Shown here: one piece after another, positions 1-64,000 of the stretch
How positions within the stretch are numbered: position 1 is the first letter of the stretch
Layout: each line of letters starts with the position of its first letter
IMG/VR virus record: IMGVR_UViG_3300012983_000037
Location: 35,870-99,869 of that record
Strand: one strand, 5' to 3'
DNA from: a virus
Lineage: Duplodnaviria > Caudoviricetes
Length of the DNA: 64,000 bases
Made by a program: the position numbers and the translations under genes
The notes under the pieces: generated by a model
What the model was told of the DNA's origin: nothing
Databases searched by the model: none
Seen by the model: the letters and a program-made list of their open reading frames with translations, nothing else

Positions 1-2
1 TA

Positions 3-1865
3 GATCCTAGATATAAATGTTTGGGCATACACTACCTTGTTAATGGTGGGGATGAAAATGAAATTATATCACATCTTGATAAGGAGATTGCTAAACTTGA
101 GGATAGTGGTATTGATTTTACAGAAGAGCTAAAAAGATATACTGTCTTTGCACTTGTAACATCTGCAAAAAATAAAGCACCTAATACTTTTAATTTTGCA
201 TTTAGACTGTCTAGTACACCATCTGGTATTGAGTATAGGAAAGTAAAAGATGTTGGAGGAATAGAAACAACAACTAATACTTATGGAATATCAATGATTG
301 GATTTACTACTTCAGATGATGATGAGAATAATGTAAAACTGAAAAATGTATTAAAACTTAGAAATAATTCTATAGTATGGGGAACTAAAACCATATATGA
401 AGAAGGAATAATAGATGTTAATACTCCTGAATATCCATATTTATATATGGCTGAATTATATAGAAATATCCCATATCATAGTTTATACGGTGGATATGAA
501 GAAAATGATCTAGAGAAAATAAATTGGATTCCAATATCAGACTCTACTAAATTTACAGAAACTGCTAAACAGATGGAGGGTGATACTTACTATCAAAGAT
601 GGGATTGTATGAAAACATATCCATTTACTGAAGAGTCTACTAATAAAGTAGTGGATATAACATCATTTATGGTAGAAACTCATATTAATCTTGATGGCAG
701 ATGTGATGTTAATAGGGGAAATGATAATCTATTAAATTCAAGACCTACTAACTTTGGACTACTTAATACTTCATATACACAAGATGATAATGTGTTTAGA
801 TATAATGTCCTCGATGAAAAGTTTAAACTTAATAAATTTAGTAATCAGATAACATGGTCACTTACTAAGAGTCCTACTGAGGATATAGATTCTTGGACAG
901 GAATTACTTTGAATTCATCTATATATCTTGATGGTTCGTATGGTAGGGTAACAAAGCTTCTAAATGTGAATGATAATATAGTAGCATTCCAAGAAAAAGG
1001 AATATCCACTATTCAGTACAATGAAAGAGTTCAAATTTCAACAGAATCTGGTGCTCCTGTAGAGATACAGAATAATAATAAGGTTACTGGTTATGACTAT
1101 ATAACTAATAATTATGGATGTAGGAATAAATTTAGTATAGTCTCAACAAAGACTGGTGTGTACTTTATAGATGAACTAAATAAGACTTTTAGTAAATTTA
1201 GTAAGGACGGTATAGTAGATGTGTCTAGTCAAGGTATGGCATCTTGGTTTAAGAATAATGATATACAGTATTTTAAATCATTCTATGATGGTATAACTCA
1301 TGATATCTATTTAATAGATGTTGATGCTTGTCTAGTATTTAATGAAGATCTAAATAGATTCTCTTCATTCTTTGATTATGAAGGATCATCATTTATTTTT
1401 AATAACGATGGAAGTTCTTTCATTTATAATGATAAGTTCTATGAGATGTTTAAAGGTGAATATGGTGTTGGACTTAATAACAGTCCAATGAGATATTGGG
1501 TAGAATATAGAGTAAATCCAGAACCTTATATTGATAAGACATTTACTAATATAGAATTTATAGCTGACATTCTAGACCCAGAAGATGATATAAATAGTCC
1601 TCATACTGAATCTGATGAAGATGTTCCTTTTAATAAGTTAGATGTATGGAACTCTTATCAAAGAGGTTCTTCTACTCTTAGCAGAAAACTAATGGGACCT
1701 CTCGCTAAAAAGTTTAGAATATGGAGAGTTCAAATTCCTAGAGATGATAATTCTAAATTCAAACAAGATAGGATTAGAAGTCCTTGGATGCATTTGAGAT
1801 TGTCTAATAGTCCTACTAATAAGAAGATGGTATTCCATAATCTTATAGTGAAATACTTTAAGTAG
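3..1865 (+). CDS. Tail nozzle/muzzle (tail stabilisation) protein, C-terminal part; truncated by window edge
   Basis: Frame open from window start; beta-propeller-like sequence, motifs GDTYYQRWDC and KKFRIWRVQIPRD typical of crAss-like tail proteins; lies just before cargo genes. Confidence 0.7.
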   Translation, partial: DPRYKCLGIHYLVNGGDENEIISHLDKEIAKLEDSGIDFTEELKRYTVFALVTSAKNKAPNTFNFAFRLSSTPSGIEYRKVKDVGGIETTTNTYGISMIGFTTSDDDENNVKLKNVLKLRNNSIVWGTKTIYEEGIIDVNTPEYPYLYMAELYRNIPYHSLYGGYEENDLEKINWIPISDSTKFTETAKQMEGDTYYQRWDCMKTYPFTEESTNKVVDITSFMVETHINLDGRCDVNRGNDNLLNSRPTNFGLLNTSYTQDDNVFRYNVLDEKFKLNKFSNQITWSLTKSPTEDIDSWTGITLNSSIYLDGSYGRVTKLLNVNDNIVAFQEKGISTIQYNERVQISTESGAPVEIQNNNKVTGYDYITNNYGCRNKFSIVSTKTGVYFIDELNKTFSKFSKDGIVDVSSQGMASWFKNNDIQYFKSFYDGITHDIYLIDVDACLVFNEDLNRFSSFFDYEGSSFIFNNDGSSFIYNDKFYEMFKGEYGVGLNNSPMRYWVEYRVNPEPYIDKTFTNIEFIADILDPEDDINSPHTESDEDVPFNKLDVWNSYQRGSSTLSRKLMGPLAKKFRIWRVQIPRDDNSKFKQDRIRSPWMHLRLSNSPTNKKMVFHNLIVKYFK

Positions 1866-1870
1866 ATTTT

Positions 1871-1910
1871 AGGGGAGTGAATAAATTTTTTATTCATTCC
1901 CTTAATTTTT
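1871..1910 (+). terminator. Intrinsic terminator-like hairpin
   Basis: AGGGGAGTGAATAAA...TTTATTCATTCCCTT hairpin followed by AATTTTT after the tail gene stop. Confidence 0.55.
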
Positions 1911-1920
1911 AATTAAAATA

Positions 1921-1952
1921 CTTGCTAATTATAAAATAAATGTTTAGATTTG
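1921..1952 (+). promoter_or_regulatory. Bacteroidota housekeeping-sigma type promoter (-33 CTTG / -7 TAGATTTG)
   Basis: CTTG-N20-TAGATTTG fits the TTTG-N19-21-TAnnTTTG consensus, 20 nt before ATG 1973. Confidence 0.7.
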
Positions 1953-1972
1953 CACAATAAATTAATACAGAA

Positions 1973-4444
1973 ATGGCTAATTGGAATAAAAAATCAAAAG
2001 AAGTAGCTCAAAGGGCATTCAAAGCTGAGAACTTAGGTAGTACAATTTCAGAACTTGCTGGAGGTATTACAGGTATAGCAGATGCTGGAATTGAGAATGC
2101 TCAAATAGCAGATACTGGTGGAATACATAGCAGTATAAATGATACAGCAAATACAGAATTTGCATATGACAGCTATGACTCTTTACTTGCTGGGTATAAT
2201 CCATATGCATTACAATCAGGTGACTTTTCTCAAAAAGATGTTAGAGGAGCTACTGGTGGTGAGATGGCTATGAATACTATCTCAGGAACTCTTAGTGGTG
2301 CTGCAGCAGGTGCTCAAGTTGGAGGTCCTTGGGGAGCTATAGCAGGTGCTGCTGTTGGATTAGGTAGTGGTTTAGCTGGTATATTTTCTGGTAATGCTAA
2401 AGCAAGAAGAGAGGCTAACTTACTTAATGCAAAGGCTGAAAATGCTAATAGGCAATACATGCAAAACTTTGCATTGAATGCATCAAATATAGGTCAAGGA
2501 ATGTTTAATAGTGCTGCATTGAATCTAGCAGCAGAAGGTGGACAGCTTGATATATATGACCAATCAAAAGTTAATGCTAAGAATTTTAAAATGAAACATA
2601 AAAAATCAAGATACAAAGGCTTTGGTAATTACTATGCTTATGGTGGACAAATGATGTCAGGAGACTGGTCTAATGGTGTAGTAACAATTAATAAAGGAGA
2701 TACTCATGAAAGAAATCCTTTAGGTGGAGTTCTTATGGGAATAGACCCACAGGGTGTTCCTAATTTAGTAGAGGAAGGTGAAGTTATATTTAATGACTAT
2801 GTGTACTCTAACAGACTTAAACCTACTACTAAGCAATTAGAAGGAATGCATTTAGACCCTAAATTAGAAGGACTAACATTTGCAGAAGCAGCTAAGAAGA
2901 TTCAAGAGGAATCAGAATTAAGGCCTATGGATAACATATCTAAGAATACACTAGTAGATGGACTCACTAAACTAACCGTGATGCAAGAGGAAATTAGAAT
3001 GAAGAAGGAAAGAGCTAGGATGCTAAGAATGTTAAGACATATGGCTATACAAGAGCCACAAGAACCTCAAGAAATGCAGGAAGAGGTTCCTGGAGAAGGT
3101 GATCAAATGGCTATGGAAAATCAAGGTGCTCAAATGCCAGAAGCCCAATTCTCAGAAAGAACACCTAGAGCATATAAACAAATTCAAGAAGAAATGCCTG
3201 AACAATATGCCCATGGTGGAATGTTAGCTAATTATTTTGATGATGGTAGTAAACTTCCTCTTATTAGTAACAGTATTACTGATTTTGAATACTGGGATGC
3301 TGCTAATAATGATTATAATAGTGAATATAAGAATTGGATAAACAATACTGACTTATCTACTACAGCTAAATGGGCAGAATTAAGTAAGTTATATAAGGAT
3401 ACTTTTGGTACTGATCTTGATGTTGCTACTGCAAGAAGACTTGCTTTGGATGGAAAATATGGTAGATTCCATACTATGGTTGGTGATATGTATAAAACTC
3501 ATTTAGCAAGTTTACAGCCAGCAGATGAAACTGAAGGACCAGTAGCTATAGATCCAGTAACAAGATATATCCTTAAAGGAGCTGATGCTAATGGACTACC
3601 TGTAGAGTCTGAAATAACAGATTATGACCCTAATAGTGGTAAATATAAATTCTTAAACACTTCAGTTAAAGATAATGTAACTACTCATTATTTTAGTGCT
3701 AAGCCAGAGACACCTGAATCAGAGGGTGATACTCCTGTAGTACCTCTTGGAGATTACCCTAAAACTAATTTACTTCAATATGCACCAGCAATAGGAGGTA
3801 CTCTAACTACATTAGCTAGTTTATTCCAAAAGCCTGATACTACAAATGCAGATTTATTAGCAAAGTCTAGAAAAAATGTAAGAAGGATAAAATCAAATCC
3901 TATAGGTGGATATGCCGAATTTAATCCTTATGATGTTAATCTACAGCAGTTAAAGCTTGATAATTTAGCAGCTGGTAATATGAGAAATGCTATTAACTCA
4001 TCATCAGGTAATAGGGCAGCAGCAATGGTAGATTTACTAGCAATGAATAATCAGAGAGCATCTCAAAGTGGAGATATATATAGACAAGCATTAGAAGCTA
4101 ATGATGAACAAAGATTAAAAGTATTAGCACATAATGCAGAGATAGATAAATTTAACTCACAGGCAGATCTTACAGCTTCTCACTATAATCAGGCTGCTGA
4201 TTTACAGCTTCTTGATAATGTTCATAAAGAATTAGAAATGAGAGATACTGAAGCTATAAACCTTTCAAATACTAGAAACTCAAATATTAAAACAATGTTT
4301 GAAAATATAGGAGAAATAGGCAATACTTTATATTCAGGAGCCCAAGAGAAGTGGTTAATAGATAGAGGATATGTACCTAGTGTAGGATCTATACGTGCTA
4401 ACGGTGGTAGAATTAGAAGGAGTAAAAGAAAAAGAAAATGTTAA
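1973..4444 (+). CDS. Virion cargo/ejection protein 1 (crAss001 gp45-like)
   Basis: 823 aa; Gly/Ala-rich hydrophobic segment GAQVGGPWGAIAGAAVGLG, THERNPLGGV motif, repeated AxGG motifs; directly after muzzle gene. Confidence 0.7.
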   Translation: MANWNKKSKEVAQRAFKAENLGSTISELAGGITGIADAGIENAQIADTGGIHSSINDTANTEFAYDSYDSLLAGYNPYALQSGDFSQKDVRGATGGEMAMNTISGTLSGAAAGAQVGGPWGAIAGAAVGLGSGLAGIFSGNAKARREANLLNAKAENANRQYMQNFALNASNIGQGMFNSAALNLAAEGGQLDIYDQSKVNAKNFKMKHKKSRYKGFGNYYAYGGQMMSGDWSNGVVTINKGDTHERNPLGGVLMGIDPQGVPNLVEEGEVIFNDYVYSNRLKPTTKQLEGMHLDPKLEGLTFAEAAKKIQEESELRPMDNISKNTLVDGLTKLTVMQEEIRMKKERARMLRMLRHMAIQEPQEPQEMQEEVPGEGDQMAMENQGAQMPEAQFSERTPRAYKQIQEEMPEQYAHGGMLANYFDDGSKLPLISNSITDFEYWDAANNDYNSEYKNWINNTDLSTTAKWAELSKLYKDTFGTDLDVATARRLALDGKYGRFHTMVGDMYKTHLASLQPADETEGPVAIDPVTRYILKGADANGLPVESEITDYDPNSGKYKFLNTSVKDNVTTHYFSAKPETPESEGDTPVVPLGDYPKTNLLQYAPAIGGTLTTLASLFQKPDTTNADLLAKSRKNVRRIKSNPIGGYAEFNPYDVNLQQLKLDNLAAGNMRNAINSSSGNRAAAMVDLLAMNNQRASQSGDIYRQALEANDEQRLKVLAHNAEIDKFNSQADLTASHYNQAADLQLLDNVHKELEMRDTEAINLSNTRNSNIKTMFENIGEIGNTLYSGAQEKWLIDRGYVPSVGSIRANGGRIRRSKRKRKC

Positions 4445-4450
4445 TTAGTT

Positions 4451-5635
4451 ATGTCTAAATATTTAGAAGCAACACCAAAGTATACAGGAGTAACTCTAGA
4501 ACAAAGGTTAAAACCATTGGTCCTTTATAAGGATGAATATGATAAGCAGCAAGATGCTTATGATAAACTTTTAGAGGATACCCTTGTACTTGAAAATATA
4601 AAAGACTCTGAAGTAGATGCTGATTTATATAGGAACTACTCAGATTGGAGAGAAAAGCTTAATACATCAGCAGACTCTCTAGCATCTACAGGAATGTTGG
4701 ATATGCAGTCTCTAAGAGATTTAAGAAGGGAGTATATAAATACTTACAAACCAATGGAGGATAAATATAAGCATAGAGCTAATCTTATATTTAAACAAGC
4801 ATCAGAAGCTGGACCTGATGTAATATATAAAAGAGATTTTTCAAGAGTACCTCTTGAAGAAATTGAACTATCAGATGCTATTGAAAGTCAAAATCTTTCA
4901 GAATTATACACATCGTATACTAAAAGATGGTCAGCAGACTTTTTTGCTTCAGGTATTCCAGAAGGTAATGATGCTGAAGAAATAACAGTGGATAATGCAA
5001 TAGAAGAAATGGGATTATCAGGATACTCTGATACAGATATTGAAAGAATAAGGGAAACACTGCATGATGCCTATAATGCTGGAATTACAGGAGCAACTAA
5101 TCTTGAATTAGATAGAAGTATTAATGAAGAGAGATTAAAAGAAGCAAGAAATCCTAGTAGTACTGGTGATACAACCAACTTACTAACTTCAAGTACATAT
5201 ACAGATTCAGCAACAGGAGAATCTTATACAGTAATAAAGAAGAATGGTAAATACTATGCACCAGACGGTGTAACTGAAATCCCTGAAATGCATCTTCGTA
5301 GATACTACTCTAAATATTTTACAGATCCTGTAGTTAATGCTAAATACTCATTTGAAGGTACTAAAACAGTAAGATATAATCCTTTGGATGAAAGTACTAC
5401 GTCAGTACCTTCTGCAGTGAGTGATGCAAAAACAGTTGCCATTATTAATAAGTGGTATGGAGATAATAATAGCTGTGCATCTACTAGTCCAGCGTATGTA
5501 ACAGCTGCTGATGCTGCTGCAAAGAAATTAGGATTTGATTTAAAAGGATTATTTGCACATGGGTATACTGTAACAGTTAAAGAGACAGGTACTGGAAATA
5601 CTACTGCATACTTTATAGAAATTAATAAGATTTAA
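4451..5635 (+). CDS. Putative virion cargo protein 2
   Basis: 394 aa with helical N-terminus, between cargo 1 and the giant protein. Confidence 0.5.
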   Translation: MSKYLEATPKYTGVTLEQRLKPLVLYKDEYDKQQDAYDKLLEDTLVLENIKDSEVDADLYRNYSDWREKLNTSADSLASTGMLDMQSLRDLRREYINTYKPMEDKYKHRANLIFKQASEAGPDVIYKRDFSRVPLEEIELSDAIESQNLSELYTSYTKRWSADFFASGIPEGNDAEEITVDNAIEEMGLSGYSDTDIERIRETLHDAYNAGITGATNLELDRSINEERLKEARNPSSTGDTTNLLTSSTYTDSATGESYTVIKKNGKYYAPDGVTEIPEMHLRRYYSKYFTDPVVNAKYSFEGTKTVRYNPLDESTTSVPSAVSDAKTVAIINKWYGDNNSCASTSPAYVTAADAAAKKLGFDLKGLFAHGYTVTVKETGTGNTTAYFIEINKI

Positions 5636-5636
5636 T

Positions 5637-8600
5637 ATGGGAAATCCTCAAAGTAATATAAAAGAACTAGAGCAAAAACTAGGAAAATATAATAACAGTT
5701 TAAATAATATAAAAGACTTTAGTGCTGAAGATTATTATAATTATGTGGATGATAATTATAATTATTTTGCAAGTACTGGAGAAGATCCTAGTGTTTACTA
5801 TGCAAGAAAAGTATTTGGTGAAAAGACTACAGAAGCTGGTGGTACTTACGATCAGGAGTATGCTAAAAAATTAACATTAGATCAATTAATATCTGCTATA
5901 GACTCTGTATCAAATGCTGGAAGTATTAAACCTGTGGATACTGAAAATGAAGAAGAAACTGTTAGTAATGTACTAGATGATGATAGTAATACTCCCGCTG
6001 TACCTCTAGTACCTGTAAAAGATCCAATAGCAGAACATGTAGATAGTCTAGAGTTCGATTTTACAAGACCCTTATTTGAAGAAGCTTTTCCAGAGTATTC
6101 CTTTTTAAGTGGTGTAGATGATAAGCCTATAACTTCTATAGTAGAGAGAAGGTATAGTGGAGACCCTAGATCAATGAATTATATAAGGGATGAGGTTGAA
6201 TTTGCAGACAGTCATCATTATGCTGGTGATAAATACTATGATAATCCAGGAGAAGCAAGATACACACTTGCTTCTCTTGAAGCTACTCAAACAGGTAAAT
6301 CAATAAATAGCACTTTGTCAAGTAAGTATGGTACATCTGATTCTGATATATTAGGTATGGATGTCCCAGATGAGATGCTTCAATATGTTATAAAATACTC
6401 AGATTTAGATTGGGAAAACCTAACACCTTCAGAGGAGTTGGTAGAAATGATGAATAGTGAAGGTAGGGTTCAAGGGGGTAAACCTTTAACTCTTGCAGAA
6501 CTTAAGAAGATTAAAAAAGAGTATGATAAATCTAAATTATACAAAGAAGAGTTAGCAACACGAGAAAAGCATAAAAAGCAAAGAGAAGCTTTTGGTAAAC
6601 TACCTGGACCTGAGCAGGATAGAATAATGAGAGAATATACAACTCTTAGAGATGAGTATAATAAAGAAGCTTTATCTCAAGAAGAGTTAAGTTATCTTTT
6701 CGAAAGAATTAATGTAGAAAAAGCAACTGGTACTGCTGAAGGAAAGACCGCTGATGACTATTATTCTGAGATACTGCAAAAAATAATGGGAGGATCCTAC
6801 ACTACTAAAGTACCTATGCGTGATGGTTCTGTAAAAGATGTAACTATTAGAATTAATCCTGATATATATGTAAAGCTTTATGATGAATTAGGATCAGCTG
6901 TTAGCCAGTATTATAAAGATAATTATTCAAATACTGATTATAATAGTGCAGAATACATGGCAAAACTACAAGAGGTGGCATACTTCTTAGCAAACTCTGC
7001 ACTTAATGGTGAAGAAGCTGCAGTAGGTAAACTTGCTGAAGTTTTAAATCCTAAAGTTGTAACAGTACACGAAAGTTTACCTTGGTGGCAACATGCTCTT
7101 ACTTTTGGAGCCTATACAGACTCTGGTTGGGGACATGCTCTTTTAGGATTTAAGAAAAACATAATCTCAACTGGAGCTTATCTTTTAGGAGTACTAGAAG
7201 GTACTGGAGTAGCTGCATATGACTTGTTTGGTGGAGATACCCCTGAATATATGAAGGATTTAGGATTCTTTGAAAGATGGGGTGCTTACATAGGAACTAG
7301 TAATATGTCAGAATGGGGATATGGTATTCAGAATACAGGTTTATTACCATTCCACGATCAGTATGATTTAGCATTAGAACATGGTGTAGATGTTACAAGA
7401 TATGATGGTCATTGGGCTGGATTCTGGAATTTTATGGGAGATACAGGATTTAGTACAGCGGCTGCTATACTTTCTGGTGGAGCAACAGCACTAGCTAGAT
7501 GGAGCACAAAACAATTTAGCAAATTAACTGCTAAGGCAGTAGCTAAAGAAGTAATGAAACAAACTACAGCTAATACTATAAATAAGACAGCTGGAATACT
7601 TACTACAATAGGAGCTGCTACTCTTGTTGCAGCACCTGAGGCAATAGGTAATGGTTTGGATGTATATCATAGTGTAGTAAATAAAGGTTTAGATTTACTT
7701 AATAAAGATATTCAAAAAAAGGTAAATAATGACTTTACATTAAAAGAAGGTTATGGAATATCTTTGAATCCTGAAGATCTTAAAAATGCATTTAATGATA
7801 AGGAAATATACAATTACTTAAAAAATAACTCATCTATATTAGATGAGATGGAAGAGTTTTACACTTTCATGCAATCAGATGAGTTTAAAGAAGGTTATGC
7901 TAAAGGTGAATATACTCAAGAGTGGATTAATGCTAACTATAGTATCCTAGTAGAAAAACTAGATAAAGAACTAAATAAAGCAAAAGAAGTTTGGGGCGAT
8001 ACTAAGTATTCTGATTTTATCAAACAGAGTGAGCAGACTATAGAAACTAATGCTTGGCAATCATTTGCAGGAGCTGCGGCTGTTGACCTTGTAATTGTAT
8101 CTGTAACTGATTTATTTTTTAGTAAGGTGCTAGCACCTAGCCTAGGCAGTCTTGCAGACAGAGTAGGAATTCCAGGAAGACTTAATGGTAGAGGAAGGCT
8201 ACTTAACACAGTTATAACTGATGGAAATCCTATGGTAGAGGCTACTAAATATAATATGACTGGAAGATTTTTAACAGATGTTATCAGTGAAGGATTTGAA
8301 GAGTTAAATACTTATGCTACTGATGAAACTGCGAAAGCTCTTGGAATATTAGATATTAGTAATTACTTCTATAATAGTAATAGAGCAGAATCAGATGCTA
8401 CACTAGGCTATGGTATTTGGGAAAATATGTCAGCTGTAGCAGGAGCTTTTGGAGATGCTTGGTTTAGTAAGGAAGGTTGGAAGTGTTTTGGTCAAGGTGC
8501 TTTAGGAGCATTCGTTGGATCGTTAGGAGGATTTGCTGGATCTGGAACTAAGATGAAAGCAGATTTACAAATAGCTACAAATGGTTGGGAAAAATTCTCA

Positions 8601-11600
8601 GCAGTTGCAGGTAATATTTGGAGAAGTCCTATATTCTACCATACCATAGATAGAAGAAGACATATAGTAGAATCAAATAAAGCTGTTCAAGTTGTAACTG
8701 AACATCTAGAAAATAACCCTGAATTTGTAGAAGCTCTTAGTAGTACAGAGGCTGCACTTTCGTATATGAATAGATACTTTAATGCTCTTGTAAATGCAGA
8801 TGCTCTTGAGATGGAAGAGAATGAGTTTAGTATGTATGTAGCACAAGCTAATGTACTTGCAAAACTTAAAGGCACTACTGTAGGAGATGCATTCTTTAAA
8901 AGGATTAAAGAATTACAAGATGCTACCATAGATTCTGAACTTGGACAGCAGATTGCTGATAGGTATATTGAGCTGCTTGATGTTAGTGATAAATCGGAAT
9001 ATTTAGAAGATAAATCAAAGGCTCTTGAAGAAGCTAAGAAGAATATAAATAAGTTCGCAGAGGTTCAGAAAGGTGTAGTTGATATGCTATCTAAAATGGA
9101 TATAGATTATGGATATGCAGTAGATGATAGAACAAAAGAAGCTATTGCTTATACATATATGGCTCAAGAGAACAGGGAGAAGATGTTAGCTGAAAGAGAG
9201 GATATTATTAAAGAAGCTCTCACTAAGAAGTCTATTGCAAAAGATAAAACACCTATATCTGGATTATCAGAAGAGCAGAAGAATGCCGTTGCAAAATTTG
9301 GTACTTATGAGAATGCTGTAGCTGAATTGGAGAAATTAAAAGCTCAGAAGGCTAACAAATACCTTATACAGGAAGCTAAAGAGGCTGTTAAACTACTGAA
9401 GGAATTTAAAGATACTGAGACACCAGTACTTAATATAACTGAAATTCTTCAAATGTCACCATCTGAAAGAGCAGAATTCTTCAGGGGAAGAACTAAATTT
9501 TCAGAAAAACAAAAAGCTGTTATTAATAAATTTAAAGCTAGTGGTTTAGGTAGACATGTTCAAAGTGCAATAGAAGATGCTGGAAAAATTCAGGAAAAAC
9601 TAGATGCAAACCAATCTATTATAGATGGATTAGAAAGCAGTTCTGTTAACATATTTAGACTACAAAATACTGTATTAGCAAATAATTTAATAACAAGTGC
9701 TAGAAGAAAAGCAGGACATTTAAATACTGCTAATACATATGAGGAATTTAGTAAAGGTCTTGATGGATTAATTGAAACTGGAGTACTGACACCTGAGGAA
9801 AGTGCTATAATAGGAACCCATGTTATTACGGAAGATAAAGCTAAAGAGTTTTACAAAAAATATTCTAAAGAAATATCTGTAGCCCGTAGTAATAGAGTAA
9901 TGCTTCAAAAGCTAACTATTAAAGTATCAAATAAGAAAACCAAAGGTATTGTTATGGAGGTCCTAGAAAGGCTTAGTGGTCAGATGAGGAGTGAGGATGA
10001 TAGATATAAATTCAGTGATGCTGAGAATTTATTTACAGATGGTGGATTTATTGAGACTATTAAGACTAAGTATAAGGTTGATTGGAATACTGTAACAGAA
10101 AGAGAACAACATAGAATACTTTCAGAAGTTAAGAAGGGTATAGATGCTGCAAATAAAGCATTAACTAATAGACAGGATTTTAATACAAGATTTAATACAG
10201 GACATAAAGACAGACCTGCAAGAAGAAAGACTACTAAATATGATCTTTTTAATAGGGATGTATACGAAAGTGCTAAAGATATGTATGATATAATTTTTGG
10301 TAAGGTATCAAGAATTATTAAAGGTGAGAATGTTAAGCTAACACCTATGGAAGTATATCAATTAGCATGTTTGTTTGACGGTAATATGCTGACAGCACCT
10401 ATTGATGTAGATACTGTAGTAGTAAAAGGATTACCTACATCTTTAAAATCTGTGGAAGATCTTGCTACTTTAGCTAGAGTACTTGAAGGTAGAGCTGATA
10501 TATATGAAGATACTTACGATGTATTTGCACAGTTCTTAGATGGAGTAGTTAAGTGGATTGACATGTGCTCTGATACTGTTACACCATACCAAGTTATAGG
10601 TAGTGCAGCAGCGGAGTTAAATCCTTCAATGAAGGGACTGTTTGATAACAAGAGTAAGGAGGATGTTAAAAAATATGAAAGGGGTATAAATTTTAAAGAT
10701 GGTACTAGAGGTACAACTATTACAGTTATTCCTCCTGGAAATTCAGCACTTACAGAGGCTCAATCTAAATGGTATGAAGAAAATGGAGTAGAAGATAATA
10801 TTAAATACCTTCTAGACACTAGAAGTAGAAAAGATGTAAGACTCATATTAGTTAAGAACTCTGAATTGTATGAGGCTGAAGCTACTTACGATGATGATAA
10901 TCTTCCTTTGGCTGTAGCTGTAATAGTACCTAAAGGCACTAAAAATTCTGTAGAAGTTGACGGTGTAAACATTATATATGTAGGTATTGCAGGTAATAGT
11001 AGACAGGGTGTTTCTGAAAAAGCTAACATTCTAAATGCTATTAGAGATAATTTACTTGCTAATAATGACGATTCTAAATCTTGGGTAATTAGATACAGTG
11101 ATACAAATAATCCTGTAGAATTTGGTGGATGGAATTTTACATATCAAAAATACAAGGATGGTATAATTACAAATCTCAGAGAAAGAATACTAAGTAAATA
11201 CTCTCATCTAGAAGAGTCAGAAAGAGAGGAGGCTGCTTATAGAGACTTCTGTTTAAATACTGTAAAGGTAAATTGTAAGTATGATGTAGAAGATGGTGTA
11301 CAGGTATTTAAAATATCTTATACATGGAATGGTCAAGATTATACTGAAAAATTTAATGTTACAGAAGAAAAGGTAAAGGAACTTAATGAAAGTGGTAGAA
11401 CTGAGGATAAGTTCTCAATGATTGCTTATATTGAACCTAACAGTGCTAGTAATCAGCCTATATGTAACCTGTTAACATATGACTTCTATGATACATCTTA
11501 TTTAGGTAATAATATAGCAGAAGTATATGATTTAATACAGAAGGGTGAAATTAACATATTTAGTAAAGAATTTGAAGATTCACCTTTAGCATTAGTACAT

Positions 11601-13448
11601 AATGCTTTAGTTGCATGTGAAAGAGAGATATTTACAAATACTAAAGCTAAAGAAGCACTTAGGAAAAACATAAAATCATCAAATGATAAAGATGTTAGGG
11701 CAGCTAGTAAGTTTATAGAGGACAAAATAAATGGTATATTTAGAGGATTCTTAAACTTACAAAAACCTAGAGGTCAGGAGTCAAGATTAAAATTTGAGAC
11801 AGTAATAACAAAAGATGCAGAAGGAAAACCTGTATTAAATATTTATATTAAAGATTCCTACACAAATAGTGATATATATAATACAAAAATTTCAGTAGAT
11901 GCACTATTTGAAAAAGACTCTCAACAGAGAAGGACATTTTTACAGGATATACTTTTCAACACAATTCTTAAAGAAGAGAATGGAAGTTATACTTACAGAG
12001 TGTATAAAGATGATTTTGGAAAGGTTATACCTATAGTCAAGATGCAGGTTAACTATAAGATGTTTAACGGAACATTAGGATCTACAAAGGATTATAGAAA
12101 ACACATCTTTATGTCAGGTGTATTAAGCACAGATGCTAGTTGGGAATCTAGGAAGGTAGAAGGTGTTGAATCTAGACAGATAAGAGATAAAAAAGATAAA
12201 CCTACTACTGAGACTCAAAGAGATGGATCTGAAAAAGAAGTAGTAGAAAATACACCAACAATTGTAGAAGCTACTGAAGCTGTTCAAAAAGCTTTAGATA
12301 TTCTTTCTAACTTTAAGCATAAAGGAATTTCTTCTGTAGAAGAAGCTAGAAGTACTGGAGCACATGGTGTTACAACATTTATAAGTGATAGTAATAGTAA
12401 GACACTTACTAAAGAATCTCTTATAGCAACCGAAATAGGAACATCTTTAGACTTTGTTGTAAGAAAGTATATTGAATTAGGTGGTGATGCAGATGCTACA
12501 TTTAGTTTTATTTATGATACTTATTCTAAACATACTTTAAAAGGTAAAAGAGTATCACCAATTCAAGGTCTTGATTGGGGAATGCTTAGAAGTTTTATAG
12601 ATAATATAAAAACTTTAAAAGACACTCTTGAAGCTAGAGGTGAATTTATAGTGCCTTTTGATACTATATTTAGAGAAGTGCTGAAATCTGAAGGTGGTAA
12701 ATATGCTAATCTTACTGCTATTCCAGATATTATAACTATAGATTCTAAAGGTCAGCTGCATATATATGATATGAAATCATATTTAGCATCTGGAATTTCA
12801 GTAGGTAGATATAAAGGTATGAATACTGGAACTGAAGTGAAAGTAGCTAGAGGTGCTTACTTTGATGAAAATATTGGTAAGGGTGGTAAGTGGCAACAGC
12901 AAGTATCTTTATATGCCCATATAATAGAACAAGCTACTGGATTAAAAGTAGCATCAGTAGGTATCTTACCTATACCTGTAAGATATAAAACAGCTGGTGT
13001 TAATGTAACAGACACTAAAATTGAAGCTATTGGACTAACACCTGTGAGAGCTCTTACTACTACAACTGGAGACCAGTTTAAATTAGAAAGAGTACCTACA
13101 TTTACAAGTGATGCTATAAGAATGGATATTCTTAAGTTATCAGAAATTAAATCTTCTATGTGGATGGATAGTATGGTTTTCATAGAACCAGCTGAACCTA
13201 TTACTGATGATGAGGTACTTAATGATAATGAAGCAGCAGTTGAAGTTGCAGAAGAAACTAAAGTTCAAGAAGAAGAAGGTATTGAAGTAATAGTTGAAAA
13301 GATAGAAGAGGATCAACCTGGCAGTGATGATACAGGGCTTGATGACTTAGGAGGTACAGGAAGGTTTACTAGAAGAAGGAATGGTAGAGAGAGAAGGAAT
13401 TCTGAGGGAACTAATCCAAAAGCTCTTAAAATATTCAAATGCTTATAA
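5637..13448 (+). CDS. Giant virion cargo protein with C-terminal PD-(D/E)xK nuclease-like domain
   Basis: 2603 aa; hydrophobic Gly/Ala segments, ISEGFEE motif, IPDIITIDSKGQLHIYDMKS...QQQVSLY nuclease motif. Confidence 0.65.
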   Translation: MGNPQSNIKELEQKLGKYNNSLNNIKDFSAEDYYNYVDDNYNYFASTGEDPSVYYARKVFGEKTTEAGGTYDQEYAKKLTLDQLISAIDSVSNAGSIKPVDTENEEETVSNVLDDDSNTPAVPLVPVKDPIAEHVDSLEFDFTRPLFEEAFPEYSFLSGVDDKPITSIVERRYSGDPRSMNYIRDEVEFADSHHYAGDKYYDNPGEARYTLASLEATQTGKSINSTLSSKYGTSDSDILGMDVPDEMLQYVIKYSDLDWENLTPSEELVEMMNSEGRVQGGKPLTLAELKKIKKEYDKSKLYKEELATREKHKKQREAFGKLPGPEQDRIMREYTTLRDEYNKEALSQEELSYLFERINVEKATGTAEGKTADDYYSEILQKIMGGSYTTKVPMRDGSVKDVTIRINPDIYVKLYDELGSAVSQYYKDNYSNTDYNSAEYMAKLQEVAYFLANSALNGEEAAVGKLAEVLNPKVVTVHESLPWWQHALTFGAYTDSGWGHALLGFKKNIISTGAYLLGVLEGTGVAAYDLFGGDTPEYMKDLGFFERWGAYIGTSNMSEWGYGIQNTGLLPFHDQYDLALEHGVDVTRYDGHWAGFWNFMGDTGFSTAAAILSGGATALARWSTKQFSKLTAKAVAKEVMKQTTANTINKTAGILTTIGAATLVAAPEAIGNGLDVYHSVVNKGLDLLNKDIQKKVNNDFTLKEGYGISLNPEDLKNAFNDKEIYNYLKNNSSILDEMEEFYTFMQSDEFKEGYAKGEYTQEWINANYSILVEKLDKELNKAKEVWGDTKYSDFIKQSEQTIETNAWQSFAGAAAVDLVIVSVTDLFFSKVLAPSLGSLADRVGIPGRLNGRGRLLNTVITDGNPMVEATKYNMTGRFLTDVISEGFEELNTYATDETAKALGILDISNYFYNSNRAESDATLGYGIWENMSAVAGAFGDAWFSKEGWKCFGQGALGAFVGSLGGFAGSGTKMKADLQIATNGWEKFSAVAGNIWRSPIFYHTIDRRRHIVESNKAVQVVTEHLENNPEFVEALSSTEAALSYMNRYFNALVNADALEMEENEFSMYVAQANVLAKLKGTTVGDAFFKRIKELQDATIDSELGQQIADRYIELLDVSDKSEYLEDKSKALEEAKKNINKFAEVQKGVVDMLSKMDIDYGYAVDDRTKEAIAYTYMAQENREKMLAEREDIIKEALTKKSIAKDKTPISGLSEEQKNAVAKFGTYENAVAELEKLKAQKANKYLIQEAKEAVKLLKEFKDTETPVLNITEILQMSPSERAEFFRGRTKFSEKQKAVINKFKASGLGRHVQSAIEDAGKIQEKLDANQSIIDGLESSSVNIFRLQNTVLANNLITSARRKAGHLNTANTYEEFSKGLDGLIETGVLTPEESAIIGTHVITEDKAKEFYKKYSKEISVARSNRVMLQKLTIKVSNKKTKGIVMEVLERLSGQMRSEDDRYKFSDAENLFTDGGFIETIKTKYKVDWNTVTEREQHRILSEVKKGIDAANKALTNRQDFNTRFNTGHKDRPARRKTTKYDLFNRDVYESAKDMYDIIFGKVSRIIKGENVKLTPMEVYQLACLFDGNMLTAPIDVDTVVVKGLPTSLKSVEDLATLARVLEGRADIYEDTYDVFAQFLDGVVKWIDMCSDTVTPYQVIGSAAAELNPSMKGLFDNKSKEDVKKYERGINFKDGTRGTTITVIPPGNSALTEAQSKWYEENGVEDNIKYLLDTRSRKDVRLILVKNSELYEAEATYDDDNLPLAVAVIVPKGTKNSVEVDGVNIIYVGIAGNSRQGVSEKANILNAIRDNLLANNDDSKSWVIRYSDTNNPVEFGGWNFTYQKYKDGIITNLRERILSKYSHLEESEREEAAYRDFCLNTVKVNCKYDVEDGVQVFKISYTWNGQDYTEKFNVTEEKVKELNESGRTEDKFSMIAYIEPNSASNQPICNLLTYDFYDTSYLGNNIAEVYDLIQKGEINIFSKEFEDSPLALVHNALVACEREIFTNTKAKEALRKNIKSSNDKDVRAASKFIEDKINGIFRGFLNLQKPRGQESRLKFETVITKDAEGKPVLNIYIKDSYTNSDIYNTKISVDALFEKDSQQRRTFLQDILFNTILKEENGSYTYRVYKDDFGKVIPIVKMQVNYKMFNGTLGSTKDYRKHIFMSGVLSTDASWESRKVEGVESRQIRDKKDKPTTETQRDGSEKEVVENTPTIVEATEAVQKALDILSNFKHKGISSVEEARSTGAHGVTTFISDSNSKTLTKESLIATEIGTSLDFVVRKYIELGGDADATFSFIYDTYSKHTLKGKRVSPIQGLDWGMLRSFIDNIKTLKDTLEARGEFIVPFDTIFREVLKSEGGKYANLTAIPDIITIDSKGQLHIYDMKSYLASGISVGRYKGMNTGTEVKVARGAYFDENIGKGGKWQQQVSLYAHIIEQATGLKVASVGILPIPVRYKTAGVNVTDTKIEAIGLTPVRALTTTTGDQFKLERVPTFTSDAIRMDILKLSEIKSSMWMDSMVFIEPAEPITDDEVLNDNEAAVEVAEETKVQEEEGIEVIVEKIEEDQPGSDDTGLDDLGGTGRFTRRRNGRERRNSEGTNPKALKIFKCL

Positions 13449-13449
13449 T

Positions 13450-13483
13450 AAAAAAAAGAGTGGGAAATCCCCACTCTTTTTTT
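13450..13483. terminator. Bidirectional intrinsic terminator
   Basis: A-tract, GAGTGGG-AAATC-CCCACTC, T-tract, between convergent giant genes. Confidence 0.9.
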
Positions 13484-16400
13484 ATTGTCCTTTCATCTTC
13501 ATGAAATTAGATCTTCTATCAGCAACTTTAAAAGCATCTTGAACCTGATAGCCAGTTCTTCCTTCTATTTCAGAGCTATCCATATTATCAAGCTCTTCTT
13601 GTGTAGGAGGAAGTATATATCCGTAATCATCAGTTTCTAAGAATACCTTATTTAAAAAGAAATTATAAAACTTACTTCTAACTTTATTACTAAAATTAGG
13701 ATCATCAGTATGCGTTGCTAAATCTGCTATATCCATAATACCGTCTAGAACCATCATAGCATCATTATATCTGAAACCTATAGTTCCTATGTCTTCCACA
13801 TTCTGAATTAGAGATGTCATACCTTGAAGCTCTTCAGCATTCTTCTTAGCAAAATAATACATAATACCAGTCATTTTATATGCTGCAGACTCAGTATCAT
13901 AACCAATACCTTTGTATACTTGACTAAGTAGATGTCTTGATAATAACTCCATATCCTGTGCTCTTGTAAAATTAAACCGTTTATCTTTTGAATAAACTGT
14001 TGTCCAATCAAATTCACCGTTTTCAGATTTCGAGCTATCAGAATTATACATCATTCTAGAAGTCTCATTATCTTCAAAGTTATGGTAGCTAAGAAATTCA
14101 TTATAACTCATTTTAACTTTAGTACTACCATCTTTCATAACTGGAGCCATATCTTTATAGTCAATTAGAAGCTCTATATGACTAGCTACATCAGAACTAA
14201 TACCGTTATTAGTAGCAGCTTTTGATAATGCTTCTTTAGGTTCTAAACCTTCAAGTAGTAAATCAGAATACTCAGATAAGAATGTAGAAAATAACTCTAA
14301 AGAGTGTGCTGGATCCTTTTCAAAATCGTCAATACTTTGTATAACTCCTAACAAGTAATCAGATTTAGTTAAATAATTTGATAAGCTCTCTTTAATTTTA
14401 TCATTATTAATAACGGGTTTGTTAAGAGCATCAAATATTATATGAGTCTTTAGGCATCCTCCTGTTATCCTATCCATTGTATCATATAAATACTGATCTA
14501 TGTCAAAATCCATTATATTAAACTTACTACTAACTTTACTAAAATCTCCTGTAGAGTATCCTAACTGTTTAGCAGCTTCTTCAGGTTTTCTAGGTGCGAA
14601 CATACCTAATATTACATATGCAAAGAACCAGAATAATAAGTCATTTCCAAATTCATACATTCTCTTAATCATTTGGTCTGTATAACCACCTTTCTTAAGA
14701 ACTTGTTGTACTCTAGGTATTTTTGTAAACTGTTGAAGAACAGGAAGATTAAGAGCAGCTATACTTAACCATAAGACTACAGATTTTTTCTTTCTATCCA
14801 AAGTATTAGCATCATACATAGGCATCATAAGATTTAACCAAGAAAATGCTACAGTCCTCATTTTAGATGGTACATACTCCTCTTTAAGAACATCGTATCC
14901 ACTATTCCAGTTTCTGTTAGCATCACCAATCATATAACCAGTGTATAACGCCATACTTTTCAACATAAAGTCTTCTTGAATATGAGCTTTAACATCAGAA
15001 TAATAAGTACCTTGAGTCTCTACATTTTCTGATAATAAGCTATCTGACACAGAGAAAAGATCACTTTCCTTCCATAACATTCCGTCAATAGCTTCTTTAA
15101 TTAATGTTTGAGCATCTGTTAAAGAAATAAAGTTTCCATACTCATCCATTAATGAAATACCCATCTCATTAAAAACTTTATATAAGTTATCAGTAAAAGT
15201 ATTATTAGATAGTAAATCAACTAAATTCCTATATATACCTGAACCTAGCTTTTCAGGGTCTGAATTCTCTTCGATAGCTAAGTTAATTTTATCTAAGAAC
15301 TTTTTAAGAAAAAGATACTTAACAGTATCCTCTTTTCTTCTTAAGAATGAGTTAGATATATAAAATCCTTCCTGTGTATTACCTTCTTCATCCTTTTTAC
15401 TAAAATGGTATATGCTTCTTAAAGACTTAGTTTTGCTCTTCCCATTAATCATATATTCAATAGAGTCATAGTCAGAATCTTCAAGTATACTGTCTATACT
15501 ACCATATCTCTTTTCTATTTCAGCTATTGTATCACTAACTTCACTACCATTATAGTGATCTAGCATAGCAAGATATACAGCCTCTTGTCCTACAGCATCT
15601 CCTAAAGCATACAGCTCCATAGGCTTATCAACTAAGATATTTCTGATAATAGGATTATTCCTATCTTCCCATATAACCCTTCTATTATAAGCTCCACTAA
15701 TATGATGAAGAATCATCTTATCCCTTCTTCTGCCTCTACCTAAAAATGTATTACCAATAAGTCTGAAGAATACAGTCCTTGGAAGCCTTCTTAAATACCC
15801 CCAGAAACTATAATGCTTAGATATTACAGCGTTTCTCAAGTAGTTAGTACTTGATTGAAAGAAGTTACTAATCATACTCTTCACACTCAACCATATAGTA
15901 CCCATGACAAATATACTCTGAGTAAGATTCTTAACTACTCCCAAAGCTTTCCTAGCTAACTTCTCGTCTCTACTAGAGAAAGGATTGTCTTCGCCATAGA
16001 ATAGCCTATTTAAATGAGTATCTAAGATACCTTGATAAGCTTTTACATTATCCTCATCTTCCTGAGATTTTCTAATAGATACTCTATGTTCAAGAGCGTA
16101 CTTTGTGGCATACAATCTATTAACATTACTCTTTAACTCACTGTACCTTACAGCCATTACAGTGTAATCCTTTAAGGTTTTAACAATATTAGATGAAGGA
16201 TTAGCTATTCTTTTTACTCCATATATAGGAAGCTTAGCAAAAGATTCATCAGCCTCTGCTAATGCTGATGCATACATACTAGAGCCTTCAATACCTAATT
16301 CGAAATCACTTTCAGATTCTGTTAAACCACCATTAAGAGCCTTCTTAAAAGAGTAATCAAAAAGATGTTTCTTAGTTGAAATCTGAGGAATTCTATTACC

Positions 16401-18815
16401 TCTAACTAAAGATCTTCCACTTGAATCAGTGAGAAGAGAGTCAACCATACTTTTATATTCAGTAAGTGCTTTTAGTAAAACAAGTTGCTTCTTAGCAGTT
16501 TCATCACCTTCATCAGCAGCTCTTCTAATTTCCTCATACTGAGAACTAACATATACACCATCTTCATAGTCAGGATTTAAAACCCTTAAACCTGTTTTTG
16601 GATCTTCAATCCAAGATTCTTCTTCGAATATTCTAAGTTTATCACTCTCTTCTATTTGTTTATTAATATAAACTCTTTCACTTCTTTTAGTTTTGAACTC
16701 TTCTTTATGATCTTTTATATATTCTACACACTCAGCAACAATCTCTTTTATAATCTTATGTCTCAGTTCTTCATATTTCCAAGTATTACAAGGAGATATG
16801 AAATTTCCCATAAGTTTACCTTTATCATCCCTCTCTATAAGATCAGACATATCACTAGAATAGCCTAGTTCAGATGCAAGCCTTTCTATAGTATTCATCT
16901 TTGCTTGAAAATCTGTTTCAACCCTTCTATTAATATTTCTATTAATGTCTTTTGTCCATTTTCTAATGTAAGAAACTGCTGTGTCTTTAAGTTTAGTTGG
17001 AATTCTAAAGAGCCTTCCAAGCCAACCATCTGAATAATATATATAGTTTATTAAATCTTTTGTTTGTATTTCTTCATCTCCTATATATAATCCAAAATGT
17101 TTCTTTTTATTCTCTGTAGCATCTTCAATAATCTCCTCTTCAGAATATGTATCATCTTTTTTCTTTTTCTTGCTCTTTTTATCTTTCTTAGGGAAGAATA
17201 CAAAACTCATTTTACCCTTTAATATGATACTGTCTTTACCTGCAATCTCTATAAGTAATTCATTACCAATTTTTCTACACTCATCTAAAACACACTTTTC
17301 AGCAGCTTCAATTATTAATCTAAAATTAGTTGAAGATTCAGATAATCTACCAGAGCCTTTTAGAAATGTAGAACCTGTATAAGTATCTAAAAATTCTCGT
17401 AATCCAGGATTTTCTTTAGCAACTCTTTCTAAGGCTGACTCAATTGTAGACAATGCATCTGCATAGCTAGCTAAAGACCTTACAGCAGCATAAACATCTT
17501 CATCATACACACCACTATTATAATCAGGGCTGCCATATAATTCTTGAAGACCAGCATATACATTCTCCATTTCATCTATAAGTACAATAGCCATCTCCTG
17601 AAGTAAATAACCAGCTGTATTAAAATCCATTTCATAATCAGAAGGTGATATATTAGCATTTAAAATATCCTGTATCTTCTGATTATTCATTAAGATTTTA
17701 TATAATTCAGTACTGGTTGTGTGTAATCTATTTCTAAGATTCTTTATTGCTATTTTAGCTGTAACAATTGCATTGTTAATAGTATGTGTAGAATCTACTG
17801 AATATAAAGTCATAGGAACATTTAAAGCAGTATCTAAATTAGATTTTCCAGACATAAACTCATTTGCTATTTGTTTTGCCATAAGCTTAACTTCCATTCT
17901 TTTAGCTAAGAGCGACTCTGGTTTAATCTTATTAACTATACTAAATATAAATCCTTTAACTCTATTTAGAAATCCACCAAATCTATATACATTTGCACCT
18001 TTAAATTGTTTAGCAAGTATTCTACCTGCAGCTTCATAGACATTAGTATGTAAGCCCGCATCAATTTCCTCTTGTGTAAATATACCCATAGCTAATACAA
18101 CCTCTTCATCCCTGCATAGCTCTATAAGTCTAGAAACTTGAGACGAATCATGTAAAGCTGCAATAGCAAAGTGAGCTGCCTCTTCTTTAAGAGCATCTGC
18201 CATAGAATCTCCTCTAGCTAAAGTAATCAGGTGATACATACCATCTGCTGCTTTAGTAGGGTTTTCAGTAGAATATTTACCGTTATATGGAGAGCCTTCC
18301 TCCATAAAATCAACTCTTACACCTACTTTATTTAATTCATCAACAATCATTGTCTGAATTCCCTGTTCCTCAAGTACCTTCTCAAAAGCTACTTGATTTT
18401 CAGAAGTGTTTTTTACTACACTTAACCTATACTTTTTACCTTCTTTAGTTAGAATTGCTAAATAATCAGAGCCATATTCTGATCTATTAAACTCTCTAGC
18501 TTTTTGAAGACCTTCAGTATAGTCATAGACTCCACTACCAATATCCCTATTAAGCTTTTTGATAATAGTTTCACCAGTAGGATCTAGTTGAGCAACTTTG
18601 ATGAGAGAATGGAGAGTAATTTCCCCATTCTCATCAAAAGTTACATTTTCTTTTATACTGTCTAGAAATTCTTGGTCAGTAGCTACAAAGTAATCTCTCT
18701 TAGCAGCCTCCCTATCATTGTTATGATAGTCAAGTAACTCTCTAAATAAGATACTATCAACTTCCTGACCTTCTTTGTTTCTTACAGTAGGAATAATGTT
18801 ACAATAATTAGCCAT
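13482..18815 (-). CDS. Giant virion/RNAP-associated cargo protein with degenerate zincin-like motif
   Basis: About 1777 aa from likely ATG 18815 (just after the RNAP stop); LKEEAAHF resembles a HExxH variant; hydrophobic C-terminal segments. Confidence 0.55.
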   Translation of the reverse strand: MANYCNIIPTVRNKEGQEVDSILFRELLDYHNNDREAAKRDYFVATDQEFLDSIKENVTFDENGEITLHSLIKVAQLDPTGETIIKKLNRDIGSGVYDYTEGLQKAREFNRSEYGSDYLAILTKEGKKYRLSVVKNTSENQVAFEKVLEEQGIQTMIVDELNKVGVRVDFMEEGSPYNGKYSTENPTKAADGMYHLITLARGDSMADALKEEAAHFAIAALHDSSQVSRLIELCRDEEVVLAMGIFTQEEIDAGLHTNVYEAAGRILAKQFKGANVYRFGGFLNRVKGFIFSIVNKIKPESLLAKRMEVKLMAKQIANEFMSGKSNLDTALNVPMTLYSVDSTHTINNAIVTAKIAIKNLRNRLHTTSTELYKILMNNQKIQDILNANISPSDYEMDFNTAGYLLQEMAIVLIDEMENVYAGLQELYGSPDYNSGVYDEDVYAAVRSLASYADALSTIESALERVAKENPGLREFLDTYTGSTFLKGSGRLSESSTNFRLIIEAAEKCVLDECRKIGNELLIEIAGKDSIILKGKMSFVFFPKKDKKSKKKKKDDTYSEEEIIEDATENKKKHFGLYIGDEEIQTKDLINYIYYSDGWLGRLFRIPTKLKDTAVSYIRKWTKDINRNINRRVETDFQAKMNTIERLASELGYSSDMSDLIERDDKGKLMGNFISPCNTWKYEELRHKIIKEIVAECVEYIKDHKEEFKTKRSERVYINKQIEESDKLRIFEEESWIEDPKTGLRVLNPDYEDGVYVSSQYEEIRRAADEGDETAKKQLVLLKALTEYKSMVDSLLTDSSGRSLVRGNRIPQISTKKHLFDYSFKKALNGGLTESESDFELGIEGSSMYASALAEADESFAKLPIYGVKRIANPSSNIVKTLKDYTVMAVRYSELKSNVNRLYATKYALEHRVSIRKSQEDEDNVKAYQGILDTHLNRLFYGEDNPFSSRDEKLARKALGVVKNLTQSIFVMGTIWLSVKSMISNFFQSSTNYLRNAVISKHYSFWGYLRRLPRTVFFRLIGNTFLGRGRRRDKMILHHISGAYNRRVIWEDRNNPIIRNILVDKPMELYALGDAVGQEAVYLAMLDHYNGSEVSDTIAEIEKRYGSIDSILEDSDYDSIEYMINGKSKTKSLRSIYHFSKKDEEGNTQEGFYISNSFLRRKEDTVKYLFLKKFLDKINLAIEENSDPEKLGSGIYRNLVDLLSNNTFTDNLYKVFNEMGISLMDEYGNFISLTDAQTLIKEAIDGMLWKESDLFSVSDSLLSENVETQGTYYSDVKAHIQEDFMLKSMALYTGYMIGDANRNWNSGYDVLKEEYVPSKMRTVAFSWLNLMMPMYDANTLDRKKKSVVLWLSIAALNLPVLQQFTKIPRVQQVLKKGGYTDQMIKRMYEFGNDLLFWFFAYVILGMFAPRKPEEAAKQLGYSTGDFSKVSSKFNIMDFDIDQYLYDTMDRITGGCLKTHIIFDALNKPVINNDKIKESLSNYLTKSDYLLGVIQSIDDFEKDPAHSLELFSTFLSEYSDLLLEGLEPKEALSKAATNNGISSDVASHIELLIDYKDMAPVMKDGSTKVKMSYNEFLSYHNFEDNETSRMMYNSDSSKSENGEFDWTTVYSKDKRFNFTRAQDMELLSRHLLSQVYKGIGYDTESAAYKMTGIMYYFAKKNAEELQGMTSLIQNVEDIGTIGFRYNDAMMVLDGIMDIADLATHTDDPNFSNKVRSKFYNFFLNKVFLETDDYGYILPPTQEELDNMDSSEIEGRTGYQVQDAFKVADRRSNFMKMKGQ

Positions 18816-18817
18816 GT

Positions 18818-21800
18818 TTAACAAACACCTTTTTCTTTACTTTTCTTTTCTATATCTGTTGTTCTTCTTAATCTTTCAAATACACTAGAAGGACCTGTAG
18901 GCTCTGAAGATTCATCTTCAACTTCTCCTATATGATCGTCAGTATATACCTCAGAAACTGAGAACGCACTTCCTGAAGACTTTACATCTCCGTAAATATA
19001 ACCACCAGAACCTTTAGTTATAACATCTGAAAATGCTGCAACTTTAGAATCTATGTTATTTATTACTTCCTCATATATAAGAGAAGTCCTTTTTCCTACA
19101 TCACAAGAATACTCATTTTGACCTCCTTTAAATCCTTGAAGTTCATAGAGCCTTCCGTCTATTGTGATATAAGGCATAGCGATTCTTCTATCTCCACCTC
19201 CATCTTTAATAGTTTTGACAATTAGTTTTAAACCATCTTTACCAACAGTAACTACATTCTTTTCAGTACTTTCAGTAGGCACAAATAATGATTTAGTAGC
19301 CTCTGTGACTTTGAATACATAATTACTATTATCAGTATGTTGCTTTATAAATTCGCCGAAGACATTGAATATATTAACACCTTCCATAATTTTACTTATA
19401 GATGTTGTTTCATCTGATTCAACTCTTAGCTCATCCATAAACTTGATATATCCAATTCCAGTGGTATAATCAACTAAACAAGCCTCCAATACATTCATAG
19501 GAACAGAAGATAAACTAAAGTTAGATGATTGAGAAAGACCATTAAGATAGTACATATGTAAGAATAATGCTTTTGCAAAATTCTGTAATGCTACATTCTT
19601 AACAACCTCTCCATACTCATTCTCATACTCAGCATTGAATAAGGTTTGCCACTCATTATATATAGTAGCTTTTTGCTCCTTAGTAAGGTTGAAAGGGATA
19701 CTTAAATTGTATACCTCATACTCATGAGGTGTTCTTCTACCATCTTCATCAATAGTATATTCTGTAACAGTAGATATTTTAATGTTATTAAACAGTTCTG
19801 TTCTTTTAAGTGCAGTTAAATCATCTTCACTTAAAGCTTCCACAAACTGATCAAAACCTCTAACATATCTATCAAAGTTAGTTATACCATCAACTTCAGC
19901 AAAAGGATTAAAATCACCATTCAAATCTTTAATAATAAGTCTAGTTATTTCACTAGCCATATCATTATAAACATCCTTACTTACACTTCCATACCTACTC
20001 CATAATCTAGCTGTAGCAAAAGCATCACTAAAAGTCTTCTCATGAAAAGGTGTATATTGATCTATCAAAGTATCAAACATATCTGCAGTAAGATTATACA
20101 TAATAACCTCAAAAGCATATGGATGATCTGCAAACATTTCAAATAAACCTTGTCTATCCTCCAGTGAATCTATTTGCATTTTTACTCTAGGCATAACATC
20201 TCCAGAATACTCATCACTAACAGTGATAGCAATACTACTATCTTTAACTCTATGAGACTGCCTTCTATCAGCATCTGCAAAATGAGAACCTATATCAGTT
20301 TTTACTGAATTTGAAGAAGTGTTTCTAGATTCCTGTACTAAAGCAGCAAAATCCTCTTTAACTTTCATAAGTTCATAGAATACTTTAACTACTTCAGATT
20401 GAGAAGTTTTGTAATGTTCAGTACTACCAGCCGCTTTGGTAATGTTATATGCTAAAGCCTCTCTAGTCATATGTTTAAGATTAACAGGTTTAGCTTTCTT
20501 ACCTGTAAGTTTACTCATACTTTCCATGCCATGACTCTTAAGTACTATATCAAGTGCTGTATAGAGACTTGTAATACCATCTCTTTCCATAAGAGTAGTA
20601 GCTTCTTTAATAATAGGCTGATTAAACAAAAGACCAATATCTTTAGTATCATAACCCATTCTTACAAGAACTACAGCAGCATCTGCAGTTACAGTATTAA
20701 GATTTAAGTATGCTAAAACAGGTTCCTTTACTGCATCCACTGATGCTGCAAGAAGCTCTGCTAATCTCTGGCTAGTTGTCTTACCCATTGATTCAACTAC
20801 AAGCATATCTCTTCCTGCATTTTCATCAACAGCTTTATATACATCACCATCTTTAACAACTTTACTTCCAAATACTATAGCTCTAGGTCCAACCATTCTC
20901 ATACTCTTCAGTTTAGATTGAATAAAGTAGTTAGCAGAAGCATTAGCAAATATACCAATAAGTTTACCAGCTGCTTGATTCAATTTATTATATGCTATAG
21001 AAGTATAAGGATCGTCGAATAGCAGATTTTCAGAAGTTTCAGGAGTTGTTTCTATAACTGATTTCTTAGATAATTCACTAAGATCAACAGTGTGAGAACT
21101 ATTATCTACCTGAGGACTATCAGAATCTAATTCTTGGATTATAGTAGCAAATTTAGCATCAATAATAGTATCTTCAAAACCACCTGCAGTAAATCTAGAT
21201 TGTGCTGTTTCAGGATCTGATAATCTAGCTTGCATAATATCAAGTATTAAATTATCAATATCACTCTTTTGTACATCACCAGAAAAGACCTTTTCAAAGT
21301 TTATAGAACCATCTGCATTAAAAGCATCTAATACTGTAAATTTAGTAGATTTAATAGTACTTTCATCAGCATATCTAGAGAATACATCATTCTTATTCTC
21401 TTTAATCTTACCGAGTTTAACAGCTCTATCCCAGAACATATTCAAAGGAATAACCTTAGGTATTTCAAGACCTCTCTTTTCATACTTAGATTTTAAACCT
21501 TCAAGATATTCTGTAGGTGCTGTATCTCTTAACTCTGTAAGAATAGATGCCCACTCTGGGTTTTCTTCAAATACTTTATCCCATACCTTTTTAGTATCAT
21601 ACTCACTAATGGTTGAATCAAAGCTTCTTCTCACAAGATAAAGCTTATCAATATCAAAGTCAAAACCAGCTCTTGTAGTACAGATATTAGGAAGCTGAAT
21701 ATAGTTAGCTCCTGACTTAGGACAACATCTTTTAATTCTAAGATTAAGCATTGAGTACTCTCTCTCAGTTGGAATTCTATATGCAACCAATTCAAGAATA

Positions 21801-24800
21801 CCAGGATATTCTTCCTCTATCTTAGGTTTATAAACCCTACCATCTTCTGTTACATAAGCACGATAATTATTATATTCAGGATCAGACTCTTCTAGTATTC
21901 TACCTACTTTAAAAGTACCATCCGGATTACAATAATCATCATACTCCAAATCAACTTCATCGCCAAACTTATCTGTAACTTTAAAAGCAAAAGGCATTAC
22001 TGCCTCACACTTTATAGGCATATCTGTTTCAGGATCAGTTTCAAACTGTAGTCCCTCATCCAAGTAGTTAAGAGTAATATTAGCTCCTAATGAAGATGCT
22101 TGTACAATATTACCTCCGTGAATCTTCTGCTTTGATACAGTAGACTTAAAAAGACTAATGATTGTAGCAAAAGTATCCCTTTGAAGCATTGGATCCCAGA
22201 ATGGGAGGTTTCTAGCCATTCTATCAATACTTGATAAATCACTTCTATCATTGTTAAGAATGTTCTTTGATAACTCCTTTAAAAGTCTATGAGGGTCTGA
22301 AATTAATCTTTTATACTCTTTATAACTTTTAAAGAAATTAGCACTTGTAAGAGCATTCCATAATGTAATAAGTTGTTTACCTGTAATTTTAACTTTTCTA
22401 CCTCCTAAGGTATATTCATATTCAGATTCTGCATTAATACCTCCAAGGATAATCTTTCTTCCTTGAGTACCTACAAGAGTAGGTGCAACAGAATGGTCAG
22501 GAACATTAGTCTGAATTAAATATGTCTTTAAAGGACATTCATGAATAACTCCACTAAAGACTCTATTTATCTCATTACCTTTGTCATCTACTCCTACAGT
22601 TGTATAAGAAGTAATAGCTTTTCCTCTAGTATCTGTAGCTATCTGAGCATTAAGCATATCAATAAGTGGTATAGCCCCACCCTCTGATGTAGATAGATTT
22701 TCTACAGCCCTTGATTTAAACTCTTTAGATCTTCTTTGTTCGCCTCTTGTAGGATTATCGACATAGTTACCATTCTCATCAACTCCTGGGATAATATTAC
22801 CCTCAGCATCAATATACTGACCACTTGAATTGACTTTATATTGAATATCAATCTCACCAAACACTCCTTTCTTTCCACACTTATCTGAACATATCATATC
22901 AATTCCATGCTCTTCCATAAACTGTCCCATAACTCTTAGTGCACTTCCCTTAGGGTATAATGCAGGAATTATAGGAATTTCAGCATACTTGTGTTGGAAT
23001 GGGATTGCAGCAGACTTACCTGTTGAACCATCAGTAGAGAATTGTTCAATTCCATTACATACAGGTTTTCTAGGTTGAAATACTACTGCTAATTCAGCAA
23101 GTTGAGCTACTTTAGCTGCAAGTTTTCCTTCAACTATTTCTTTCTTTCTATATGCTTCTCTATTATCTTCTAAGCTTCCTTCTTTAAGTGTAAACTTCTC
23201 AAAACTCTCAAGCTCTTTCTCTATAGCATAGATTTCTTCAGAGATTTTTTGTACTTCATGATAAGCATCTTCCATCTCTTGAGTCCAGACCTTACCACAG
23301 AATGATAAGCCTATCTTTCTCCAAGAAGAAAAGCTTCTCCAACCCTGACCATCAGATATAGTATTTTGTTTATATACACCTTTATAATCATAATCAGTAC
23401 CTTCAAATATCTTAGAAAGCATATCTTCATCCTGCTCAGAAAGAGCAGGTTTAATGTCATAAACATATACAACCTTTTGTTTAGGGTTTGAAGGGTCTTC
23501 CCATACAGGATTCATAGTCTTAGGATCAATAGCATCAGTAACAAGTTGAATACCATTTGTTAACTCTACCTTATTTCTCTTCTGCTGTTCTTTAGAATTA
23601 GCAAAGAACTTTGGTGAAATATCAACAATAGCAGTCTGATTCATTTGGGAGAATCTAAAGTTAAAATAAAAATCTCTCATTTTAGCTTTAAACGAATCTC
23701 TTAACTCAGGACTTATAGATAACTCCTCATCAGTATAAGATTCTATACCTTTACCAGAGATGTTAAATGTACCACTACTAATACCTAATTCTGCAAGTCT
23801 TACTTCATAGAAGTACTCAAATTCAGAATTTAGACACTCTCTAATCAAATCTTTAATTAGATTTTCGTCATAAGAGTCAGCAACTTCATCTAATCTCTTA
23901 GCCCAATAACCTGGTTCAGAAGGTTTCCATACACCATCTTCTTTTATATGAGTTCTAAAGTTAGGATTGAAGAATCCACAGAATCCCATAAAATTAGGGT
24001 TCTTAGTGAATGTTTCTTTACCATTACCGCTAACAGGTAATCCCATATTATTAAGCTCAGTAGCCTTAAGGGATGTTCCTTTATCTACAGCGTAGAAGTC
24101 AAATATACCATCAATAATCTCATTAATATCATAATGGAGAGATGTTACACCTCTAAGTGCTAAAGTATCACCAGTAATGAATGTAGGAATCATTATAGTT
24201 CTAATTCTTTCACTATCAAGAATAATACCATCACTATCTTTATAGCTAGCTTTTGATGAATTCCTAACATAATAGTGAGTATTTTTACTTTCTTCTCCTA
24301 TGAATCCAGCTATTTCAGAAGCATCGTCAACAAAGACTACTTTACTTCCTGTGTAGAGGTTATTAAAATACATAGAAAGTATAGAAAGCATATGACCTTT
24401 ATCAGAAATGTTCTCAAAATCTATATTATCCATTCCTAGATTTCTAGACACTCTAAACCTCCTTCTAAAAGATCTTCCAGAATCAAGATTTAGAGAATCA
24501 TATAGATCTTGAATCCATCTAACTTTAAATCTATAATTGTATATAGGGTTACCAGACTCGTCAACATCTTCAGTAATCTCACATAATGAAGAATCACCAG
24601 CATAGGTATCAATAAGAATCTGCTTTAATGTTTCAGCATCTGAAAAGTTACACTCCTTAATAAACTGAGTAAGCTGTGACATTTGAACATTAGCAGAAAG
24701 TGTTTTTGTCTTCTCGCCTGAATATGTTACCATACCTGAAAGTCCTGCTCCATACTCATCAGTAGCTTCTACAATTTCTAGGATTCTTGTAAATGCTAAC

Positions 24801-26491
24801 CTGCCTTTGTTTAATTCACCATCTTCAGATTCCTGGAAAAGTGATATAGCAGGTCTGTCTTTTCTACCATAATCATTTAAGAATTTACCTAAATCCTTCA
24901 AAGATTCAAGTAAAGTATGAAGCTGCAAAGAATCAACAACAATAGATTGGATTTCATTATCATTCTTCTGTATTCCAAAGTATTGAAGAAGATGGTCAAC
25001 AGCACGAATCTTCTGCTCTGTACTCTTCTTATTAACAAAGTCAGTAATTGTAACTATAGAATTATCTTCTCCTCTTAGAATCAGTCTAACAAAGTCATTG
25101 TTAAATGATGCAATGTTCTTTCTGTTAGGTACTAACATTCCTTTTTCCTCAGATGGTACAAAAACATTTGTATTCACCTCTTTCGGTCCGAAATCTTTTC
25201 TAGCCATCCTAGAAAGAAAAGAAGATACTCTTCTAGCGTTTCCTGATGCATTGAGATGGATCTCTGAAAATGTACCATCTTTATGTGACTCTGTATAGTA
25301 ATAGTGAAGATAGTATCTTTTAAATGCAGTCATAAAAGTAGTCTGAACCATAGGTCTTTTAAGAAGCTCATCATACAACTCTGCATATCTAGGGTCTTCA
25401 CTTAATTTACTCATCATATCACTAAGAGTGACACAACTATTAATAAGTCTAAGAAGTCTTCTAGCCTCAACTCTAGGATTTACAGTAATAGGAAAATAGT
25501 CAGTAACAATATTACCATTAGCATCTTTAACTTCTGTAGTTAAAAGCATTGACTTCCTCTTAGGAACTTCTCTATGTCTGTATTTTATCTTACCATCTTC
25601 TTCATATACTTCATTAACAGCTTTTGTATCAGGAATTTGACCTAAGATATTATTAATAATAGATGAAAGTGAACCAGAAGGGTCAATAGAATCCATCATA
25701 ATAGTCCATCTTTCTCTCTCTTCAGTTTCAAAGTCTATTTCAGTTTCCTCATCAACATGTATACTATCCTCATCATCTTCCTTATATACAATATTACTTT
25801 CTGGATTAAAGGTTCTTCCAAAAAGTTTCTTAATTTCAGCACTGTTTATAATACAAAGCTCTGTGAAGAATCCTGGATTAGAAGCTCTATCATCAGGATC
25901 TCCTAAAATTCTATATAGGAAATCTAACTTCTGTTGAAGCTCCTCCATACTCTCCTCTATATCATCATAACCAGCCTCTTTATCAGCTATATCTGCAAGA
26001 GTGTTAGCGAGTGCATCAGTATACACTTGTCTGATATATGAGAAAAGTCTGCTTATAGTGTACTTATCAATAAGTTCACCACCAGTCCATCCTTTATCAG
26101 CTGCTAACTGTCTTAAGATTCCTACAAATTCACATTTGAAGGATTCTCGTTCTTCAGAAGAAAAGAATTGAGTAGTAACTGCATAAGCATATGCAGCTTT
26201 AGATCCTAAAGCCTCTCTTAGACTATCAAAGTCTTCCGCTGAGTCAACTCTAGCTCTATTAAATTCATTAATGAATATAGAAAGCCTTTTACCCATTATG
26301 TTTAGGTACTCACTTTTTTGTGCCTCGTTTAGACTAAAGTAATAGTCGTCACTAATTATAGGATTACCTAACCTAGTAGCCTCTTCGTTAAAAGCTTCAA
26401 TATATACATTAATACCTCTGTCTGTTAAGCCCATAGCATTTGCAAGCGGTTTACAAATTCTGAACACTGGGCATCCTGCTTTAGTACTCAT
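18818..26491 (-). CDS. crAss-like virion RNA polymerase (single-chain, double-psi beta-barrel type)
   Basis: 2557 aa; AYRIPTE and catalytic GFDFDIDKL (DxDxD) motifs, SDGQG, LAASVDAVKEP. Confidence 0.9.
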   Translation of the reverse strand: MSTKAGCPVFRICKPLANAMGLTDRGINVYIEAFNEEATRLGNPIISDDYYFSLNEAQKSEYLNIMGKRLSIFINEFNRARVDSAEDFDSLREALGSKAAYAYAVTTQFFSSEERESFKCEFVGILRQLAADKGWTGGELIDKYTISRLFSYIRQVYTDALANTLADIADKEAGYDDIEESMEELQQKLDFLYRILGDPDDRASNPGFFTELCIINSAEIKKLFGRTFNPESNIVYKEDDEDSIHVDEETEIDFETEERERWTIMMDSIDPSGSLSSIINNILGQIPDTKAVNEVYEEDGKIKYRHREVPKRKSMLLTTEVKDANGNIVTDYFPITVNPRVEARRLLRLINSCVTLSDMMSKLSEDPRYAELYDELLKRPMVQTTFMTAFKRYYLHYYYTESHKDGTFSEIHLNASGNARRVSSFLSRMARKDFGPKEVNTNVFVPSEEKGMLVPNRKNIASFNNDFVRLILRGEDNSIVTITDFVNKKSTEQKIRAVDHLLQYFGIQKNDNEIQSIVVDSLQLHTLLESLKDLGKFLNDYGRKDRPAISLFQESEDGELNKGRLAFTRILEIVEATDEYGAGLSGMVTYSGEKTKTLSANVQMSQLTQFIKECNFSDAETLKQILIDTYAGDSSLCEITEDVDESGNPIYNYRFKVRWIQDLYDSLNLDSGRSFRRRFRVSRNLGMDNIDFENISDKGHMLSILSMYFNNLYTGSKVVFVDDASEIAGFIGEESKNTHYYVRNSSKASYKDSDGIILDSERIRTIMIPTFITGDTLALRGVTSLHYDINEIIDGIFDFYAVDKGTSLKATELNNMGLPVSGNGKETFTKNPNFMGFCGFFNPNFRTHIKEDGVWKPSEPGYWAKRLDEVADSYDENLIKDLIRECLNSEFEYFYEVRLAELGISSGTFNISGKGIESYTDEELSISPELRDSFKAKMRDFYFNFRFSQMNQTAIVDISPKFFANSKEQQKRNKVELTNGIQLVTDAIDPKTMNPVWEDPSNPKQKVVYVYDIKPALSEQDEDMLSKIFEGTDYDYKGVYKQNTISDGQGWRSFSSWRKIGLSFCGKVWTQEMEDAYHEVQKISEEIYAIEKELESFEKFTLKEGSLEDNREAYRKKEIVEGKLAAKVAQLAELAVVFQPRKPVCNGIEQFSTDGSTGKSAAIPFQHKYAEIPIIPALYPKGSALRVMGQFMEEHGIDMICSDKCGKKGVFGEIDIQYKVNSSGQYIDAEGNIIPGVDENGNYVDNPTRGEQRRSKEFKSRAVENLSTSEGGAIPLIDMLNAQIATDTRGKAITSYTTVGVDDKGNEINRVFSGVIHECPLKTYLIQTNVPDHSVAPTLVGTQGRKIILGGINAESEYEYTLGGRKVKITGKQLITLWNALTSANFFKSYKEYKRLISDPHRLLKELSKNILNNDRSDLSSIDRMARNLPFWDPMLQRDTFATIISLFKSTVSKQKIHGGNIVQASSLGANITLNYLDEGLQFETDPETDMPIKCEAVMPFAFKVTDKFGDEVDLEYDDYCNPDGTFKVGRILEESDPEYNNYRAYVTEDGRVYKPKIEEEYPGILELVAYRIPTEREYSMLNLRIKRCCPKSGANYIQLPNICTTRAGFDFDIDKLYLVRRSFDSTISEYDTKKVWDKVFEENPEWASILTELRDTAPTEYLEGLKSKYEKRGLEIPKVIPLNMFWDRAVKLGKIKENKNDVFSRYADESTIKSTKFTVLDAFNADGSINFEKVFSGDVQKSDIDNLILDIMQARLSDPETAQSRFTAGGFEDTIIDAKFATIIQELDSDSPQVDNSSHTVDLSELSKKSVIETTPETSENLLFDDPYTSIAYNKLNQAAGKLIGIFANASANYFIQSKLKSMRMVGPRAIVFGSKVVKDGDVYKAVDENAGRDMLVVESMGKTTSQRLAELLAASVDAVKEPVLAYLNLNTVTADAAVVLVRMGYDTKDIGLLFNQPIIKEATTLMERDGITSLYTALDIVLKSHGMESMSKLTGKKAKPVNLKHMTREALAYNITKAAGSTEHYKTSQSEVVKVFYELMKVKEDFAALVQESRNTSSNSVKTDIGSHFADADRRQSHRVKDSSIAITVSDEYSGDVMPRVKMQIDSLEDRQGLFEMFADHPYAFEVIMYNLTADMFDTLIDQYTPFHEKTFSDAFATARLWSRYGSVSKDVYNDMASEITRLIIKDLNGDFNPFAEVDGITNFDRYVRGFDQFVEALSEDDLTALKRTELFNNIKISTVTEYTIDEDGRRTPHEYEVYNLSIPFNLTKEQKATIYNEWQTLFNAEYENEYGEVVKNVALQNFAKALFLHMYYLNGLSQSSNFSLSSVPMNVLEACLVDYTTGIGYIKFMDELRVESDETTSISKIMEGVNIFNVFGEFIKQHTDNSNYVFKVTEATKSLFVPTESTEKNVVTVGKDGLKLIVKTIKDGGGDRRIAMPYITIDGRLYELQGFKGGQNEYSCDVGKRTSLIYEEVINNIDSKVAAFSDVITKGSGGYIYGDVKSSGSAFSVSEVYTDDHIGEVEDESSEPTGPSSVFERLRRTTDIEKKSKEKGVC

Positions 26492-26525
26492 AAAATATTT
26501 TTAATGTATGTTGTAAATAATGTGG

Positions 26526-26557
26526 CAAATTTATCAATTGTTTTTTATAAAAACAAG
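26526..26557 (-). promoter_or_regulatory. Bacteroidota housekeeping-sigma type promoter (-33 CTTG / -7 TAAATTTG)
   Basis: Minus strand CTTG-N20-TAAATTTG upstream of RNAP ATG; same layout as the promoter at 1921. Confidence 0.7.
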
Positions 26558-26576
26558 GTTTTAAATGATTTTTTTA

Positions 26577-26603
26577 AGGGAGGATTATCTTTTAATCCTC
26601 CCT
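26577..26603. other. Intergenic hairpin after thyX
   Basis: AGGGAGGATTA/TAATCCTCCCT inverted repeat with no clear U-tail. Confidence 0.5.
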
Positions 26604-26632
26604 AATAAATAAATTATTTGGTAATTAAGATT

Positions 26633-27496
26633 TTAGTTCTCATTACTTTCCTCAGGCATATCAAGATAACCTCTTTCGATAAATTCCTTATAAAGAGGAA
26701 GAGCAACTTTCTTAATATCTGGATGAGGTGCTCCTGTAGTTCCTAGTGCTCTAAGGTCAAAGAAGTGCTGCCAGTCATCAACAAATGCTGTAATAATTAA
26801 CTCTGTTTTAACACCTGTTGGTAAGAAATATCTAGCCTCTTGAGCTATATATCCTTTGTTAAGCCATTTAAAATAAATATCTTCAAACAACTTAACATCT
26901 TCTTCAAACTCCTCTTGGTCTTCTGGTTTAATCCAATCAGGTTGAATGAAAGTAACAGATGCTCCAAACTTCTCTTTAAGATAATTACAATATCTAGTAG
27001 ACTCTTGAGCAAAAGACATAACCTTATGTCTTACAGCTTCATGAGATACTCCTCTATCAATTGTAAATCTAACAGTAATTCTAGCATTCTCCTCTTCTTT
27101 AGTAGGGATATACCACCATCTCTTCATAAATTCTTGTAGATTATTCTCAACAATAACTCTGAAGTTAGTGACAATAATAAGGTAAGGCTTATCCTCTCTA
27201 ATAATCTCATACCACCTAGTCCATATATGCATAGAAATAAGTAAACTAACTACTTCACTTACTTCCTTATTATTATGAACTCTATCAGCAGGAATGCCTA
27301 AGTAGACAGTTCCATGCTCTAACATAGCATTATGCTGAGATTTAATCATCCTTTCTACAAATCCAGCTGCTACATCATTTGTAATCTCCTTCTCTGTTTT
27401 GTAGCAAGTATATCCACACTCTGTAATATGTTTCATCATACTTGCAATACTCCTATTAGGAGTAATAATCTTATAATCTGAACTAACTAATTTCAT
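26633..27496 (-). CDS. thyX: FAD-dependent thymidylate synthase
   Basis: HNAMLEH, SHEAVRHKVMSFAQESTRY ThyX signature, QEARYFLP. Confidence 0.92.
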   Translation of the reverse strand: MKLVSSDYKIITPNRSIASMMKHITECGYTCYKTEKEITNDVAAGFVERMIKSQHNAMLEHGTVYLGIPADRVHNNKEVSEVVSLLISMHIWTRWYEIIREDKPYLIIVTNFRVIVENNLQEFMKRWWYIPTKEEENARITVRFTIDRGVSHEAVRHKVMSFAQESTRYCNYLKEKFGASVTFIQPDWIKPEDQEEFEEDVKLFEDIYFKWLNKGYIAQEARYFLPTGVKTELIITAFVDDWQHFFDLRALGTTGAPHPDIKKVALPLYKEFIERGYLDMPEESNEN

Positions 27497-27497
27497 A

Positions 27498-27647
27498 CTA
27501 TTTCAATGGTACACAATCAATTATATCTTCAATATCCCAGTATTCGTCTTTTACATACTCAATTGCATCTGACTTTGATGGTGCTGAGCACCATACATTA
27601 GTAATGTCACCATCTTCATCTCTGTAAGTTACTTTCCACTTTTTCAT
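27498..27647 (-). CDS. Small hypothetical protein (49 aa, not in ORF track)
   Basis: MKKWKVTYRDEDGDITNVWCSAPSKSDAIEYVKDEYWDIEDIIDCVPLK; ATGA overlap with upstream gene, fills the gap exactly. Confidence 0.75.
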   Translation of the reverse strand: MKKWKVTYRDEDGDITNVWCSAPSKSDAIEYVKDEYWDIEDIIDCVPLK

Positions 27648-27948
27648 AATCGTACTTGTTTAAATTTTGATTCATATACTCTTTGTCTAAGACTTGGTTT
27701 AAGTGTAATAATATATCCTTTAGGATTATCTTCACTAAATCTTATATTTTCTACTTTATAAGGAGTAGACTGTAGTATTGAACCTACCTTAATCATAGGT
27801 CCTCCTGAAAGATCTAGTGCTATTATACTATCACCATTCTTAATAACTCTTAAAGAGTTCTTAGTATGCAGCACATAATCATTATCTTTATACAGGATTA
27901 ATTTATGTGCTATATTATAAGAACCTCTTAATAATATGATTTTTCTCA

Positions 27949-27949
<1 letters not shown>
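27644..27949 (-). CDS. Hypothetical protein
   Basis: 101 aa, tightly packed in operon. Confidence 0.6.
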
Positions 27950-30009
<2,060 letters not shown>

Positions 30010-30010
30010 A

Positions 30011-30298
30011 TTATACTTGTTTTACCTCAAAATTATTAACTTTCTTAAATTTTCTCCACAAAGAACTAAAATCTACATGATCCCCATAATGAGTTCTAAG
30101 TTCTCTATTGAATTTCCAACGCATATCGTTGTAAAATCTTCTAATTGCATCTTCCTTAGTTTCATGGAATATTATATGAGAATCTGTAATATAGATTCTA
30201 CCATTTAAAAGTATAACCCATCCTTTTAAAGCATCCTCCATAGAAGAGGTGTAGCTATTAGCTACTTGCTTAAGAAATTCACTTTCCATAATTCTCAA
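30011..30298 (-). CDS. Hypothetical protein
   Basis: 95 aa ORF in operon. Confidence 0.55.
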   Translation of the reverse strand: MRIMESEFLKQVANSYTSSMEDALKGWVILLNGRIYITDSHIIFHETKEDAIRRFYNDMRWKFNRELRTHYGDHVDFSSLWRKFKKVNNFEVKQV

Positions 30299-30527
30299 TA
30301 ATATTATTCAAATCTGAAGAAGTTAATCCTCCAATGTGGGTATGAACTAAGTTATTATCATCATCAAAGAATTGAATGTGAGGAATCCTACTTATCTTCA
30401 ATTCTGCTGCTACATCAGGATTATTGTCAATATCAACATCCTCAAAAGGCAATCCACTTTTCTTTAATGTTTCTGTAGCTAATCTACAAGGTCCACACCA
30501 AGATGAACCATATTTCACAATTTTCAT
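30279..30527 (-). CDS. Thioredoxin/glutaredoxin-like protein
   Basis: WCGPC active site, SRIP cis-Pro motif. Confidence 0.9.
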   Translation of the reverse strand: MKIVKYGSSWCGPCRLATETLKKSGLPFEDVDIDNNPDVAAELKISRIPHIQFFDDDNNLVHTHIGGLTSSDLNNIIENYGK

Positions 30528-30548
30528 ACTGTTTTGTTTTTTTTTATT

Positions 30549-32693
30549 TTAATGTATCCAATGATTACCTACTGCACCTTCTGCAGGTATAGGTAATGAT
30601 TTGCAGAATTTTGCAGCACTCTCCTCCATAGTTTTTTCTAATATAGAAGGAAATTCTTTCATATTTTCAGGATATTCAGCAACTATTTCATCATGAACAC
30701 TACAGCAAATCTTTACTATGTCAAATAGATTATTATCCACTATCCAATTAAATAAAGATGTCATAGCATCCTTCATAATAATAGCACCAGTACCTTGAGT
30801 TACCACATTTCGAGCATCTCTATCATACTTAGCTGCTGCTTGGAAATGCTCTCTTACTTCCATAGCAATAGCATCACCAGTACCTTTATGTTTTTCTCTA
30901 TATATATCCCAGAAACCAGGTTCATTAAACCTCTTCTGTCTTTTAAGCCATTCTTTATGGTCCCACCAATACTTTTTATGTCCTGTAATAGGGCATATAA
31001 GTATATATCCATTATTTCTAACAAATTTAGAACCTTCTTTAGCAAACTTAGATACACCAGAGAAACCCCTTTCTAGGTTTTTAATATATTCTTCTGCCTG
31101 TGGTATAGTACATCCAGCAGATTGTGCAATAGTAGGTGCTGCTGCACCAAACATCCAAGCAAATTCAACAGCTTTAACTGCTTTTCTCCATTGAGGAGCT
31201 TTCTTTTTAACATCTGCTACACAAGTACATCCTAATTCCATACATTCCTTTCTAAACACCATCCAAGCAAATAGACTATGCATATCACCAGAGCCATAAA
31301 GAAATTCTTTAAGCATTTCTTGATCTTCATAGATATCTGCTCCAAGTCTAGATTCTTCAGCACTGAAGTCTGCAGAGACCATTATATTACCCTTATTAGG
31401 AATAAAACAACTTCTAGTTATTTCATCAGAAGGTAATTGCTGTAGATTAGGATACTTTACTCTACTAGCTGGTATTTTCTTAAGTTGAGCCAAGTCAGTG
31501 TTCATATTATCACTTCCACAAGAAAGTCTACCTGATGAAGCTCCTAATTGTTTAAATGTAGTATGGATTCTACCTGTCTTTGGATTGACACAATCAAGAT
31601 GACCTTGACCAAAAGAAGATACTACTTTAGCATACTCTTGATAATCAAAATAAAGTTTAAGGAATTCATCATTAATTCCCTTCTGTGCTTTAAGATGCTT
31701 CTCAAGAACACTATCCTTATCTTTACCAGTCTTTTTATCTTGAACTTTAGTATCAAATCCTAATAATTGAGCTACTTTAATTACTTGTTTAGAACTTGAC
31801 CAATTTATATTAACTCTAGGAGTTAAATCAAATCCATCAAATAAAGAACCTTGTCTTTCTATGTAAGTAAATTGTTGTAGCACAGGAGTTCTAACAGTAA
31901 ACTCATTTAAAGCCTTTTCTGCCTTATCAAGGTTACTAATATCCATCTTCATCTTTTCTTTCCATTTATCTTCATCAAGTTTAATTCCACACCACTCTAG
32001 ATATGATATAGATGGTATAAAATCACACTCTAATTTAGCCCCAACTACACACCCCTTTTTAGTACATTCTTCAAATTGCTTTTCGACAATGTCTTCAAGA
32101 TACATTACATCTCCTGCAGCATATTTGATAACCTCAGTATCTAAACCTCTCCAAATAATTTCTCCTCGAATTGATTTGTCAATATCTATACCTAGATATT
32201 TATAAGCAACTGCCCATAAAGAGAAACTTAATTCATAGTGTTCAAATCCATAATCATCTATTACAATTTTATACGGAAATGTAAACTCACCTTCATTGTA
32301 GAATGTAGGAGTAATGGTTGTATATGGAAATCCTAAATATAACAACTGCTCAACAACCATAGTGTCATATACCTTACGAGGTATTATATTATAATTGTAA
32401 AGAAATTGTAAATCAAACTTAAGATTATGACCTATAATATAATTATCTTCTAAGATATTTTTATACCTTCTTATATCCACAGTAGTACAATCAACCACTA
32501 CTTGAGTATTTGCCGCTTTATTACCAAACTGTGCACATAATAAGTCACATACTCTTGCATCTCTTCCAGTAGTCTCAGAGTCATATTGAATAATGTCCCA
32601 AGAAGAGATCATTTCAATAGAATCTTCTACTGAAATAATCTCATACTCAGGATTATCATATAACTCTAGTTGGTTGGTAACTAGGTATATCAT
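30549..32693 (-). CDS. polA: Family A DNA polymerase with 3'-5' exonuclease
   Basis: Exo DSETTG/HNLKFD/YAAGD; SGRLS, PNLQQLP, motif A DFSAEESR, motif C VHDE. Confidence 0.93.
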   Translation of the reverse strand: MIYLVTNQLELYDNPEYEIISVEDSIEMISSWDIIQYDSETTGRDARVCDLLCAQFGNKAANTQVVVDCTTVDIRRYKNILEDNYIIGHNLKFDLQFLYNYNIIPRKVYDTMVVEQLLYLGFPYTTITPTFYNEGEFTFPYKIVIDDYGFEHYELSFSLWAVAYKYLGIDIDKSIRGEIIWRGLDTEVIKYAAGDVMYLEDIVEKQFEECTKKGCVVGAKLECDFIPSISYLEWCGIKLDEDKWKEKMKMDISNLDKAEKALNEFTVRTPVLQQFTYIERQGSLFDGFDLTPRVNINWSSSKQVIKVAQLLGFDTKVQDKKTGKDKDSVLEKHLKAQKGINDEFLKLYFDYQEYAKVVSSFGQGHLDCVNPKTGRIHTTFKQLGASSGRLSCGSDNMNTDLAQLKKIPASRVKYPNLQQLPSDEITRSCFIPNKGNIMVSADFSAEESRLGADIYEDQEMLKEFLYGSGDMHSLFAWMVFRKECMELGCTCVADVKKKAPQWRKAVKAVEFAWMFGAAAPTIAQSAGCTIPQAEEYIKNLERGFSGVSKFAKEGSKFVRNNGYILICPITGHKKYWWDHKEWLKRQKRFNEPGFWDIYREKHKGTGDAIAMEVREHFQAAAKYDRDARNVVTQGTGAIIMKDAMTSLFNWIVDNNLFDIVKICCSVHDEIVAEYPENMKEFPSILEKTMEESAAKFCKSLPIPAEGAVGNHWIH

Positions 32694-32695
32694 TT

Positions 32696-33175
32696 TTAGT
32701 AGACTTTAAGCTTATTAAAATCTATTACAAGGCCTGCAGCTTTACAAAACTTAGACCCTAAAATACCATGAATTCTAACTTTGTCTTTAGTATAAATCTC
32801 ATTAAATTGAGCACTTAAATCCATAGCAACAAATTTACAATGAATAATATTATCACCATCATTAAGTGCCATTCTAATAATATTTCTTTGATTTACTCCG
32901 CTAGAATCTACAGTACTTGCTTTCTTTTTAGTATCAGTATAGTGAAGATATTTAAGTTCTTTTGAATTAATTACACAGCAATCGCTTCCTGTGTCTAATA
33001 AGAAGTTTAACTGCTTAGAATCATTATATAATGATATTACAGGTAAACCTGTCTTATTAAAAGTTTCTTCAAATGAGATGGATTTCATATCCTTAATAAT
33101 TTTCTTGAATAATAAGTATCCAACTAAAATAGTAAGAATAACCCATCCCGATATAAACAATACCTTCCCTAACAT
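32696..33175 (-). CDS. Membrane-anchored retropepsin-like aspartyl protease
   Basis: N-terminal TM helix, FLLDTGS and HGILG motifs. Confidence 0.8.
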   Translation of the reverse strand: MLGKVLFISGWVILTILVGYLLFKKIIKDMKSISFEETFNKTGLPVISLYNDSKQLNFLLDTGSDCCVINSKELKYLHYTDTKKKASTVDSSGVNQRNIIRMALNDGDNIIHCKFVAMDLSAQFNEIYTKDKVRIHGILGSKFCKAAGLVIDFNKLKVY

Positions 33176-33176
33176 A

Positions 33177-33695
33177 TTACTTATCTCCAGTACTTCCTAA
33201 TCCACCTCTATCTGGAGCATCAAGATTCTCCACATACTCTATCTCAACACCTGAAGATAAAAAGAACTTAAGTTTCTGCCAGAATGTAGCTTTCTGAGAA
33301 GGCTGTATTCTAAACTGAGCAATAGATGTACCCTTTGGAATATGTACATCCCTCATTGCAATAGCAGGAAAATGCCATTCATCTCCATTACCTTGATATG
33401 TATGATCAATTACACCCTGACTGTTAGCAAGAATGATACCCCACTTTCTAGGAGTGCTACTCCTTGGCAAGCAAACTGCCTCACATCCTGATGGCAACTT
33501 CATAGCAACACCGAGTGGAATCTGCTGATAGTTAAACTCTACATCTCTCTTAGTTCTATTACCATTAAGTGTATTTGCAAAAGGACCTTCCATGAAGACA
33601 TCCTCTTTACACTTCAAGTCAAACCAATCTCCCTGCTCCTTGAGTTCAAGTGGCTCTGCACCCTCAAAAAGCTTAATTTGAATCTTTAATTTCAT
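33177..33695 (-). CDS. dut: Trimeric dUTPase
   Basis: PRSS, GVIDHTYQG, AQF, RGGLGSTG motifs. Confidence 0.93.
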   Translation of the reverse strand: MKLKIQIKLFEGAEPLELKEQGDWFDLKCKEDVFMEGPFANTLNGNRTKRDVEFNYQQIPLGVAMKLPSGCEAVCLPRSSTPRKWGIILANSQGVIDHTYQGNGDEWHFPAIAMRDVHIPKGTSIAQFRIQPSQKATFWQKLKFFLSSGVEIEYVENLDAPDRGGLGSTGDK

Positions 33696-34167
33696 TTTCT
33701 TTGTTTGTTTTATAAATTATTATTTCTTCTACACTATTCTTTAAAAGTTTGAATAGTTTTTGATTAGTTGTTGGACAATCTAATGGTCCACACTCTTCTT
33801 TATATGGGCCTAATTTCAAGTAGTCTAATACAGATATACTAAGTTTGTTATCTGATAGAAAATCCATAACTTCACTACCTGAATATAGAGCCCATTTAAC
33901 ATCTACTTCATCCCTAACTGCACGGATTAGTCTTTCTATTTCCCAAGGTTCTTTACCTTCACCCATAAAGCAAACACAGGTAATACCTTCATTCTTTTGA
34001 ATTAGTCTCTTTAATTCTACATATGTTAAAGGAGTTCCAATGTCTTTTCTTAAATGAGGAGAATGACATCCTTTACAATTATTTTGACAATTAGTAATGT
34101 TAATACAAAGGGAGATCTCATCTGGGATCTCCCTAAATCCTATATAACTACTGTGGTATTTTAACAT
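33673..34167 (-). CDS. nrdG: Anaerobic RNR activase (radical SAM)
   Basis: CQNNCKGCHS (CxxxCxxC), LKLGPY, TTNQ; next to nrdD. Confidence 0.88.
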   Translation of the reverse strand: MLKYHSSYIGFREIPDEISLCINITNCQNNCKGCHSPHLRKDIGTPLTYVELKRLIQKNEGITCVCFMGEGKEPWEIERLIRAVRDEVDVKWALYSGSEVMDFLSDNKLSISVLDYLKLGPYKEECGPLDCPTTNQKLFKLLKNSVEEIIIYKTNKENEIKDSN

Positions 34168-34357
34168 ATAATCCGCAACAGCACATGTCTTTTATCCTAT
34201 AATTACTACAAGGACACTCTACTTCATCTGAAGAGTTCTTACAAGGACATTCCCCATTGCACCTATTAATACTATTAATTATAGCATTTACCACTTTCTC
34301 ATTTGGGTTGAGTTGCCAACCTTCCTTGATATTACTCTTCGCTAATTCTATGTCCAT
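34148..34357 (-). CDS. Ferredoxin-thioredoxin reductase catalytic subunit-like protein
   Basis: 69 aa from ATG 34357; LNPN, CPC...CPC...CCCGLY pattern. Confidence 0.75.
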   Translation of the reverse strand: MDIELAKSNIKEGWQLNPNEKVVNAIINSINRCNGECPCKNSSDEVECPCSNYRIKDMCCCGLYVKIPQ

Positions 34358-36491
34358 TATGATATACTCTAGTTTTCTGCTCAATTCTTCTTCCTTGAGA
34401 CCAATTCTTAATTGCTGTAAGATAACCAATTACTCTATCCCACAAAGTAGTTTCAGTACTACCACACTTAGGACATTTTGTAAATGGCTGTTTAGCTATA
34501 AAGCCACAATTATCACACTCACAATTAGGAACATTGAAGGTAAAATACTTACATCCTACTAAAGCAGCATAATCTACAAGTAACTGATATTGCTTCTCAG
34601 AAAGATGAGAATCTAAGTTCAAATGTGCTGCAGAACCACCATCAAGCATATCACCACAGAAATCATTACCATGCAAATATAACTTATCAAAGATAGTTAT
34701 CTCTTCATCATTAGGTTTAAAGATGTAACTTGCATAGAGATTAGTGTCATCAGGAACCCAATATCCATCCTTCTTATCTCTATTATACATCTTTATACTT
34801 GCTGACTCACATGGTGTAAACTCTGTATTGAACATCTCTCTATTTGTTTTATGGAGAGTATTCTGCTCTTTTATAGTAGAGAAAATAAGATTACAGAAAT
34901 GTTTATATTCCTCATTCTTATTACATTCCATTCCTAGGAATTCAGCAGCCTGGTTCAATCCATTGATACCAATAGTAAGATACTGCTTCTGAAGAGCAAT
35001 GAATCCTGCTGAGTATACTGGCAACATTCCTGCATTGAATAGCTCATACAAGCATTCATTATATGCAGTTTGATACTTATATACTCTATCAAGAATACCC
35101 TCTAAGTATCTTGCAATACCAGGATATTCATCTTCAGGATGCTCTAAATACATTCTAGCATCATACTTAGTTCTTATATAATCTTGAACTATTCTATTAA
35201 GATTAAGAGTAATAACATTCTTACTGCCTGTCATTTCACCAAGTTGTCCATTAGTGAAATTAAACTGAGGCTTCTCAATCTTTGAAGAAAGTCTGCAACA
35301 AGAAGATAAACTATCAGCTGAATCACTTATATAAGTAAAGAATGAGTTTCCTTCTGAATACTCTTTACAAGTAAACTTATATAATTCATCATCTAAGAAT
35401 TTACCATCTTGATAAATAAGAGCTACTGATACTACAGGGAATGTAAGGATACACTTGAGCCTTTCTTGGTTTAGCCAATGTAGATACTCCTTTTGTAGCC
35501 AATTAAAGGAATCCCAATTAGGAGTAGTTCCATCAGGAAATTGAAAGTCACTATACATAGTGTTATAGAATGCTCTATCAAAAATAGATACATTCCAAAA
35601 TACACTCTGAGCACCCCTTGCTGCAGAAGGCTGGTTTATAGAATAAGTAATCTGCTGGAAATACTGATGAATCTGCTTCTTTATAGTAATATCTCTATTA
35701 GAGAATTGAGATATACACCTATCAAAGTATCTATGATAATCATCTCCCCATTCTTTTCTACAGAACCAATCCATACATAAGAAGAATCCAGGAGTTGCTA
35801 CAGCACCCTTATATTGAGCAGCAATAGCAAATACAAGATTAACAAACATTCCACAGAAACTGTCTATATTCTTAGGTGCTGCTGATAATCCACCCAAATC
35901 CTTAATACCATTAAGTAAGAATGGGTATAAACTAACTGCAACACAATAAGGCATACCAATCTGACTTGAAGAGTCGTGGAGATACATTACTGTATTAAAG
36001 TCTTTATGCATCTGAGAAGCATCAAAGTCTGGATACAACTCTCTAAGTTTATTCTCAAGGATCTTAAGATTAATACTTACATTATCCTCCTTATGAATCT
36101 CTGCATTAAGCACTGCTATATTATGGTTACTTACATTGCTATTATCATCAATAGTAGCATCTGCAGTATTACCACTTTCAGCATATCTATTTATAAAGTC
36201 AATCTTCTTCTGAGCATATTCTCTGATATTCTTATGCTTATCTCTATATAGAATATAAGCTTTAGCTGCTTCAAAGCATTTACTATCCATAAGGACCTTC
36301 TCTACAGAATCTTGAATAATCTCAACAGTAGTATTCTCAGTTATACTAGCAATCATGCTTTGTAACCTATTGAATACTTTTGTTGGGACTTCTTGACCTA
36401 CAGAACTAAAAGCCTTTTTAACAGCTAAGAATATCTTCTCAGAGTCAAAATCAACCATTCTATAATCTCTCTTTAATACTTTAATTGCCAT
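34332..36491 (-). CDS. nrdD: Class III anaerobic ribonucleotide reductase with ATP cone
   Basis: N-terminal ATP cone, SSCCRL, CxxC...CxxC, RVIGYL glycyl-radical loop. Confidence 0.93.
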   Translation of the reverse strand: MAIKVLKRDYRMVDFDSEKIFLAVKKAFSSVGQEVPTKVFNRLQSMIASITENTTVEIIQDSVEKVLMDSKCFEAAKAYILYRDKHKNIREYAQKKIDFINRYAESGNTADATIDDNSNVSNHNIAVLNAEIHKEDNVSINLKILENKLRELYPDFDASQMHKDFNTVMYLHDSSSQIGMPYCVAVSLYPFLLNGIKDLGGLSAAPKNIDSFCGMFVNLVFAIAAQYKGAVATPGFFLCMDWFCRKEWGDDYHRYFDRCISQFSNRDITIKKQIHQYFQQITYSINQPSAARGAQSVFWNVSIFDRAFYNTMYSDFQFPDGTTPNWDSFNWLQKEYLHWLNQERLKCILTFPVVSVALIYQDGKFLDDELYKFTCKEYSEGNSFFTYISDSADSLSSCCRLSSKIEKPQFNFTNGQLGEMTGSKNVITLNLNRIVQDYIRTKYDARMYLEHPEDEYPGIARYLEGILDRVYKYQTAYNECLYELFNAGMLPVYSAGFIALQKQYLTIGINGLNQAAEFLGMECNKNEEYKHFCNLIFSTIKEQNTLHKTNREMFNTEFTPCESASIKMYNRDKKDGYWVPDDTNLYASYIFKPNDEEITIFDKLYLHGNDFCGDMLDGGSAAHLNLDSHLSEKQYQLLVDYAALVGCKYFTFNVPNCECDNCGFIAKQPFTKCPKCGSTETTLWDRVIGYLTAIKNWSQGRRIEQKTRVYHNGHRISEE

Positions 36492-37533
36492 ATTTTAAAA
36501 TAAAATGTGCTAAGTTATTTGGCTCATTCTGCAAGATATCTTCAGGAACAGGAGCCTTAGATTTAAGATAGTAATCCAACTGCTTAACAATACCTCTCCA
36601 GTTAGTAAACTTAGTATTATTGATAATAAAGTCTACTTCTGTCTTAGTATAAGGCCACTCCCATACCAAAGGAGTTCTAGTTCTATTACAGATTACTATG
36701 AATCTATAATCAAGAATCTTAAAGTCCTTGAAGTACTCATCCTTCTCTATGTTCTGACGAATAATCTCAGCATAAAGATTTGCTTGAATGTAATATCTCC
36801 ATTCAATAAAGGACTTCCAGAAATTCCACTCTTCCTTATAACTAGTTTTCAAATCACAAGGAATAATAACCTTATTCTTATGGTCAACTATAATCAAGTC
36901 TGCCATAATTCTAAGAGGAATTCCTTCATACTCTCCCTTAAATTTCAGCTGATAAAGCCTCTCTATATCACTAGAGAAAGGATTATCCTTCTGAAAATAC
37001 CACTTAGTAGAGTTAGAATTCTTAAGGATATCAACACAATTAACCACATCTTGATACATTTCAGATGTAATTATCTGCTTATCTCCTGCTATATATAAAA
37101 GATTATAATAGTCAGAACCTTCTGTGATAACCTTTTTTACTCTAGTTTCTACTTTCCAATTCCTTTGGAATTCAAAAGTATCAACAAGAGCAGCTAATTT
37201 CTTTTCTGGAATATCTATAAGAGAAGTATATTCAGCACTAAACATATTGAATGCTTCATCTACAATCTTCCTTATAGCATCAGGTATAGAGTTAAAACTT
37301 GCTACCATAAATCTTTCATCAAAAGCCTTTTGTCCATCTGTAAGTAAGGTGTCAACACAACTTCCAAACAATAATGATGGACTTTCTACTTTATCAAACA
37401 AGGTTTCAAGTTTATCAAATCCTTCCCTATCAAATTTTGCTATAGTAGAATATGAATAGGCTGGATCTGCTCTATATTCATCTTCTTCAACAAGCCAACT
37501 AATTGATTTTAATGATTTTTCTATTTTAGACAT
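36481..37533 (-). CDS. PD-(D/E)xK exonuclease (RecE/ExoVIII-like)
   Basis: YSYSTI, FGSCVD, MADLI...CDLKT, YYIQANLY; likely start 37533. Confidence 0.75.
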   Translation of the reverse strand: MSKIEKSLKSISWLVEEDEYRADPAYSYSTIAKFDREGFDKLETLFDKVESPSLLFGSCVDTLLTDGQKAFDERFMVASFNSIPDAIRKIVDEAFNMFSAEYTSLIDIPEKKLAALVDTFEFQRNWKVETRVKKVITEGSDYYNLLYIAGDKQIITSEMYQDVVNCVDILKNSNSTKWYFQKDNPFSSDIERLYQLKFKGEYEGIPLRIMADLIIVDHKNKVIIPCDLKTSYKEEWNFWKSFIEWRYYIQANLYAEIIRQNIEKDEYFKDFKILDYRFIVICNRTRTPLVWEWPYTKTEVDFIINNTKFTNWRGIVKQLDYYLKSKAPVPEDILQNEPNNLAHFILKYGN

Positions 37534-37831
37534 AATCGTCATCTCCATATAATTCATTTTCAGAATAGCCTAATAATATAAGGTATGAATCTATTTCTGA
37601 TTTCAACTTCTCTAATTGAGCCAATGTCCTTTGTAGCAATAAACGCTCTTCAGAATAGTCATCTTCTATCTTATCTATTTTAGTTTCTAGTTTATAGATA
37701 TCAGACTTAACTAACTCTGAAAATGCTTCAAAGTTCCTCTCCTTGATGAACTTATTAGCAAACTTAATATCTTTCTCAGGAAGAAACTGGACTAGTTCCT
37801 CCATTCTTTGAACTGGCGATTTTTTCATCAT
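37526..37831 (-). CDS. Hypothetical coiled-coil protein
   Basis: 101 aa ORF in operon. Confidence 0.55.
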   Translation of the reverse strand: MMKKSPVQRMEELVQFLPEKDIKFANKFIKERNFEAFSELVKSDIYKLETKIDKIEDDYSEERLLLQRTLAQLEKLKSEIDSYLILLGYSENELYGDDDYV

Positions 37832-38264
37832 AAATACTTTTAATTGTGGATAAAGTTTTCTTTAAACCTTTCATAGTTTTAACTTCAAAGAAGTATGTAT
37901 CCTTCATTGTATCTATAAGCTTTAAGAAAAGCTTTCTCTTATATGGCCATAAATCATTAGGGTTTCCTTTTACCTCTATAATAAAAGTACAACCTCCTAA
38001 TGTTATAATAAAATCAGGTGTGTATACCCAATCTTGTAATTTCTTAGTATGACCATTCTTAGTTACAACAGGAAATCCTTCATAATAGTAAGGTTTTTGT
38101 AAGTAACAACCATCCCAGAGTATAAATGATTGAGATTCAAAATCAGGAGTAAATCCTGCATTAAGCATGGTTTGGTACATCCTTAATTCAGACTTACTCC
38201 TAAATTTAATACCATTATATATTACCTGAGTAGCATTAATAACTTTTCTGTTCTCAGAATCCAT
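37776..38264 (-). CDS. PD-(D/E)xK endonuclease (DUF1064/endonuclease I-like)
   Basis: GIKFRSKSE...YTPDF...IIEVKG. Confidence 0.8.
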   Translation of the reverse strand: MDSENRKVINATQVIYNGIKFRSKSELRMYQTMLNAGFTPDFESQSFILWDGCYLQKPYYYEGFPVVTKNGHTKKLQDWVYTPDFIITLGGCTFIIEVKGNPNDLWPYKRKLFLKLIDTMKDTYFFEVKTMKGLKKTLSTIKSIYDEKIASSKNGGTSPVSS

Positions 38265-38779
38265 TACTCAAACATTCTCATGTATACAGGCTTCAATACA
38301 TTGATAGCAAATAATGCATCATCTACTGACCTAAACAGAGCAATATTCTTCAGGTGATAATTCTCATTAATCTTGATAGGAAAAATGTATCCAGTAGGAA
38401 GTTCTATTGCAAACAATTCCTTAGATTTTCCAATATGTCCTTCATACTTAGCATCTAGCTCCAAAGCAACTTGCTTTGCAAGAAGTGAGAATACTGTAGC
38501 AGGAGCATAAGTCATAAGACAATTAAGAATTGTACCACAGTCTTCAAGTGTTATATGAAGTTTCTTAGCAAGTTTAGCTACATAGTAATCAAAATTTGTA
38601 GGTATCTTAGATGGACACTTATCTGTAAGTATACCATTAGATACAAGCATCTCAGCCATAGGCTCTGTTAATTGATTAGTCTTAAAACTAGTCACATAAC
38701 CATCTTCCTTAATTGAAATTTCATAAGGCTTGTTGAGGAAAACCTCTTTTCCTGTTTTTGAATCAAAATACTGTTTCAT
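38264..38779 (-). CDS. Hypothetical protein
   Basis: 171 aa ORF in operon. Confidence 0.6.
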   Translation of the reverse strand: MKQYFDSKTGKEVFLNKPYEISIKEDGYVTSFKTNQLTEPMAEMLVSNGILTDKCPSKIPTNFDYYVAKLAKKLHITLEDCGTILNCLMTYAPATVFSLLAKQVALELDAKYEGHIGKSKELFAIELPTGYIFPIKINENYHLKNIALFRSVDDALFAINVLKPVYMRMFE

Positions 38780-38792
38780 AATTAAATAACTT

Positions 38793-39437
38793 TTAAATCC
38801 ATTGTATAAATAAATTATTTTCTTTTAAGATGTTATCTACCTCAGAAAAAATGTTTGGGAGAAGTACATTATTTCTAGCACAATAAGATGGATGAACACA
38901 TGTAAAATACTTACAATTATTTAAGAATGGAATGAATGATTTCGCTTGGTTGCCAAATAGTACAAATATAGTATCTGGCTTATTTATAGATATGTTATTA
39001 AGAAGTTCACTAATGAAACTATTCCATATTAAAAAGTGACTTCCAGGATTGTTTATACCAACTGTTAAAGATGAATTTAACATAAAAACTCCTTGAGCAC
39101 ACCACGATTCTAAAGTACAGTCAAATCCATGTGGTAAGTCTTGACTATACTCTATCAATGAATCATAGATTACTCGTAAAGAAGGTGAATAATTACTACT
39201 TATAGTACCTGCTTTATTACCAAAAGCTATACCTGTAGCAACACCTTTTTGAGGATAGGGATCCATTCCTAGAAATACTACTTTTAGATTATTATAGTCA
39301 CATTTAGTGAACACCTTAAATACATCTTCATGTTTGGGAGTAAAGTCCCTCTCATTCCCTAATCTATTTAGGACTCTATTAAGAGTGTTTAAATTAATGA
39401 GAGGGAACCAATCTCCAAAAAATTCTTTTTCAGACAT
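38793..39437 (-). CDS. ung: Uracil-DNA glycosylase family 1
   Basis: KVVFLGMDPYP, ATGIAF, QGVFMLNSSLTV, HPS. Confidence 0.9.
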   Translation of the reverse strand: MSEKEFFGDWFPLINLNTLNRVLNRLGNERDFTPKHEDVFKVFTKCDYNNLKVVFLGMDPYPQKGVATGIAFGNKAGTISSNYSPSLRVIYDSLIEYSQDLPHGFDCTLESWCAQGVFMLNSSLTVGINNPGSHFLIWNSFISELLNNISINKPDTIFVLFGNQAKSFIPFLNNCKYFTCVHPSYCARNNVLLPNIFSEVDNILKENNLFIQWI

Positions 39438-40201
39438 TATGCATTTGTGTTTAAAATGTCTTCTACAAGTGCATCAAGGATTGCATTTGCTTCTGCCTGG
39501 AAATTAGTTGAAGGTTCTGTAGGATTACAAACAAATCTATCAAGATTCTCTATCTCTACTTTAACTGGTATCTCATACTGATAATCAATAGGTACAGCAC
39601 TAGTATGACAGTGAGGCATAGTATTTAATTCAGCTAAATAAGGAATCATCTTACTGATTATAAATTTCTTAGCAGTATCAATTCCTGTAGAGCTACTTGA
39701 AAATAGAGAATTAGATATTTTATAAACTATGTTTTTAATAGTCCACATTCCATCTTCTAATATCTTTATCTCATAGCAAGGTATTACTAGCGGATTAAAA
39801 TCCTTATCTAATAAAATATTACCGAATGAATAGTAGTAGCTGTCATTAATACAATGCTGTACACATCCTTCAGTGTTGCCATGGTTATTATACATCCACT
39901 TTAGAACAGTTGTAAGTCCCCTATGGCTTATACAACGGCCACTTGCTTTGTATATATTTCGTATAAACCTTCTAGTACCATCTGCTATAAAGTCGTTTAC
40001 CACAAACCTTGCAAACATTGTTGGAATTGTAAAATTCTTTTCACCTACAATATCTATTACAAAAAACTTTGTAAATACATTATGATTTAAAATACTAGCA
40101 TCAAGATTATTTTCATAACTTATGTTCATACCATAATTATGAGGTATAGAATCTGACAATCCTCTCATATAAGCTTTGACATTATGTGATAACTCTGCCA
40201 T
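39437..40201 (-). CDS. Hypothetical protein downstream of E1-like gene
   Basis: 254 aa, starts 3 nt after the ThiF gene ends. Confidence 0.6.
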   Translation of the reverse strand: MAELSHNVKAYMRGLSDSIPHNYGMNISYENNLDASILNHNVFTKFFVIDIVGEKNFTIPTMFARFVVNDFIADGTRRFIRNIYKASGRCISHRGLTTVLKWMYNNHGNTEGCVQHCINDSYYYSFGNILLDKDFNPLVIPCYEIKILEDGMWTIKNIVYKISNSLFSSSSTGIDTAKKFIISKMIPYLAELNTMPHCHTSAVPIDYQYEIPVKVEIENLDRFVCNPTEPSTNFQAEANAILDALVEDILNTNA

Positions 40202-40203
40202 AA

Positions 40204-41121
40204 TTACTCAGTTTTAAAGAACATAGTAGTACCATCATACCTTGTAAGGAATGGAACATCTCTAGGCATAATAGGATCACACATATTAGCACAGAAGTTC
40301 ACAAAAAGGTTAGTCATTACTGAACCAATCATATTAGCCATATAAGAAGTTTGCTTATAGCTACATACAGCTTCCTCTACATCACTATCATCAAATAACC
40401 AATTATCCCTATAATTATTTATAGCATAGTTATTATCTCCAGTAATACATAGAACTTGGAATTCTTCAGCATTTAATCTTCCATCAATAAATAGGCATTT
40501 AGATCTATCCTCTTCTGGTAATCCATTAACATGGTTAAGCCAACTGCGGAAGAAAATCTTTCTAGCTTCCATATTATCAAAACCACATATCATAATATTC
40601 TCAGAAGCATCATTTTCAGTAAACCTTCTATCAAATGCATATGTACTATAATAAGAAGAGAATTCTCTCATTTTAAGATTCATAGCAGTTACCTTAGGTC
40701 GTCCAATATCATGGACTCCATATAACTGACCTGCCATATTAACAGTTTCTACAGTATCTGGGTCATATATTGTTATAGATCTAGGCTTCATTCTTGATAG
40801 CAAGAATGCTACATAACTTCCAATTCCACCAACACCTGCTAATATAACATGCTGTTGCTGAATCTTTTCAAACCAAATAGCACTACTAAATCTTGAAGTA
40901 GTCTGAATGATTTCAGTTGTAGAGTTAGTAGGAATAGGAGGTTCATTACCTTCTACATCTACTGCATTATCCATTTCACTAGGATGCATTTCTCCATTTT
41001 CAGATCTCATTCTGTTTATTACAGAGCCAACCACATTAGCCCATTCAGAATTGACTACATTATTAGAAACATTAGTTTGAATATCTGTATATGATTCTGG
41101 TGTTACACTAGTTGTATTCAT
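40204..41121 (-). CDS. ThiF/E1-like adenylating enzyme
   Basis: GVGGIGS, YDPDTVETVNMAGQ, CGFDNMEAR, IDGR, candidate catalytic Cys in EAVCSYKQT. Confidence 0.88.
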   Translation of the reverse strand: MNTTSVTPESYTDIQTNVSNNVVNSEWANVVGSVINRMRSENGEMHPSEMDNAVDVEGNEPPIPTNSTTEIIQTTSRFSSAIWFEKIQQQHVILAGVGGIGSYVAFLLSRMKPRSITIYDPDTVETVNMAGQLYGVHDIGRPKVTAMNLKMREFSSYYSTYAFDRRFTENDASENIMICGFDNMEARKIFFRSWLNHVNGLPEEDRSKCLFIDGRLNAEEFQVLCITGDNNYAINNYRDNWLFDDSDVEEAVCSYKQTSYMANMIGSVMTNLFVNFCANMCDPIMPRDVPFLTRYDGTTMFFKTE

Positions 41122-41123
41122 AA

Positions 41124-42335
41124 TTACTTGTTATAAGATTCTAAACATTCAAATATATATGCAATATACTTATTTACATTACAATCTGCTATAGTATCCT
41201 CCTTAAAGGCTTTTAATACTAACTCCTGAAGATACACTGCTACTTTAAGAGCTATTTCAAAAGCAGCGGTATCAACCTCTATAGCCTTACCATCATATAC
41301 ATAACTATCTGCAGCAGAGAATATTATGGTATCACAAACCTGATAAAGCCAATCCTGGAATACAGAAAATCCTCCCTCATCTTTACCAAACCTTCTATCA
41401 AAAGCCTTCTCCATATTAGTAGTAATCCACGCATCTACTTTAGTGAATTTACTAAAATTATCATATGTAAGAAGGATATTGCCATATAACAACTGAACAG
41501 CTATTTCCTTAATATAATTTTCAGTTTCTTCTGTATCAAAGTCTTTATTTGAAAATAAAGTAGGTTCTTTTGGTTTCTCTTCCACTTTAGGAGTTTTAAC
41601 TGTAGTAGGGACTTCAGGCTTTCTTGTCGTAAAGAATCTATCCTCATAGTCCATATACTTAGGACCACTAAAGGTATTCCTTTTAGCTGATATAAGCTCA
41701 CTAAACCTTTCAGATATAGACTTCTTAATCTCAGCATAAGGATTATTAACCTTTATATTAAGATCTATATACTGAATGTATTCTTTAGTACCTGTCTTTA
41801 CATTTTCAATTGCAGATACCTCTTCTCCATCGTATGTAGTATACTTAATGCGTCTAATACCTTCAATTTCCTCAATAATTCTCCTAGTTACCCTAGCAAC
41901 ATAGGTTCCTTCATTATTAACTACTAATGAAAGGAAATGAATAGTCTGCTCACCCTCTTCTGCAAGAGTGTTGGCATCTGTACCACTAAAGAAAGCTTTC
42001 ATATTATTATGAGAGTGAATCAATCCTGTCTTGCAATCAAGAAGATCGTTTTCCATCATGTATGAGCATATCTCAGGAGTTTCCTTATAGTTAGTAAATC
42101 CCGCAGTACCAATATCCATAACAAAGAAATCTCTTACTGTAAATTCTATATCTTTATTCTCAAAAGAGCCCTCAACAGTATAGAAAAGTGTACCACTCCA
42201 TTCAGTGGATGGGTTAAGCATACACCACTGTCTAATTCTAAATTCTACACTATCTGGAATTACAAGATTATATGAATCTGTACTTCCTATTAATGGAGTT
42301 TTCGGAGCTGGAGTTTTCGTAAAATTTGTTTCCAT
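41124..42335 (-). CDS. JAB/MPN metallo-isopeptidase
   Basis: EWSG...IHSHNNMKAFFSGTD (E...HxH...S..D JAMM motif). Confidence 0.85.
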   Translation of the reverse strand: METNFTKTPAPKTPLIGSTDSYNLVIPDSVEFRIRQWCMLNPSTEWSGTLFYTVEGSFENKDIEFTVRDFFVMDIGTAGFTNYKETPEICSYMMENDLLDCKTGLIHSHNNMKAFFSGTDANTLAEEGEQTIHFLSLVVNNEGTYVARVTRRIIEEIEGIRRIKYTTYDGEEVSAIENVKTGTKEYIQYIDLNIKVNNPYAEIKKSISERFSELISAKRNTFSGPKYMDYEDRFFTTRKPEVPTTVKTPKVEEKPKEPTLFSNKDFDTEETENYIKEIAVQLLYGNILLTYDNFSKFTKVDAWITTNMEKAFDRRFGKDEGGFSVFQDWLYQVCDTIIFSAADSYVYDGKAIEVDTAAFEIALKVAVYLQELVLKAFKEDTIADCNVNKYIAYIFECLESYNK

Positions 42336-43449
42336 AATAATAATTAATTGATTTTGTTAATAATGTTGCAATGTATCCAAGTATCTCATTGCTTAGTAAT
42401 GTTGTTGTAGTACATATACTATTTGAATCTTCTTCTACTTCTACACTTACAGGATTTCCTTTAAATGTGAATAATGTTCTGCCTATTATAGAGTTTGCAT
42501 CTGAAGTAGACCTTCTACCTGAAGTAGGTTCTTCTATTTTATTATCCCTTATAAGATAATTACTTAAGATACTTTTTGCTCTAAGTTCATTAAGCATGTC
42601 TTCATATCTATAAGGGTTACTTCCAAGATTAAGCCATTCTATAAACTTGTTTGAAACAAATAAAGCAAAGTCTAGATACGGCATTGCTATCATATAACTC
42701 TTATTATCATAGCAGAATGGTATATCATTATGCCTTATAAAGTATTCAATGAAATCATGAAACAATGATCTAAAGGATGTTTGAACAGGCCAACTAAATA
42801 CAGTAAAATACTTATTTATTCTTGGATTTTCCCTATAAGGTAATGATGTTATATTAGACATTCTTCTCCAAGGACCTCCTGCTAAAGATTCTGTTTGAAC
42901 ATATGACTCTAATTCAAAACAATATAACTGCCATACATTTAAATCATACTCAGTACATAAGGTTGATATAGTCTGTCTAATAGGTCCAGAACCTAAACAA
43001 CAAGAAAGCCAAGGAGAGTTTGTAGAAAGTAAAGGAAGACCATTACAATGTGAGTGCATGTAATCTGCAAGTATATGCGACTTATAGAAATGAGATCTAC
43101 TTAAAGTAAATGCATTACTAAGTACACAAGTACTATCCTCTCTCTGAACATCATAACGAATTAATAGTGTTTGTTTTGCAAATATATTTTTGACAAATAC
43201 ACTATTACCCTTTTCGTTAGTAATAGTCACCTCAGGAAACTTCACTATTATATCTACACTATTATGATATGATGAAAGATGACTTAACATTGATGGGACA
43301 TTTAAAATGCCACGATTCCTGAGATCTTCAAATTTAGGAATATTAATGTCAACATTCTCTTCTCCAAAATGATTATTGAAGATTTCCAACACTGAGAATG
43401 CAGAAGAGAAGTATGTATTATACGCCTCTTGTATATTTCCAATGCTCAT
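42268..43449 (-). CDS. Putative prokaryotic E2-like conjugating protein
   Basis: YMHSHCNG...SCCLG resembles the E2 HxH/N...CLG active site; sits between Ubl and JAB genes. Confidence 0.55.
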   Translation of the reverse strand: MSIGNIQEAYNTYFSSAFSVLEIFNNHFGEENVDINIPKFEDLRNRGILNVPSMLSHLSSYHNSVDIIVKFPEVTITNEKGNSVFVKNIFAKQTLLIRYDVQREDSTCVLSNAFTLSRSHFYKSHILADYMHSHCNGLPLLSTNSPWLSCCLGSGPIRQTISTLCTEYDLNVWQLYCFELESYVQTESLAGGPWRRMSNITSLPYRENPRINKYFTVFSWPVQTSFRSLFHDFIEYFIRHNDIPFCYDNKSYMIAMPYLDFALFVSNKFIEWLNLGSNPYRYEDMLNELRAKSILSNYLIRDNKIEEPTSGRRSTSDANSIIGRTLFTFKGNPVSVEVEEDSNSICTTTTLLSNEILGYIATLLTKSINYYYGNKFYENSSSENSINRKYRFI

Positions 43450-43455
43450 AATACT

Positions 43456-43486
43456 AAAAAAATAAGGGAGTTATTTCTAACTCCCT
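43456..43486 (-). terminator. Intrinsic terminator after Ubl-like gene
   Basis: AGGGAGTTA-GAAA-TAACTCCCT then TATTTTTTT on minus strand. Confidence 0.8.
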
Positions 43487-43491
43487 AATTA

Positions 43492-44169
43492 TTATTTCAT
43501 CCAATCACCATACATCTCATCAATGTCACTGCTGGTATAACCACTGTGGGTAACCTTAGGAGCCTCCTCACCATTAGCAATAGCTACAAATCCATTATAA
43601 TGCTCTTCTGTAAGGAATCCTGCCTCAGTAAGTTCCTTTGCATATGCAAGAGTTGCATCTACAATACCCTGACAGTTACATGATGTTGCAGGTGTCTCAA
43701 CTACCTCAACCTCTACCTTAGTAGTCTTCTTAGTGACCTTCTTAGTAGGAGTATTATCTGCTATAAGCTGAATGAGGTTATCAGTTGAACACTGAGTAAA
43801 GTTTCTTCCAAACTTAGCAACACATGTTGACTGAAGACCAAGTCTCTTAATCTCAGCATAAGCCTCTGCTCTACTCATAGCACCTGACTTAATGTTCTTG
43901 TTAGGAGTAGTAAGGAAGAATACCAAGTTATTAGTAGTCTCACCTGTTGCTACACCATTTCTCTTTACAGGAACATTAGTTGGAAGGATAGAAGAATCGT
44001 CCTTAAGCTCAACCTTAGTTGAACCCTCCATAAATGTCATTCCTGAATAGTCAATGCCCTTCTCGTTAAGCTCTGCCTTAAGGTCTGCAAGTGTTACTGC
44101 ATTTGATTCAAGGTCTGTTCTTGACTGTGTTCTAGTGTTTACAACACTAACTCTAAATGTCTCTTTCAT
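43492..44169 (-). CDS. Putative ubiquitin-like (beta-grasp) precursor with C-terminal extension
   Basis: First ~96 aa show a beta-beta-alpha (TLADLKAEL)-beta pattern ending LVFFLTTPNKNIKSG; first gene of E2/JAB/E1 cluster. Confidence 0.55.
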   Translation of the reverse strand: MKETFRVSVVNTRTQSRTDLESNAVTLADLKAELNEKGIDYSGMTFMEGSTKVELKDDSSILPTNVPVKRNGVATGETTNNLVFFLTTPNKNIKSGAMSRAEAYAEIKRLGLQSTCVAKFGRNFTQCSTDNLIQLIADNTPTKKVTKKTTKVEVEVVETPATSCNCQGIVDATLAYAKELTEAGFLTEEHYNGFVAIANGEEAPKVTHSGYTSSDIDEMYGDWMK

Positions 44170-44192
44170 AATTGTTTATTTTTTATTAGTTA

Positions 44193-45218
44193 TTAAAAAG
44201 GAAGATCCCAAAAAGAATCTTCCACCAGTTTTAAAATTACTTCATTTACTTTTTGTCTACCATACTTCTTACATAAATCTGAAGGGTCTTTGGCTTCATA
44301 TTCAGAAGGTATCTCTATCTGAGTCAAATAAAACCTTTCTGATATAATCTTACCAAATTCTCTTCCATTATTTACTTCTGATTGGTAGTCATTGTCATAT
44401 AATACATAGATTTGTTCAAACCTATTTTTTAATTCTCTTATGACTTGTTCCTTAGGGAAATATCCCTCACCTTGTAGACTTATTGCTGGTATACCAGTGT
44501 TTTCCCAGACACATAAAGCATCTTTTCTAGATGATGTTATTATTAGTTTATTCCCTCTTTCAGGTAGTTGTGTCCATAAATCCCATACTGAAGAATTATG
44601 CTTACTAATCCACTTAGTAGTTTCACTAAATGGTTGGTATATTTTAAAAGTAGGAACTCCATCTTTCCTTTCAATATATACATAAGCATACTTATCAGCA
44701 GGACAATCTTTAGTGATTCCATCTTTAGTATAGAATATTCTAGATATAGGATGGATATCACCAAACTCTAACCAAGGTAAGGATATTCCATAAGTTTCCC
44801 AAAATTCTATATCATAGTCTTTCCACTCTCTAAACTTTACTTGAATAGAGGTGGAAGACTTATGATATACAACTTTGCTTGTGTCTATTTGACACTTTCT
44901 GATTTCAGCACCATTATGCATTAGATTGTCAAAGTCTTTGACAATAGTATCAATGCACTTTTGAAAATTACATCCCCAAGTTTTCATTAGTAAATCAAAT
45001 ATTCCTCCAGACTCTTTAGTCCCAAAATCGGTGAATTGTATCTTATTATTTCTATTAAGATATATTCCCACTGAAGGCTTTGAGTCTTGTCTGTATGGGG
45101 CATTGATTACACAAGGTATTTGTGTTATACCAAAATAATAATTGAGAATCTTTTCTTCTGGTACTTTCTTTAACAAGTCATCAAGACTACAATCGCTGAA
45201 ACCAGAACTAAAAGCCAT
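44193..45218 (-). CDS. DNA primase (DnaG-like, TOPRIM)
   Basis: APYRQDSKPS, DFG...GGIFD, ITSSRKDA, LYDND, AKDPSD. Confidence 0.82.
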   Translation of the reverse strand: MAFSSGFSDCSLDDLLKKVPEEKILNYYFGITQIPCVINAPYRQDSKPSVGIYLNRNNKIQFTDFGTKESGGIFDLLMKTWGCNFQKCIDTIVKDFDNLMHNGAEIRKCQIDTSKVVYHKSSTSIQVKFREWKDYDIEFWETYGISLPWLEFGDIHPISRIFYTKDGITKDCPADKYAYVYIERKDGVPTFKIYQPFSETTKWISKHNSSVWDLWTQLPERGNKLIITSSRKDALCVWENTGIPAISLQGEGYFPKEQVIRELKNRFEQIYVLYDNDYQSEVNNGREFGKIISERFYLTQIEIPSEYEAKDPSDLCKKYGRQKVNEVILKLVEDSFWDLPF

Positions 45219-45220
45219 AA

Positions 45221-46117
45221 TTACTTCTTAAACCAAGGATTTGGAGCTGCTGTACCTGTTGTATGAGCTGAAGCTGCAGGAATCTCACTTGGAGTATTCT
45301 CATACTCATGAAGTTCTGCTACTTCAAAATCAGTAGTACCATAAGCACCAGCATTCTTTCTATCTGCAAGTCTAGCAGAAAGCTTAGAATAATCTGAGAT
45401 GCTATTCTTAAGAGTCATCTCTGTGAAGAATGCCTGATACTGCTTATTATCATCAGTAGTTCTCACACCAAGCATAACCTTAAACTTATTGTTAGGCTGA
45501 TATGTAGCAATCTCCTTAAGCTCAGAGAAGTCTCCCTTAAAATAATCCTCAATGCACTGAAGTCTTGCCTCAGCATCTGAAGGATTATCAATAAGACCAA
45601 CTACCTGACGATCCTTCCACTTCTCTACTGAAGGGATATTAAGATAGTTCTTCAAGAAAAGTGTAAGTGCCTCCTCACCATCATAAAGTGGACGATAGTC
45701 TGCATCAATATTAAGTGGAAGACCTGTCTTCTCTGATGTAGGAATCTCATGGTTAGCCAACTGCTGCTGAGTAACCCACTGAGTTCTACCATAGATATCA
45801 ATTACCTGAATCTTACCAGAATTAGTACCTACTACATTTCTCTTAGTGATAAAGAAAGGCATAATAAATGTCTTCTCAATACCACCACAATCCTTTGGTT
45901 CTGTAGTAATAACTACATCAATTCTTACCTGAGGATACTTTACACCATTCACATCTCTCTCACCAAGATATGAAGGCTCCTCATCTCTCTCAGAACCAAA
46001 TACTTCACCAAGCTCCTTCTTATTAAGGTTAATACCCTTTACATAGAATGAGCCAATACCTGTATATAATTTTCTTACACCAGCCTCTGTAGACTGATTA
46101 CCTTTTCCAAATGCCAT
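45221..46117 (-). CDS. Putative ssDNA-binding/replication protein
   Basis: 298 aa between AAA ATPase and primase; flexible tail ending NPWFKK; function inferred from context. Confidence 0.45.
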   Translation of the reverse strand: MAFGKGNQSTEAGVRKLYTGIGSFYVKGINLNKKELGEVFGSERDEEPSYLGERDVNGVKYPQVRIDVVITTEPKDCGGIEKTFIMPFFITKRNVVGTNSGKIQVIDIYGRTQWVTQQQLANHEIPTSEKTGLPLNIDADYRPLYDGEEALTLFLKNYLNIPSVEKWKDRQVVGLIDNPSDAEARLQCIEDYFKGDFSELKEIATYQPNNKFKVMLGVRTTDDNKQYQAFFTEMTLKNSISDYSKLSARLADRKNAGAYGTTDFEVAELHEYENTPSEIPAASAHTTGTAAPNPWFKK

Positions 46118-46119
46118 AA

Positions 46120-46539
46120 TTACTCCTCCTCTGTTGTTTCTGGTTCAACATATGGTGTGTTAAATGCCTCTGCAGGACATGCTGGACACTCCTCAATGCA
46201 TGCTGCACAAGGCTGATACTCAGGAATCTCATAAGTATTCTCCTCCTCATTGAATGTTACAAGAGGTGAAGGAAGCCACTTAGTTACCTTAGTAGGTACA
46301 CCCTTTGCATCTACCTTTCCTGTAGGCTCAATTACCCTTACAACAAGGTCTGTACTTGAATAGCCAGTCATTCTACGAACTGCACCATCCCACTCAGCAA
46401 TACTTGCATCTACTTCAGCAAGTTCTTCCTGAAGAATCATAATCTGCTCAATGAGCTTTGCTCTCTTAGCCACACTTGGCTGTACGATCTGGGCTGTCTT
46501 CTTAATAGTTGCCCACTTTCTAGTTGATAATTTAATCAT
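46120..46539 (-). CDS. Hypothetical coiled-coil protein
   Basis: 139 aa, acidic Cys-containing tail. Confidence 0.6.
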   Translation of the reverse strand: MIKLSTRKWATIKKTAQIVQPSVAKRAKLIEQIMILQEELAEVDASIAEWDGAVRRMTGYSSTDLVVRVIEPTGKVDAKGVPTKVTKWLPSPLVTFNEEENTYEIPEYQPCAACIEECPACPAEAFNTPYVEPETTEEE

Positions 46540-46563
46540 TTGTTTTGTTTGTTAAAAAGTTAA

Positions 46564-47274
46564 TTATTCATAATATGCCTTTACAGCATCTACAATATAT
46601 CCCAAATCATTAGGAACATAAAGGTCAAGCATTCCTACTGGAGACTTTGCTGGATACACTCCATCATCATTTGTTACAAATTCTCTAATAGATTTCTTCT
46701 CTTTGTTGTCATAGGTAGCCTTACCATAAAGGACAATTTCAAACTTTCCTTCTGGTGTAATATACTGATCTACCATGTTACCTGTACTCTTATACCTATA
46801 AGATATAGAGTCTCCATTCTTATCCTTATACTCTTCAAAGTGTGCTAAGCATATAATAGTCTTATTCTCTGGTACTGAATTGATAGCATCAAAGATAAGA
46901 CCCATGCCATAACCAATCTTCTTAGGGGTATCCCAACCACCTTTAAGAGCATTCTTCATATAGTAATCCTGTGAAATATAGTTCATATCATCAAGAACTA
47001 TTGTTTCAAAAGGACTATCAGGATGACCAACCATAGTAATAAGGTTAGCAACCTGTTCAGCATCATTTGTAACAACCCTATTTCCCGCTGTTGGGTTTTC
47101 ATAAGTAGTCATTACAAACTTCTTATTAGCACCTCTAAATGGAAGAGGCTTATTAACTGCACTAATAAGATAAGTAGTAGAAGGGTCCAAACCCTTGATT
47201 CCTAATTCAGGAATCTCTCCAATTGAAGTAGACTTTCCAAATCCACTCTTAGCTAATACTAAAATCTTTGCCAT
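46564..47274 (-). CDS. AAA_24/Sak4-like P-loop ATPase
   Basis: Walker A AKSGFGKST, Walker B IVLDD, AKSPVGM. Confidence 0.8.
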   Translation of the reverse strand: MAKILVLAKSGFGKSTSIGEIPELGIKGLDPSTTYLISAVNKPLPFRGANKKFVMTTYENPTAGNRVVTNDAEQVANLITMVGHPDSPFETIVLDDMNYISQDYYMKNALKGGWDTPKKIGYGMGLIFDAINSVPENKTIICLAHFEEYKDKNGDSISYRYKSTGNMVDQYITPEGKFEIVLYGKATYDNKEKKSIREFVTNDDGVYPAKSPVGMLDLYVPNDLGYIVDAVKAYYE

Positions 47275-47282
47275 TGTTTTGT

Positions 47283-48392
47283 TTAGGAATATTTAATTCT
47301 TTCTAAATCTTCGATATGTCTATAAACAGCAGATAAACCTTGATAGTCTTCTGGTAAAGGTAGTTCACAAAAGAAAGATGAAGCACCATTAAAGAATAAA
47401 GGACAAACATTTCCTGCTGCACCATAGTCTCTATCTTCAATAATAGTAAGAAATCTTATGTAGTTACCAAATTTAGTTAAATCATAGCCTTCATATTTAT
47501 CCCTATCAAATTTATAAGGATGAAATAGTCCAATCATCTGATTTATATCTCTACTTGTTAACTTACAATCTCCTAGGCCATCAGCCGTAGGCTCTAGTCT
47601 ATTCATTTTAAGATTCTCTATACCCTCTTGAGATTGAGCTTGATGCTGTACTAATACTAAAGTAAAGTTAAAAGTATCTCTTAACTCTCTTAAGTACTTA
47701 GACATCTTTTCAATGTTCTCATTCTTCTTATAGTTACTTTCTAAAGATAGATTCGTAGCATTATCTACAATACCAATCACATATTCTTCTGGATCATCAG
47801 GAGTATATGGATTTAATGGGTCATGTCTATTTGCTTTAGTTCCATCTGTTTTAGTGAATTCTTGCCAATTATAATGACCTCTCTTCTCCCCAATATCTCT
47901 AAGATATTTATAGATACCTGTAGGATTTGAGATATCACTAATGAAAGTAACACACTCTTCAAACTTTCTTATGTAAACTTGATACCTTTCTGTTTTAAGA
48001 AGTTCCAAATAGTCTAGGTTCACAGGTTTTTCATTGTTAGTACTTCTTAAATCAGCAGTATTAATTACTATACCATCTAATCTATATAACAAATAAGATA
48101 AGAAATCATAATATTCTATTTTAGGAGCCATCTCTAAAGTAAAATAGTAAATCTTAATTTTTATGTTAGGATTATCTACCATAAAGAATATAGGCTCATA
48201 AACATATAAATTATTTGTTAACTTAGTCTTACCAATTTTTTGATTAGCCGTTACAATAATATATTTACCTTGTTCAGTTCCAGGAAATAACTGTCTAAAT
48301 CTGCTGTAAGGTAGTGGAATACAATTATATCCACCACCTATTATGACATCTCTTCTAGATTCAGCATCTTTAATAATGTTATCAAATTCCAT
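47283..48392 (-). CDS. DnaB-like (SF4) replicative helicase
   Basis: ANQKIGKT, FTLEM, IVDN, VQHQ, LGDCKLTSRD. Confidence 0.8.
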   Translation of the reverse strand: MEFDNIIKDAESRRDVIIGGGYNCIPLPYSRFRQLFPGTEQGKYIIVTANQKIGKTKLTNNLYVYEPIFFMVDNPNIKIKIYYFTLEMAPKIEYYDFLSYLLYRLDGIVINTADLRSTNNEKPVNLDYLELLKTERYQVYIRKFEECVTFISDISNPTGIYKYLRDIGEKRGHYNWQEFTKTDGTKANRHDPLNPYTPDDPEEYVIGIVDNATNLSLESNYKKNENIEKMSKYLRELRDTFNFTLVLVQHQAQSQEGIENLKMNRLEPTADGLGDCKLTSRDINQMIGLFHPYKFDRDKYEGYDLTKFGNYIRFLTIIEDRDYGAAGNVCPLFFNGASSFFCELPLPEDYQGLSAVYRHIEDLERIKYS

Positions 48393-48393
48393 A

Positions 48394-49005
48394 CTAAATC
48401 AATCTAGTTCTACTAGACAATTCCCTTTCAGGATTATCTAGGAAGTTTGCTAGCTCAGAAACATCTTCAAGTTGTCTGACTACATTACCATCATCATCAA
48501 GACGGCTCTTTGTTTCAGACTTAAATATAAAGTACTTAAGAATTCTCATATATGTATAATTACCATTAAAGGAATCTACATACTTCTTAGTGGCACTTAA
48601 TATCTGCTCATCTGTATAGTCTCCATACAACCTGAAGAACTTCTGCATTCTAAGTTTAAGCTCTCTTATATTACCTCTCCAAGCAGAACTTCCAACCTTC
48701 ATTCCAGTAGGGAATAATTCCCTCATCTGCTTTACAAGATTCTCAATTCTGTCTGCTTTAGGTAATGATTTTTCAGCATCAAGTAATACTGCACTCACCT
48801 CATCATCCCATCTCTGAGTAACTTGATAAACAGAATAAGGATCACTAGGGTTACCCAAAGTAATCAACTTTTCTTCTGATACTAACTTATCAATAGTATC
48901 TTGACTATTACCAGTTTCTGAAAATTTAATAAGGAGTATGCCTAAAACTTCTGACAAAGATAGGTTATGCTTATCACAAGCCTCACTATCTATTGTAAAT
49001 CTCAT
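48394..49005 (-). CDS. Putative replication initiator/helicase loader
   Basis: 203 aa, directly upstream of helicase; function inferred from context. Confidence 0.4.
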   Translation of the reverse strand: MRFTIDSEACDKHNLSLSEVLGILLIKFSETGNSQDTIDKLVSEEKLITLGNPSDPYSVYQVTQRWDDEVSAVLLDAEKSLPKADRIENLVKQMRELFPTGMKVGSSAWRGNIRELKLRMQKFFRLYGDYTDEQILSATKKYVDSFNGNYTYMRILKYFIFKSETKSRLDDDGNVVRQLEDVSELANFLDNPERELSSRTRLI

Positions 49006-50201
49006 ATTTCTTTTATATACTCTTTATCAATTCCCTCTAATACTTTCTCTAAATACTCTTCGTCTCTAGTATACTTGTAGTAGAATATATATTGAATAGG
49101 GTCTTCAGCTCTCATTGAACGCCCAAATTTTTGTATAAATGATCTCTCATTTCCATCAAGCTGAATAATTACACCTACTTCAATACCATTGAGATTCTGA
49201 CCTTCTTGCAGCATTCCAACAGCAAATAGCTTATCAGTTTTACCTTCATTGAAGTTATCAATAATCTCTTTATTGTTAGCCTTCTTTGAATGTATTGCAT
49301 TACTTCCTCCCAAAAGTTCTGCCTGCTCTATATTAGTACAGAAGCATATATACTTCTTACCTTCAAGAGAGTCAAGGAGTCTTTTAGCCTCTATAGTTTT
49401 GAGTTCTCCTAAGAATGCTTTTCTAATAGAGCCATACTGTAACCATTTGTTTTTAAATGCTGGATTTCTAGTTGCAAAGAACCTTTTCTGCCAATAATCT
49501 ATCTGCTCACATAAATACTTATACTTATGATAAGCAGAACATCTGATTCTCAATGTAACATTAGGATATTTAGTCTTCTTAAATTTCATAATAGACCATC
49601 TATTATCCCAATCACATTCCATAACAACTCGTTTATCCTTCTTTCCCCACTCTTCTATAATTACCTGATTCTTTACAGTATAATCTAAGAACAGTGGTTT
49701 AAGGAATATCTTAGGTTGAGGAAGCAAATTGTTAGCAATAGCATCCTGAATACTTACTATTGAAAACTTAAACTTTCCAAAGGTAGTTTCTAATACATTA
49801 AGAATGTCCCAATCATCAAAAGTAGCAGAGAGTGCTAATACTCTTTCAGCTTTAAGAGTTCTAAGAATATCTAGCCTAATATCTGATCCAAGATGATGTG
49901 CTTCATCAAAGATAATCATATCCCAATAAGTATCTTTGTAATTCTTGAGTGAAGCATAGCATTCAATTACTACATTAGTAAGTAAGTGTGATGCTTCTGC
50001 TTTAATAAACTCATTCTTCCAATTATCCTTATGGGCTGATTCTGCTACAACGATTAATGTTCTTTCTGGTTTAATTTTACTTACAGCTTTTACTGAAGTA
50101 TAACCTTTACCAACTCCAGTTGCCCACTGAAGTATTAACCTTTTATCTACTACAAGAGCATCTATTGCTTTAGATTGTAGAATTTCTTTAGAATTTTTCA
50201 T
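49002..50201 (-). CDS. Superfamily 2 (DEAH) helicase
   Basis: WATGVGKG, FDEAHH, LSAT, LQEGQN, QKFGRSMR. Confidence 0.88.
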   Translation of the reverse strand: MKNSKEILQSKAIDALVVDKRLILQWATGVGKGYTSVKAVSKIKPERTLIVVAESAHKDNWKNEFIKAEASHLLTNVVIECYASLKNYKDTYWDMIIFDEAHHLGSDIRLDILRTLKAERVLALSATFDDWDILNVLETTFGKFKFSIVSIQDAIANNLLPQPKIFLKPLFLDYTVKNQVIIEEWGKKDKRVVMECDWDNRWSIMKFKKTKYPNVTLRIRCSAYHKYKYLCEQIDYWQKRFFATRNPAFKNKWLQYGSIRKAFLGELKTIEAKRLLDSLEGKKYICFCTNIEQAELLGGSNAIHSKKANNKEIIDNFNEGKTDKLFAVGMLQEGQNLNGIEVGVIIQLDGNERSFIQKFGRSMRAEDPIQYIFYYKYTRDEEYLEKVLEGIDKEYIKEI

Positions 50202-50279
50202 TATGTTAAAGTGAGATTGTTGTTATTATCGTTACTTGAGTAAATTATGATGCAAAATAGTAGAAGAGCGATAAATAGA

Positions 50280-50672
50280 CTAATAGGGAATTCTCCAATC
50301 ATTACACTCATCATCATCAAGAACTACATATGAGAAGTCTATAGCTCCATGATGCTTTGCTAATTCAGCTAGATGCCAATCTAGCCTTTGTTCTTTACTT
50401 AGTCTAGGCCAGTCTTTCTTAAAATACTTCTCTGGCTTTACAGCGGAGGTCATATAAAGATAAGCCTCTTTGCAAAGATTAATATGCTTCTTAGCCTCTA
50501 CCATTTCATATACAGGTAACTTAATCATTCTAATGATTCTGTTACCAATATTTTCAGGTAGCTTCTTTGAATGCACATCTTGCAAAGTAAGCTTCACTTT
50601 TCTATAACCAACACTCTTCATAGTACTTCCTGGAAGTACCATGGTCAATGAAATTTTATTTGATATTTCCAT
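50280..50672 (-). CDS. Hypothetical protein
   Basis: 130 aa ORF. Confidence 0.6.
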   Translation of the reverse strand: MEISNKISLTMVLPGSTMKSVGYRKVKLTLQDVHSKKLPENIGNRIIRMIKLPVYEMVEAKKHINLCKEAYLYMTSAVKPEKYFKKDWPRLSKEQRLDWHLAELAKHHGAIDFSYVVLDDDECNDWRIPY

Positions 50673-50698
50673 ACTTTTTGGTTTAAAAGTGTTATTAG

Positions 50699-50769
50699 TT
50701 ACTCACTGAGGATTCGAACCTCAACTAAAAGAACCAAAATCTCTTGTGCTGCCATTACACCAGTGAGCA
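50699..50769 (-). tRNA. tRNA-Gln(UUG)
   Basis: TGCTCAC/GTGAGTA acceptor, AGAGA-TTTTGGT-TCTTT anticodon arm, TGAGG-TTCGAAT-CCTCA T arm. Confidence 0.9.
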
Positions 50770-50775
50770 ATTCCA

Positions 50776-50961
50776 TTAATATTTGTCTATATTATCTTTT
50801 AGCCACAAGATACCATCCATAAATCCTACGAGGTATGAGTTCTCATCGTAATTTACTTCAGTTCCACTATACTCATCGTATTCCTTTTTTGCAGCTTCAC
50901 AAATATCTACATAATCAATATGTAATTCATTACTGTATTCAATTAATTCATGTAAATCCAT
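50776..50961 (-). CDS. Hypothetical protein
   Basis: 61 aa, GFMDGILW motif common in small phage proteins. Confidence 0.6.
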   Translation of the reverse strand: MDLHELIEYSNELHIDYVDICEAAKKEYDEYSGTEVNYDENSYLVGFMDGILWLKDNIDKY

Positions 50962-50962
50962 A

Positions 50963-51340
50963 CTATTTCTTATTTAACATTTCTACACAATACTCTGCAA
51001 ATGCATCTTGAATCTCTGCTGCCTTATCTGTAGGTAAGTTATATCCACCTACACCAGTAAGCATACCCCAACCTCTAATCATAGCAATTTTACATTCTTC
51101 TCCATTTTCAAATTTAGCTATAATTATACCATCTTTATGAATATAAGTTATATCTTTTTTAGGTACATTGGATTCAAGACCGTTTATTTTATCAAGATGG
51201 CTTTGTTTCACATCATCATATTTTTCACCCCAAGGAAACAGCCAATCAAAAGCCATATTATTTTCTTGAGTGAAGACTTTCCCTGTAAAATGTTCCTGCA
51301 TCTTTAATGGGAATTTGAAGTATTTCTTAAATTCTTCCAT
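50963..51340 (-). CDS. Hypothetical protein
   Basis: 125 aa, IRGWGMLTGVGG motif. Confidence 0.65.
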   Translation of the reverse strand: MEEFKKYFKFPLKMQEHFTGKVFTQENNMAFDWLFPWGEKYDDVKQSHLDKINGLESNVPKKDITYIHKDGIIIAKFENGEECKIAMIRGWGMLTGVGGYNLPTDKAAEIQDAFAEYCVEMLNKK

Positions 51341-51534
51341 AATTCAAAGTTTTTATCAAAATCATCAATAGTTCTAACAAATAATGTTGGTTGACCAGTA
51401 TTTTTATCTATACCTTTATAGATAATACCTTGTTCCCAACTATCATTTACTTTAAGCATACACCTACTAAATACAGTATACTTTTTACCTGATTTAATAT
51501 GAGTTACTATTTTTCTTTTGTTAAATATCCTCAT
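51304..51534 (-). CDS. DUF1653-like small protein
   Basis: HIKSGKKYTV...IIYK...LFVRTIDDF. Confidence 0.6.
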   Translation of the reverse strand: MRIFNKRKIVTHIKSGKKYTVFSRCMLKVNDSWEQGIIYKGIDKNTGQPTLFVRTIDDFDKNFELWKNLRNTSNSH

Positions 51535-51854
51535 ACTTCTATATTCTTTAAGTATTCATCAACCTCAGTCTCGGCTTCTCTTTGTTCAACAAAAAGCATA
51601 TCAACAAAGTCCATACTTTCTTCTCCCGTGAGCATTTCCGTTCTACTTTGTGCGTTTCTCATCCTCTTGACTAGAGTAAATCCATCGGTCACTTCCTTAA
51701 CCTTGATTCTATCGTAGTCCCCATCCATAATGTTTTCTCCAAAGTAGCTCTCCATAGAGTGTTCAATACATTCTTGTGCTACCTCCATTATTTCCTCAGA
51801 AGGGACTATATCACAATCGGGATACTCAACTTGTATTACAAAGGTCTTTTTCAT
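51531..51854 (-). CDS. Hypothetical acidic protein
   Basis: 107 aa ORF. Confidence 0.6.
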   Translation of the reverse strand: MKKTFVIQVEYPDCDIVPSEEIMEVAQECIEHSMESYFGENIMDGDYDRIKVKEVTDGFTLVKRMRNAQSRTEMLTGEESMDFVDMLFVEQREAETEVDEYLKNIEV

Positions 51855-51855
51855 A

Positions 51856-52071
51856 TTACTTCTCCTTCTTAGTTTCCAATATTCTAATTAGTAAAAGTTT
51901 AATACAATGTCCTAATCCATATAGTGTACAAGCTGCTAAAGATATAGGCCAGACTATAGCTACCATTACTACTAATATTGAATCATTATCTTCAAACTCT
52001 ATATTTTCAGTATAAAGTAATATACCACAACATATAGCCGTGCATATAATATAAAGAATTATCCAAATCAT
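51856..52071 (-). CDS. Small membrane protein
   Basis: 71 aa, two hydrophobic helices. Confidence 0.6.
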   Translation of the reverse strand: MIWIILYIICTAICCGILLYTENIEFEDNDSILVVMVAIVWPISLAACTLYGLGHCIKLLLIRILETKKEK

Positions 52072-52077
52072 AATTAT

Positions 52078-52272
52078 TTAATAGTTAAGGTTATTTTTAT
52101 GTGTGTCATCAAAGTAATGTAACATACAGAAAATTACAAATGATGTTATTATACTACTACCAATACAACTATTAAGTATTACTAACAATTTTGATGTTGC
52201 TATAAAAGCAAACACCAAGTTGAGAATTCCTATAAATAGAAACCCCCAATTTTCTTTTATAAACTGTTTCAT
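52078..52272 (-). CDS. Small membrane protein
   Basis: 64 aa, two hydrophobic helices. Confidence 0.6.
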   Translation of the reverse strand: MKQFIKENWGFLFIGILNLVFAFIATSKLLVILNSCIGSSIITSFVIFCMLHYFDDTHKNNLNY

Positions 52273-52296
52273 ATTTAGTTAAAGTTATGTTTTATA

Positions 52297-52461
52297 TTAT
52301 AGATGCATTGAATTTACAAAGTGTACTCTTCCACATTTTTCACATTTAAATTTATGGTAATCAGGACCTGTAAAATCCCATTCAACACCTTCTGCATCCT
52401 CTTTAGTTACTTTAAATTTATAACCACATGAGCATTTAATTTTGTATGTCTTTTCTTTCAT
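52297..52461 (-). CDS. Small zinc-ribbon protein (54 aa, not in ORF track)
   Basis: MKEKTYKIKCSCGYKF...FKCEKCGRVHFVNSMHL with CxC/CxxC pairs. Confidence 0.7.
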   Translation of the reverse strand: MKEKTYKIKCSCGYKFKVTKEDAEGVEWDFTGPDYHKFKCEKCGRVHFVNSMHL

Positions 52462-52472
52462 ACTATAAAAGT

Positions 52473-52709
52473 TTATTGGTAATGAAGTTTTACTTTTCTA
52501 GGAGAATTTTCATAAGTTACTTCTGGATATAATTTAGAATAAATAGCCATAGCACCTATACCACATTTCTCATAGTCATCTGAAGTCCATCCTGAAATCC
52601 TTATTTCGTAAGATGTTCCTTGATTATATACATACTCCTTTTTACGAGGTTCTTGAGTAAACAATGTTAAAGCACCTCGTGAATCTCTTGCTAAATACAA
52701 ATGTTCCAT
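52473..52709 (-). CDS. Hypothetical protein
   Basis: 78 aa, LYLARDSRG...YPEVTYENSPRKV. Confidence 0.65.
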   Translation of the reverse strand: MEHLYLARDSRGALTLFTQEPRKKEYVYNQGTSYEIRISGWTSDDYEKCGIGAMAIYSKLYPEVTYENSPRKVKLHYQ

Positions 52710-52710
52710 A

Positions 52711-53079
52711 TCAATAAAATACTTCTTTTGCTAAATATCCTGCTAAATAAGCAGCACTTTCCATATCACCTATTCCAAGATGCTTTAAGATATGATCTTC
52801 CACATGTCTTTTTTCATGAGCAAGAACCTCTCTTCTCCTATCTTGATTACTCTGTATATATATTACTACTACAAGAGTACAGTCAACCTTTCTATAAAAA
52901 GTACATGCTCCATCACATTCATTTTCAATATTCTCACGGATTTCTTGTTCATCATCCTCATTGATAATTTTTAGTGATTTAAGTTCTTTTATTAACTTAT
53001 CTGTATCTCTTTTATTAGTTACTTCAAACACATTCAATTTATGATTGAAAATTGGTATTTTCACTTTCTTTATTTTCAT
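52711..53079 (-). CDS. Small zincin-like (HExxH) protein
   Basis: LAHEKRH...ESAAYLAGY. Confidence 0.65.
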   Translation of the reverse strand: MKIKKVKIPIFNHKLNVFEVTNKRDTDKLIKELKSLKIINEDDEQEIRENIENECDGACTFYRKVDCTLVVVIYIQSNQDRRREVLAHEKRHVEDHILKHLGIGDMESAAYLAGYLAKEVFY

Positions 53080-53097
53080 AACACTTATATATGGTTT

Positions 53098-53132
53098 AAA
53101 AAAATAGGTATCCCATATTAGGGATACCTATT
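53098..53132 (-). terminator. Intrinsic terminator closing the Ro60/Y-RNA unit
   Basis: AATAGGTATCCC/GGGATACCTATT hairpin followed by a T-run on minus strand, directly 3' of Y-like RNA 4. Confidence 0.85.
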
Positions 53133-53134
53133 GT

Positions 53135-53256
53135 AGTTAAGAATTAAGCAATCAGTATAAAAGTTGCTATAGTGGAACTATAGCGTTGCATGATCTAATT
53201 ATTATTATAAAAGTAAAGGATTTTTTTTTCGATGTAACTGATTGCTGACTTTAACT
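53135..53256 (-). ncRNA. Y-RNA-like RNA 4 (no full tRNA domain)
   Basis: AGTTAA/TTAACT outer stem, AGTC, AGCAATCAG/CTGATTGCT inner stem, TTACATCG motif; starts 8 nt after the Ro60 stop. Confidence 0.72.
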
Positions 53257-53263
53257 TTTGTTT

Positions 53264-54898
53264 TTATATGACTACTTTTCTAACTTTGTCAATATGTGCA
53301 TTTGGATTGAATTCATTTGATGCAATATCATCAAATAGTTTATATCCATATCCAAAGTAATACTGAACTTTGTCAGAATTCTTTACAGGAGTTGTACCAT
53401 ATGCAGCCAAATCTATAGCATAAATGTATGGAGAACATACCTTTCTAATATAGTTTTGATATGCATTTCTTGAACAACCATAGTTAGCCTCATTGTCTGA
53501 AAGAAGTATAATTCTATCATACTTTTTACCAGCTCTAGTTGCACAATTAAATGCTTCTGCAATACTAGTACCTCCCATATTAGTATTTGATATTACTCTA
53601 CCTAAATCAAATACTGAACTGAATAAGTGAGAAGTGTAGTCAAAATATTCTGCTCTTGAACCAAATCTAATAACATCTGCATTAGTTGCTTTTGCTATTG
53701 TTGCAGCAAGAAGTCCTGCCTTTTCACAAGCAGTATGTCTCATTGCAGTTTTACCATTACGACATCCCATATGCATTGATCCTGAACAATCAATCATAAT
53801 AAGAGTCTTTCCTGGTAAGGCTTCTTTAAGATTAGGTATTGCTAATTCATAACCCTTACGAAGTGCTTCTTTTACCCTATTGGCATTTACATTAGCATTA
53901 AATTCTTCTGTAAGGATCTCATAAGCAATATCCATTTGATAAGGCTGAATCATTCCCTTCTTGATAAGTTCACCATTAGATAATAGTTTACAAAGAGAAC
54001 TAATTACTTCTTCTCTTGGGGATTTAACCATGTTTCTAATGTTTCTTAATGCAGCAAGAATACCAAGTTTACCCTCTTTAAGTAAGGCTTCCCAGTTATC
54101 ATTCTTTGCCTCAGTAAGAACTTTTTCTGCTTCTTCCTTATCTAATTTACCTTCCTTAACTGCTTTAGCAACTATTTGACCTGCCTCTGAATTAGCCACT
54201 TCCCAAGTATCTGCTGATACAGTAATACCTCTCATCAATGCATCAAGTACCTTCATTTCCTCACCATTAATAGTGATAGTAGCACTTGAATTAGATGATT
54301 TAGGATGAACTAAATTAGAGATGTCAATGATGGATTTCTTATATTTAGACAATTGATAAGTATCCAAAGATTCAATTGCTTTCGCAAATCCTTTCTTCAT
54401 TGAATTAGTAAGAACACTATTATTCAATGCAGAAAAGACATCTTTAATCTCTGACATATCATCAGGTCTAAATATACATCCTCCTTGCTGAGCCTTTTTG
54501 TTAAATGGTCCATAGAACCTTTTTGCAAATTCTTTTCCACTAATAAATGGAGCCAACAATGCAGCGGCTAAATGATTGATAGACCTCATTCCATCTCTCA
54601 TACATCTTGAATAGACAATTGCCTGAGCAACAAAATAAGGATCTTTAAGACCTAATCTTTCAACAAGATCTCTCAATTCCTGCATTGTTTCTGATTCTGA
54701 ACGATAATATTGAGGCTCTAACTTAATAGTGTTAAGCATTGCAAGTAACCTCAACTCATCTTCCAAAGAATATGCAGAATAACCCTGTCTATTTACAGTA
54801 TCCTCTACTGGAATAGAATTGGCTTCTACAATTCTTTCTTTTGGTGGAATAGCACCAAGTGCACTCTTTAATTGTGCATTTCTGTCTTTCATTTTCAT
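53264..54898 (-). CDS. Ro60/Rsr-like TROVE-domain RNA-binding protein with vWA domain
   Basis: 544 aa from ATG 54898; VNRQGYSAY, YSRCMRDGMRS, TWE, AALRNIRN, MIDCSGSM (MIDAS), GGT, ILLSDNE. Confidence 0.9.
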   Translation of the reverse strand: MKMKDRNAQLKSALGAIPPKERIVEANSIPVEDTVNRQGYSAYSLEDELRLLAMLNTIKLEPQYYRSESETMQELRDLVERLGLKDPYFVAQAIVYSRCMRDGMRSINHLAAALLAPFISGKEFAKRFYGPFNKKAQQGGCIFRPDDMSEIKDVFSALNNSVLTNSMKKGFAKAIESLDTYQLSKYKKSIIDISNLVHPKSSNSSATITINGEEMKVLDALMRGITVSADTWEVANSEAGQIVAKAVKEGKLDKEEAEKVLTEAKNDNWEALLKEGKLGILAALRNIRNMVKSPREEVISSLCKLLSNGELIKKGMIQPYQMDIAYEILTEEFNANVNANRVKEALRKGYELAIPNLKEALPGKTLIMIDCSGSMHMGCRNGKTAMRHTACEKAGLLAATIAKATNADVIRFGSRAEYFDYTSHLFSSVFDLGRVISNTNMGGTSIAEAFNCATRAGKKYDRIILLSDNEANYGCSRNAYQNYIRKVCSPYIYAIDLAAYGTTPVKNSDKVQYYFGYGYKLFDDIASNEFNPNAHIDKVRKVVI

Positions 54899-54932
54899 AA
54901 TTTTGACTATTAAATGATTAAAGTATAAAAAA

Positions 54933-55075
54933 ATAATAGAGAAAGTGTTTAGAGAATTAAAGAAATAAAGATTACAAGTCTTTCGCATGACCATTCTGCT
55001 ATTTCGTGAAAATTGTCACAAAAGTTGGAGTCGAACCAACATAAATCGATGAACCTCTAAACTGACTACTATTAT
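54933..55075 (-). ncRNA. Y-RNA-like RNA 3 with circularly permuted tRNA (T arm, closed acceptor, D arm, anticodon UGU)
   Basis: ATAATAG/CTATTAT and GTTTAGAG/CTCTAAAC stems enclose GTTGG-TTCGACT-CCAAC, TTTTGTGA-loop-TCACGAAA, TAGCAGAATGGTCATGC, AAAGA-CTTGTAA-TCTTT. Confidence 0.85.
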
Positions 55076-55083
55076 ATATTTAA

Positions 55084-55206
55084 AAAGAGAGAAAAGTAGA
55101 TAGGATAATTAAAAATATCGGTCAGAATCGAACTGACTACACAATGCGTTGCAGGCATTTGCTCTACCAACTGAGCTACGAAGTAACCTATCTATGACTA
55201 CTCTTT
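55084..55206 (-). ncRNA. Y-RNA-like RNA 2 with acceptor-less tRNA-Cys(GCA) module
   Basis: AAAGAG/CTCTTT and TAGATAGG/CCTATCTA stems enclose D arm AGCTCAGTTGGTAGAGC, AATGC-CTGCAAC-GCATT, GTCAG-TTCGATT-CTGAC. Confidence 0.85.
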
Positions 55207-55220
55207 ATATTTCAAATAAA

Positions 55221-55361
55221 AAGTTCTGAAGAATGGATTAAAGGGATAAAAAATTCATTAATGCTGGAATCGAACCAACTACCTTAAGTACCCAAAAACT
55301 TACGCTCTAACCAAATGAGCTAATCAATGCGAAGTAACCCTTTAAATTACTATCAGAACTT
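55221..55361 (-). ncRNA. Y-RNA-like RNA 1 enclosing a complete tRNA-Pro(UGG)-like cloverleaf
   Basis: AAGTTCTGA/TCAGAACTT and TTAAAGGG/CCCTTTAA stems enclose CATTGAT/ATTAATG acceptor, D arm, TAAGT-TTTTGGGT-ACTTA, GTTGG-TTCGATT-CCAGC. Confidence 0.85.
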
Positions 55362-55367
55362 ATATTT

Positions 55368-55549
55368 TTAGTAATAACCTACCTCATCTCGTCCAATCTC
55401 AACTTGAGACTAAAGCCTCTTAAGTGACTTTCTTAAGCATGCCTTGGTTATAGTCACTTAGCAAGTGTTATATGGCGTTAATAGCTATTAAAGAGACCTA
55501 TAACTCTAATGCTGGTTTTACCCACCATCTGGGATATGGTTATTACTAA
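55368..55549 (-). ncRNA. Candidate structured ncRNA (~182 nt rod, possibly 6S-like)
   Basis: Perfect 12-bp terminal repeat TTAGTAATAACC/GGTTATTACTAA, inner GGTCTCTT/AAGAGGCT and TAAGTGACT/AGTCACTTA helices; no ORF; strand assumed from neighbours. Confidence 0.55.
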
Positions 55550-55553
55550 TTAG

Positions 55554-55626
55554 TACTCCCTGCCAGAATTGAACTGAGCGTCTCCACCTTGAAAGGGTGG
55601 CGTGTTAACCTCTTCACTAAGGGAGC
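55554..55626 (-). tRNA. tRNA-Glu(UUC)
   Basis: GCTCCCT/AGGGAGT acceptor, CCACC-CTTTCAA-GGTGG, TTCAATT T loop. Confidence 0.88.
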
Positions 55627-55710
55627 AAAATGTAGGTGTAGTTTAAATACTACACCTACTGAACATTGCATGAAAGTTTTTCTCTAAATCGTGTTTCTCA
55701 ACAGGATTTG

Positions 55711-55784
55711 TGGTCCTAGAGGGCTTTGAACCCCCGACCTTCAGATTATGAGTCTGCTACTCTGACCAACTGAGTTATAGGACC
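55711..55784 (-). tRNA. tRNA with CAU anticodon (Ile2 more likely than Met)
   Basis: GGTCCTA/TAGGACC acceptor, CAGA-CTCATAA-TCTG, GGGGG-TTCAAAG-CCCTC. Confidence 0.85.
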
Positions 55785-55819
55785 AATATATATAAAATGC
55801 CAAACAGTAATCTTATTAA

Positions 55820-55997
55820 AATGTTACTTAGGAGAGTCTGATATGAAGTATAACATACCCAATTCATTGCACAATAACTCTCCCTAATACTACTACATCC
55901 GTCAGTACTTTGTAAACCTATCTCATTTTACATTTCCCTACACACGGCTTTTACTTTTTGTTGGATCCCCACATAGTATTAGTTTTTAAGTAACATT
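55820..55997 (-). ncRNA. Candidate structured ncRNA (~178 nt, three-way junction)
   Basis: P1 AATGTTACTTA/TAAGTAACATT, P2 CTAATACTA/TAGTATTAG, P3 GGAGAGTT/GACTCTCC; between tRNAs; no ORF. Confidence 0.55.
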
Positions 55998-56095
55998 CAC
56001 CACCGTATCAACTTTATTAGGTCTGCATTTCACAATGGAGACTTTTAACATTTAATTTAACCACAACAAAAAACAAGAAAACACAAAAAATGTTG

Positions 56096-56180
56096 TAGCC
56101 TAAGTGAGATTCGAACTCACACGGGCATTTCTGCCCAGAGGATTTTAAGTCCTCCATGTATACCATTCCATCATTAGGCC
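56096..56180 (-). tRNA. tRNA-Leu(UAA)
   Basis: GGCCTAA/TTAGGCT acceptor, GAGGA-CTTAAAA-TCCTC, long variable arm GGGCA-GAAA-TGCCC, GTGAG-TTCGAAT-CTCAC. Confidence 0.92.
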
Positions 56181-56766
56181 TTGTGTCACATTTTTGGTTA
56201 AGGAAATGTGACTTAACCTCTTCATTAACCCTATTTCACAACAGGAATATATGAGAAAAGAAACGAGTATTCCACAAACCTCCTTACCTATACAGCTATC
56301 TGCTACTGGGCAATATAGATATATAATTTATAAGGAGGTTATTGCCTTTATACCCACCCGAGAAGGCTTACTCAGTCTACTCAACGATTAGATTATAACG
56401 ATAGTAGTTATAAGTGTTTCGTTTTGTCCAGAAGAGATACTTTGTACACCAATATCCCTTTTATTAACTAGTATAGGACAACCGTTATTTTGAAAAACAT
56501 AATATATAGAGGTATAATTAACTTATTTTATTAAATTAATTAACCAAATATCCAACATTTTTTCTTAATTATATAGTACTTAAAATGTAAAATTGTACCC
56601 TTTTTTGTTGTATATAATACATATTATTAATTAAAATATATACTATAATTACATTAAAAGTACTACATAATTAAAAAAATATGATGTATGATGTATGGTG
56701 TATGTTGTACAAAAGCGTTATATCTTTTACTATGTGCCAAAAATACACTAATGGTACAACACTACT

Positions 56767-56798
56767 AAAAAATAAGTGTGGGGTACAAGACCCCACAC
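56767..56798 (-). terminator. Intrinsic terminator
   Basis: GTGTGGGGT-CTTGT-ACCCCACAC-TTATTTTTT. Confidence 0.85.
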
Positions 56799-56837
56799 CC
56801 ATCATTAAAAATGCCAATCATTACACCAACATCTATC

Positions 56838-57125
56838 TTACTTCACCTCGATACGATAGATATCATCATCACCTGTCCTACTAAGTGTAAGAAGAAAACA
56901 CTTAGTCAAGTCTACAGACTCTCCAATTGCAACTTCTCTCGAAGTATTAGAAATTGGAAGGAAAGATACCTGACCATCCTTCTTAACCAACTTTACAGAG
57001 TTGCCATACTCCGATGGCACAACCTCATTAGACACAACACTCTGAATGTCTGATTCATCAAACGATTCACGATTTGTCTCATTCCACTTACCAGGATAGA
57101 CTCTGAGCTTAGATAAAAGTCCCAT
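56838..57125 (-). CDS. Small beta-rich protein, paralog A
   Basis: 95 aa; aligns by eye with 57522..57809. Confidence 0.75.
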   Translation of the reverse strand: MGLLSKLRVYPGKWNETNRESFDESDIQSVVSNEVVPSEYGNSVKLVKKDGQVSFLPISNTSREVAIGESVDLTKCFLLTLSRTGDDDIYRIEVK

Positions 57126-57462
57126 AATACAAAAAATTAAATGTTAAATGATAAATAAAAAATGCTAAAATGACCACATAAAAGTGTTCATCAAGCAAGC
57201 GGGATTCGTAATTCCCCACAAACCAAAGACAACAACAACAAACCACATACCCAATTCTGCTCTTATAGATAGGAAAATAAATAAAGGAGATTACACTACA
57301 TACCACATACCAAATTTACACTAATGGTACTACATACTAAACTAACAATGTACCACAAATACATTATAGGTACTACATACTAAAAAAATATTCAACACAA
57401 CATACCAGATACCAATTAAAGGTACAACATACCACATACCACATATAGGTACTAGATACTAC

Positions 57463-57491
57463 AAAAAAATAAAGGGGACCCGAAGGTCCCC
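57463..57491 (-). terminator. Intrinsic terminator with UUCG tetraloop
   Basis: GGGGACC-TTCG-GGTCCCC-TTTATTTTTTT. Confidence 0.9.
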
Positions 57492-57521
57492 AGTCACTAT
57501 TAGAATATGTAAGATGTGAGA

Positions 57522-57809
57522 TTAGAATAGAATCTTCTCACAAGTCTTGTCACCCCTTCTCAAGGTAACAAGGAAGCATTTAGCAGGATCAACAATGTCA
57601 CCAATGCAGACATCACTCACCTCCTTTGAACAAGGGACAAATGATACTTCTCCATCAATCCAAGTGATCTTTACAGAGATACCCCACTGTGAAGCAACTA
57701 CTTCCATAGCTTCAATTGAATCAATGTCATCAGACTCAAACTTTGATCTGCTTACTTCGGTCCAAGTATCCTGATACTTCTTAAGACCAATCTTTGAAAG
57801 AATTCCCAT
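57522..57809 (-). CDS. Small beta-rich protein, paralog B
   Basis: 95 aa; MGILSK...EVVASQWGISVK...DGEVSFVP...KCFLVTLRR. Confidence 0.75.
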   Translation of the reverse strand: MGILSKIGLKKYQDTWTEVSRSKFESDDIDSIEAMEVVASQWGISVKITWIDGEVSFVPCSKEVSDVCIGDIVDPAKCFLVTLRRGDKTCEKILF

Positions 57810-57875
57810 AATTGTAATGTGTTAAATGTTAAATGTTAATTGATAATGATAAATGTAATTTGAAATGATTAGTAA

Positions 57876-58244
57876 TTAAAACAATGTATTAAGATCTACA
57901 TCAGGTGTAGCTTTAGCTGTTCTACCATTCTTCTGTCTAGTGGTATATTTGAACTTACCTGTTTCTTTATTTTTCCATTTTACAAGAACCAGAATAGTCT
58001 CTTGTTTCTTGAATTTCTCTGCATTACCTGGTGAGACAGTAACATTACCAATGTTACTAAACTCAAACCAGAACTTAGGATTACCATTTTTGGTAACATC
58101 CTCATGGATAACCGCTTCAAACGGTATATCCACCTGCTGAATCTCCACCCAAGGAGATTCTTTCTTCACCTCCTGAGCATTTGAGTTAATACCTGATACC
58201 ATAGTAGCCACTGCTACAACCACGATTGCAAAAATCTTTTTCAT
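57876..58244 (-). CDS. Exported protein with signal peptide
   Basis: MKKIFAIVVVAVATMVSGINSNA-Q; Bacteroidota-type signal peptide with Gln at +1. Confidence 0.7.
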   Translation of the reverse strand: MKKIFAIVVVAVATMVSGINSNAQEVKKESPWVEIQQVDIPFEAVIHEDVTKNGNPKFWFEFSNIGNVTVSPGNAEKFKKQETILVLVKWKNKETGKFKYTTRQKNGRTAKATPDVDLNTLF

Positions 58245-58310
58245 AATTGTTTTGATTTAAAGTGTTTATAAATGATTGTTGTAAGTGGGGGATTACTCCC
58301 CCTTGGTTAA

Positions 58311-58571
58311 TTATTTTACTTTAGAATAGTGCTCAAGGTAATTAAGACCAAGCTCTTCACGAGCATCACAGTAATTACTCCAATTATCACCTTCACAGAC
58401 TGTATCTCCCCAGTCTAATCCATGATAATCACACATCTCTTCAAGCTCCCAAAGAAGCTCTTCAGATGTTTTAATGTACTCATCATACTTCTCAGTTCTA
58501 AATGAGAAGCTAACAGCTACAAGGATTGTTGCTACAACAAATCCTGCTGTGAAAGAAAGTAAACTTTTCAT
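58311..58571 (-). CDS. Membrane-anchored small protein, WGxTVC family copy 1
   Basis: N-terminal TM, YIKTSEELL...WGDTVCEG. Confidence 0.75.
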   Translation of the reverse strand: MKSLLSFTAGFVVATILVAVSFSFRTEKYDEYIKTSEELLWELEEMCDYHGLDWGDTVCEGDNWSNYCDAREELGLNYLEHYSKVK

Positions 58572-58589
58572 AATGTTTTTATTTAAATG

Positions 58590-58886
58590 TTATTTACAAT
58601 ACATAGAAAGATCTATGTAATTATCATAATCAAATGTTAGATCACCAATACCAATATCAAATCTTGCATTAAGAAACTCATCCCAAGTATTACTCTTGCA
58701 TACAGTTTCTCCCCAAGATAATTCAGTATCACGACTCATGAATTCAACCTCTTCAAGAAGTTTATCAGTCTTCTGAATGTAAATCTCAACCTGTCTCATC
58801 TGCTTGCAGTGATTCTCAAGCATTACTGCCCATGTGAATGCTGCAGCTCCTAGAGCTACAGCACAGTAAACTAAAATGTCTTTCAT
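58590..58886 (-). CDS. Membrane-anchored small protein, WGxTVC family copy 2
   Basis: N-terminal TM, YIQKTDKLL...WGETVCKS. Confidence 0.7.
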   Translation of the reverse strand: MKDILVYCAVALGAAAFTWAVMLENHCKQMRQVEIYIQKTDKLLEEVEFMSRDTELSWGETVCKSNTWDEFLNARFDIGIGDLTFDYDNYIDLSMYCK

Positions 58887-58890
58887 TGTA

Positions 58891-59097
58891 TTAAAGTATT
58901 ATGTTGTTAATATTACCATATATATAGTCAAGTAATTCCTCTTTAGATGGTAAACAATCCCATTCTTCAAGAGCTTCTCTAGGTGTATAACCCATCTGAA
59001 TGAAGGACTCTACTTCCCAAGTAAGTCCCCAAGGCTCTGCAAAATACAGAGCCATTTCAACTGTAATTTCCATATTAGTCCATGTTTGCAAGTTCAT
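58891..59097 (-). CDS. Hypothetical early protein
   Basis: 68 aa, GYTPREALEEW. Confidence 0.6.
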   Translation of the reverse strand: MNLQTWTNMEITVEMALYFAEPWGLTWEVESFIQMGYTPREALEEWDCLPSKEELLDYIYGNINNIIL

Positions 59098-59260
59098 CCT
59101 CTATAAGTGCATCACACTCTTCTTCTGTTAGATGAATACCCACCTTCTTAAGGGCTTCTTCTGGAGTACATCCCTCATTATAAATGAGGTTCTCAACTTG
59201 CTTGTCAGCATCAAAGTTGCAGGCAATTTTAAGTGCCAATGATTCGTAAATCCTGTTCAT
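59075..59260 (-). CDS. Hypothetical early protein
   Basis: 61 aa, GCTPEEALKKV, similar to neighbour. Confidence 0.6.
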   Translation of the reverse strand: MNRIYESLALKIACNFDADKQVENLIYNEGCTPEEALKKVGIHLTEEECDALIEDELANMD

Positions 59261-59280
59261 GTTTTCTTGTTTTTAAATTA

Positions 59281-59700
59281 TTACTTATAGTATTCTGTCT
59301 GTAATTTTAGATCTAATACACACTCTCTAACCCAAGTAGAGTTATGTTTGAATGTCTCCTTTAGTCCACCCTTCCAAGCTACATCATTCCAAGATGTAAA
59401 TACCCTGAAGATGATGAATTTGAAATCCTGAGTATATACCTTAGGATAACACTGCTTATAAGGTGTCTTCTGAAACTTTCTTCTGATGTCAACAATTCTG
59501 TAAACAGAAAGGTTAGTGTAGTTATCATCAGTAAGATGAGCTGAACCATCCCTAGAGCAATCATAGTAATTTGAAACTATATCCAAATTTACCTTATTAC
59601 CCACACATACAGAATAATACTGTATGATACCCTTGTCAACTGCTACAGTTTTATAGCAGTTAAGTGCTGGATGAACAGCAATAAATTTACTTTGTCTCAT
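59281..59700 (-). CDS. Hypothetical early protein
   Basis: 139 aa, A-rich leader. Confidence 0.6.
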   Translation of the reverse strand: MRQSKFIAVHPALNCYKTVAVDKGIIQYYSVCVGNKVNLDIVSNYYDCSRDGSAHLTDDNYTNLSVYRIVDIRRKFQKTPYKQCYPKVYTQDFKFIIFRVFTSWNDVAWKGGLKETFKHNSTWVRECVLDLKLQTEYYK

Positions 59701-59711
59701 GTGTTTTGTTT

Positions 59712-60020
59712 TTAGTAAGTTAAATAATAGTATATGTTATTCCAACGGAATATTTGCATTCTCAAATCAGGGTCATCTATATACACTGGATTACCTGCTT
59801 CTTTGAAATCCATATCAAGGTAGAATGTATCTGTATTCCAAGTAGATACACAACAGTTACATCCATACTTGACTAGACAATACACAGTATCTGTAAATGT
59901 CTCTCCATTCTCAATAAGCTCTATTAGCCTATCAATGATAGCATTAGAGCACTCTGGATACTTAGGATCAGCAGTGTATCTCCTCTTAGGAGACACATCT
60001 GCAAGATTAATTGTTCTCAT
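59712..60020 (-). CDS. Hypothetical early protein
   Basis: 102 aa. Confidence 0.6.
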   Translation of the reverse strand: MRTINLADVSPKRRYTADPKYPECSNAIIDRLIELIENGETFTDTVYCLVKYGCNCCVSTWNTDTFYLDMDFKEAGNPVYIDDPDLRMQIFRWNNIYYYLTY

Positions 60021-60021
60021 A

Positions 60022-60381
60022 TTATTTATTCATTAAACTATTGATAGTCTTCTCAATATCTGCAAGCTTAGCATCTCTATTAGGGTCTACACTATCTATA
60101 TAAGACAATAACCCTCTCAACTTAGATGTACCATTAGCAATCTTACCTGCTGACTCCTTAAGAGATGTAACCATCTCCTGGATAGTGTAAGTATCAAAAG
60201 CATGATAGACTTTTGCATTACCATCAAGAGCTCCAGTATTAATAAGATACTGGAGAATACCTACTATATTACCAATGTTAAATGTTGCATTGATAATCTG
60301 TTCTGTAGGATTAGAGATCTGATCTCTGTAATCCCATACATTAGCACTTACCTCAGTGCTGCATTTCTGTGTTTTCTTCAT
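60022..60381 (-). CDS. Hypothetical early protein
   Basis: 119 aa. Confidence 0.6.
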   Translation of the reverse strand: MKKTQKCSTEVSANVWDYRDQISNPTEQIINATFNIGNIVGILQYLINTGALDGNAKVYHAFDTYTIQEMVTSLKESAGKIANGTSKLRGLLSYIDSVDPNRDAKLADIEKTINSLMNK

Positions 60382-60382
60382 A

Positions 60383-60643
60383 TTATTTAAGATAGTTTAA
60401 TGGATTCATAACATCTTCTCTAAGCTTTCCTTCAAGAGGGATATTGTATTTCTCACAATACTTAATTATCTCCTCTTGAGTAGCAGGTCCACCATAGTTA
60501 GTAGTACCACTATGGTAATTCTCCTGCATATGCTTTACAAAAGCATTAGCATCTTCTTCATTCTTAAACTGTCTATAAGAGACAGATGGATGCATATCCA
60601 TGTAATCATGTGATATGATCTTAAACCAAGGCATTGAACTCAT
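60383..60643 (-). CDS. Hypothetical early protein
   Basis: 86 aa. Confidence 0.6.
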   Translation of the reverse strand: MSSMPWFKIISHDYMDMHPSVSYRQFKNEEDANAFVKHMQENYHSGTTNYGGPATQEEIIKYCEKYNIPLEGKLREDVMNPLNYLK

Positions 60644-60683
60644 TGTGTTAAATGTTAAATGTTAAATGTTGAATATCTTGTAG

Positions 60684-61148
60684 TTAATACTGTCTGTGTT
60701 TTACAGTTACTGCTGTGGTAGTATTGTATGATGTAGGTGCAACCTTCCAGTATGAGAAATTACCATCATCATTATAGTCAAGCATTGCTACTCTGTGGTT
60801 CATATCATCCCAAGCATAGCACTTATGATAGTGTATATTAACTTTGAGACCATCTAAGTTAACACCCTTCTTATAGTACTTATCTATATATGCACAACCA
60901 TCATATAGCTCTGTAGAAATCTGTTTTACAACATCAGCAAGGTGATATCTAGTGCAGTTAGTACCTACACTTGTAATCTCTACAGTCTTATATATATTAC
61001 AAGTAAAGTCATTAACTTTATATGCACCAATAATGCATACAGTAGTTCTGATTGCATCAAAATCTTCTGAGTTAAGATCCTTGATAATATACTTCAACTC
61101 TTCTACAAACTGCAGTTCTCTGACTGCTTTCAAAATCATATTTTTCAT
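60684..61148 (-). CDS. Hypothetical early protein
   Basis: 154 aa. Confidence 0.6.
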   Translation of the reverse strand: MKNMILKAVRELQFVEELKYIIKDLNSEDFDAIRTTVCIIGAYKVNDFTCNIYKTVEITSVGTNCTRYHLADVVKQISTELYDGCAYIDKYYKKGVNLDGLKVNIHYHKCYAWDDMNHRVAMLDYNDDGNFSYWKVAPTSYNTTTAVTVKHRQY

Positions 61149-61205
61149 GTCTTTTATTGTGTTATAGCCCTCAGCAGGAGCAGATACTGAGGGCTTGGTT
61201 AATAA

Positions 61206-61742
61206 TTAGATTTCAACTTCAAGAGTTAATACATTGTAAGTAGTCTTCACAAGATAGTGCTTACCCTTAGAATACTTCTGTTCATACTTGATGACATTAC
61301 CATCTTCTGTTGTAGATGGTAACTTAAACTTCACTCTAGACTTGTAGTATCTAGCTCCTGGGAACTCCCTTAGTACCCACAGGCACTTCTCAAGTTCCTC
61401 AATTGAATCTTCAGTATGCATAGATTCAAACTGAGTACCTGAGCATACTTCAAGATAGTCAGTCATGTAATACACTCCATCAGGGAGAAGTATCTGCTCT
61501 TTAGACTCTGGAAGTCTAACTGTCTCCTTCTTGTACAGCACAGTTGTAGCAAGCCACTCTACAAGCTCCTTAAAGTTAGACTCATTGTCAACCTTAGGAC
61601 CTGTAACATAACCACAGGTATATCTAACCTTGTGAAGATCTGCTTTGATAGCCTTAAATTCAGCATCAGAAAGGACAGCTGCAAATGACTTCTTCTCAAT
61701 TGCACATGAATGAGTGAGTGTGAAAGTGTAAATCTTTTTCAT
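61206..61742 (-). CDS. Hypothetical early protein
   Basis: 178 aa. Confidence 0.6.
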   Translation of the reverse strand: MKKIYTFTLTHSCAIEKKSFAAVLSDAEFKAIKADLHKVRYTCGYVTGPKVDNESNFKELVEWLATTVLYKKETVRLPESKEQILLPDGVYYMTDYLEVCSGTQFESMHTEDSIEELEKCLWVLREFPGARYYKSRVKFKLPSTTEDGNVIKYEQKYSKGKHYLVKTTYNVLTLEVEI

Positions 61743-61827
61743 AATGATAAATGTTTAAATGTTAGTTGTTATTTGTTGTTTGTAACTCCCTAGATTGACT
61801 AGGGAGTATTTGTTATCTTTAGAGCAG

Positions 61828-62097
61828 TTAGAAAATATGTCCTGGTATGTCAAGTTGAATGCCTAACTCTTTAGCAATCTTTAGCATTATACTACGATAT
61901 TGTTTCTCGTAGTAATACTGTGAAGATGCAATCTTATCAATCTCATTATTATATAGTGCATCAACATCTTCATACGCAATATAGAATAAATCTCTATAAA
62001 CCTTCAAAACCTCAAAGAGCTCTACCTCACGAGGTGAGGCAAACCTAGTAGTGTATTTACCACTACTAGGGTTCCATGTTAAAACCTGCTTTCTCAT
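61828..62097 (-). CDS. Hypothetical early protein
   Basis: 89 aa. Confidence 0.6.
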   Translation of the reverse strand: MRKQVLTWNPSSGKYTTRFASPREVELFEVLKVYRDLFYIAYEDVDALYNNEIDKIASSQYYYEKQYRSIMLKIAKELGIQLDIPGHIF

Positions 62098-62102
62098 TTG
62101 TA

Positions 62103-62351
62103 TTATCTTTTAGAATAATGCTCAAGATATCCAAGACCTAAAGCCTCTCTTGCTTCACAGTACTCTTCCCAAGTATTTCCCTCACACACTGTGTCACCCC
62201 AAGGAATATCGTGATAGTCACACATTTCCTCAATCTCCATAAGGAGTTCTTCTGATGTTCTGATGTACTCTTCATAAAGAGACTTCACATAGATGTTGGC
62301 ACCAATGATGCCTACAACAGCAATAGCTGCAATAATTAAAATCTTTTTCAT
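62103..62351 (-). CDS. Membrane-anchored small protein, WGxTVC family copy 3
   Basis: N-terminal TM, YIRTSEELL...WGDTVCEG...LEHYSK, close to copy 1. Confidence 0.75.
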   Translation of the reverse strand: MKKILIIAAIAVVGIIGANIYVKSLYEEYIRTSEELLMEIEEMCDYHDIPWGDTVCEGNTWEEYCEAREALGLGYLEHYSKR

Positions 62352-62371
62352 TGTGTTTTGTTTTTAAATGG

Positions 62372-62656
62372 TTAATCTGTATATGGTTCACACTTTGTAT
62401 ATTTATAGCCTCCTGTAATTGGCTCTACTGTACAATATCCTGCAAAGTACTCATAGCAATCATTTGGATTCCATTTATCCTTTGTTGGAACATCGTAATT
62501 GAAGAATACTTTCATAAGCTCTAATACATCTTCTGCAGAAGCATCTGTAATTACTTCAGCAACTCTGAATGTATCACCATAGCATCTCTGCTGACCTACA
62601 AAGGTCCACCTTACTTGGAAGGTGAACCCATTCATCTGATACTCTCTAGCGTTCAT
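62372..62656 (-). CDS. Hypothetical early protein
   Basis: Likely start 62656 (MNAREY). Confidence 0.6.
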   Translation of the reverse strand: MNAREYQMNGFTFQVRWTFVGQQRCYGDTFRVAEVITDASAEDVLELMKVFFNYDVPTKDKWNPNDCYEYFAGYCTVEPITGGYKYTKCEPYTD

Positions 62657-62864
62657 TTCTGTCAGCAAAATACTTAATACCTGCAAACATAAGCATGAAT
62701 CCTGCTACATAGAGCATAAATGTGCCAAATCCTCCTATATACTTAGGAAGGAATGAAATACCCTCAATCATTACAGCTACAAAAGCCATAAATGCAAAGA
62801 ATGCTACCATAACTATTATGGTAAGCACAGCTAGTCTAACTAGCTCTTTCATAATTTCTTTCAT
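62646..62864 (-). CDS. Small membrane protein
   Basis: Likely start 62864; two TM helices. Confidence 0.6.
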   Translation of the reverse strand: MKEIMKELVRLAVLTIIVMVAFFAFMAFVAVMIEGISFLPKYIGGFGTFMLYVAGFMLMFAGIKYFADRNER

Positions 62865-62868
62865 AATA

Positions 62869-63342
62869 TTAGTTGTTATAGATGGTGTAACTTGTGCCTT
62901 TTGAGATAAGCCTTCTGATGGCATCTGTAAGTTCATCAAGTGTGGCTTCTTTCAGAAGTATTTCCTTCCTTACTTCCTTCTTACCAAGTGGATACACAGG
63001 CTCTTCTACCTTAGACTCCTTAGATTTATGATCTTGATTATACTTAGATAGTCTCTTAACAGCAGCCTCAAGGATAGATTTTGCCATAGCATATGTTGGC
63101 TCTGATCTATTCATATTCCACCTTGTAAATTCAGCAGTAATTAATCTTCTGCTAACAAGCTCTTCTTTAATGAATTTCTTGTAATTCTTAAACTTAGAAT
63201 CTGCGTTAGAATTCTTAAGGCACTTCTCAAAAGTGCCCTCTTCAAGAGTTCCATCTCTGAATGATAACCTATGGAACTCTGTTAGTGCTGCAAATAGCAC
63301 ATTGCACCTCTCATTGGTGCAGAAAGATTCTCTCTTTTTCAC
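62869..63342 (-). CDS. Hypothetical early protein
   Basis: 157 aa, basic and helical. Confidence 0.6.
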   Translation of the reverse strand: MKKRESFCTNERCNVLFAALTEFHRLSFRDGTLEEGTFEKCLKNSNADSKFKNYKKFIKEELVSRRLITAEFTRWNMNRSEPTYAMAKSILEAAVKRLSKYNQDHKSKESKVEEPVYPLGKKEVRKEILLKEATLDELTDAIRRLISKGTSYTIYNN

Positions 63343-63353
63343 TGTGTTTGTAA

Positions 63354-63593
63354 TTAAATGTTGTAAACTTTAAGGTTTGCCTTCTTACAGTCCTCAAGTG
63401 TAATTGAAGATGCTCCAAGGATCACTTTTACACCCCAAATGATTGTGTAAGGTCTACTATCTTCAGTTGTAATTGAAGATGTTGATTGGCACTGGAGCTT
63501 ATTATACTCCCTTCTGTTGTGAGCAGCCATTTCATCTGCTCTAGAACCTGTATTACTACTAGCAATCAGATTCCTTTGAATTCTTGGTCTCAT
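63354..63593 (-). CDS. Hypothetical early protein
   Basis: 79 aa. Confidence 0.5.
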   Translation of the reverse strand: MRPRIQRNLIASSNTGSRADEMAAHNRREYNKLQCQSTSSITTEDSRPYTIIWGVKVILGASSITLEDCKKANLKVYNI

Positions 63594-63642
63594 TGTTGTA
63601 TGGTAGTTTTATGGTGGGTATTTCTACCCACCTGGTTAATAA

Positions 63643-63948
63643 TTATTTGTATCTTATTACTGATGTAATTATAGCCTCTTTAAGAGCATCTTCCATACAA
63701 GAGAATATTTCATGATGCATCTCATTCTCAAACTTATACTTTGAGAATCTCCTGCCATATCCCTCAATTTGATTACAATCTTTATCAAAGGACTTGGTAA
63801 TTGCATAGGAATCTCCACATGAATCCTCATAGTAATACCTAATGTACCATCTACCAAAGATGTATCTACATGAGATAAATCCCTCTGCACCATCATCATC
63901 ATTGAGAGAAACACTCTTTGGAAGACATGAGTTGTAATGCTTCTCCAT
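63643..63948 (-). CDS. Hypothetical early protein
   Basis: 101 aa. Confidence 0.55.
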   Translation of the reverse strand: MEKHYNSCLPKSVSLNDDDGAEGFISCRYIFGRWYIRYYYEDSCGDSYAITKSFDKDCNQIEGYGRRFSKYKFENEMHHEIFSCMEDALKEAIITSVIRYK

Positions 63949-64000
63949 TCTCTGCTCTTCCTTCCTTCTCTTCTCTTCTTTAGTGAAGTAGATGTGATCT

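What the first reader, a model, noticed from the sequence alone, without database searches (positions are those of the whole stretch)
53098..55361. Phage Ro60 (TROVE) gene with four modular Y-like RNAs carrying interchangeable tRNA-derived inserts
Seen: a Ro60/TROVE+vWA gene has three RNA units upstream (55221-55361, 55084-55206, 54933-55075) and one downstream (53135-53256), followed by a terminator. On the minus strand all four share one scaffold: outer stem, (U)AGUM facing ...UUC(U), an 8-9 bp inner stem, a GUU(A)CWUCG motif, a variable insert and a U-rich linker. The stem sequences differ between copies but still pair (GTTTAGAG/CTCTAAAC, TAGATAGG/CCTATCTA, TTAAAGGG/CCCTTTAA, AGCAATCAG/CTGATTGCT), which is covariation within a single locus. 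Established: bacterial Ro60/Rsr binds Y RNAs through a bulged terminal helix, YrlA-type Y RNAs mimic tRNA without an anticodon arm, and some phages encode Ro and Y RNA. Inference: one protein loads a panel of different tRNA mimics, three with anticodon loops (UGU, GCA, UGG-like) and none with a free chargeable 3' end. They could act as protected decoys for host anticodon nucleases or tRNA-targeting toxins, or as adaptors that tether different enzymes to Ro60.
Basis: partly seen in the sequence, partly recalled or inferred. Interest (0 to 1): 0.95.

Follow-up and report, generated by a model that had tools for sequence, protein, structure and literature searches.

The report
Phage Ro60 with tRNA-mimic partner RNAs
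A 100-kb gut phage encodes the ring-shaped RNA-binding protein Ro60 flanked by four small RNA genes that share one conserved two-helix "handle" but each carry a different tRNA look-alike; this is an uncatalogued, much expanded form of the known Ro60/Y-RNA partnership and also occurs in the cultured model phage crAss001.

Summary
A Ro60 (TROVE+vWA) gene at 53264-54898(-) has three structured RNA units upstream, one downstream, then a terminator. All four share an outer stem, a UAGUCA / UUCU internal loop, an inner stem and a UUACUUCG-type motif, with variable inserts. A covariance model grown from relatives finds 164 units in 85 sources, all on the Ro60 strand. Pairing is 97.7% with compensatory changes in 14 of 14 pairs, while the loops are invariant. 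In this complete genome the only four units flank Ro60.

The inserts are tRNA bodies in three topologies, or none:
- U1: a whole cloverleaf with an 8-nt anticodon loop.
- U2: a tRNA without an acceptor arm.
- U3: a circularly permuted four-arm tRNA.
- U4: no tRNA.

Anticodons are hypervariable and often non-decoding.

Best reading (about 0.75): these are Y-RNA-like partners of the phage Ro60, a new variant of a known kind (YrlA, Yrn1, phiLo Yrl1/2). No window unit matches Rfam YrlA. Ro60 binding, discrete RNAs and the decoy or adaptor function remain untested.

The same handle lies beside TROVE genes in jumbo phages, csAssE-Sib and crAss001. This scan has noted similar Ro60-plus-handle RNA arrays before on other genomes.

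The parts
53264..54898 (-). Ro60-like gene (TROVE HEAT-repeat ring plus vWA domain with a DCSGS MIDAS motif), 544 aa
   Evidence: Pfam vWA_Ro60 2.9e-6 and TROVE 1e-3. PDB phiLo Ro60 1.7e-11 over residues 38-527 and Xenopus/human Ro60 about 1e-4. The top 13 Foldseek hits are all Ro60/Rsr. MIDAS residues D370, S372 and S374 are invariant in 6 homologues. Homologues start at this ATG.
55221..55361 (-). Unit U1: handle plus a complete tRNA-like cloverleaf (55255-55329). It has a 7-bp AU-rich acceptor and an 8-nt anticodon loop UUUUGGGU. The 5' loop variant is UAGUAA.
   Evidence: Fold z -3.65. ARAGORN anticodon 'ttgg'. Rfam tRNA 53.2 bits. Model R2 E 8e-11.
55084..55206 (-). Unit U2: handle plus D arm, anticodon arm (CUGCAAC, GCA) and T arm in normal order. 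Only about 3 bp (UCG/CGA) stand in place of the acceptor stem.
   Evidence: R2 E 1.3e-15. The alignment with 8 orthologous units shows conserved D and T arms and a covarying anticodon stem.
54933..55075 (-). Unit U3: handle plus a circularly permuted four-arm tRNA. The order is T arm, 7-bp-type closed acceptor hairpin, D arm, then anticodon arm (CUUGUAA, UGU). It ends 35 nt before the Ro60 start codon.
   Evidence: ARAGORN finds a tRNA only across the junction of the rotated insert. RNAalifold on 18 such units gives T, acceptor, D and anticodon helices, with 30 of 35 pairs compensated. R2 E 1.9e-10.
53135..53256 (-). Unit U4: handle with a non-tRNA insert (A-rich stretch plus the hairpin GCUAUAG-UUCCA-CUAUAGC), in the 3' UTR of Ro60.
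   Evidence: Fold z -3.78. R2 E 9e-8. No tRNA call.
53103..53132 (-). Intrinsic terminator closing the Ro60/U4 transcription unit
   Evidence: 12-bp stem followed by a T run.
55553..55626 (-). Ordinary tRNA-Glu (UUC), last free-standing tRNA of the array upstream of the units. tRNA-Met 55710-55784 and tRNA-Leu 56095-56180 lie further upstream.
   Evidence: ARAGORN and Rfam tRNA.

Best explanation
The four units are Y-RNA-like non-coding RNAs, the RNA partners of the phage's own Ro60 protein.

Each RNA has two modules:
- A 'handle'. The 5' and 3' ends pair into an outer stem, extended by an invariant A-U and G-C pair next to a bulged U. Then comes a conserved asymmetric internal loop (5' ..UCA / 3' ..UU), an inner stem, and the single-stranded motif UUACUUCG.
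- An effector domain enclosed by the inner stem. It is usually a tRNA-shaped body grafted on at the acceptor end (U1, U2) or at the variable-loop position (U3). Sometimes it is a short or non-tRNA insert (U4).

Inferred mechanism, by analogy with Rsr-YrlA/Yrn1 and phiLo Ro60-Yrl1/2:
1. Ro60 recognises the invariant handle nucleotides.
2. The tRNA-like domain stabilises the RNA and presents an L-shaped surface, here including a true anticodon stem-loop, to host tRNA-binding factors or to an exonuclease such as PNPase.
3. One early-expressed protein is thereby loaded with a panel of different adaptors or decoys.

Shown here: the family, its structure, its linkage to TROVE genes, and the non-decoding character of many inserts. 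Inferred: Ro60 binding, RNA maturation, and what the tRNA modules engage.
For: 1. The protein is Ro60.
2. The handle is real. Pairing is 97.7%, 14 of 14 pairs are compensated, and the covariation score is 1.01 against 0.22 shuffled and 0.10-0.17 slid. The stems are recovered independently by RNAalifold.
3. The unpaired nucleotides are invariant in 132 distinct sequences while the stems vary freely: G and A of UAGUCA, U/C/C of UUACUUCG, and C of UUCU are each 132/132. This is the signature of a protein-binding site.
4. Linkage to TROVE genes:
   - 164 of 164 matches lie on the Ro60 strand.
   - 103 are upstream, 43 downstream and 0 inside the gene. The nearest upstream unit ends a median of 51 nt before the start codon.
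   - They are the only 4 matches in this complete genome.
   - In four whole relatives' contigs of 164-364 kb, 19 of the 20 matches lie within about 7 kb of Ro60; the other is about 15 kb upstream.
5. A DNA-pattern scan blind to proteins gave 80 loci. The model confirmed units in three contigs, and each carries a TROVE gene on the same strand. Two of these Ro60 lineages had not been found by protein search.
6. The handle persists beside Ro60 proteins only 26-36% identical: csAssE-Sib, the megaphage LR745206 and crAss001 gp96. Loop variants are shared by all units of one phage, UGCCA in L003/L050 and GGUGA in csAssE. That fits one phage-specific trans partner.
7. Rfam YrlA aligns weakly (28.5 bits, E 1e-4) to a permuted unit of csAssE. 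It places YrlA's closing stem plus GNCGAAUGCUU on our inner stem plus AUACUUCG.
8. Precedent: phiLo Ro60 binds two Y-like RNAs encoded just upstream and also binds host PNPase (PMC12135203). YrlA lies near Ro60 in 254 bacteria and 22 phages (PMC4201824).
9. The inserts are not ordinary decoding tRNAs. Among embedded normal-order modules, 11 of 52 have A34 (non-ACG) anticodons or non-7-nt loops, against 6 of 191 free-standing tRNAs in the same loci (Fisher p 7e-5). About 10 of 26 permuted modules have A34.
Against: - There is no direct evidence that Ro60 binds these RNAs or that stable 120-145-nt species accumulate. Raw RNA-seq runs held no reads, and metatranscriptome contigs only show the region present in RNA libraries of related strains.
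- The window units do not match Rfam YrlA at all, and the literal GNCGAA / CGAA Ro-binding motif is absent.
- Model R2 finds nothing at the Ro60 loci of Gordonia phage Neville or Thermus phage phiLo, so homology with the characterised Y RNAs is unproven.
- Some Ro60 loci of this clade show no unit within 3.5 kb.
- In the 635-kb megaphage three units lie 100-147 kb from the only TROVE gene. Linkage is therefore strong but not obligatory.
- The Ro60 structural model is of low confidence (pLDDT 62).
Confidence: 0.75

Rival explanations
1. The units are unusual tRNA precursors ('caged' tRNAs). The handle is a leader-trailer processing helix. RNase P and 3' nucleases, or cutting of the acceptor loop in the permuted type, release tRNAs or tRNA pieces that work in translation. 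Ro60 acts at most as a chaperone for the precursors.
For: - U1 and 18 other units hold a complete cloverleaf with a 7-bp acceptor stem that starts exactly at or one base before the end of the UUACUUCG motif.
- Rfam tRNA scores are above gathering for U1 and U2.
- GenBank annotators call such inserts tRNA-Tyr and tRNA-Lys in csAssE-Sib.
- The units sit inside tRNA arrays.
- M. smegmatis YrlA, with a 7-bp acceptor stem, is cut by RNase P and receives CCA (PMC4201824).
- The permuted type here also has a 7-bp acceptor hairpin.
Against: - Three of the four window units cannot give a standard tRNA. U2 has about 3 bp of acceptor stem, U3 is permuted at the variable loop and bacteria have no known pathway to re-join it, and U4 has no tRNA.
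- U1 has an 8-nt anticodon loop and an all-AU/GU acceptor stem.
- Embedded modules are enriched for A34 and odd loops (p 7e-5).
- Anticodons change between close relatives while the D and T arms stay fixed.
- Minimal 65-93-nt units with no tRNA keep the full handle. The handle's invariant loops are therefore selected for themselves.
Confidence: 0.1
2. The handle is bound by, or acts through, something other than Ro60. Candidates are another early phage protein, a host RNase III/E processing site, or a cis-regulatory element of the operon. Its nearness to the TROVE gene would then reflect only shared residence in the early tRNA/ncRNA region.
For: - Binding was not tested.
- In the megaphage LR745206 three units are 100-147 kb from the TROVE gene.
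- Several Ro60 loci lack units nearby.
- Neighbouring small ORFs are of unknown function.
- The canonical CGAA motif is missing.
Against: - The TROVE gene is the only gene consistently next to the handle across phages whose Ro60 proteins are 26-75% identical and whose genomes range from 100 to 635 kb.
- Units lie both upstream and downstream of the gene, which does not fit a 5'-UTR regulator.
- The blind pattern scan led back to TROVE genes each time.
Confidence: 0.1
3. The repeats are decaying tRNA pseudogenes flanked by chance inverted repeats, with no function.
For: The region is AT-rich and full of tRNA genes. Loose stem descriptors give many chance hits in shuffled sequence.
Against: - Compensatory changes occur in every stem pair, and the loops are invariant over 132 distinct sequences.
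- Strand bias is absolute, 164 to 0.
- The family is conserved across very distant phages.
Confidence: 0.01

Closest known systems
YrlA (Y RNA-like A; Rfam RF02553; Chen et al. 2014 PMC4201824; Wang et al. 2018 bioRxiv 10.1101/312249)
   Same: - Encoded next to Ro60/Rsr on the same strand, in phages as well as bacteria.
- The 5' and 3' ends pair into a stem that carries a conserved 5'-strand motif.
- The effector domain is a tRNA mimic with T arm, closed acceptor hairpin and D arm in that order, as in U3.
- The Rfam model aligns weakly (28.5 bits) to a permuted unit of a relative, with the motif regions superposed.
   Different: - No window unit reaches even E<=10 against RF02553, and eight related loci give no hit.
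- The motif is UUACUUCG, not GNCGAAN0-1G.
- There is an extra outer stem with the invariant UAGUCA/UUCU loop.
- U3 keeps a complete anticodon arm and joins the handle at the variable-loop position instead of replacing the anticodon stem.
- U1 and U2 have the opposite (normal) topology.
- There are 3-7 units per phage rather than 1-2.
Deinococcus radiodurans Yrn1 (Y RNA bound by Rsr, tethers PNPase; described in PMC4201824)
   Same: The tRNA-like part is in normal order, with the Y stem at the acceptor position and a 5-bp 'anticodon arm' between D-like and T arms, as in U1 and U2.
   Different: Yrn1 has a 6-nt loop and only partial D features. Here the D arm, T arm and a canonical 7-nt anticodon loop (Y-U-NNN-R-A) are all present.
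Thermus phage phiLo Ro60 with Yrl1 and Yrl2 (PMC12135203; PDB 9KOP, 9L5Y)
   Same: A phage Ro60 with several Y-like RNAs encoded directly upstream. It is the best PDB sequence match of this protein (1.7e-11). Binding and recruitment of host PNPase were shown experimentally there.
   Different: The phiLo RNAs were defined by a CGAA motif and have no described tRNA module. Model R2 finds nothing in the phiLo locus.
Circularly permuted tRNA genes of algae and archaea (cited in bioRxiv 10.1101/312249)
   Same: U3-type inserts have the 3' half before the 5' half, with the acceptor stem closed by a loop.
   Different: Those are processed by splicing endonuclease and ligase into real tRNAs. Here the break is at the variable loop, the ends are held in a conserved protein-binding handle, the anticodons are often non-decoding, and the phage encodes neither RtcB nor Rnl2.

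Membership tests
Ro60 / Rsr (TROVE + vWA) | TROVE HEAT-repeat ring domain | tested here: met
   Pfam TROVE scores only 18.8 bits, below the 23-bit cut-off. However, there is a full-length phmmer match to phiLo Ro60 (1.7e-11, residues 38-527), and the top 13 Foldseek hits are all Ro60/Rsr over more than 510 columns (the model has low confidence, pLDDT 62).
Ro60 / Rsr (TROVE + vWA) | C-terminal vWA domain with MIDAS DxSxS | tested here: met
   Pfam vWA_Ro60 scores 27.7 bits, exactly at the cut-off. D370, S372, G373 and S374 are invariant in 6 homologues.
Ro60 / Rsr (TROVE + vWA) | Binds Y RNA / misfolded RNA | not testable with these tools
   Needs RIP, EMSA or a structure.
YrlA (Rfam RF02553) | Reaches the Rfam gathering score (69 bits) | tested here: not met
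   No hit at E<=10 on any window unit, and none at E<=1 in 8 related loci. The best relative scores 28.5 bits (csAssE). A bona fide actinophage locus also reaches only 44 bits.
YrlA (Rfam RF02553) | GNCGAAN0-1G motif near the 5' end | tested here: not met
   The conserved motif is U-U-A-C-U-U-C-G. The model alignment puts it at the equivalent place, so it may be a diverged counterpart.
YrlA (Rfam RF02553) | T arm, closed acceptor hairpin and D arm in that order | tested here: met
   Met for U3 and 25 other distinct units. Not met for U1, U2 and U4.
YrlA (Rfam RF02553) | Y stem takes the place of the anticodon stem; no anticodon loop | tested here: not met
   U3-type units keep a 5-bp anticodon stem with a 7-nt loop, and the handle joins at the variable region.
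Y RNA (functional class) | Stem formed by the 5' and 3' ends with conserved nucleotides, plus a variable effector module | tested here: met
Y RNA (functional class) | Encoded near Ro60 on the same strand (Chen 2014 criterion: within 4 kb) | tested here: met
   Window units lie 7 to 463 nt from the gene. 164 of 164 matches are on the same strand. Distances are given.
Y RNA (functional class) | Stable RNA bound by Ro60 in vivo | not testable with these tools
   Raw RNA runs held no reads, and contigs are uninformative.
Canonical tRNA (RF00005) | Rfam gathering score (29 bits) | tested here: met
   U1 scores 53.2 bits and U2 49.6 bits. U3 scores 26.3 bits for the D plus anticodon arms only. U4 gives no hit.
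Canonical tRNA (RF00005) | 7-bp acceptor stem with free ends and a 7-nt anticodon loop with a decodable anticodon | tested here: not met
   U1 has an 8-nt loop, U2 has about 3 bp of acceptor stem, and U3 is permuted. Family-wide there is an excess of A34 and odd loops. Free ends could arise only by processing, which was not tested.

The most novel reading that the evidence does not exclude
The phage loads one early Ro60 protein with a fast-evolving panel of anticodon-stem-loop displays. The canonical loop frame (Y-U-NNN-R-A) and the covarying stem are kept, while the triplet changes between close relatives (GCA, UUU, UGU and others, including non-decoding A34 triplets). The panel would act as Ro60-protected decoys or sensors for host tRNA-targeting defence nucleases, or as programmable adaptors that bring chosen tRNA-binding enzymes or complementary RNAs to Ro60 and an associated exonuclease. 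That would be an arms-race RNA system not described for any Y RNA.
Probability: 0.15. Interest if true: 0.85.

Novelty: new variant of a known kind. Interest (0 to 1): 0.62.

Why it matters
Y RNAs remain poorly understood, and what their tRNA-like domain is for is an open question (PMC4201824). This family gives that question a natural experiment.

- One invariant handle carries whole tRNAs, acceptor-less tRNAs, permuted four-arm tRNAs or nothing, sometimes all beside a single Ro60 gene.
- Real anticodon arms are present, and their triplets turn over quickly.
- The family is widespread in gut and rumen crAss-like, jumbo and mega-phages.
- It is present downstream of the early TROVE gene gp96 of crAss001, a cultured model phage. 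Binding, processing and infection phenotypes can therefore be tested directly.
- In practice it also means phage tRNA counts are inflated. Public records annotate these mimics as tRNA-Tyr, tRNA-Lys or 'tRNA-OTHER'.

Tried and rejected
- Expression evidence: two raw-read RNA runs held no reads on the stretch. Two metatranscriptome runs gave only assembled contigs from about 96%-identical strains, which show neither ends, strand nor proof of transcription.
- Alignments: MAFFT alignments of mixed or minimal unit types put the stems in inconsistent registers. I therefore seeded the model from two same-register units and iterated.
- First stem-only descriptor: it gave fewer hits in the genome than in shuffles and was abandoned. 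Adding the loop motifs fixed this.
- Regex-based anticodon-arm finder: it mis-registered many loops and its numbers are not used.
Loci from only 3 of the contigs it returned contain a model-confirmed unit.
- Model R2 at the Gordonia phage Neville and Thermus phiLo Ro60 loci: nothing found.
- Model R2 in 150 genomes of the Bacteroidota family of a Prevotella MAG: nothing found. Only about 23 candidates per genome were scored.
- Genome-collection search for the protein: it returned only phage contigs binned into MAGs.
- RtcB and Rnl2-type RNA ligase: neither is encoded by this phage, so no RNA-repair linkage.
- Neighbouring small ORFs: they match only PHROGs of unknown function.
- Literature: Burroughs and Aravind 2016, Sim et al. 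2020 and Sim and Wolin 2018 are not held in the library. Prior mention there of tandem or tRNA-bearing phage Y RNAs could not be checked.
- Ribozyme or known-RNA identity of the handle: no Rfam match.
Full report
**What is there**

On the minus strand the window holds, in transcription order:
- tRNA-Leu, tRNA-Met and tRNA-Glu;
- a 188-nt structured element;
- three RNA units: U1 55221-55361, U2 55084-55206 and U3 54933-55075;
- a 544-aa gene at 53264-54898;
- a fourth unit, U4 53135-53256;
- a strong terminator at 53103-53132.

The gene is a Ro60 homologue:
- It matches Pfam vWA_Ro60 and, more weakly, TROVE.
- It aligns end to end with the solved Ro60 of Thermus phage phiLo (1.7e-11) and with Xenopus/human Ro60.
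- It keeps the MIDAS DCSGS motif.
- A low-confidence AlphaFold model (pLDDT 62) retrieves only Ro60/Rsr chains as its 13 best Foldseek matches.

The genome is a complete 99,869-bp phage with terminal repeats. It has crAss-like features (giant RNAP-like ORFs). Near-identical strains occur in bovine gut and manure samples.

**The shared scaffold is real**

Each unit folds into an outer and an inner helix around a variable insert. I collected Ro60 homologues from viral and metagenome contigs. I seeded a covariance model from two minimal units of other phages, and rebuilt it once from its 93 matches.

What the model and the alignments show:
- The second model finds 164 units in 85 sources, every one on the Ro60-coding strand, including all four window units.
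- On 132 distinct sequences 97.7% of stem cells pair, against 38-50% when partners are slid. All 14 pairs show double compensatory changes, and the covariation score is 1.01 against 0.22 for shuffles.
- That alignment is fitted to the model. As a check, RNAalifold on an independent MAFFT alignment of 18 units recovers the same helices.
- RNAalifold also adds two pairs: the A and G of UAGUCA pair with the U and C of UUCU. The G-C pair is invariant.
- The unpaired nucleotides are almost frozen: 5' loop U-A-G-U-C-A, post-stem motif U-U-A-C-U-U-C-G, 3' loop U-U-C-U.

Free stems with frozen loops are what a protein-binding handle looks like.

**Linkage to Ro60**

- In this genome the four units are the only matches.
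- In four whole contigs of relatives (164-364 kb), all 20 matches are on the Ro60 strand. Nineteen lie within about 7 kb of the gene and one is about 15 kb upstream.
- Across loci, 103 units are upstream, 43 downstream and none inside the gene. The nearest upstream unit ends a median of 51 nt before the start codon.
- A protein-blind scan of viral contigs for TAGTCA..TTACTTCG gave mostly chance hits. The model confirmed units in three contigs, and each carries a TROVE gene on the same strand. Two of these Ro60 lineages (36% identity or less) had not been found by the protein searches.
- The handle also sits beside very distant Ro60 genes (26-32% identity):
  - three units directly upstream of the 'Ro sixty-related protein' of phage csAssE-Sib;
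  - one unit beside the Ro60 of a 635-kb megaphage;
  - at least three units in the unannotated 900-nt gap after the TROVE gene gp96 of cultured Bacteroides phage crAss001.
- Variants of the loop sequence are shared by all units of a phage, UGCCA in L003/L050 and GGUGA in csAssE. This is expected if they co-evolve with one phage-encoded partner.
- Exceptions exist. Some Ro60 loci show no unit within 3.5 kb, and three units of the megaphage lie 100-147 kb from its only TROVE gene.
- No unit was found in 150 sampled Bacteroidota-family genomes.

**The inserts**

| Unit | Insert | Evidence |
|---|---|---|
| U1 | Complete cloverleaf with a 7-bp, all-AU/GU acceptor stem and an 8-nt anticodon loop UUUUGGGU | |
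| U2 | D arm, anticodon arm (CUGCAAC) and T arm in normal order, with only UCG/CGA where the acceptor stem should be | |
| U3 | Circularly permuted: T arm, closed acceptor hairpin, D arm, then a canonical anticodon arm (CUUGUAA) | |
| U4 | No tRNA part | |

- ARAGORN sees a tRNA in U3 only when the insert is rotated. RNAalifold supports all four arms, with 30 of 35 pairs compensated.
- Among 85 distinct units from relatives, ARAGORN classes 26 as permuted, 19 as full and 11 as acceptor-less. Of the remaining 29, about 11 are minimal 75-93-nt units, and many of the others are acceptor-less forms that ARAGORN misses.
- Anticodon triplets are very diverse.
[quoted passage not shown] The loop keeps its Y-U-NNN-R-A frame, but the triplet switches among GCA, UUU and UGU.
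- Embedded normal-order modules carry non-decoding features (A34 other than ACG, or loops that are not 7 nt) in 11 of 52 cases, against 6 of 191 free-standing tRNAs in the same loci (p 7e-5).
- About 10 of 26 permuted modules have A34.

These are therefore tRNA mimics rather than working tRNAs, although public records annotate some of them as tRNA-Tyr or tRNA-Lys.

**Most likely mechanism**

By analogy with published systems, these are the Y RNAs of the phage Ro60.
- Bacterial Rsr binds YrlA and Yrn1, whose effector domains mimic tRNA, and Yrn1 tethers PNPase (PMC4201824; bioRxiv 10.1101/312249).
- Thermus phage phiLo Ro60 binds two Y-like RNAs encoded just upstream, and also binds host PNPase (PMC12135203).
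- In crAss001 the TROVE gene is transcribed within 10 minutes of infection (PMC8375218). This suggests a role in host take-over or counter-defence.
- The phage encodes no RtcB or Rnl2 ligase, so this is not an RNA-repair operon of the Salmonella type.

Which invariant element contacts Ro60 is not known. The Rfam YrlA model, aligned to a permuted unit of csAssE, superposes YrlA's closing stem plus GNCGAAUGCUU on our inner stem plus AUACUUCG. On that alignment the inner stem and motif are the likelier counterpart of the known site, and the outer bulged helix is an addition.

Ro60 binding, RNA ends and the partners of the tRNA modules are inferences. RNA data were uninformative.

**Comparison with the known**

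The family fails the membership tests for Rfam YrlA:
- no hit on any window unit, even in a 171-nt search;
- none in eight related loci;
- a different motif;
- an anticodon arm that is present rather than replaced;
- an extra outer helix.

It still works like a Y RNA and meets the class-level criteria that could be tested. Both graft topologies have precedents, YrlA (permuted) and Yrn1 (normal order with an anticodon-like arm).

What is new:
- both topologies, plus whole cloverleaves and empty handles, sit on one common handle in arrays of 3-7;
- the anticodon loops are canonical but hypervariable;
- the family is spread through gut crAss-like, jumbo and mega-phages.

I found no paper in the searchable library describing this. 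Three relevant reviews were not available. Earlier notes of this scan describe similar Ro60-plus-handle arrays on other genomes. I did not test those claims.

**Verdict**

This is a new variant of a known kind. The decoy or adaptor idea remains open, at about 0.15 for the strong arms-race version.

Noticed in passing
window 55361-55548 (-): A 188-nt, GC-richer, strongly structured element (MFE -53.6 kcal/mol, z -4.4) lies between tRNA-Glu and U1, closed by UAAUAACC/GGUUAUUA. It is unique in the genome and absent from all related loci. A related strain's contig joins 55360 directly to 55549, so exactly this element is an insertion/deletion polymorphism. It has no Rfam match and may be a small mobile or self-processing RNA element.
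   Followed up: partly
L224 5580-6480 (Bacteroides phage crAss001 MH675552, about 95970-96870): The 900-nt unannotated gap after the early TROVE gene gp96 holds at least three model-confirmed handle units (E 1e-7 to 6e-5). Further ones are visible by eye, with a UAGUG / UUACUUCA / UGUUCU variant and fragmentary tRNA parts. This is a cultured system in which the family could be tested.
   Followed up: partly
L097 4621-4693 and 4766-4839 (phage csAssE-Sib OR575929): GenBank annotates the tRNA-like inserts of two handle units as ordinary tRNA-Tyr and tRNA-Lys. The 'Tyr' one has G instead of U at position 33. Phage tRNA inventories probably over-count because of such mimics.
   Followed up: partly
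LR745206.1 342959-343028, 369033-369172, 388895-389000: In a 635-kb megaphage three handle units lie 100-147 kb from its only detectable TROVE gene (about 241 kb), besides one adjacent unit. Linkage is therefore not obligatory in very large genomes.
   Followed up: no
alignment A7, 5' loop versus 3' loop (window U1 55221-55361 as example): Variation inside the 'unpaired' internal loop is correlated. AGUCA goes with (U/C)UUUCU, AGUAA with CAUUCU, UGUUCU or AAUUCU, and UGCCA with UAUUCA. This suggests a structured non-canonical pair across the loop.
   Followed up: no
L221 / L219 (genome contigs): Phage contigs of 169 kb and 410 kb carrying this Ro60 and its units are binned into a Prevotella MAG and a rumen 'Firmicutes' MAG. 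This is a weak host hint at best, and an example of phage contigs inside MAGs.
   Followed up: no
window 55632-55659 (-): A terminator-like 11-bp hairpin lies between tRNA-Met and tRNA-Glu inside the tRNA array. The Ro60/Y-RNA block may therefore start a separate transcription unit at tRNA-Glu.
   Followed up: no

What the first reader, a model, noticed from the sequence alone, without database searches (positions are those of the whole stretch)
54933..55075. Circularly permuted four-arm tRNA-Thr(UGU) mimic opened at the variable loop
Seen 5'->3': T arm (GTTGG-TTCGACT-CCAAC), acceptor stem closed by a loop (TTTTGTGA-CAATTT-TCACGAAA), UA plus D arm (GCAGAATGGTCATGC), then an anticodon arm (AAAGA-CTTGTAA-TCTTT) with a canonical 7-nt loop. 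The Y stem therefore joins at the variable-loop position. Established: YrlA has the T-acceptor-D order, but its Ro stem replaces the anticodon arm. Inference: this variant keeps the whole L-shape including the anticodon, cannot be aminoacylated unless the loop is cut, and would be missed by standard tRNA scanners.
Basis: partly seen in the sequence, partly recalled or inferred. Interest (0 to 1): 0.85.

Follow-up and report, generated by a model that had tools for sequence, protein, structure and literature searches.

The report
Phage Y RNA mimicking whole tRNA
Just upstream of a phage's Ro60 gene lies a conserved small-RNA gene that is a back-to-front tRNA with all four arms held inside a Ro60-type handle, a new wiring of the known bacterial YrlA RNAs that adds the anticodon arm they lack.

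Summary
The order is outer stem, inner stem, UUCAUCGA motif, T arm, closed 7-bp acceptor hairpin, U8-A9, D arm, G26, then a 5-bp/7-nt anticodon-like arm, and the closing strands.

Neither ARAGORN nor Rfam calls it in native order. Re-permuted in silico, ARAGORN calls tRNA-Thr(UGU) in 27 of 30 junction choices, against 0 of 200 shuffles.

Sixty-four homologues from phage contigs keep all four helices: 98.7% of cells pair (31-47% in slid controls) and 19 of 20 pairs show changes on both sides. The tertiary 15:48 pair also covaries.

The next gene downstream is a Ro60 (TROVE+vWA) homologue. Ro60 is present in 13 of 13 complete phage genomes that carry this handle.

So this is a YrlA-type Y RNA, but published YrlA has no anticodon loop and Rfam's YrlA model does not match. 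It is a new variant of a known kind.

The "anticodon" drifts (25 different triplets), so the Thr label is nominal and decoding is unlikely.

A sister class with the same four-arm core but a different handle occurs in phages without Ro60.

This scan has already noted other tRNA-shaped Ro60 partner RNAs, wired differently, in other phages. Function is inferred, not shown.

The parts
55069..55075 (-). Outer stem, 5' strand (AUAAUAG)
   Evidence: Pairs with 54939-54933. The outer helix covaries in 43 homologues: 81% paired, 10 of 10 pairs changed on both sides.
55063..55068 (-). Conserved handle motif UAGUCA (bulged U, A-G paired to C-U at 54941-54940, loop UCA)
   Evidence: UAGYRA is nearly invariant in alignment A5. 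The A:U and G:C pairs are kept in 39 and 36 of 43 sequences. The same motif is in the window's other Y-like units.
55054..55062 (-). Inner stem, 5' strand (GUUUAGAGG)
   Evidence: 9 bp with 54955-54947. The sequence differs but pairing is kept in homologues. Cognate duplexes average -6.1 kcal/mol against -2.4 for non-cognate pairs.
55041..55053 (-). Handle motif UUCAUCGA (UUACUUCG in most homologues) plus linker UUUAU ending at U48
   Evidence: Nearly invariant in A5. Shared with units U1, U2 and U4 of the window. Resembles the CGAA/GNCGAA Ro60-contact motif of Y RNAs (PMC4201824, PMC12135203). Nucleotide 48 covaries with nucleotide 15.
55024..55040 (-). T arm (GUUGG-UUCGACU-CCAAC)
   Evidence: 100% paired in 64 sequences, 4 of 5 pairs covary. 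T54 T55 C56 G57 A58 are invariant.
55002..55023 (-). Closed acceptor hairpin: 3' strand UUUUGUG, loop ACAAUUUU (A73, C74 ...), 5' strand CACGAAA
   Evidence: The 7-bp stem is kept in all 64 homologues, 7 of 7 pairs covary, 96% paired. In 14 of 64 the loop starts N-CCA.
54984..55001 (-). U8 A9, D arm (GCA G AAUGGUC A UGC) and G26
   Evidence: The three D-stem pairs covary. U8 in 62 of 64, A14 and G18-G19 in 64 of 64, purine 26 in 63 of 64. The 15:48 pair is A:U in 46 and G:C in 16 of 64.
54967..54983 (-). Anticodon-like arm (AAAGA-CUUGUAA-UCUUU)
   Evidence: 5 of 5 pairs covary, 99.7% paired. The loop is 7 nt in 62 of 64, U33 in 59 of 62, purine 37 in 61 of 62. The triplet itself is variable.
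54956..54966 (-). 3' linker AUUUCUUUAAU between the anticodon-like arm and the inner stem
   Evidence: Variable in length and sequence in A5. No conserved pairing was found.
54933..54955 (-). Inner stem 3' strand (UCUCUAAAC), loop ACUUU, C-U, outer stem 3' strand (CUAUUAU)
   Evidence: The UUCU(C) motif is nearly invariant in A5. Covariation.
53264..54898 (-). Ro60 homologue (544 aa), the presumed protein partner
   Evidence: Pfam vWA_Ro60 at 2.9e-6 and TROVE at 1e-3; phrog_850 'RNA-binding protein' at 1.4e-31. A profile of 8 phage homologues hits Thermus phage phiLo Ro60 (9KOP, 3e-21), Xenopus Ro60 (1YVP, 8e-16) and D. radiodurans Rsr (2NVO, 4e-7).

Best explanation
The element is a gene for a Y RNA of the YrlA type, the small-RNA partner of the phage's own Ro60 protein.

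The paired 5' and 3' ends form the Ro60 handle. This comprises the outer stem, the UAGUCA/ACUUUCU internal loop, the inner stem, and the UUCAUCGA motif that resembles the CGAA-type Ro60 contact.

The handle carries a circularly permuted but complete tRNA mimic: T arm, loop-closed 7-bp acceptor stem, D arm and a true anticodon-arm look-alike. In canonical YrlA the handle takes the place of the anticodon stem. Here it leaves the tRNA body at the variable-loop position.

By analogy with other Ro60-Y RNA particles, the tRNA-shaped module is the effector end. It would present a full L-shaped tRNA, anticodon loop included, to tRNA-recognising host or phage proteins while Ro60 sits on the handle.

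Because the acceptor stem is exactly 7 bp, RNase P may cut the closed acceptor loop, as it does in Mycobacterium smegmatis YrlA.

Shown here: the anatomy, its conservation and covariation, and the genomic linkage to Ro60. Inferred: Ro60 binding, the L-shape, processing and the effector.
For: Anatomy and tRNA-likeness:
- Re-permuted, the sequence is called tRNA by ARAGORN in 27 of 30 junction choices; native order 0; shuffles 0 of 200.
- The Rfam tRNA model aligns the acceptor-5'/D/anticodon part at 26.3 bits.

Conservation:
- 64 homologues, all four helices covary, 98.7% paired against 31-47% in slid controls.
- An independent RNAalifold run agrees.
- The tertiary Levitt pair 15:48 covaries (A:U 46, G:C 16, 2 exceptions). 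U8, A14, G18-G19 and T54-A58 are conserved. Chen et al. 2014 used these same features to define YrlA.

Ro60 link:
- A Ro60 gene starts 34 nt downstream on the same strand.
- Ro60 is present in 33 of 38 records that carry this handle, and in 13 of 13 complete ones.
- Where both lie in one fetched locus, they are on the same strand in 26 of 26 cases and at most 4.2 kb apart.
- The handle is shared by three other units around the same Ro60 gene.
- In related phages the same handle carries canonical T-AS-D units that weakly match Rfam YrlA at 36-38 bits.

Precedent for cleavage:
- M. smegmatis YrlA, with a 7-bp acceptor stem, is cut by RNase P and gains CCA in vivo (PMC4201824).
Against: - No expression, binding or processing data exist for this RNA.
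- Rfam's YrlA model (RF02553) gives no hit at E<=10.
- The YrlA motif GNCGAAN0-1G is not present as such.
- The same four-arm core occurs with a different handle in phages that have no Ro60 (0 of 9 complete genomes), so the tRNA-like module can work without Ro60.
- In 16 of 42 homologues no Ro60 lay in the fetched locus.
Confidence: 0.8

Rival explanations
1. It is a working permuted or split tRNA gene. RNase P and 3' processing open the acceptor loop, CCA is completed, and the resulting two-piece RNA is held together by the acceptor stem and the closing stem, which acts as a long open variable arm. This RNA is then aminoacylated and decodes ACA (Thr).
For: - The acceptor stem is exactly 7 bp in all 64 homologues, each followed by a discriminator base.
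- The acceptor loop begins N-CCA in 14 of 64, about 1 expected by chance, often followed by a U-rich spacer as between tandem tRNA genes.
- The anticodon loop is canonical: 7 nt, U33, purine 37.
- The full tertiary-core nucleotides are present.
- ARAGORN accepts the re-permuted form.
- M. smegmatis YrlA is a precedent for RNase P cleavage plus CCA addition.
Against: - The triplet changes freely (25 kinds). It differs between close relatives with nearly identical D arms and anticodon stems, for example CUUGUAA against CUUGAAA in L013 and L010, and CUUAUAA against CUCAUAA in L137 and L163.
- The window's loop has only A73-C74, not CCA.
- The acceptor pairs C1-G72 and A2-U71 are not those I recall as E. 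coli ThrRS identity pairs (own knowledge, not tested).
- The tight linkage to Ro60 and a conserved handle points to an RNP scaffold rather than a decoder.
- The phage encodes no CCA-adding enzyme or RtcB ligase.
Confidence: 0.07
2. It is a decoy within the Ro60 particle. The full tRNA mimic, with its exposed and fast-evolving anticodon loop, soaks up or reports host tRNA-targeting defence enzymes such as anticodon nucleases or modification enzymes. This is a functional refinement of the best explanation, not an alternative anatomy.
For: - The shape of the anticodon loop is conserved while the triplet is hypervariable.
- The element is located in phage tRNA islands in every case seen.
- Several differently wired tRNA mimics sit on one handle in the same phage.
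- Ro60 operons in bacteria are linked to tRNA damage and repair (PMC7790460, abstract seen; PMC7824862).
Against: There is no direct evidence. The phage has no RtcB. The triplet variation could equally be neutral drift.
Confidence: 0.1
3. It is a decayed junction of two tandem tRNA genes, or a 5' leader of the Ro60 mRNA, with no function as an RNA of its own.
For: - It lies at the end of a tRNA cluster.
- True tandem-tRNA junctions do match the search pattern and model weakly (L007, L009/L016, L328).
- A promoter-like site overlaps its 3' end.
Against: - In real tandem junctions the two acceptor strands do not pair. Here they pair in 64 of 64 with covariation.
- The closing stems covary.
- In 17 of 26 loci Ro60 lies upstream of the element, so it is not generally a Ro60 leader.
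Confidence: 0.03

Closest known systems
YrlA (Y RNA-like A; Rfam RF02553; Chen et al. 2014, PMC4201824; structure in Wang et al. 2018, bioRxiv 10.1101/312249)
   Same: - Encoded next to Ro60 on the same strand.
- 5' and 3' ends pair into a handle.
- T arm, then a loop-closed acceptor-like stem, then D arm.
- tRNA core nucleotides and a covarying 15:48 pair.
- YUAY-like UUAC after the handle in most homologues.
- Occurs in phages as well as bacteria.
   Different: - YrlA has no anticodon loop. Its handle continues from the anticodon-stem position.
- Here a separate, covarying 5-bp/7-nt anticodon arm follows the D arm, and the handle leaves at the variable-loop position.
- There is no V stem-loop.
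- The motif is UUACUUCG/UUCAUCGA rather than GNCGAAN0-1G.
- The Rfam YrlA model does not detect it.
Circularly permuted tRNA genes of Cyanidioschyzon merolae and some archaea (Soma et al. 2007 and Chan et al. 2011, as cited in Wang et al. 2018)
   Same: The 3' half (T arm, acceptor 3' strand) is encoded upstream of the 5' half. The acceptor ends are initially joined by a loop. The transcript ends pair.
   Different: - Those precursors are circularised at a bulge-helix-bulge motif by the splicing endonuclease and ligase, and they become decoding tRNAs.
- Here the closing helix is not a bulge-helix-bulge.
- The hosts are bacteria-type phages.
- The triplet is not conserved, and the partner is Ro60.
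Deinococcus radiodurans Yrn1 and Thermus phage phiLo Yrl1/Yrl2 (PMC4201824; PMC12135203)
   Same: They are Ro60-bound RNAs with a stem-bulge-stem handle and a CGA(A)-type motif. Yrn1 was modelled with a possible 'anticodon arm'.
   Different: - Yrn1's arm lies between the T and D elements, has a 6-nt loop, and Yrn1 lacks a full D arm.
- The phiLo Yrls are not described as tRNA-like in the passages I read.
- The present RNA has all four canonical arms.
Dimeric-tRNA origin model for Y RNAs (Sim and Wolin 2018, as summarised in Wang et al. 2018)
   Same: The element reads as T arm plus acceptor 3' strand (plus N-CCA and a spacer in 14 of 64 homologues) of a first tRNA, followed by the acceptor 5' strand, D arm and anticodon arm of a second tRNA.
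   Different: The model is an evolutionary proposal. The paper describes no extant RNA that keeps the second tRNA's anticodon arm. This family would be such an intermediate form.

Membership tests
YrlA (Rfam RF02553) | Encoded within about 4 kb of a Ro60/TROVE gene, on the same strand | tested here: met
   Ro60 starts 34 nt downstream. In homologues it is on the same strand in 26 of 26 cases and at most 4.2 kb away. Ro60 is present in 13 of 13 complete records.
YrlA (Rfam RF02553) | Conserved T and D stem-loops with a closed acceptor-like stem between them, in the order T-AS-D | tested here: met
YrlA (Rfam RF02553) | tRNA tertiary-core nucleotides, with compensatory G15:C48 / A15:U48 | tested here: met
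   A:U in 46, G:C in 16, other in 2 of 64. U8, A14, G18-G19 and T54-A58 are conserved.
YrlA (Rfam RF02553) | The stem formed by the RNA's ends occupies the anticodon-stem position; there is no anticodon loop | tested here: not met
   A separate covarying 5-bp stem with a 7-nt loop follows the D arm. The closing stem enters 5' of nucleotide 48.
YrlA (Rfam RF02553) | GNCGAAN0-1G motif near the 5' end | tested here: inconclusive
   The window has UUCAUCGAU and most homologues have UUACUUCG(A/U). A CGA core is present but the published pattern is not.
YrlA (Rfam RF02553) | Scores at or above the Rfam gathering threshold (69 bits) | tested here: not met
   No hit at E<=10 in the region or in the whole 99.9-kb phage. 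Only neighbouring canonical units in L137 reach 36-38 bits.
tRNA (Rfam RF00005 / ARAGORN) | Cloverleaf in the native 5'-to-3' order | tested here: not met
   ARAGORN gives no call. Rfam gives 26.3 bits, below the 29-bit threshold, and only by skipping the T arm.
tRNA (Rfam RF00005 / ARAGORN) | Cloverleaf after circular re-permutation | tested here: met
   ARAGORN calls tRNA-Thr(tgt) in 27 of 30 junction choices and 0 of 200 shuffles. All 10 homologues tested are also called. Infernal or tRNAscan-SE on the re-permuted sequence could not be run.
Permuted tRNA genes (C. merolae type) | Bulge-helix-bulge motif at the paired leader/trailer, for splicing-endonuclease circularisation | tested here: not met
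   The closing helix is 7 bp, a 1-nt bulge, 2 bp, a 3x5 internal loop, then 9 bp. It does not have two 3-nt bulges around 4 bp.
Permuted tRNA genes (C. merolae type) | The mature product is a decoding tRNA, so its anticodon is under selection | tested here: not met
   25 different triplets in 62 loops. Single-base triplet changes occur between near-identical relatives.

The most novel reading that the evidence does not exclude
In infected cells the closed acceptor loop is opened by RNase P and 3' trimming or CCA completion. This would yield a two-piece, CCA-ended, complete tRNA whose 'variable arm' is the Ro60-bound handle. The result would be a Ro60 particle carrying a chargeable or enzyme-baiting tRNA. 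It could act as a decoy or sensor for host enzymes that attack tRNA anticodon loops, with the drifting triplet tracking different targets.
Probability: 0.15. Interest if true: 0.85.

Novelty: new variant of a known kind. Interest (0 to 1): 0.62.

Why it matters
- **The effector question.** What bacterial and phage Y RNAs of the YrlA type bind with their tRNA-like end is an open question. Published work argues from a mimic that stops at the tRNA elbow and lacks an anticodon loop. A widespread phage variant that keeps a canonical anticodon arm, with loop geometry conserved and triplet free, widens the candidate effectors to proteins that read the anticodon arm. It also gives a natural with/without comparison, sometimes within a single phage genome.
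- **Origin of Y RNAs.** This RNA is the closest extant form to the proposed dimeric-tRNA ancestor. It reads as first tRNA's T arm, acceptor strand, N-CCA and spacer, then second tRNA's acceptor strand, D arm and anticodon arm.
- **Independence from Ro60.** The same core on a different handle in Ro60-less phages shows that the module is portable and may have other protein partners.
- **Annotation.** These genes are invisible to tRNA scanners and to Rfam, so phage 'tRNA islands' are under-annotated.

Tried and rejected
- **blastn against GenBank phages.** Only short tRNA-like hits, so there is no close cultured relative.
- **Model R1 near Ro60 genes of three GenBank phage records.** No four-arm element near Ro60 in Gordonia phage Neville, Vibrio phage phiTY18 or an uncultured 635-kb phage.
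- **Pattern scan of one genome per prokaryote species.** Only one true four-arm hit (L348) in the 100 of 120 returned loci that I screened, so the element is essentially phage-borne. L328 was a tandem-tRNA junction.
- **A 'longest flank stem versus shuffles' test.** Uninformative in this AT-rich DNA. I replaced it with column counts, RNAalifold and cognate versus non-cognate duplex energies.
- **First ARAGORN run on four homologues.** It failed because my script anchored on the UUCG of the handle motif instead of the T loop. This was corrected.
- **Conserved pairing between the two linkers flanking the tRNA core.** None found.
- **RtcB and CCA-adding enzyme in the phage.** Both absent.
- **Literature searches.** I looked for permuted tRNAs in phages and for Y RNAs with an anticodon arm. 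Nothing found in the held library. The Annual Review 2020 and Sim & Wolin 2018 papers are not held.

Full report
**What is there**

The window comes from a complete 99.9-kb phage genome with terminal repeats (33% G+C). On the minus strand a tRNA cluster (56180-55113) runs into the element, which spans 55075-54933. The element ends 34 nt before an ORF at 54898-53264.

Reading the minus strand, the element consists of:
- outer stem 5' strand AUAAUAG
- bulged U, then A-G
- loop UCA
- inner stem 5' strand GUUUAGAGG
- UUCAUCGA plus UUUAU
- T arm GUUGG-UUCGACU-CCAAC
- acceptor 3' strand UUUUGUG, loop ACAAUUUU, acceptor 5' strand CACGAAA
- U8 A9
- D arm GCA(G)-AAUGGUC-(A)UGC
- G26
- AAAGA-CUUGUAA-UCUUU
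- linker
- inner stem 3' strand UCUCUAAAC
- ACUUU, then C-U
- outer stem 3' strand CUAUUAU

**Is it more than chance?**

The single-sequence fold is only mildly better than shuffles (z = -2.2), and no scanner calls a tRNA here. With relaxed thresholds the Rfam tRNA model aligns the acceptor-5'/D/anticodon part at 26.3 bits, skipping the T arm.

The sequence, cut in the acceptor loop and re-joined at the variable region, is called tRNA-Thr(tgt) by ARAGORN at default thresholds in 27 of 30 junction choices. It is never called in native order, and 0 of 200 shuffles are called. Ten homologues behave the same way.

**Partner gene**

The downstream ORF is a Ro60 homologue:
- Pfam vWA_Ro60 and TROVE, and PHROG 850.
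- A profile of eight phage homologues matches the solved Ro60 of Thermus phage phiLo (3e-21), Xenopus and human Ro60, and Deinococcus Rsr.

**Homologues and covariation**

Ro60-based locus searches and DNA pattern scans of IMG/VR fed a covariance model of the core (R1). This model found 64 distinct elements in phage contigs.

On the resulting alignment:
- 98.7% of cells form standard pairs, against 31-47% when partners are slid by 1-3 columns.
- 19 of 20 pairs show changes on both sides.
- The anticodon-like helix is 99.7% paired, and all five of its pairs covary.

That alignment is fitted to the model. As an independent check, RNAalifold on an unfitted MAFFT alignment of 43 full-length sequences recovers the outer stem, T arm, acceptor stem and anticodon-like arm (23 of 25 pairs compensatory). 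Column counts there give 81% pairing for the outer helix. The inner stem is poorly aligned by MAFFT, but cognate strands bind far better than non-cognate ones (-6.1 against -2.4 kcal/mol).

tRNA core features are kept:
- U8 in 62 of 64; A14 and G18-G19 in 64 of 64; T54-T55-C56-G57-A58 in 64 of 64; purine 26 in 63 of 64.
- The tertiary Levitt pair covaries: A15:U48 in 46, G15:C48 in 16, with 2 exceptions.

This last point fixes nucleotide 48 as the base just before the T stem.

**The anticodon-like loop and the acceptor loop**

The anticodon-like loop is 7 nt in 62 of 64, with U33 in 59 of 62 and a purine at position 37 in 61 of 62. The triplet takes 25 values: UGU 10, UGA 7, and GCA, GAA and CAU 5 each.

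Close relatives with almost identical D arms and stems differ by one base in the triplet. The loop's shape is selected; the codon it would read is not. 'Thr(UGU)' is a label only.

The acceptor stem is always 7 bp. In 14 of 64 the loop begins N-CCA, as if it were the end of one tRNA gene and the spacer before the next. The window's loop begins A-C only.

**Link to Ro60 and to YrlA**

Two handle types carry the same core.
- The window's type has outer stem, UAGYRA facing UUCU(C), inner stem and UUACUUCG/UUCAUCGA (43 sequences).
  - It occurs in records that encode Ro60 in 33 of 38 cases, and in 13 of 13 records that are at least 90% complete.
  - Where both features lie in one fetched locus they share a strand in 26 of 26 cases and are at most 4.2 kb apart. 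This is the criterion Chen et al. used for YrlA (PMC4201824).
- The second type has a single 8-10-bp stem, NNNUACUUA/UAAGUANNN, followed by CAA (21 sequences).
  - It occurs in phages without Ro60: 0 of 9 complete records.

Within the window, three other units around the Ro60 gene use the same handle with other inserts. This agrees with the earlier scan note e1-5865718.

In a related phage (L137) the same handle carries canonical T-AS-D units that weakly match Rfam YrlA at 36-38 bits, directly beside a four-arm unit. In G001 a four-arm unit (L013) and a unit without the extra arm (L173) coexist.

The four-arm RNA is therefore a sibling of YrlA on a common Ro60 handle.

**Comparison with print**

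Chen et al. 2014 define YrlA by a GNCGAAN0-1G motif, V, T, AS and D stem-loops and the 15:48 covariation. Wang et al. 2018 state that YrlA lacks the anticodon loop and that the stem formed by the RNA's ends is the anticodon-stem equivalent.

The present RNA meets the T/AS/D, core-nucleotide and Ro60-linkage criteria. It fails the 'no anticodon loop' topology and the Rfam model. Its motif is CGA-containing but not the published pattern.

I found no description of a Y RNA with a complete anticodon arm, or of permuted tRNA-like genes in phages, in the searchable library. Two key reviews are not held.

The architecture matches the dimeric-tRNA origin model quoted by Wang et al. more literally than any YrlA.

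**Mechanism**

Best supported (about 0.8): it is a Y RNA for the phage Ro60, with the handle as docking site and a complete tRNA mimic as effector module.

RNase P cleavage of the 7-bp acceptor hairpin is plausible, by analogy with M. smegmatis YrlA and from the N-CCA enrichment, but it is untested.

Rivals:
- A decoding split tRNA is unlikely because the triplet drifts and the RNA is tied to Ro60.
- A decayed tandem-tRNA junction is excluded by covariation.
- A Ro60 mRNA leader is contradicted by the 17 of 26 loci in which Ro60 lies upstream of the element.

The phage has no RtcB and no CCA-adding enzyme, so any processing would use host enzymes.

**Distribution**

- There is no close relative among GenBank phages by blastn.
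- Their Ro60 proteins are at most 32% identical to this one.
- Three Ro60 loci from GenBank phage records lack the element.
- Among 100 loci from prokaryote genomes matching the handle-plus-T-loop pattern, only one holds a true four-arm element.

The variant is thus a feature of a large group of mostly uncultured, low-G+C, tRNA-rich phages.

**Earlier notes of this scan**

Earlier notes report other wirings of 'tRNA plus Ro60 handle' in other phages and giant viruses, mostly with the handle in the anticodon arm. The general theme has been seen before in this scan. The variable-loop wiring with all four arms is the particular point here.

**Verdict**

The feature is real. It is a new variant of a known kind. 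Interest is moderate to high for RNA biologists, limited by the absence of any functional data.

Noticed in passing
L008:6397-6481(-), L008:6656-6742(-); L011:343-428, 742-832, 892-976(+); L022, L034, L075, L080, L085 and others: This is a second, Ro60-independent class. The same permuted four-arm tRNA-like core (some copies lack the anticodon arm) is closed by one 8-10-bp stem NNNUACUUA/UAAGUANNN followed by CAA. There are several copies per phage. None of 9 complete genomes carrying it encodes Ro60. In these phages the ACUUACAA motif also precedes normal-order tRNA-like units and non-tRNA inserts, so it looks like a parallel modular handle with an unknown partner or processing enzyme.
   Followed up: partly
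window 55361-55221, 55206-55084, 53256-53135 (minus strand): Three further units around the Ro60 gene share the outer stem / UAGUMA / inner stem / UUACWUCG handle. One encloses a complete normal-order tRNA-like cloverleaf with an 8-nt anticodon loop (ARAGORN 'ttgg'). One encloses a tRNA-Cys-like body with a very short acceptor. One has a non-tRNA insert after the Ro60 stop codon. A near-identical 8-nt-loop tRNA-like unit occurs in the Ro60-less phage L008 at 6157-6231.
   Followed up: partly
alignment A4 (64 homologues), acceptor loops: In 14 of 64 the acceptor loop starts N-CCA and in 19 of 64 N-CC, often followed by a U- or A-rich spacer. Examples are L154 GCCAUUUUU, L075 UCCAUUUUUU and L348 GCCAAAAUA. 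This hints at real 3'-end formation in part of the family.
   Followed up: partly
L137:1800-1960, 3700-3800, 3835-3995, 3974-4150: One phage carries an array of at least four Y-like units on the same handle: two canonical YrlA-like units (weak RF02553 hits of 36-38 bits), one normal-order tRNA-like unit and one four-arm permuted unit.
   Followed up: partly
L013:3467-3794(+); L008:10336-10723(-): There are phage-encoded tmRNA genes in the same RNA islands. In L013 the tmRNA lies directly upstream of the four-arm element.
   Followed up: no
L001:7557-7628, L005:4692-4767 (anticodon cta); L010:1259-1330 (tta); L004:316-388, L080, L085, L030 (tca): There are suppressor-type tRNAs for all three stop codons in the related phages, suggesting stop-codon recoding in this phage group.
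   Followed up: no
window 54951-54922 (minus strand): A promoter-like site (TAAACA, 18 nt, TATACT) overlaps the 3' strand of the element just upstream of the Ro60 start. The count of such sites in the region is not above chance.
   Followed up: no
window 28184-29722 (-); 5637-13448 (+), 13482-18824 (-), 18818-26491 (-): The phage encodes a GroEL-type chaperonin (phrog_5725, 9e-128) and three giant ORFs of 1780-2603 aa with no PHROG match.
   Followed up: no

Follow-up and report, generated by a model that had tools for sequence, protein, structure and literature searches.

A Y-RNA-like element next to a phage Ro60 gene carries a complete tRNA-shaped fold, probably a non-decoding mimic

Ro60 and Y RNAs are conserved from bacteria to humans. 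Yrn1 is a Y RNA that is bound by Rsr/Ro60 and tethers PNPase, and YrlA engages tRNA-modifying enzymes. Bacterial Y RNAs bear tRNA-like effector domains, and over 250 bacteria and phages have YrlA RNAs beside Ro60 genes (Chen et al. 2014, PMC4201824). YrlA runs from the T arm through a closed acceptor stem to the D arm and has a 5´ GNCGAAN0-1G motif; the YrlA of M. smegmatis, with an acceptor of 7 bp, is cleaved in vivo by RNase P and acquires CCA (PMC4201824). In D. radiodurans, Yrn1 is oriented the other way round from YrlA, and its anticodon-like arm ends in a 6-nt loop (PMC4201824). The Ro60 protein of Thermus phage phiLo binds two RNAs that are encoded upstream of it and bear CGAA (PMC12135203). 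Cellular genes for Ro60 and Y RNAs belong to RNA-repair operons that are under the control of damaged tRNAs (PMC7790460).

The stretch of DNA analyzed here (the window, 64,000 nucleotides) comes from a record of 99,869 bp with direct terminal repeats and 33% G+C. The record includes very large ORFs (1,780-2,603 aa), encodes an anaerobic ribonucleotide reductase, and resembles a crAss-sized phage that infects an anaerobe. When its RNA island was compared with named phages by blastn, the only matches were ordinary tRNAs of crAss-like phages. All features around the element that concerns us are on the minus strand. Read in the 5´ to 3´ direction, they are tRNA-Leu(taa), tRNA-Met(cat), tRNA-Glu(ttc), a rod-like RNA of about 180 nt, the element itself (55361-55221), two sister RNAs (the acceptor-less one first, then the permuted one), a Ro60 gene and a terminator (Table 1). 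Apart from the element, the phage encodes no tRNA-Pro, and its true tRNAs do not encode CCA either. The search for sigma-70 promoters found 15, against 18.7 expected from shuffles, and gave no transcript start.

Judged by its sequence, the gene that follows the RNAs is a Ro60/TROVE homolog, with a predicted TROVE HEAT-repeat ring and a vWA/MIDAS domain. Its best match among solved structures is phiLo Ro60 (PDB 9l5y; phmmer E 2e-11, residues 70-559); Xenopus Ro60 (1yvp) was reached at E 1.5e-4 and human Ro60 was matched too. The product falls into PHROG 850 (RNA-binding protein, E 1e-31) and scores 27.6 bits with Pfam vWA_Ro60, 0.1 below the cut-off of 27.7, and close relatives of the protein carry PF05731 (TROVE) and PF25045. 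Relatives at 99%, 97% and 82-84% identity are present in ENA and Logan assemblies, and their contigs were reached through a search with the Ro60 protein followed by contig look-up. One relative has a gene for the RNA-repair-associated protein RlaP adjoining its Ro60 gene.

Table 1. Features of the element and its surroundings (positions are those of the window)
Feature	Coordinates	Strand	Basis or remark
Outer helix, 5´ strand AAGUUCUGA, pairs with 55221-55229	55353..55361	-	MFE fold; covariation; invariant in 9 close relatives
Internal loop, 5´ side UAGUAAU (family consensus R-G-U-A-G-U-(C)-A); part of the handle, presumed Ro60 contact	55346..55352	-	Consensus of 74 distinct members; Ro60 binding presumed
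Inner helix, 5´ strand UUAAAGGG, pairs with 55238-55245	55338..55345	-	MFE fold; 7/8 pairs changed on both sides
Single-stranded junction motif UUACUUCG, abuts tRNA position 1	55330..55337	-	Present in every insert type of the family
Complete tRNA-shaped cloverleaf; acceptor 55323-55329/55256-55262, D arm 55304-55320, T arm 55263-55279, discriminator A 55255	55255..55329	-	ARAGORN; Rfam tRNA; covariation
Anticodon arm, stem UAAGU/ACUUA, loop UUUUGGGU at 55290-55297; hypervariable part	55285..55302	-	Sequence and relatives' columns
U-rich 3´ junction AUUUUUUAU, discriminator to inner helix; sequence not conserved	55246..55254	-	Sequence and relatives
Inner helix, 3´ strand CCCUUUAA	55238..55245	-	MFE fold; covariation
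Internal loop, 3´ side UCCAUUCU (family consensus Y-N-U-U-C-U)	55230..55237	-	Family consensus
Outer helix, 3´ strand UCAGAACUU, then U run	55221..55229	-	MFE fold; covariation
Sister RNA, same scaffold; tRNA body, anticodon GCA, no acceptor helix	55078..55211	-	Model R1, 90.9 bits; mismatched acceptor in Rfam tRNA alignment
Sister RNA, same scaffold; insert permuted to a YrlA-like order (T arm, closed acceptor hairpin, D arm, anticodon-like hairpin)	54933..55075	-	Sequence reading; partial Rfam tRNA match, 26.3 bits; orthologs in relatives
Ro60/TROVE + vWA protein gene (predicted), 544 aa from ATG at 54898	53264..54898	-	Presumed protein partner; co-oriented, about 320 nt downstream of the element
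Strong terminator	53132-53103	-	After the Ro60 gene

An earlier note on this DNA had described a 7-bp acceptor, D and T arms, an 8-nt anticodon loop, a missing CCA and an enclosing scaffold, and all of these are present, as judged from the sequence, ARAGORN, Rfam and the predicted fold. ARAGORN reports a tRNA on the minus strand with the 4-base "anticodon" ttgg, i.e. an 8-nt loop, and the Rfam tRNA model (RF00005), whose gathering score is 29, gives the cloverleaf 53.2 bits and aligns it with a single additional base in the anticodon loop. The acceptor CAUUGAU/AUUAAUG has 7 bp, one of them G.U. It encloses the D arm GCUC-AUUUGGUUA-GAGC, the anticodon arm UAAGU-UUUUGGGU-ACUUA, the variable loop AGGUA and the T arm GUUGG-UUCGAUU-CCAGC, and is followed by the discriminator A. 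U8, A14, G18G19 and the T loop GUUCGAUU are likewise as in canonical tRNAs. Two helices of 9 bp (AAGUUCUGA/UCAGAACUU) and 8 bp (UUAAAGGG/CCCUUUAA) enclose the cloverleaf. In the MFE fold of all 141 nt, the outer helix, a 7x8-nt internal loop, the inner helix, an 8x10-nt junction and the cloverleaf follow one another (-34.8 kcal/mol, z = -3.65; 0/200 shuffles as stable). We refer to the two closing helices, the internal loop between them (5´ UAGU(C)A facing 3´ UUCU) and the junction UUACUUCG as the handle.

The same structure is found in relatives. Across 16 of them, 91.5% of cells are paired when the drawn structure is imposed, against 35-52% when the partners are slid. Both sides have changed in 32/38 pairs, including 6/7 in the acceptor and 7/8 in the inner helix, and covariation is present in all four tRNA arms. 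From a MAFFT alignment, RNAalifold recovered the D, anticodon and T arms and the inner 4 bp of the inner helix; it missed the AU-rich acceptor and the outer helix, both of which rest on the pair counts. The description "tRNA-Pro-like", also from the earlier note, holds only by half: a single base separates the loop from UUUGGGU of tRNA-Pro, but a single base likewise separates it from UUUUGGU, so that this is only one of two equally close labels. UUUUGGU is the loop of the phage's own tRNA-Gln(UUG) and of the orthologs of the element in L209/L210. The tRNA-Gln has U1-A72 and A73, and several orthologs are alike in this respect.

The element is a variation on the known theme of tRNA mimicry among Ro60 and Y RNAs: it has the topology of Yrn1 but contains a complete tRNA. 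Both RNAs are linked to a Ro60 gene, are closed by a stem of their 5´ and 3´ ends and keep the natural order of D arm, anticodon-like arm and T arm; in both, the anticodon-like loop is of odd size, 6 nt in Yrn1 and 8 nt in the element (PMC4201824). Unlike Yrn1, the element is encoded by a phage, belongs to arrays and has a complete, high-scoring cloverleaf with a 7-bp acceptor, and its handle differs in sequence (UAGU(C)A / UUCU and UUACUUCG); we found no homology between the two RNAs by sequence or covariance model. YrlA (RF02553; Salmonella, Mycobacterium, mycobacteriophages) is similar in its position next to Ro60, in its occurrence in phages and in its tRNA-like domain, where nucleotides of the D and T arms are conserved. 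However, YrlA joins the Ro stem at the anticodon position, whereas the element joins it at the acceptor end, and its order of acceptor, D arm, anticodon arm, T arm and acceptor is not that of YrlA; the neighboring permuted sister RNA does have a YrlA-like order. The phiLo system (PDB 9L5Y, 9KOP) also combines a phage Ro60 homolog with small RNAs encoded upstream, but its Yrl1 and Yrl2 are stem-bulge-stem RNAs with CGAA for which no tRNA cloverleaf is reported, and the sequences are unrelated (PMC12135203). The YrlA model RF02553 had no match at E <= 10 in the whole phage, and within 48-60 kb of the window the Rfam Y-RNA and YrlA models had none at E <= 1. The CGAA motif (GNCGAAN0-1G; PMC4201824, PMC12135203) is absent from the consensus of the family handle, where UAGU(C)A and UUACUUCG are found instead. 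A literature search returned no paper on this handle or on the class with a full acceptor.

RNAs of the same design adjoin the Ro60 gene in phages whose Ro60 is just 30-64% identical to that of the window. From 5´ to 3´, the layout of the family is outer helix, (G)UAGU(C)A, inner helix, UUACUUCG, insert, inner helix, ..UUCU.., outer helix. The insert can be a full cloverleaf with its acceptor stem, as in the element, an acceptor-less tRNA body joined directly to UUACUUCG, a permuted body of YrlA-like order, or a plain hairpin. Because one and the same handle holds acceptor-less, permuted and plain-hairpin inserts, it is a module in its own right and needs no decoding tRNA. In the sense in which Y RNAs are broadly understood, the family recurrently adjoins a Ro60/TROVE gene across genomes, its 5´ and 3´ ends pair, the resulting stem is broken by a conserved internal loop, and the effector module lies distally.

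A covariance model, R1, was built from the full-acceptor members. It gave 107 matches (74 distinct sequences), about 60 of them full-length at >=60 bits in 676 kb of Ro60 loci. On 867 kb of other viral contigs, full-length matches at >=60 bits were confined to L099, which comes from a Ro60-carrying contig; weaker full-length matches in these control contigs occurred on L073, again a Ro60-carrying contig, and one of 54 bits on L070, which lay outside the Ro60 check. The full-acceptor class is old and widespread: some 40 distinct copies come from phages with Ro60 proteins no more than 30-60% identical. The loop measures 7 nt in 68 of the 74 distinct members and 8 nt in 6. Acceptor-less members keep the canonical Y-U-NNN-A37, and full-acceptor members mostly keep U33 and G36G37, which makes their loops Gln-, Pro- or Leu-like. 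We considered G36G37 as a pointer to TrmD and rejected this: the real tRNA-Gln of the phage has G36G37 too, so the pair probably reflects ancestry and not a signal.

What distinguishes the element from the true tRNAs of the same contigs is the behavior of its anticodon arm. Among nine close relatives, 1/32 columns are variable in the 5´ scaffold, 8/8 in the anticodon loop and 8/10 in the anticodon stem. The loop reads UUAGGGU in L206, L218/L219 and L220, UUAGGGA in L221, UUUUGGU in L209/L210, CUCUUAA in L204/L205 and UUCAGGGU in L207/L208; 3 of the 9 distinct copies in this clade (window, L203, L207) have an 8-nt loop and 6 a 7-nt loop. Such replacements take place among phages with Ro60 genes 81-98% identical, and the stem is re-paired each time. 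ARAGORN names the "anticodons" of orthologs ttgg, ctt, agg, cagg and ttg, while the tRNAs that share these contigs, Leu(taa), Met(cat) and Glu(ttc), keep their anticodons throughout. The Leu and Met tRNAs have 37-39 variable columns, mostly compensated changes in stems, and their anticodon loops are almost invariant. The acceptor-less sister RNA undergoes the same whole-arm swaps among its orthologs (gca, agt, tgt, tat). At the other end of the fold, pair 1-72 of the orthologs is C-G, U.G or U-A and the discriminator A, U or C, and neither varies with the "anticodon" in a manner that would fit any one synthetase. Loops of a size other than 7 nt are in excess, as counted with ARAGORN: 5/66 scaffolded tRNAs have them, against 3/489 free tRNAs in the same loci (Fisher p = 9e-4).

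In six phages with Ro60 genes >=96.9% identical, 13/18 columns of the anticodon arm are variable, against 13.8% of third-codon positions (Fisher p = 7e-8, although the columns are non-independent and no fewer than three or four events have to be assumed). As the arm thus changes faster than near-neutral sites, its turnover exceeds what is predicted for a merely unconstrained spacer, and this hints at selection or cassette exchange acting on it. Gene conversion between paralogs with near-identical D and T arms could be the cause, as could selection. The handle, in contrast to the arm, is under strong purifying selection, the D and T arms and the acceptor helix are conserved, and the anticodon arm itself always stays a hairpin. 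The 8-nt loop is best described as a sign that constraint on the anticodon arm is relaxed or diversifying; it is no designed feature.

Several other explanations have to be weighed against these observations. A loop in which a U4 run stands beside a G3 run is prone to indels in some sequencing chemistries, and a true 7-nt loop might have gained a base through a homopolymer error in either run. However, L203, an independent ENA assembly (Ro60 99% identical in amino acids and 98.2% in nucleotides), has the identical loop UUUUGGGU on the stem CAAGU/ACUUG, a compensated change with respect to UAAGU/ACUUA of the window. L207 and L208, two separate assemblies, have in common a different 8-nt loop, UUCAGGGU, the extra base of which sits outside any homopolymer, and three further members of the family have 8-nt loops as well. 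The loops of L203 and L207/L208 make an assembly error very unlikely, and we give this explanation next to no credence. Near-identical copies were also sought by exact pattern in viral and metagenome contig sets, where none was found (the nearest records may be missing from these sets); the loose pattern GTAGTCAN{6,14}TACTTCG matched mostly by chance. A more substantial proposal is that a tRNA of about 75 nt is released from the Ro60-held stem by RNase P and a 3´ nuclease, tailed with CCA, charged and used for decoding, either as a +1 suppressor (at CCAA/CCCA) or as an ordinary tRNA for Pro or Gln. 8-nt loops in tRNA-Pro, as in sufA6 and sufB2, cause +1 frameshifting, and the element shares with these suppressors the loop size with UGG/GGG, C1-G72 and A73. 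C1-G72, A73 and the G35/G36-like bases correspond to the identity set of bacterial tRNA-Pro, so that the RNA might become charged once processed. The canonical cloverleaf, the lack of another tRNA-Pro in the phage and the CCA-less state of its true tRNAs also speak for a working tRNA, and the processing of M. smegmatis YrlA is a precedent (PMC4201824). Yet the suppressors are free, processed and charged, whereas the element is built into a handle linked to Ro60 and has a loop whose length differs between orthologs; neither loop nor "anticodon" is kept even among phages with 97-99% identical Ro60 proteins. The true tRNAs behave in the opposite way, with constant loops and variable stems. The ortholog "anticodons" AGG, AUU and AUG, all with A34, are abnormal for bacteria, and sister RNAs in the same handle have no acceptor stem and therefore cannot be tRNAs. 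A scan for split genes that would require a +1 shift at CCAA or CCCA returned two weak candidates, one with an ordinary overlapping start and one in a startless frame, neither of them convincing. Thus, of the traits of a decoding tRNA, the cloverleaf is there, but not the 7-nt loop or the conserved anticodon, and of those of a suppressor, neither a maintained expanded loop (the nearest relatives have 7 nt) nor cognate shift sites were found. The association with frameshift suppression that the earlier note had drawn from the loop is not borne out, such a role is unlikely, and a working tRNA of either kind seems quite improbable to us.

The fast exchange of the arm might also have a function of its own. 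A Ro60 particle could show an anticodon stem-loop that soaks up, senses or misdirects the anticodon nucleases of the host or further enzymes acting on anticodon loops. The turnover would then be driven by an arms race or by the exchange of cassettes with other tRNA genes, and 8-nt loops would possibly be uncleavable or trapping. Defenses that cleave tRNAs, and phage tRNAs that escape them through changes in the anticodon loop, are documented (PMC10264068, PMC11555353, PMC11464382), and the RNA-repair operons of cellular Ro60 genes and the single RlaP gene beside a phage Ro60 fit such a setting. So do the excess of arm changes over third-codon positions (with the same reservation about non-independent columns), the pairing of the stem kept by compensated changes, the swaps in the sister RNA, and the retention in most loops of canonical tRNA features, namely U33 plus G36G37 or A37. 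On the other side, RtcB, RlaP, an Rnl2-type ligase and a CCA-adding enzyme were searched for in the phage of the window and none was found. Gene conversion between paralogs with identical D and T arms explains the turnover equally well and needs no selection, and the loop is stable in some clades, e.g. UUUUGGU in L173, L180, L182 and L183. We consider this explanation possible but unlikely, and are a little more doubtful still about its full form, in which the arm serves as a bait cassette that is exchanged more quickly than synonymous sites change, intercepts or reports on host enzymes attacking or modifying the anticodon loops of tRNAs, and has trapping or uncleavable variants in its off-size loops. 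If it were true, particles of Ro60 and Y RNA would be directly involved in the conflict of phage and host over tRNAs.

We suggest instead that the element is probably a Y-RNA-like Ro60 partner of the phage, the effector of which is a non-decoding tRNA mimic. This reading follows from the reality of the fold, the Ro60 context and the array, the occurrence of the family on Ro60 loci with varied inserts, the hypervariable arm as opposed to the constant anticodons of true tRNAs, the excess of off-size loops, the lack of a pattern fitting a single synthetase and the precedent of Y RNAs (PMC4201824). Ro60 would presumably grip the handle, and the full tRNA-shaped fold, attached to the handle by its acceptor end, would be on display. 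The mimic might then bring or tether a tRNA-recognizing factor to Ro60, or present Ro60 to the tRNA-handling machinery, its tRNA-shaped module recruiting proteins as Yrn1 does PNPase and YrlA tRNA-modifying enzymes. If the anticodon arm needs only the shape of a hairpin, its sequence and loop length (6, 7 or 8 nt) would be free to change or to be swapped. We infer that the units are cut from a long transcript which would extend from the tRNA cluster to the terminator past Ro60. Against a non-decoding mimic stand the handle without the motif of known bacterial and phage Y RNAs, the lack of Rfam Y-RNA or YrlA matches, the perfect tRNA body with its 7-bp acceptor and Pro-like bases (C1-G72, A73, G35/G36-like), and the arm that changes faster than near-neutral sites. 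The earlier note had mentioned a non-decoding decoy as one option, and this part of it is strengthened by the hypervariable arm, the constant true anticodons and the odd loops, although its tie to frameshift suppressors is not. The other option given there, a Ro-gated precursor freed by RNase P, is a conjecture that has M. smegmatis YrlA as its sole backing (PMC4201824). The further suggestion of the note that inserts were captured from ordinary tRNAs finds no support as a recent event, given the age of the full-acceptor class and its spread over distant Ro60s.

Gene finders label an RNA of this kind as a tRNA of unclear or shifting specificity. Close to TROVE genes, some of the phage "tRNAs" and "pseudo-tRNAs with 4-base anticodons" are probably no tRNAs, and this affects inferences on codon usage and suppressor tRNAs. 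The opposition of an invariant handle and a hypervariable arm points to a part that is bound and a part that is exposed to selection, so that the function becomes open to tests. A system for these is offered by crAss-like phages in culture that have a TROVE gene, e.g. crAss001, which grows on Bacteroides intestinalis, encodes the TROVE protein gp96 and has handle-like RNAs in a 900-nt gap downstream. If our reading is right, then the element represents a class of phage Ro60 partners in which a complete tRNA mimic is joined to the Ro60-bound stem at its acceptor end.

An anticodon loop of unusual size is not confined to the RNA discussed here, the minus-strand cloverleaf enclosed in the Ro60-linked handle. 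Loops of 8 nt occur in further scaffolded tRNA mimics of other phages (contigs L214-L217 and L211, plus a member in L133). The copy in L211/L212 is off-standard by either method, its size being 6 or 8 nt accordingly: ARAGORN assigns it a 2-base "anticodon" (tg), hence a 6-nt loop, and the hairpin parse gives 8 nt.

Features of the window and of related loci
Locus	Positions	Strand	Feature
crAss001 (L222, MH675552)	3659-5077		gp96
crAss001	5170-5262		hairpin
crAss001	5345-5503		tRNA-like RNA
crAss001	348-501		t25 "(taat)"
L214	2049-2190		8-nt loop UAGAUCAA
L211	1307-1446		loop AAUUGGGU (8 nt in hairpin parse)
L133	5804-5945		8-nt loop AUUUAGGA
L211/L212	4316-5482		RlaP-family gene
L004 (=L128)	about 2003-2730		HNH-like ORF
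Window	55368-55549	minus	candidate rod-like RNA region, ~180-nt gap between tRNA-Glu and the handle-enclosed cloverleaf
Window	50698-50769	minus	tRNA-Gln(UUG)

In Bacteroides phage crAss001, gp96 carries a TROVE annotation and is followed by a non-coding gap of 900 nt. This gap contains a hairpin with handle-like motifs (UAGU, UUACUUC, UUCUU) and a tRNA-like RNA whose acceptor has 7 bp and whose anticodon arm bears an insertion of 82 nt. The hairpin scores 35.7 bits with R1, the covariance model of the full-acceptor class. The annotated pseudo-tRNA t25, with its 4-base anticodon, matches R1 over full length (54 bits); nevertheless, its membership of the handle family is uncertain because its handle helices pair poorly.

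Taken at its longest, the ORF of the window's Ro60 gene begins at 54994 and would run into the third scaffolded RNA. Since all database relatives start at the methionine of MKMKDRN, translation almost certainly begins at the ATG at 54898, giving 544 aa. A 12-bp helix with no mismatch (UUAGUAAUAACC with GGUUAUUACUAA) closes the gap next to tRNA-Glu. The gap holds no ORF, has no match in Rfam and looks like a structured rod-like RNA.

In L211/L212 (Ro60 identity 78%), Ro60 is directly followed by a gene of the RlaP family (PF10127), a family linked to operons for RNA repair. The phage of the window lacks such a gene. The HNH-like ORF of L004 lies between scaffolded RNAs and carries in-frame TAG codons. 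A tRNA with anticodon tca is present at the same locus, and other relatives possess cta-anticodon tRNAs. Stop codons are probably recoded in several of these large phages.

In the tRNA-Gln(UUG) that the window's phage itself encodes, U1 pairs with A72, the discriminator is A and the loop reads UUUUGGU, with G37. The L209/L210 orthologues of the handle-enclosed cloverleaf have the identical loop, which suggests Gln-type ancestry of the full-acceptor class.
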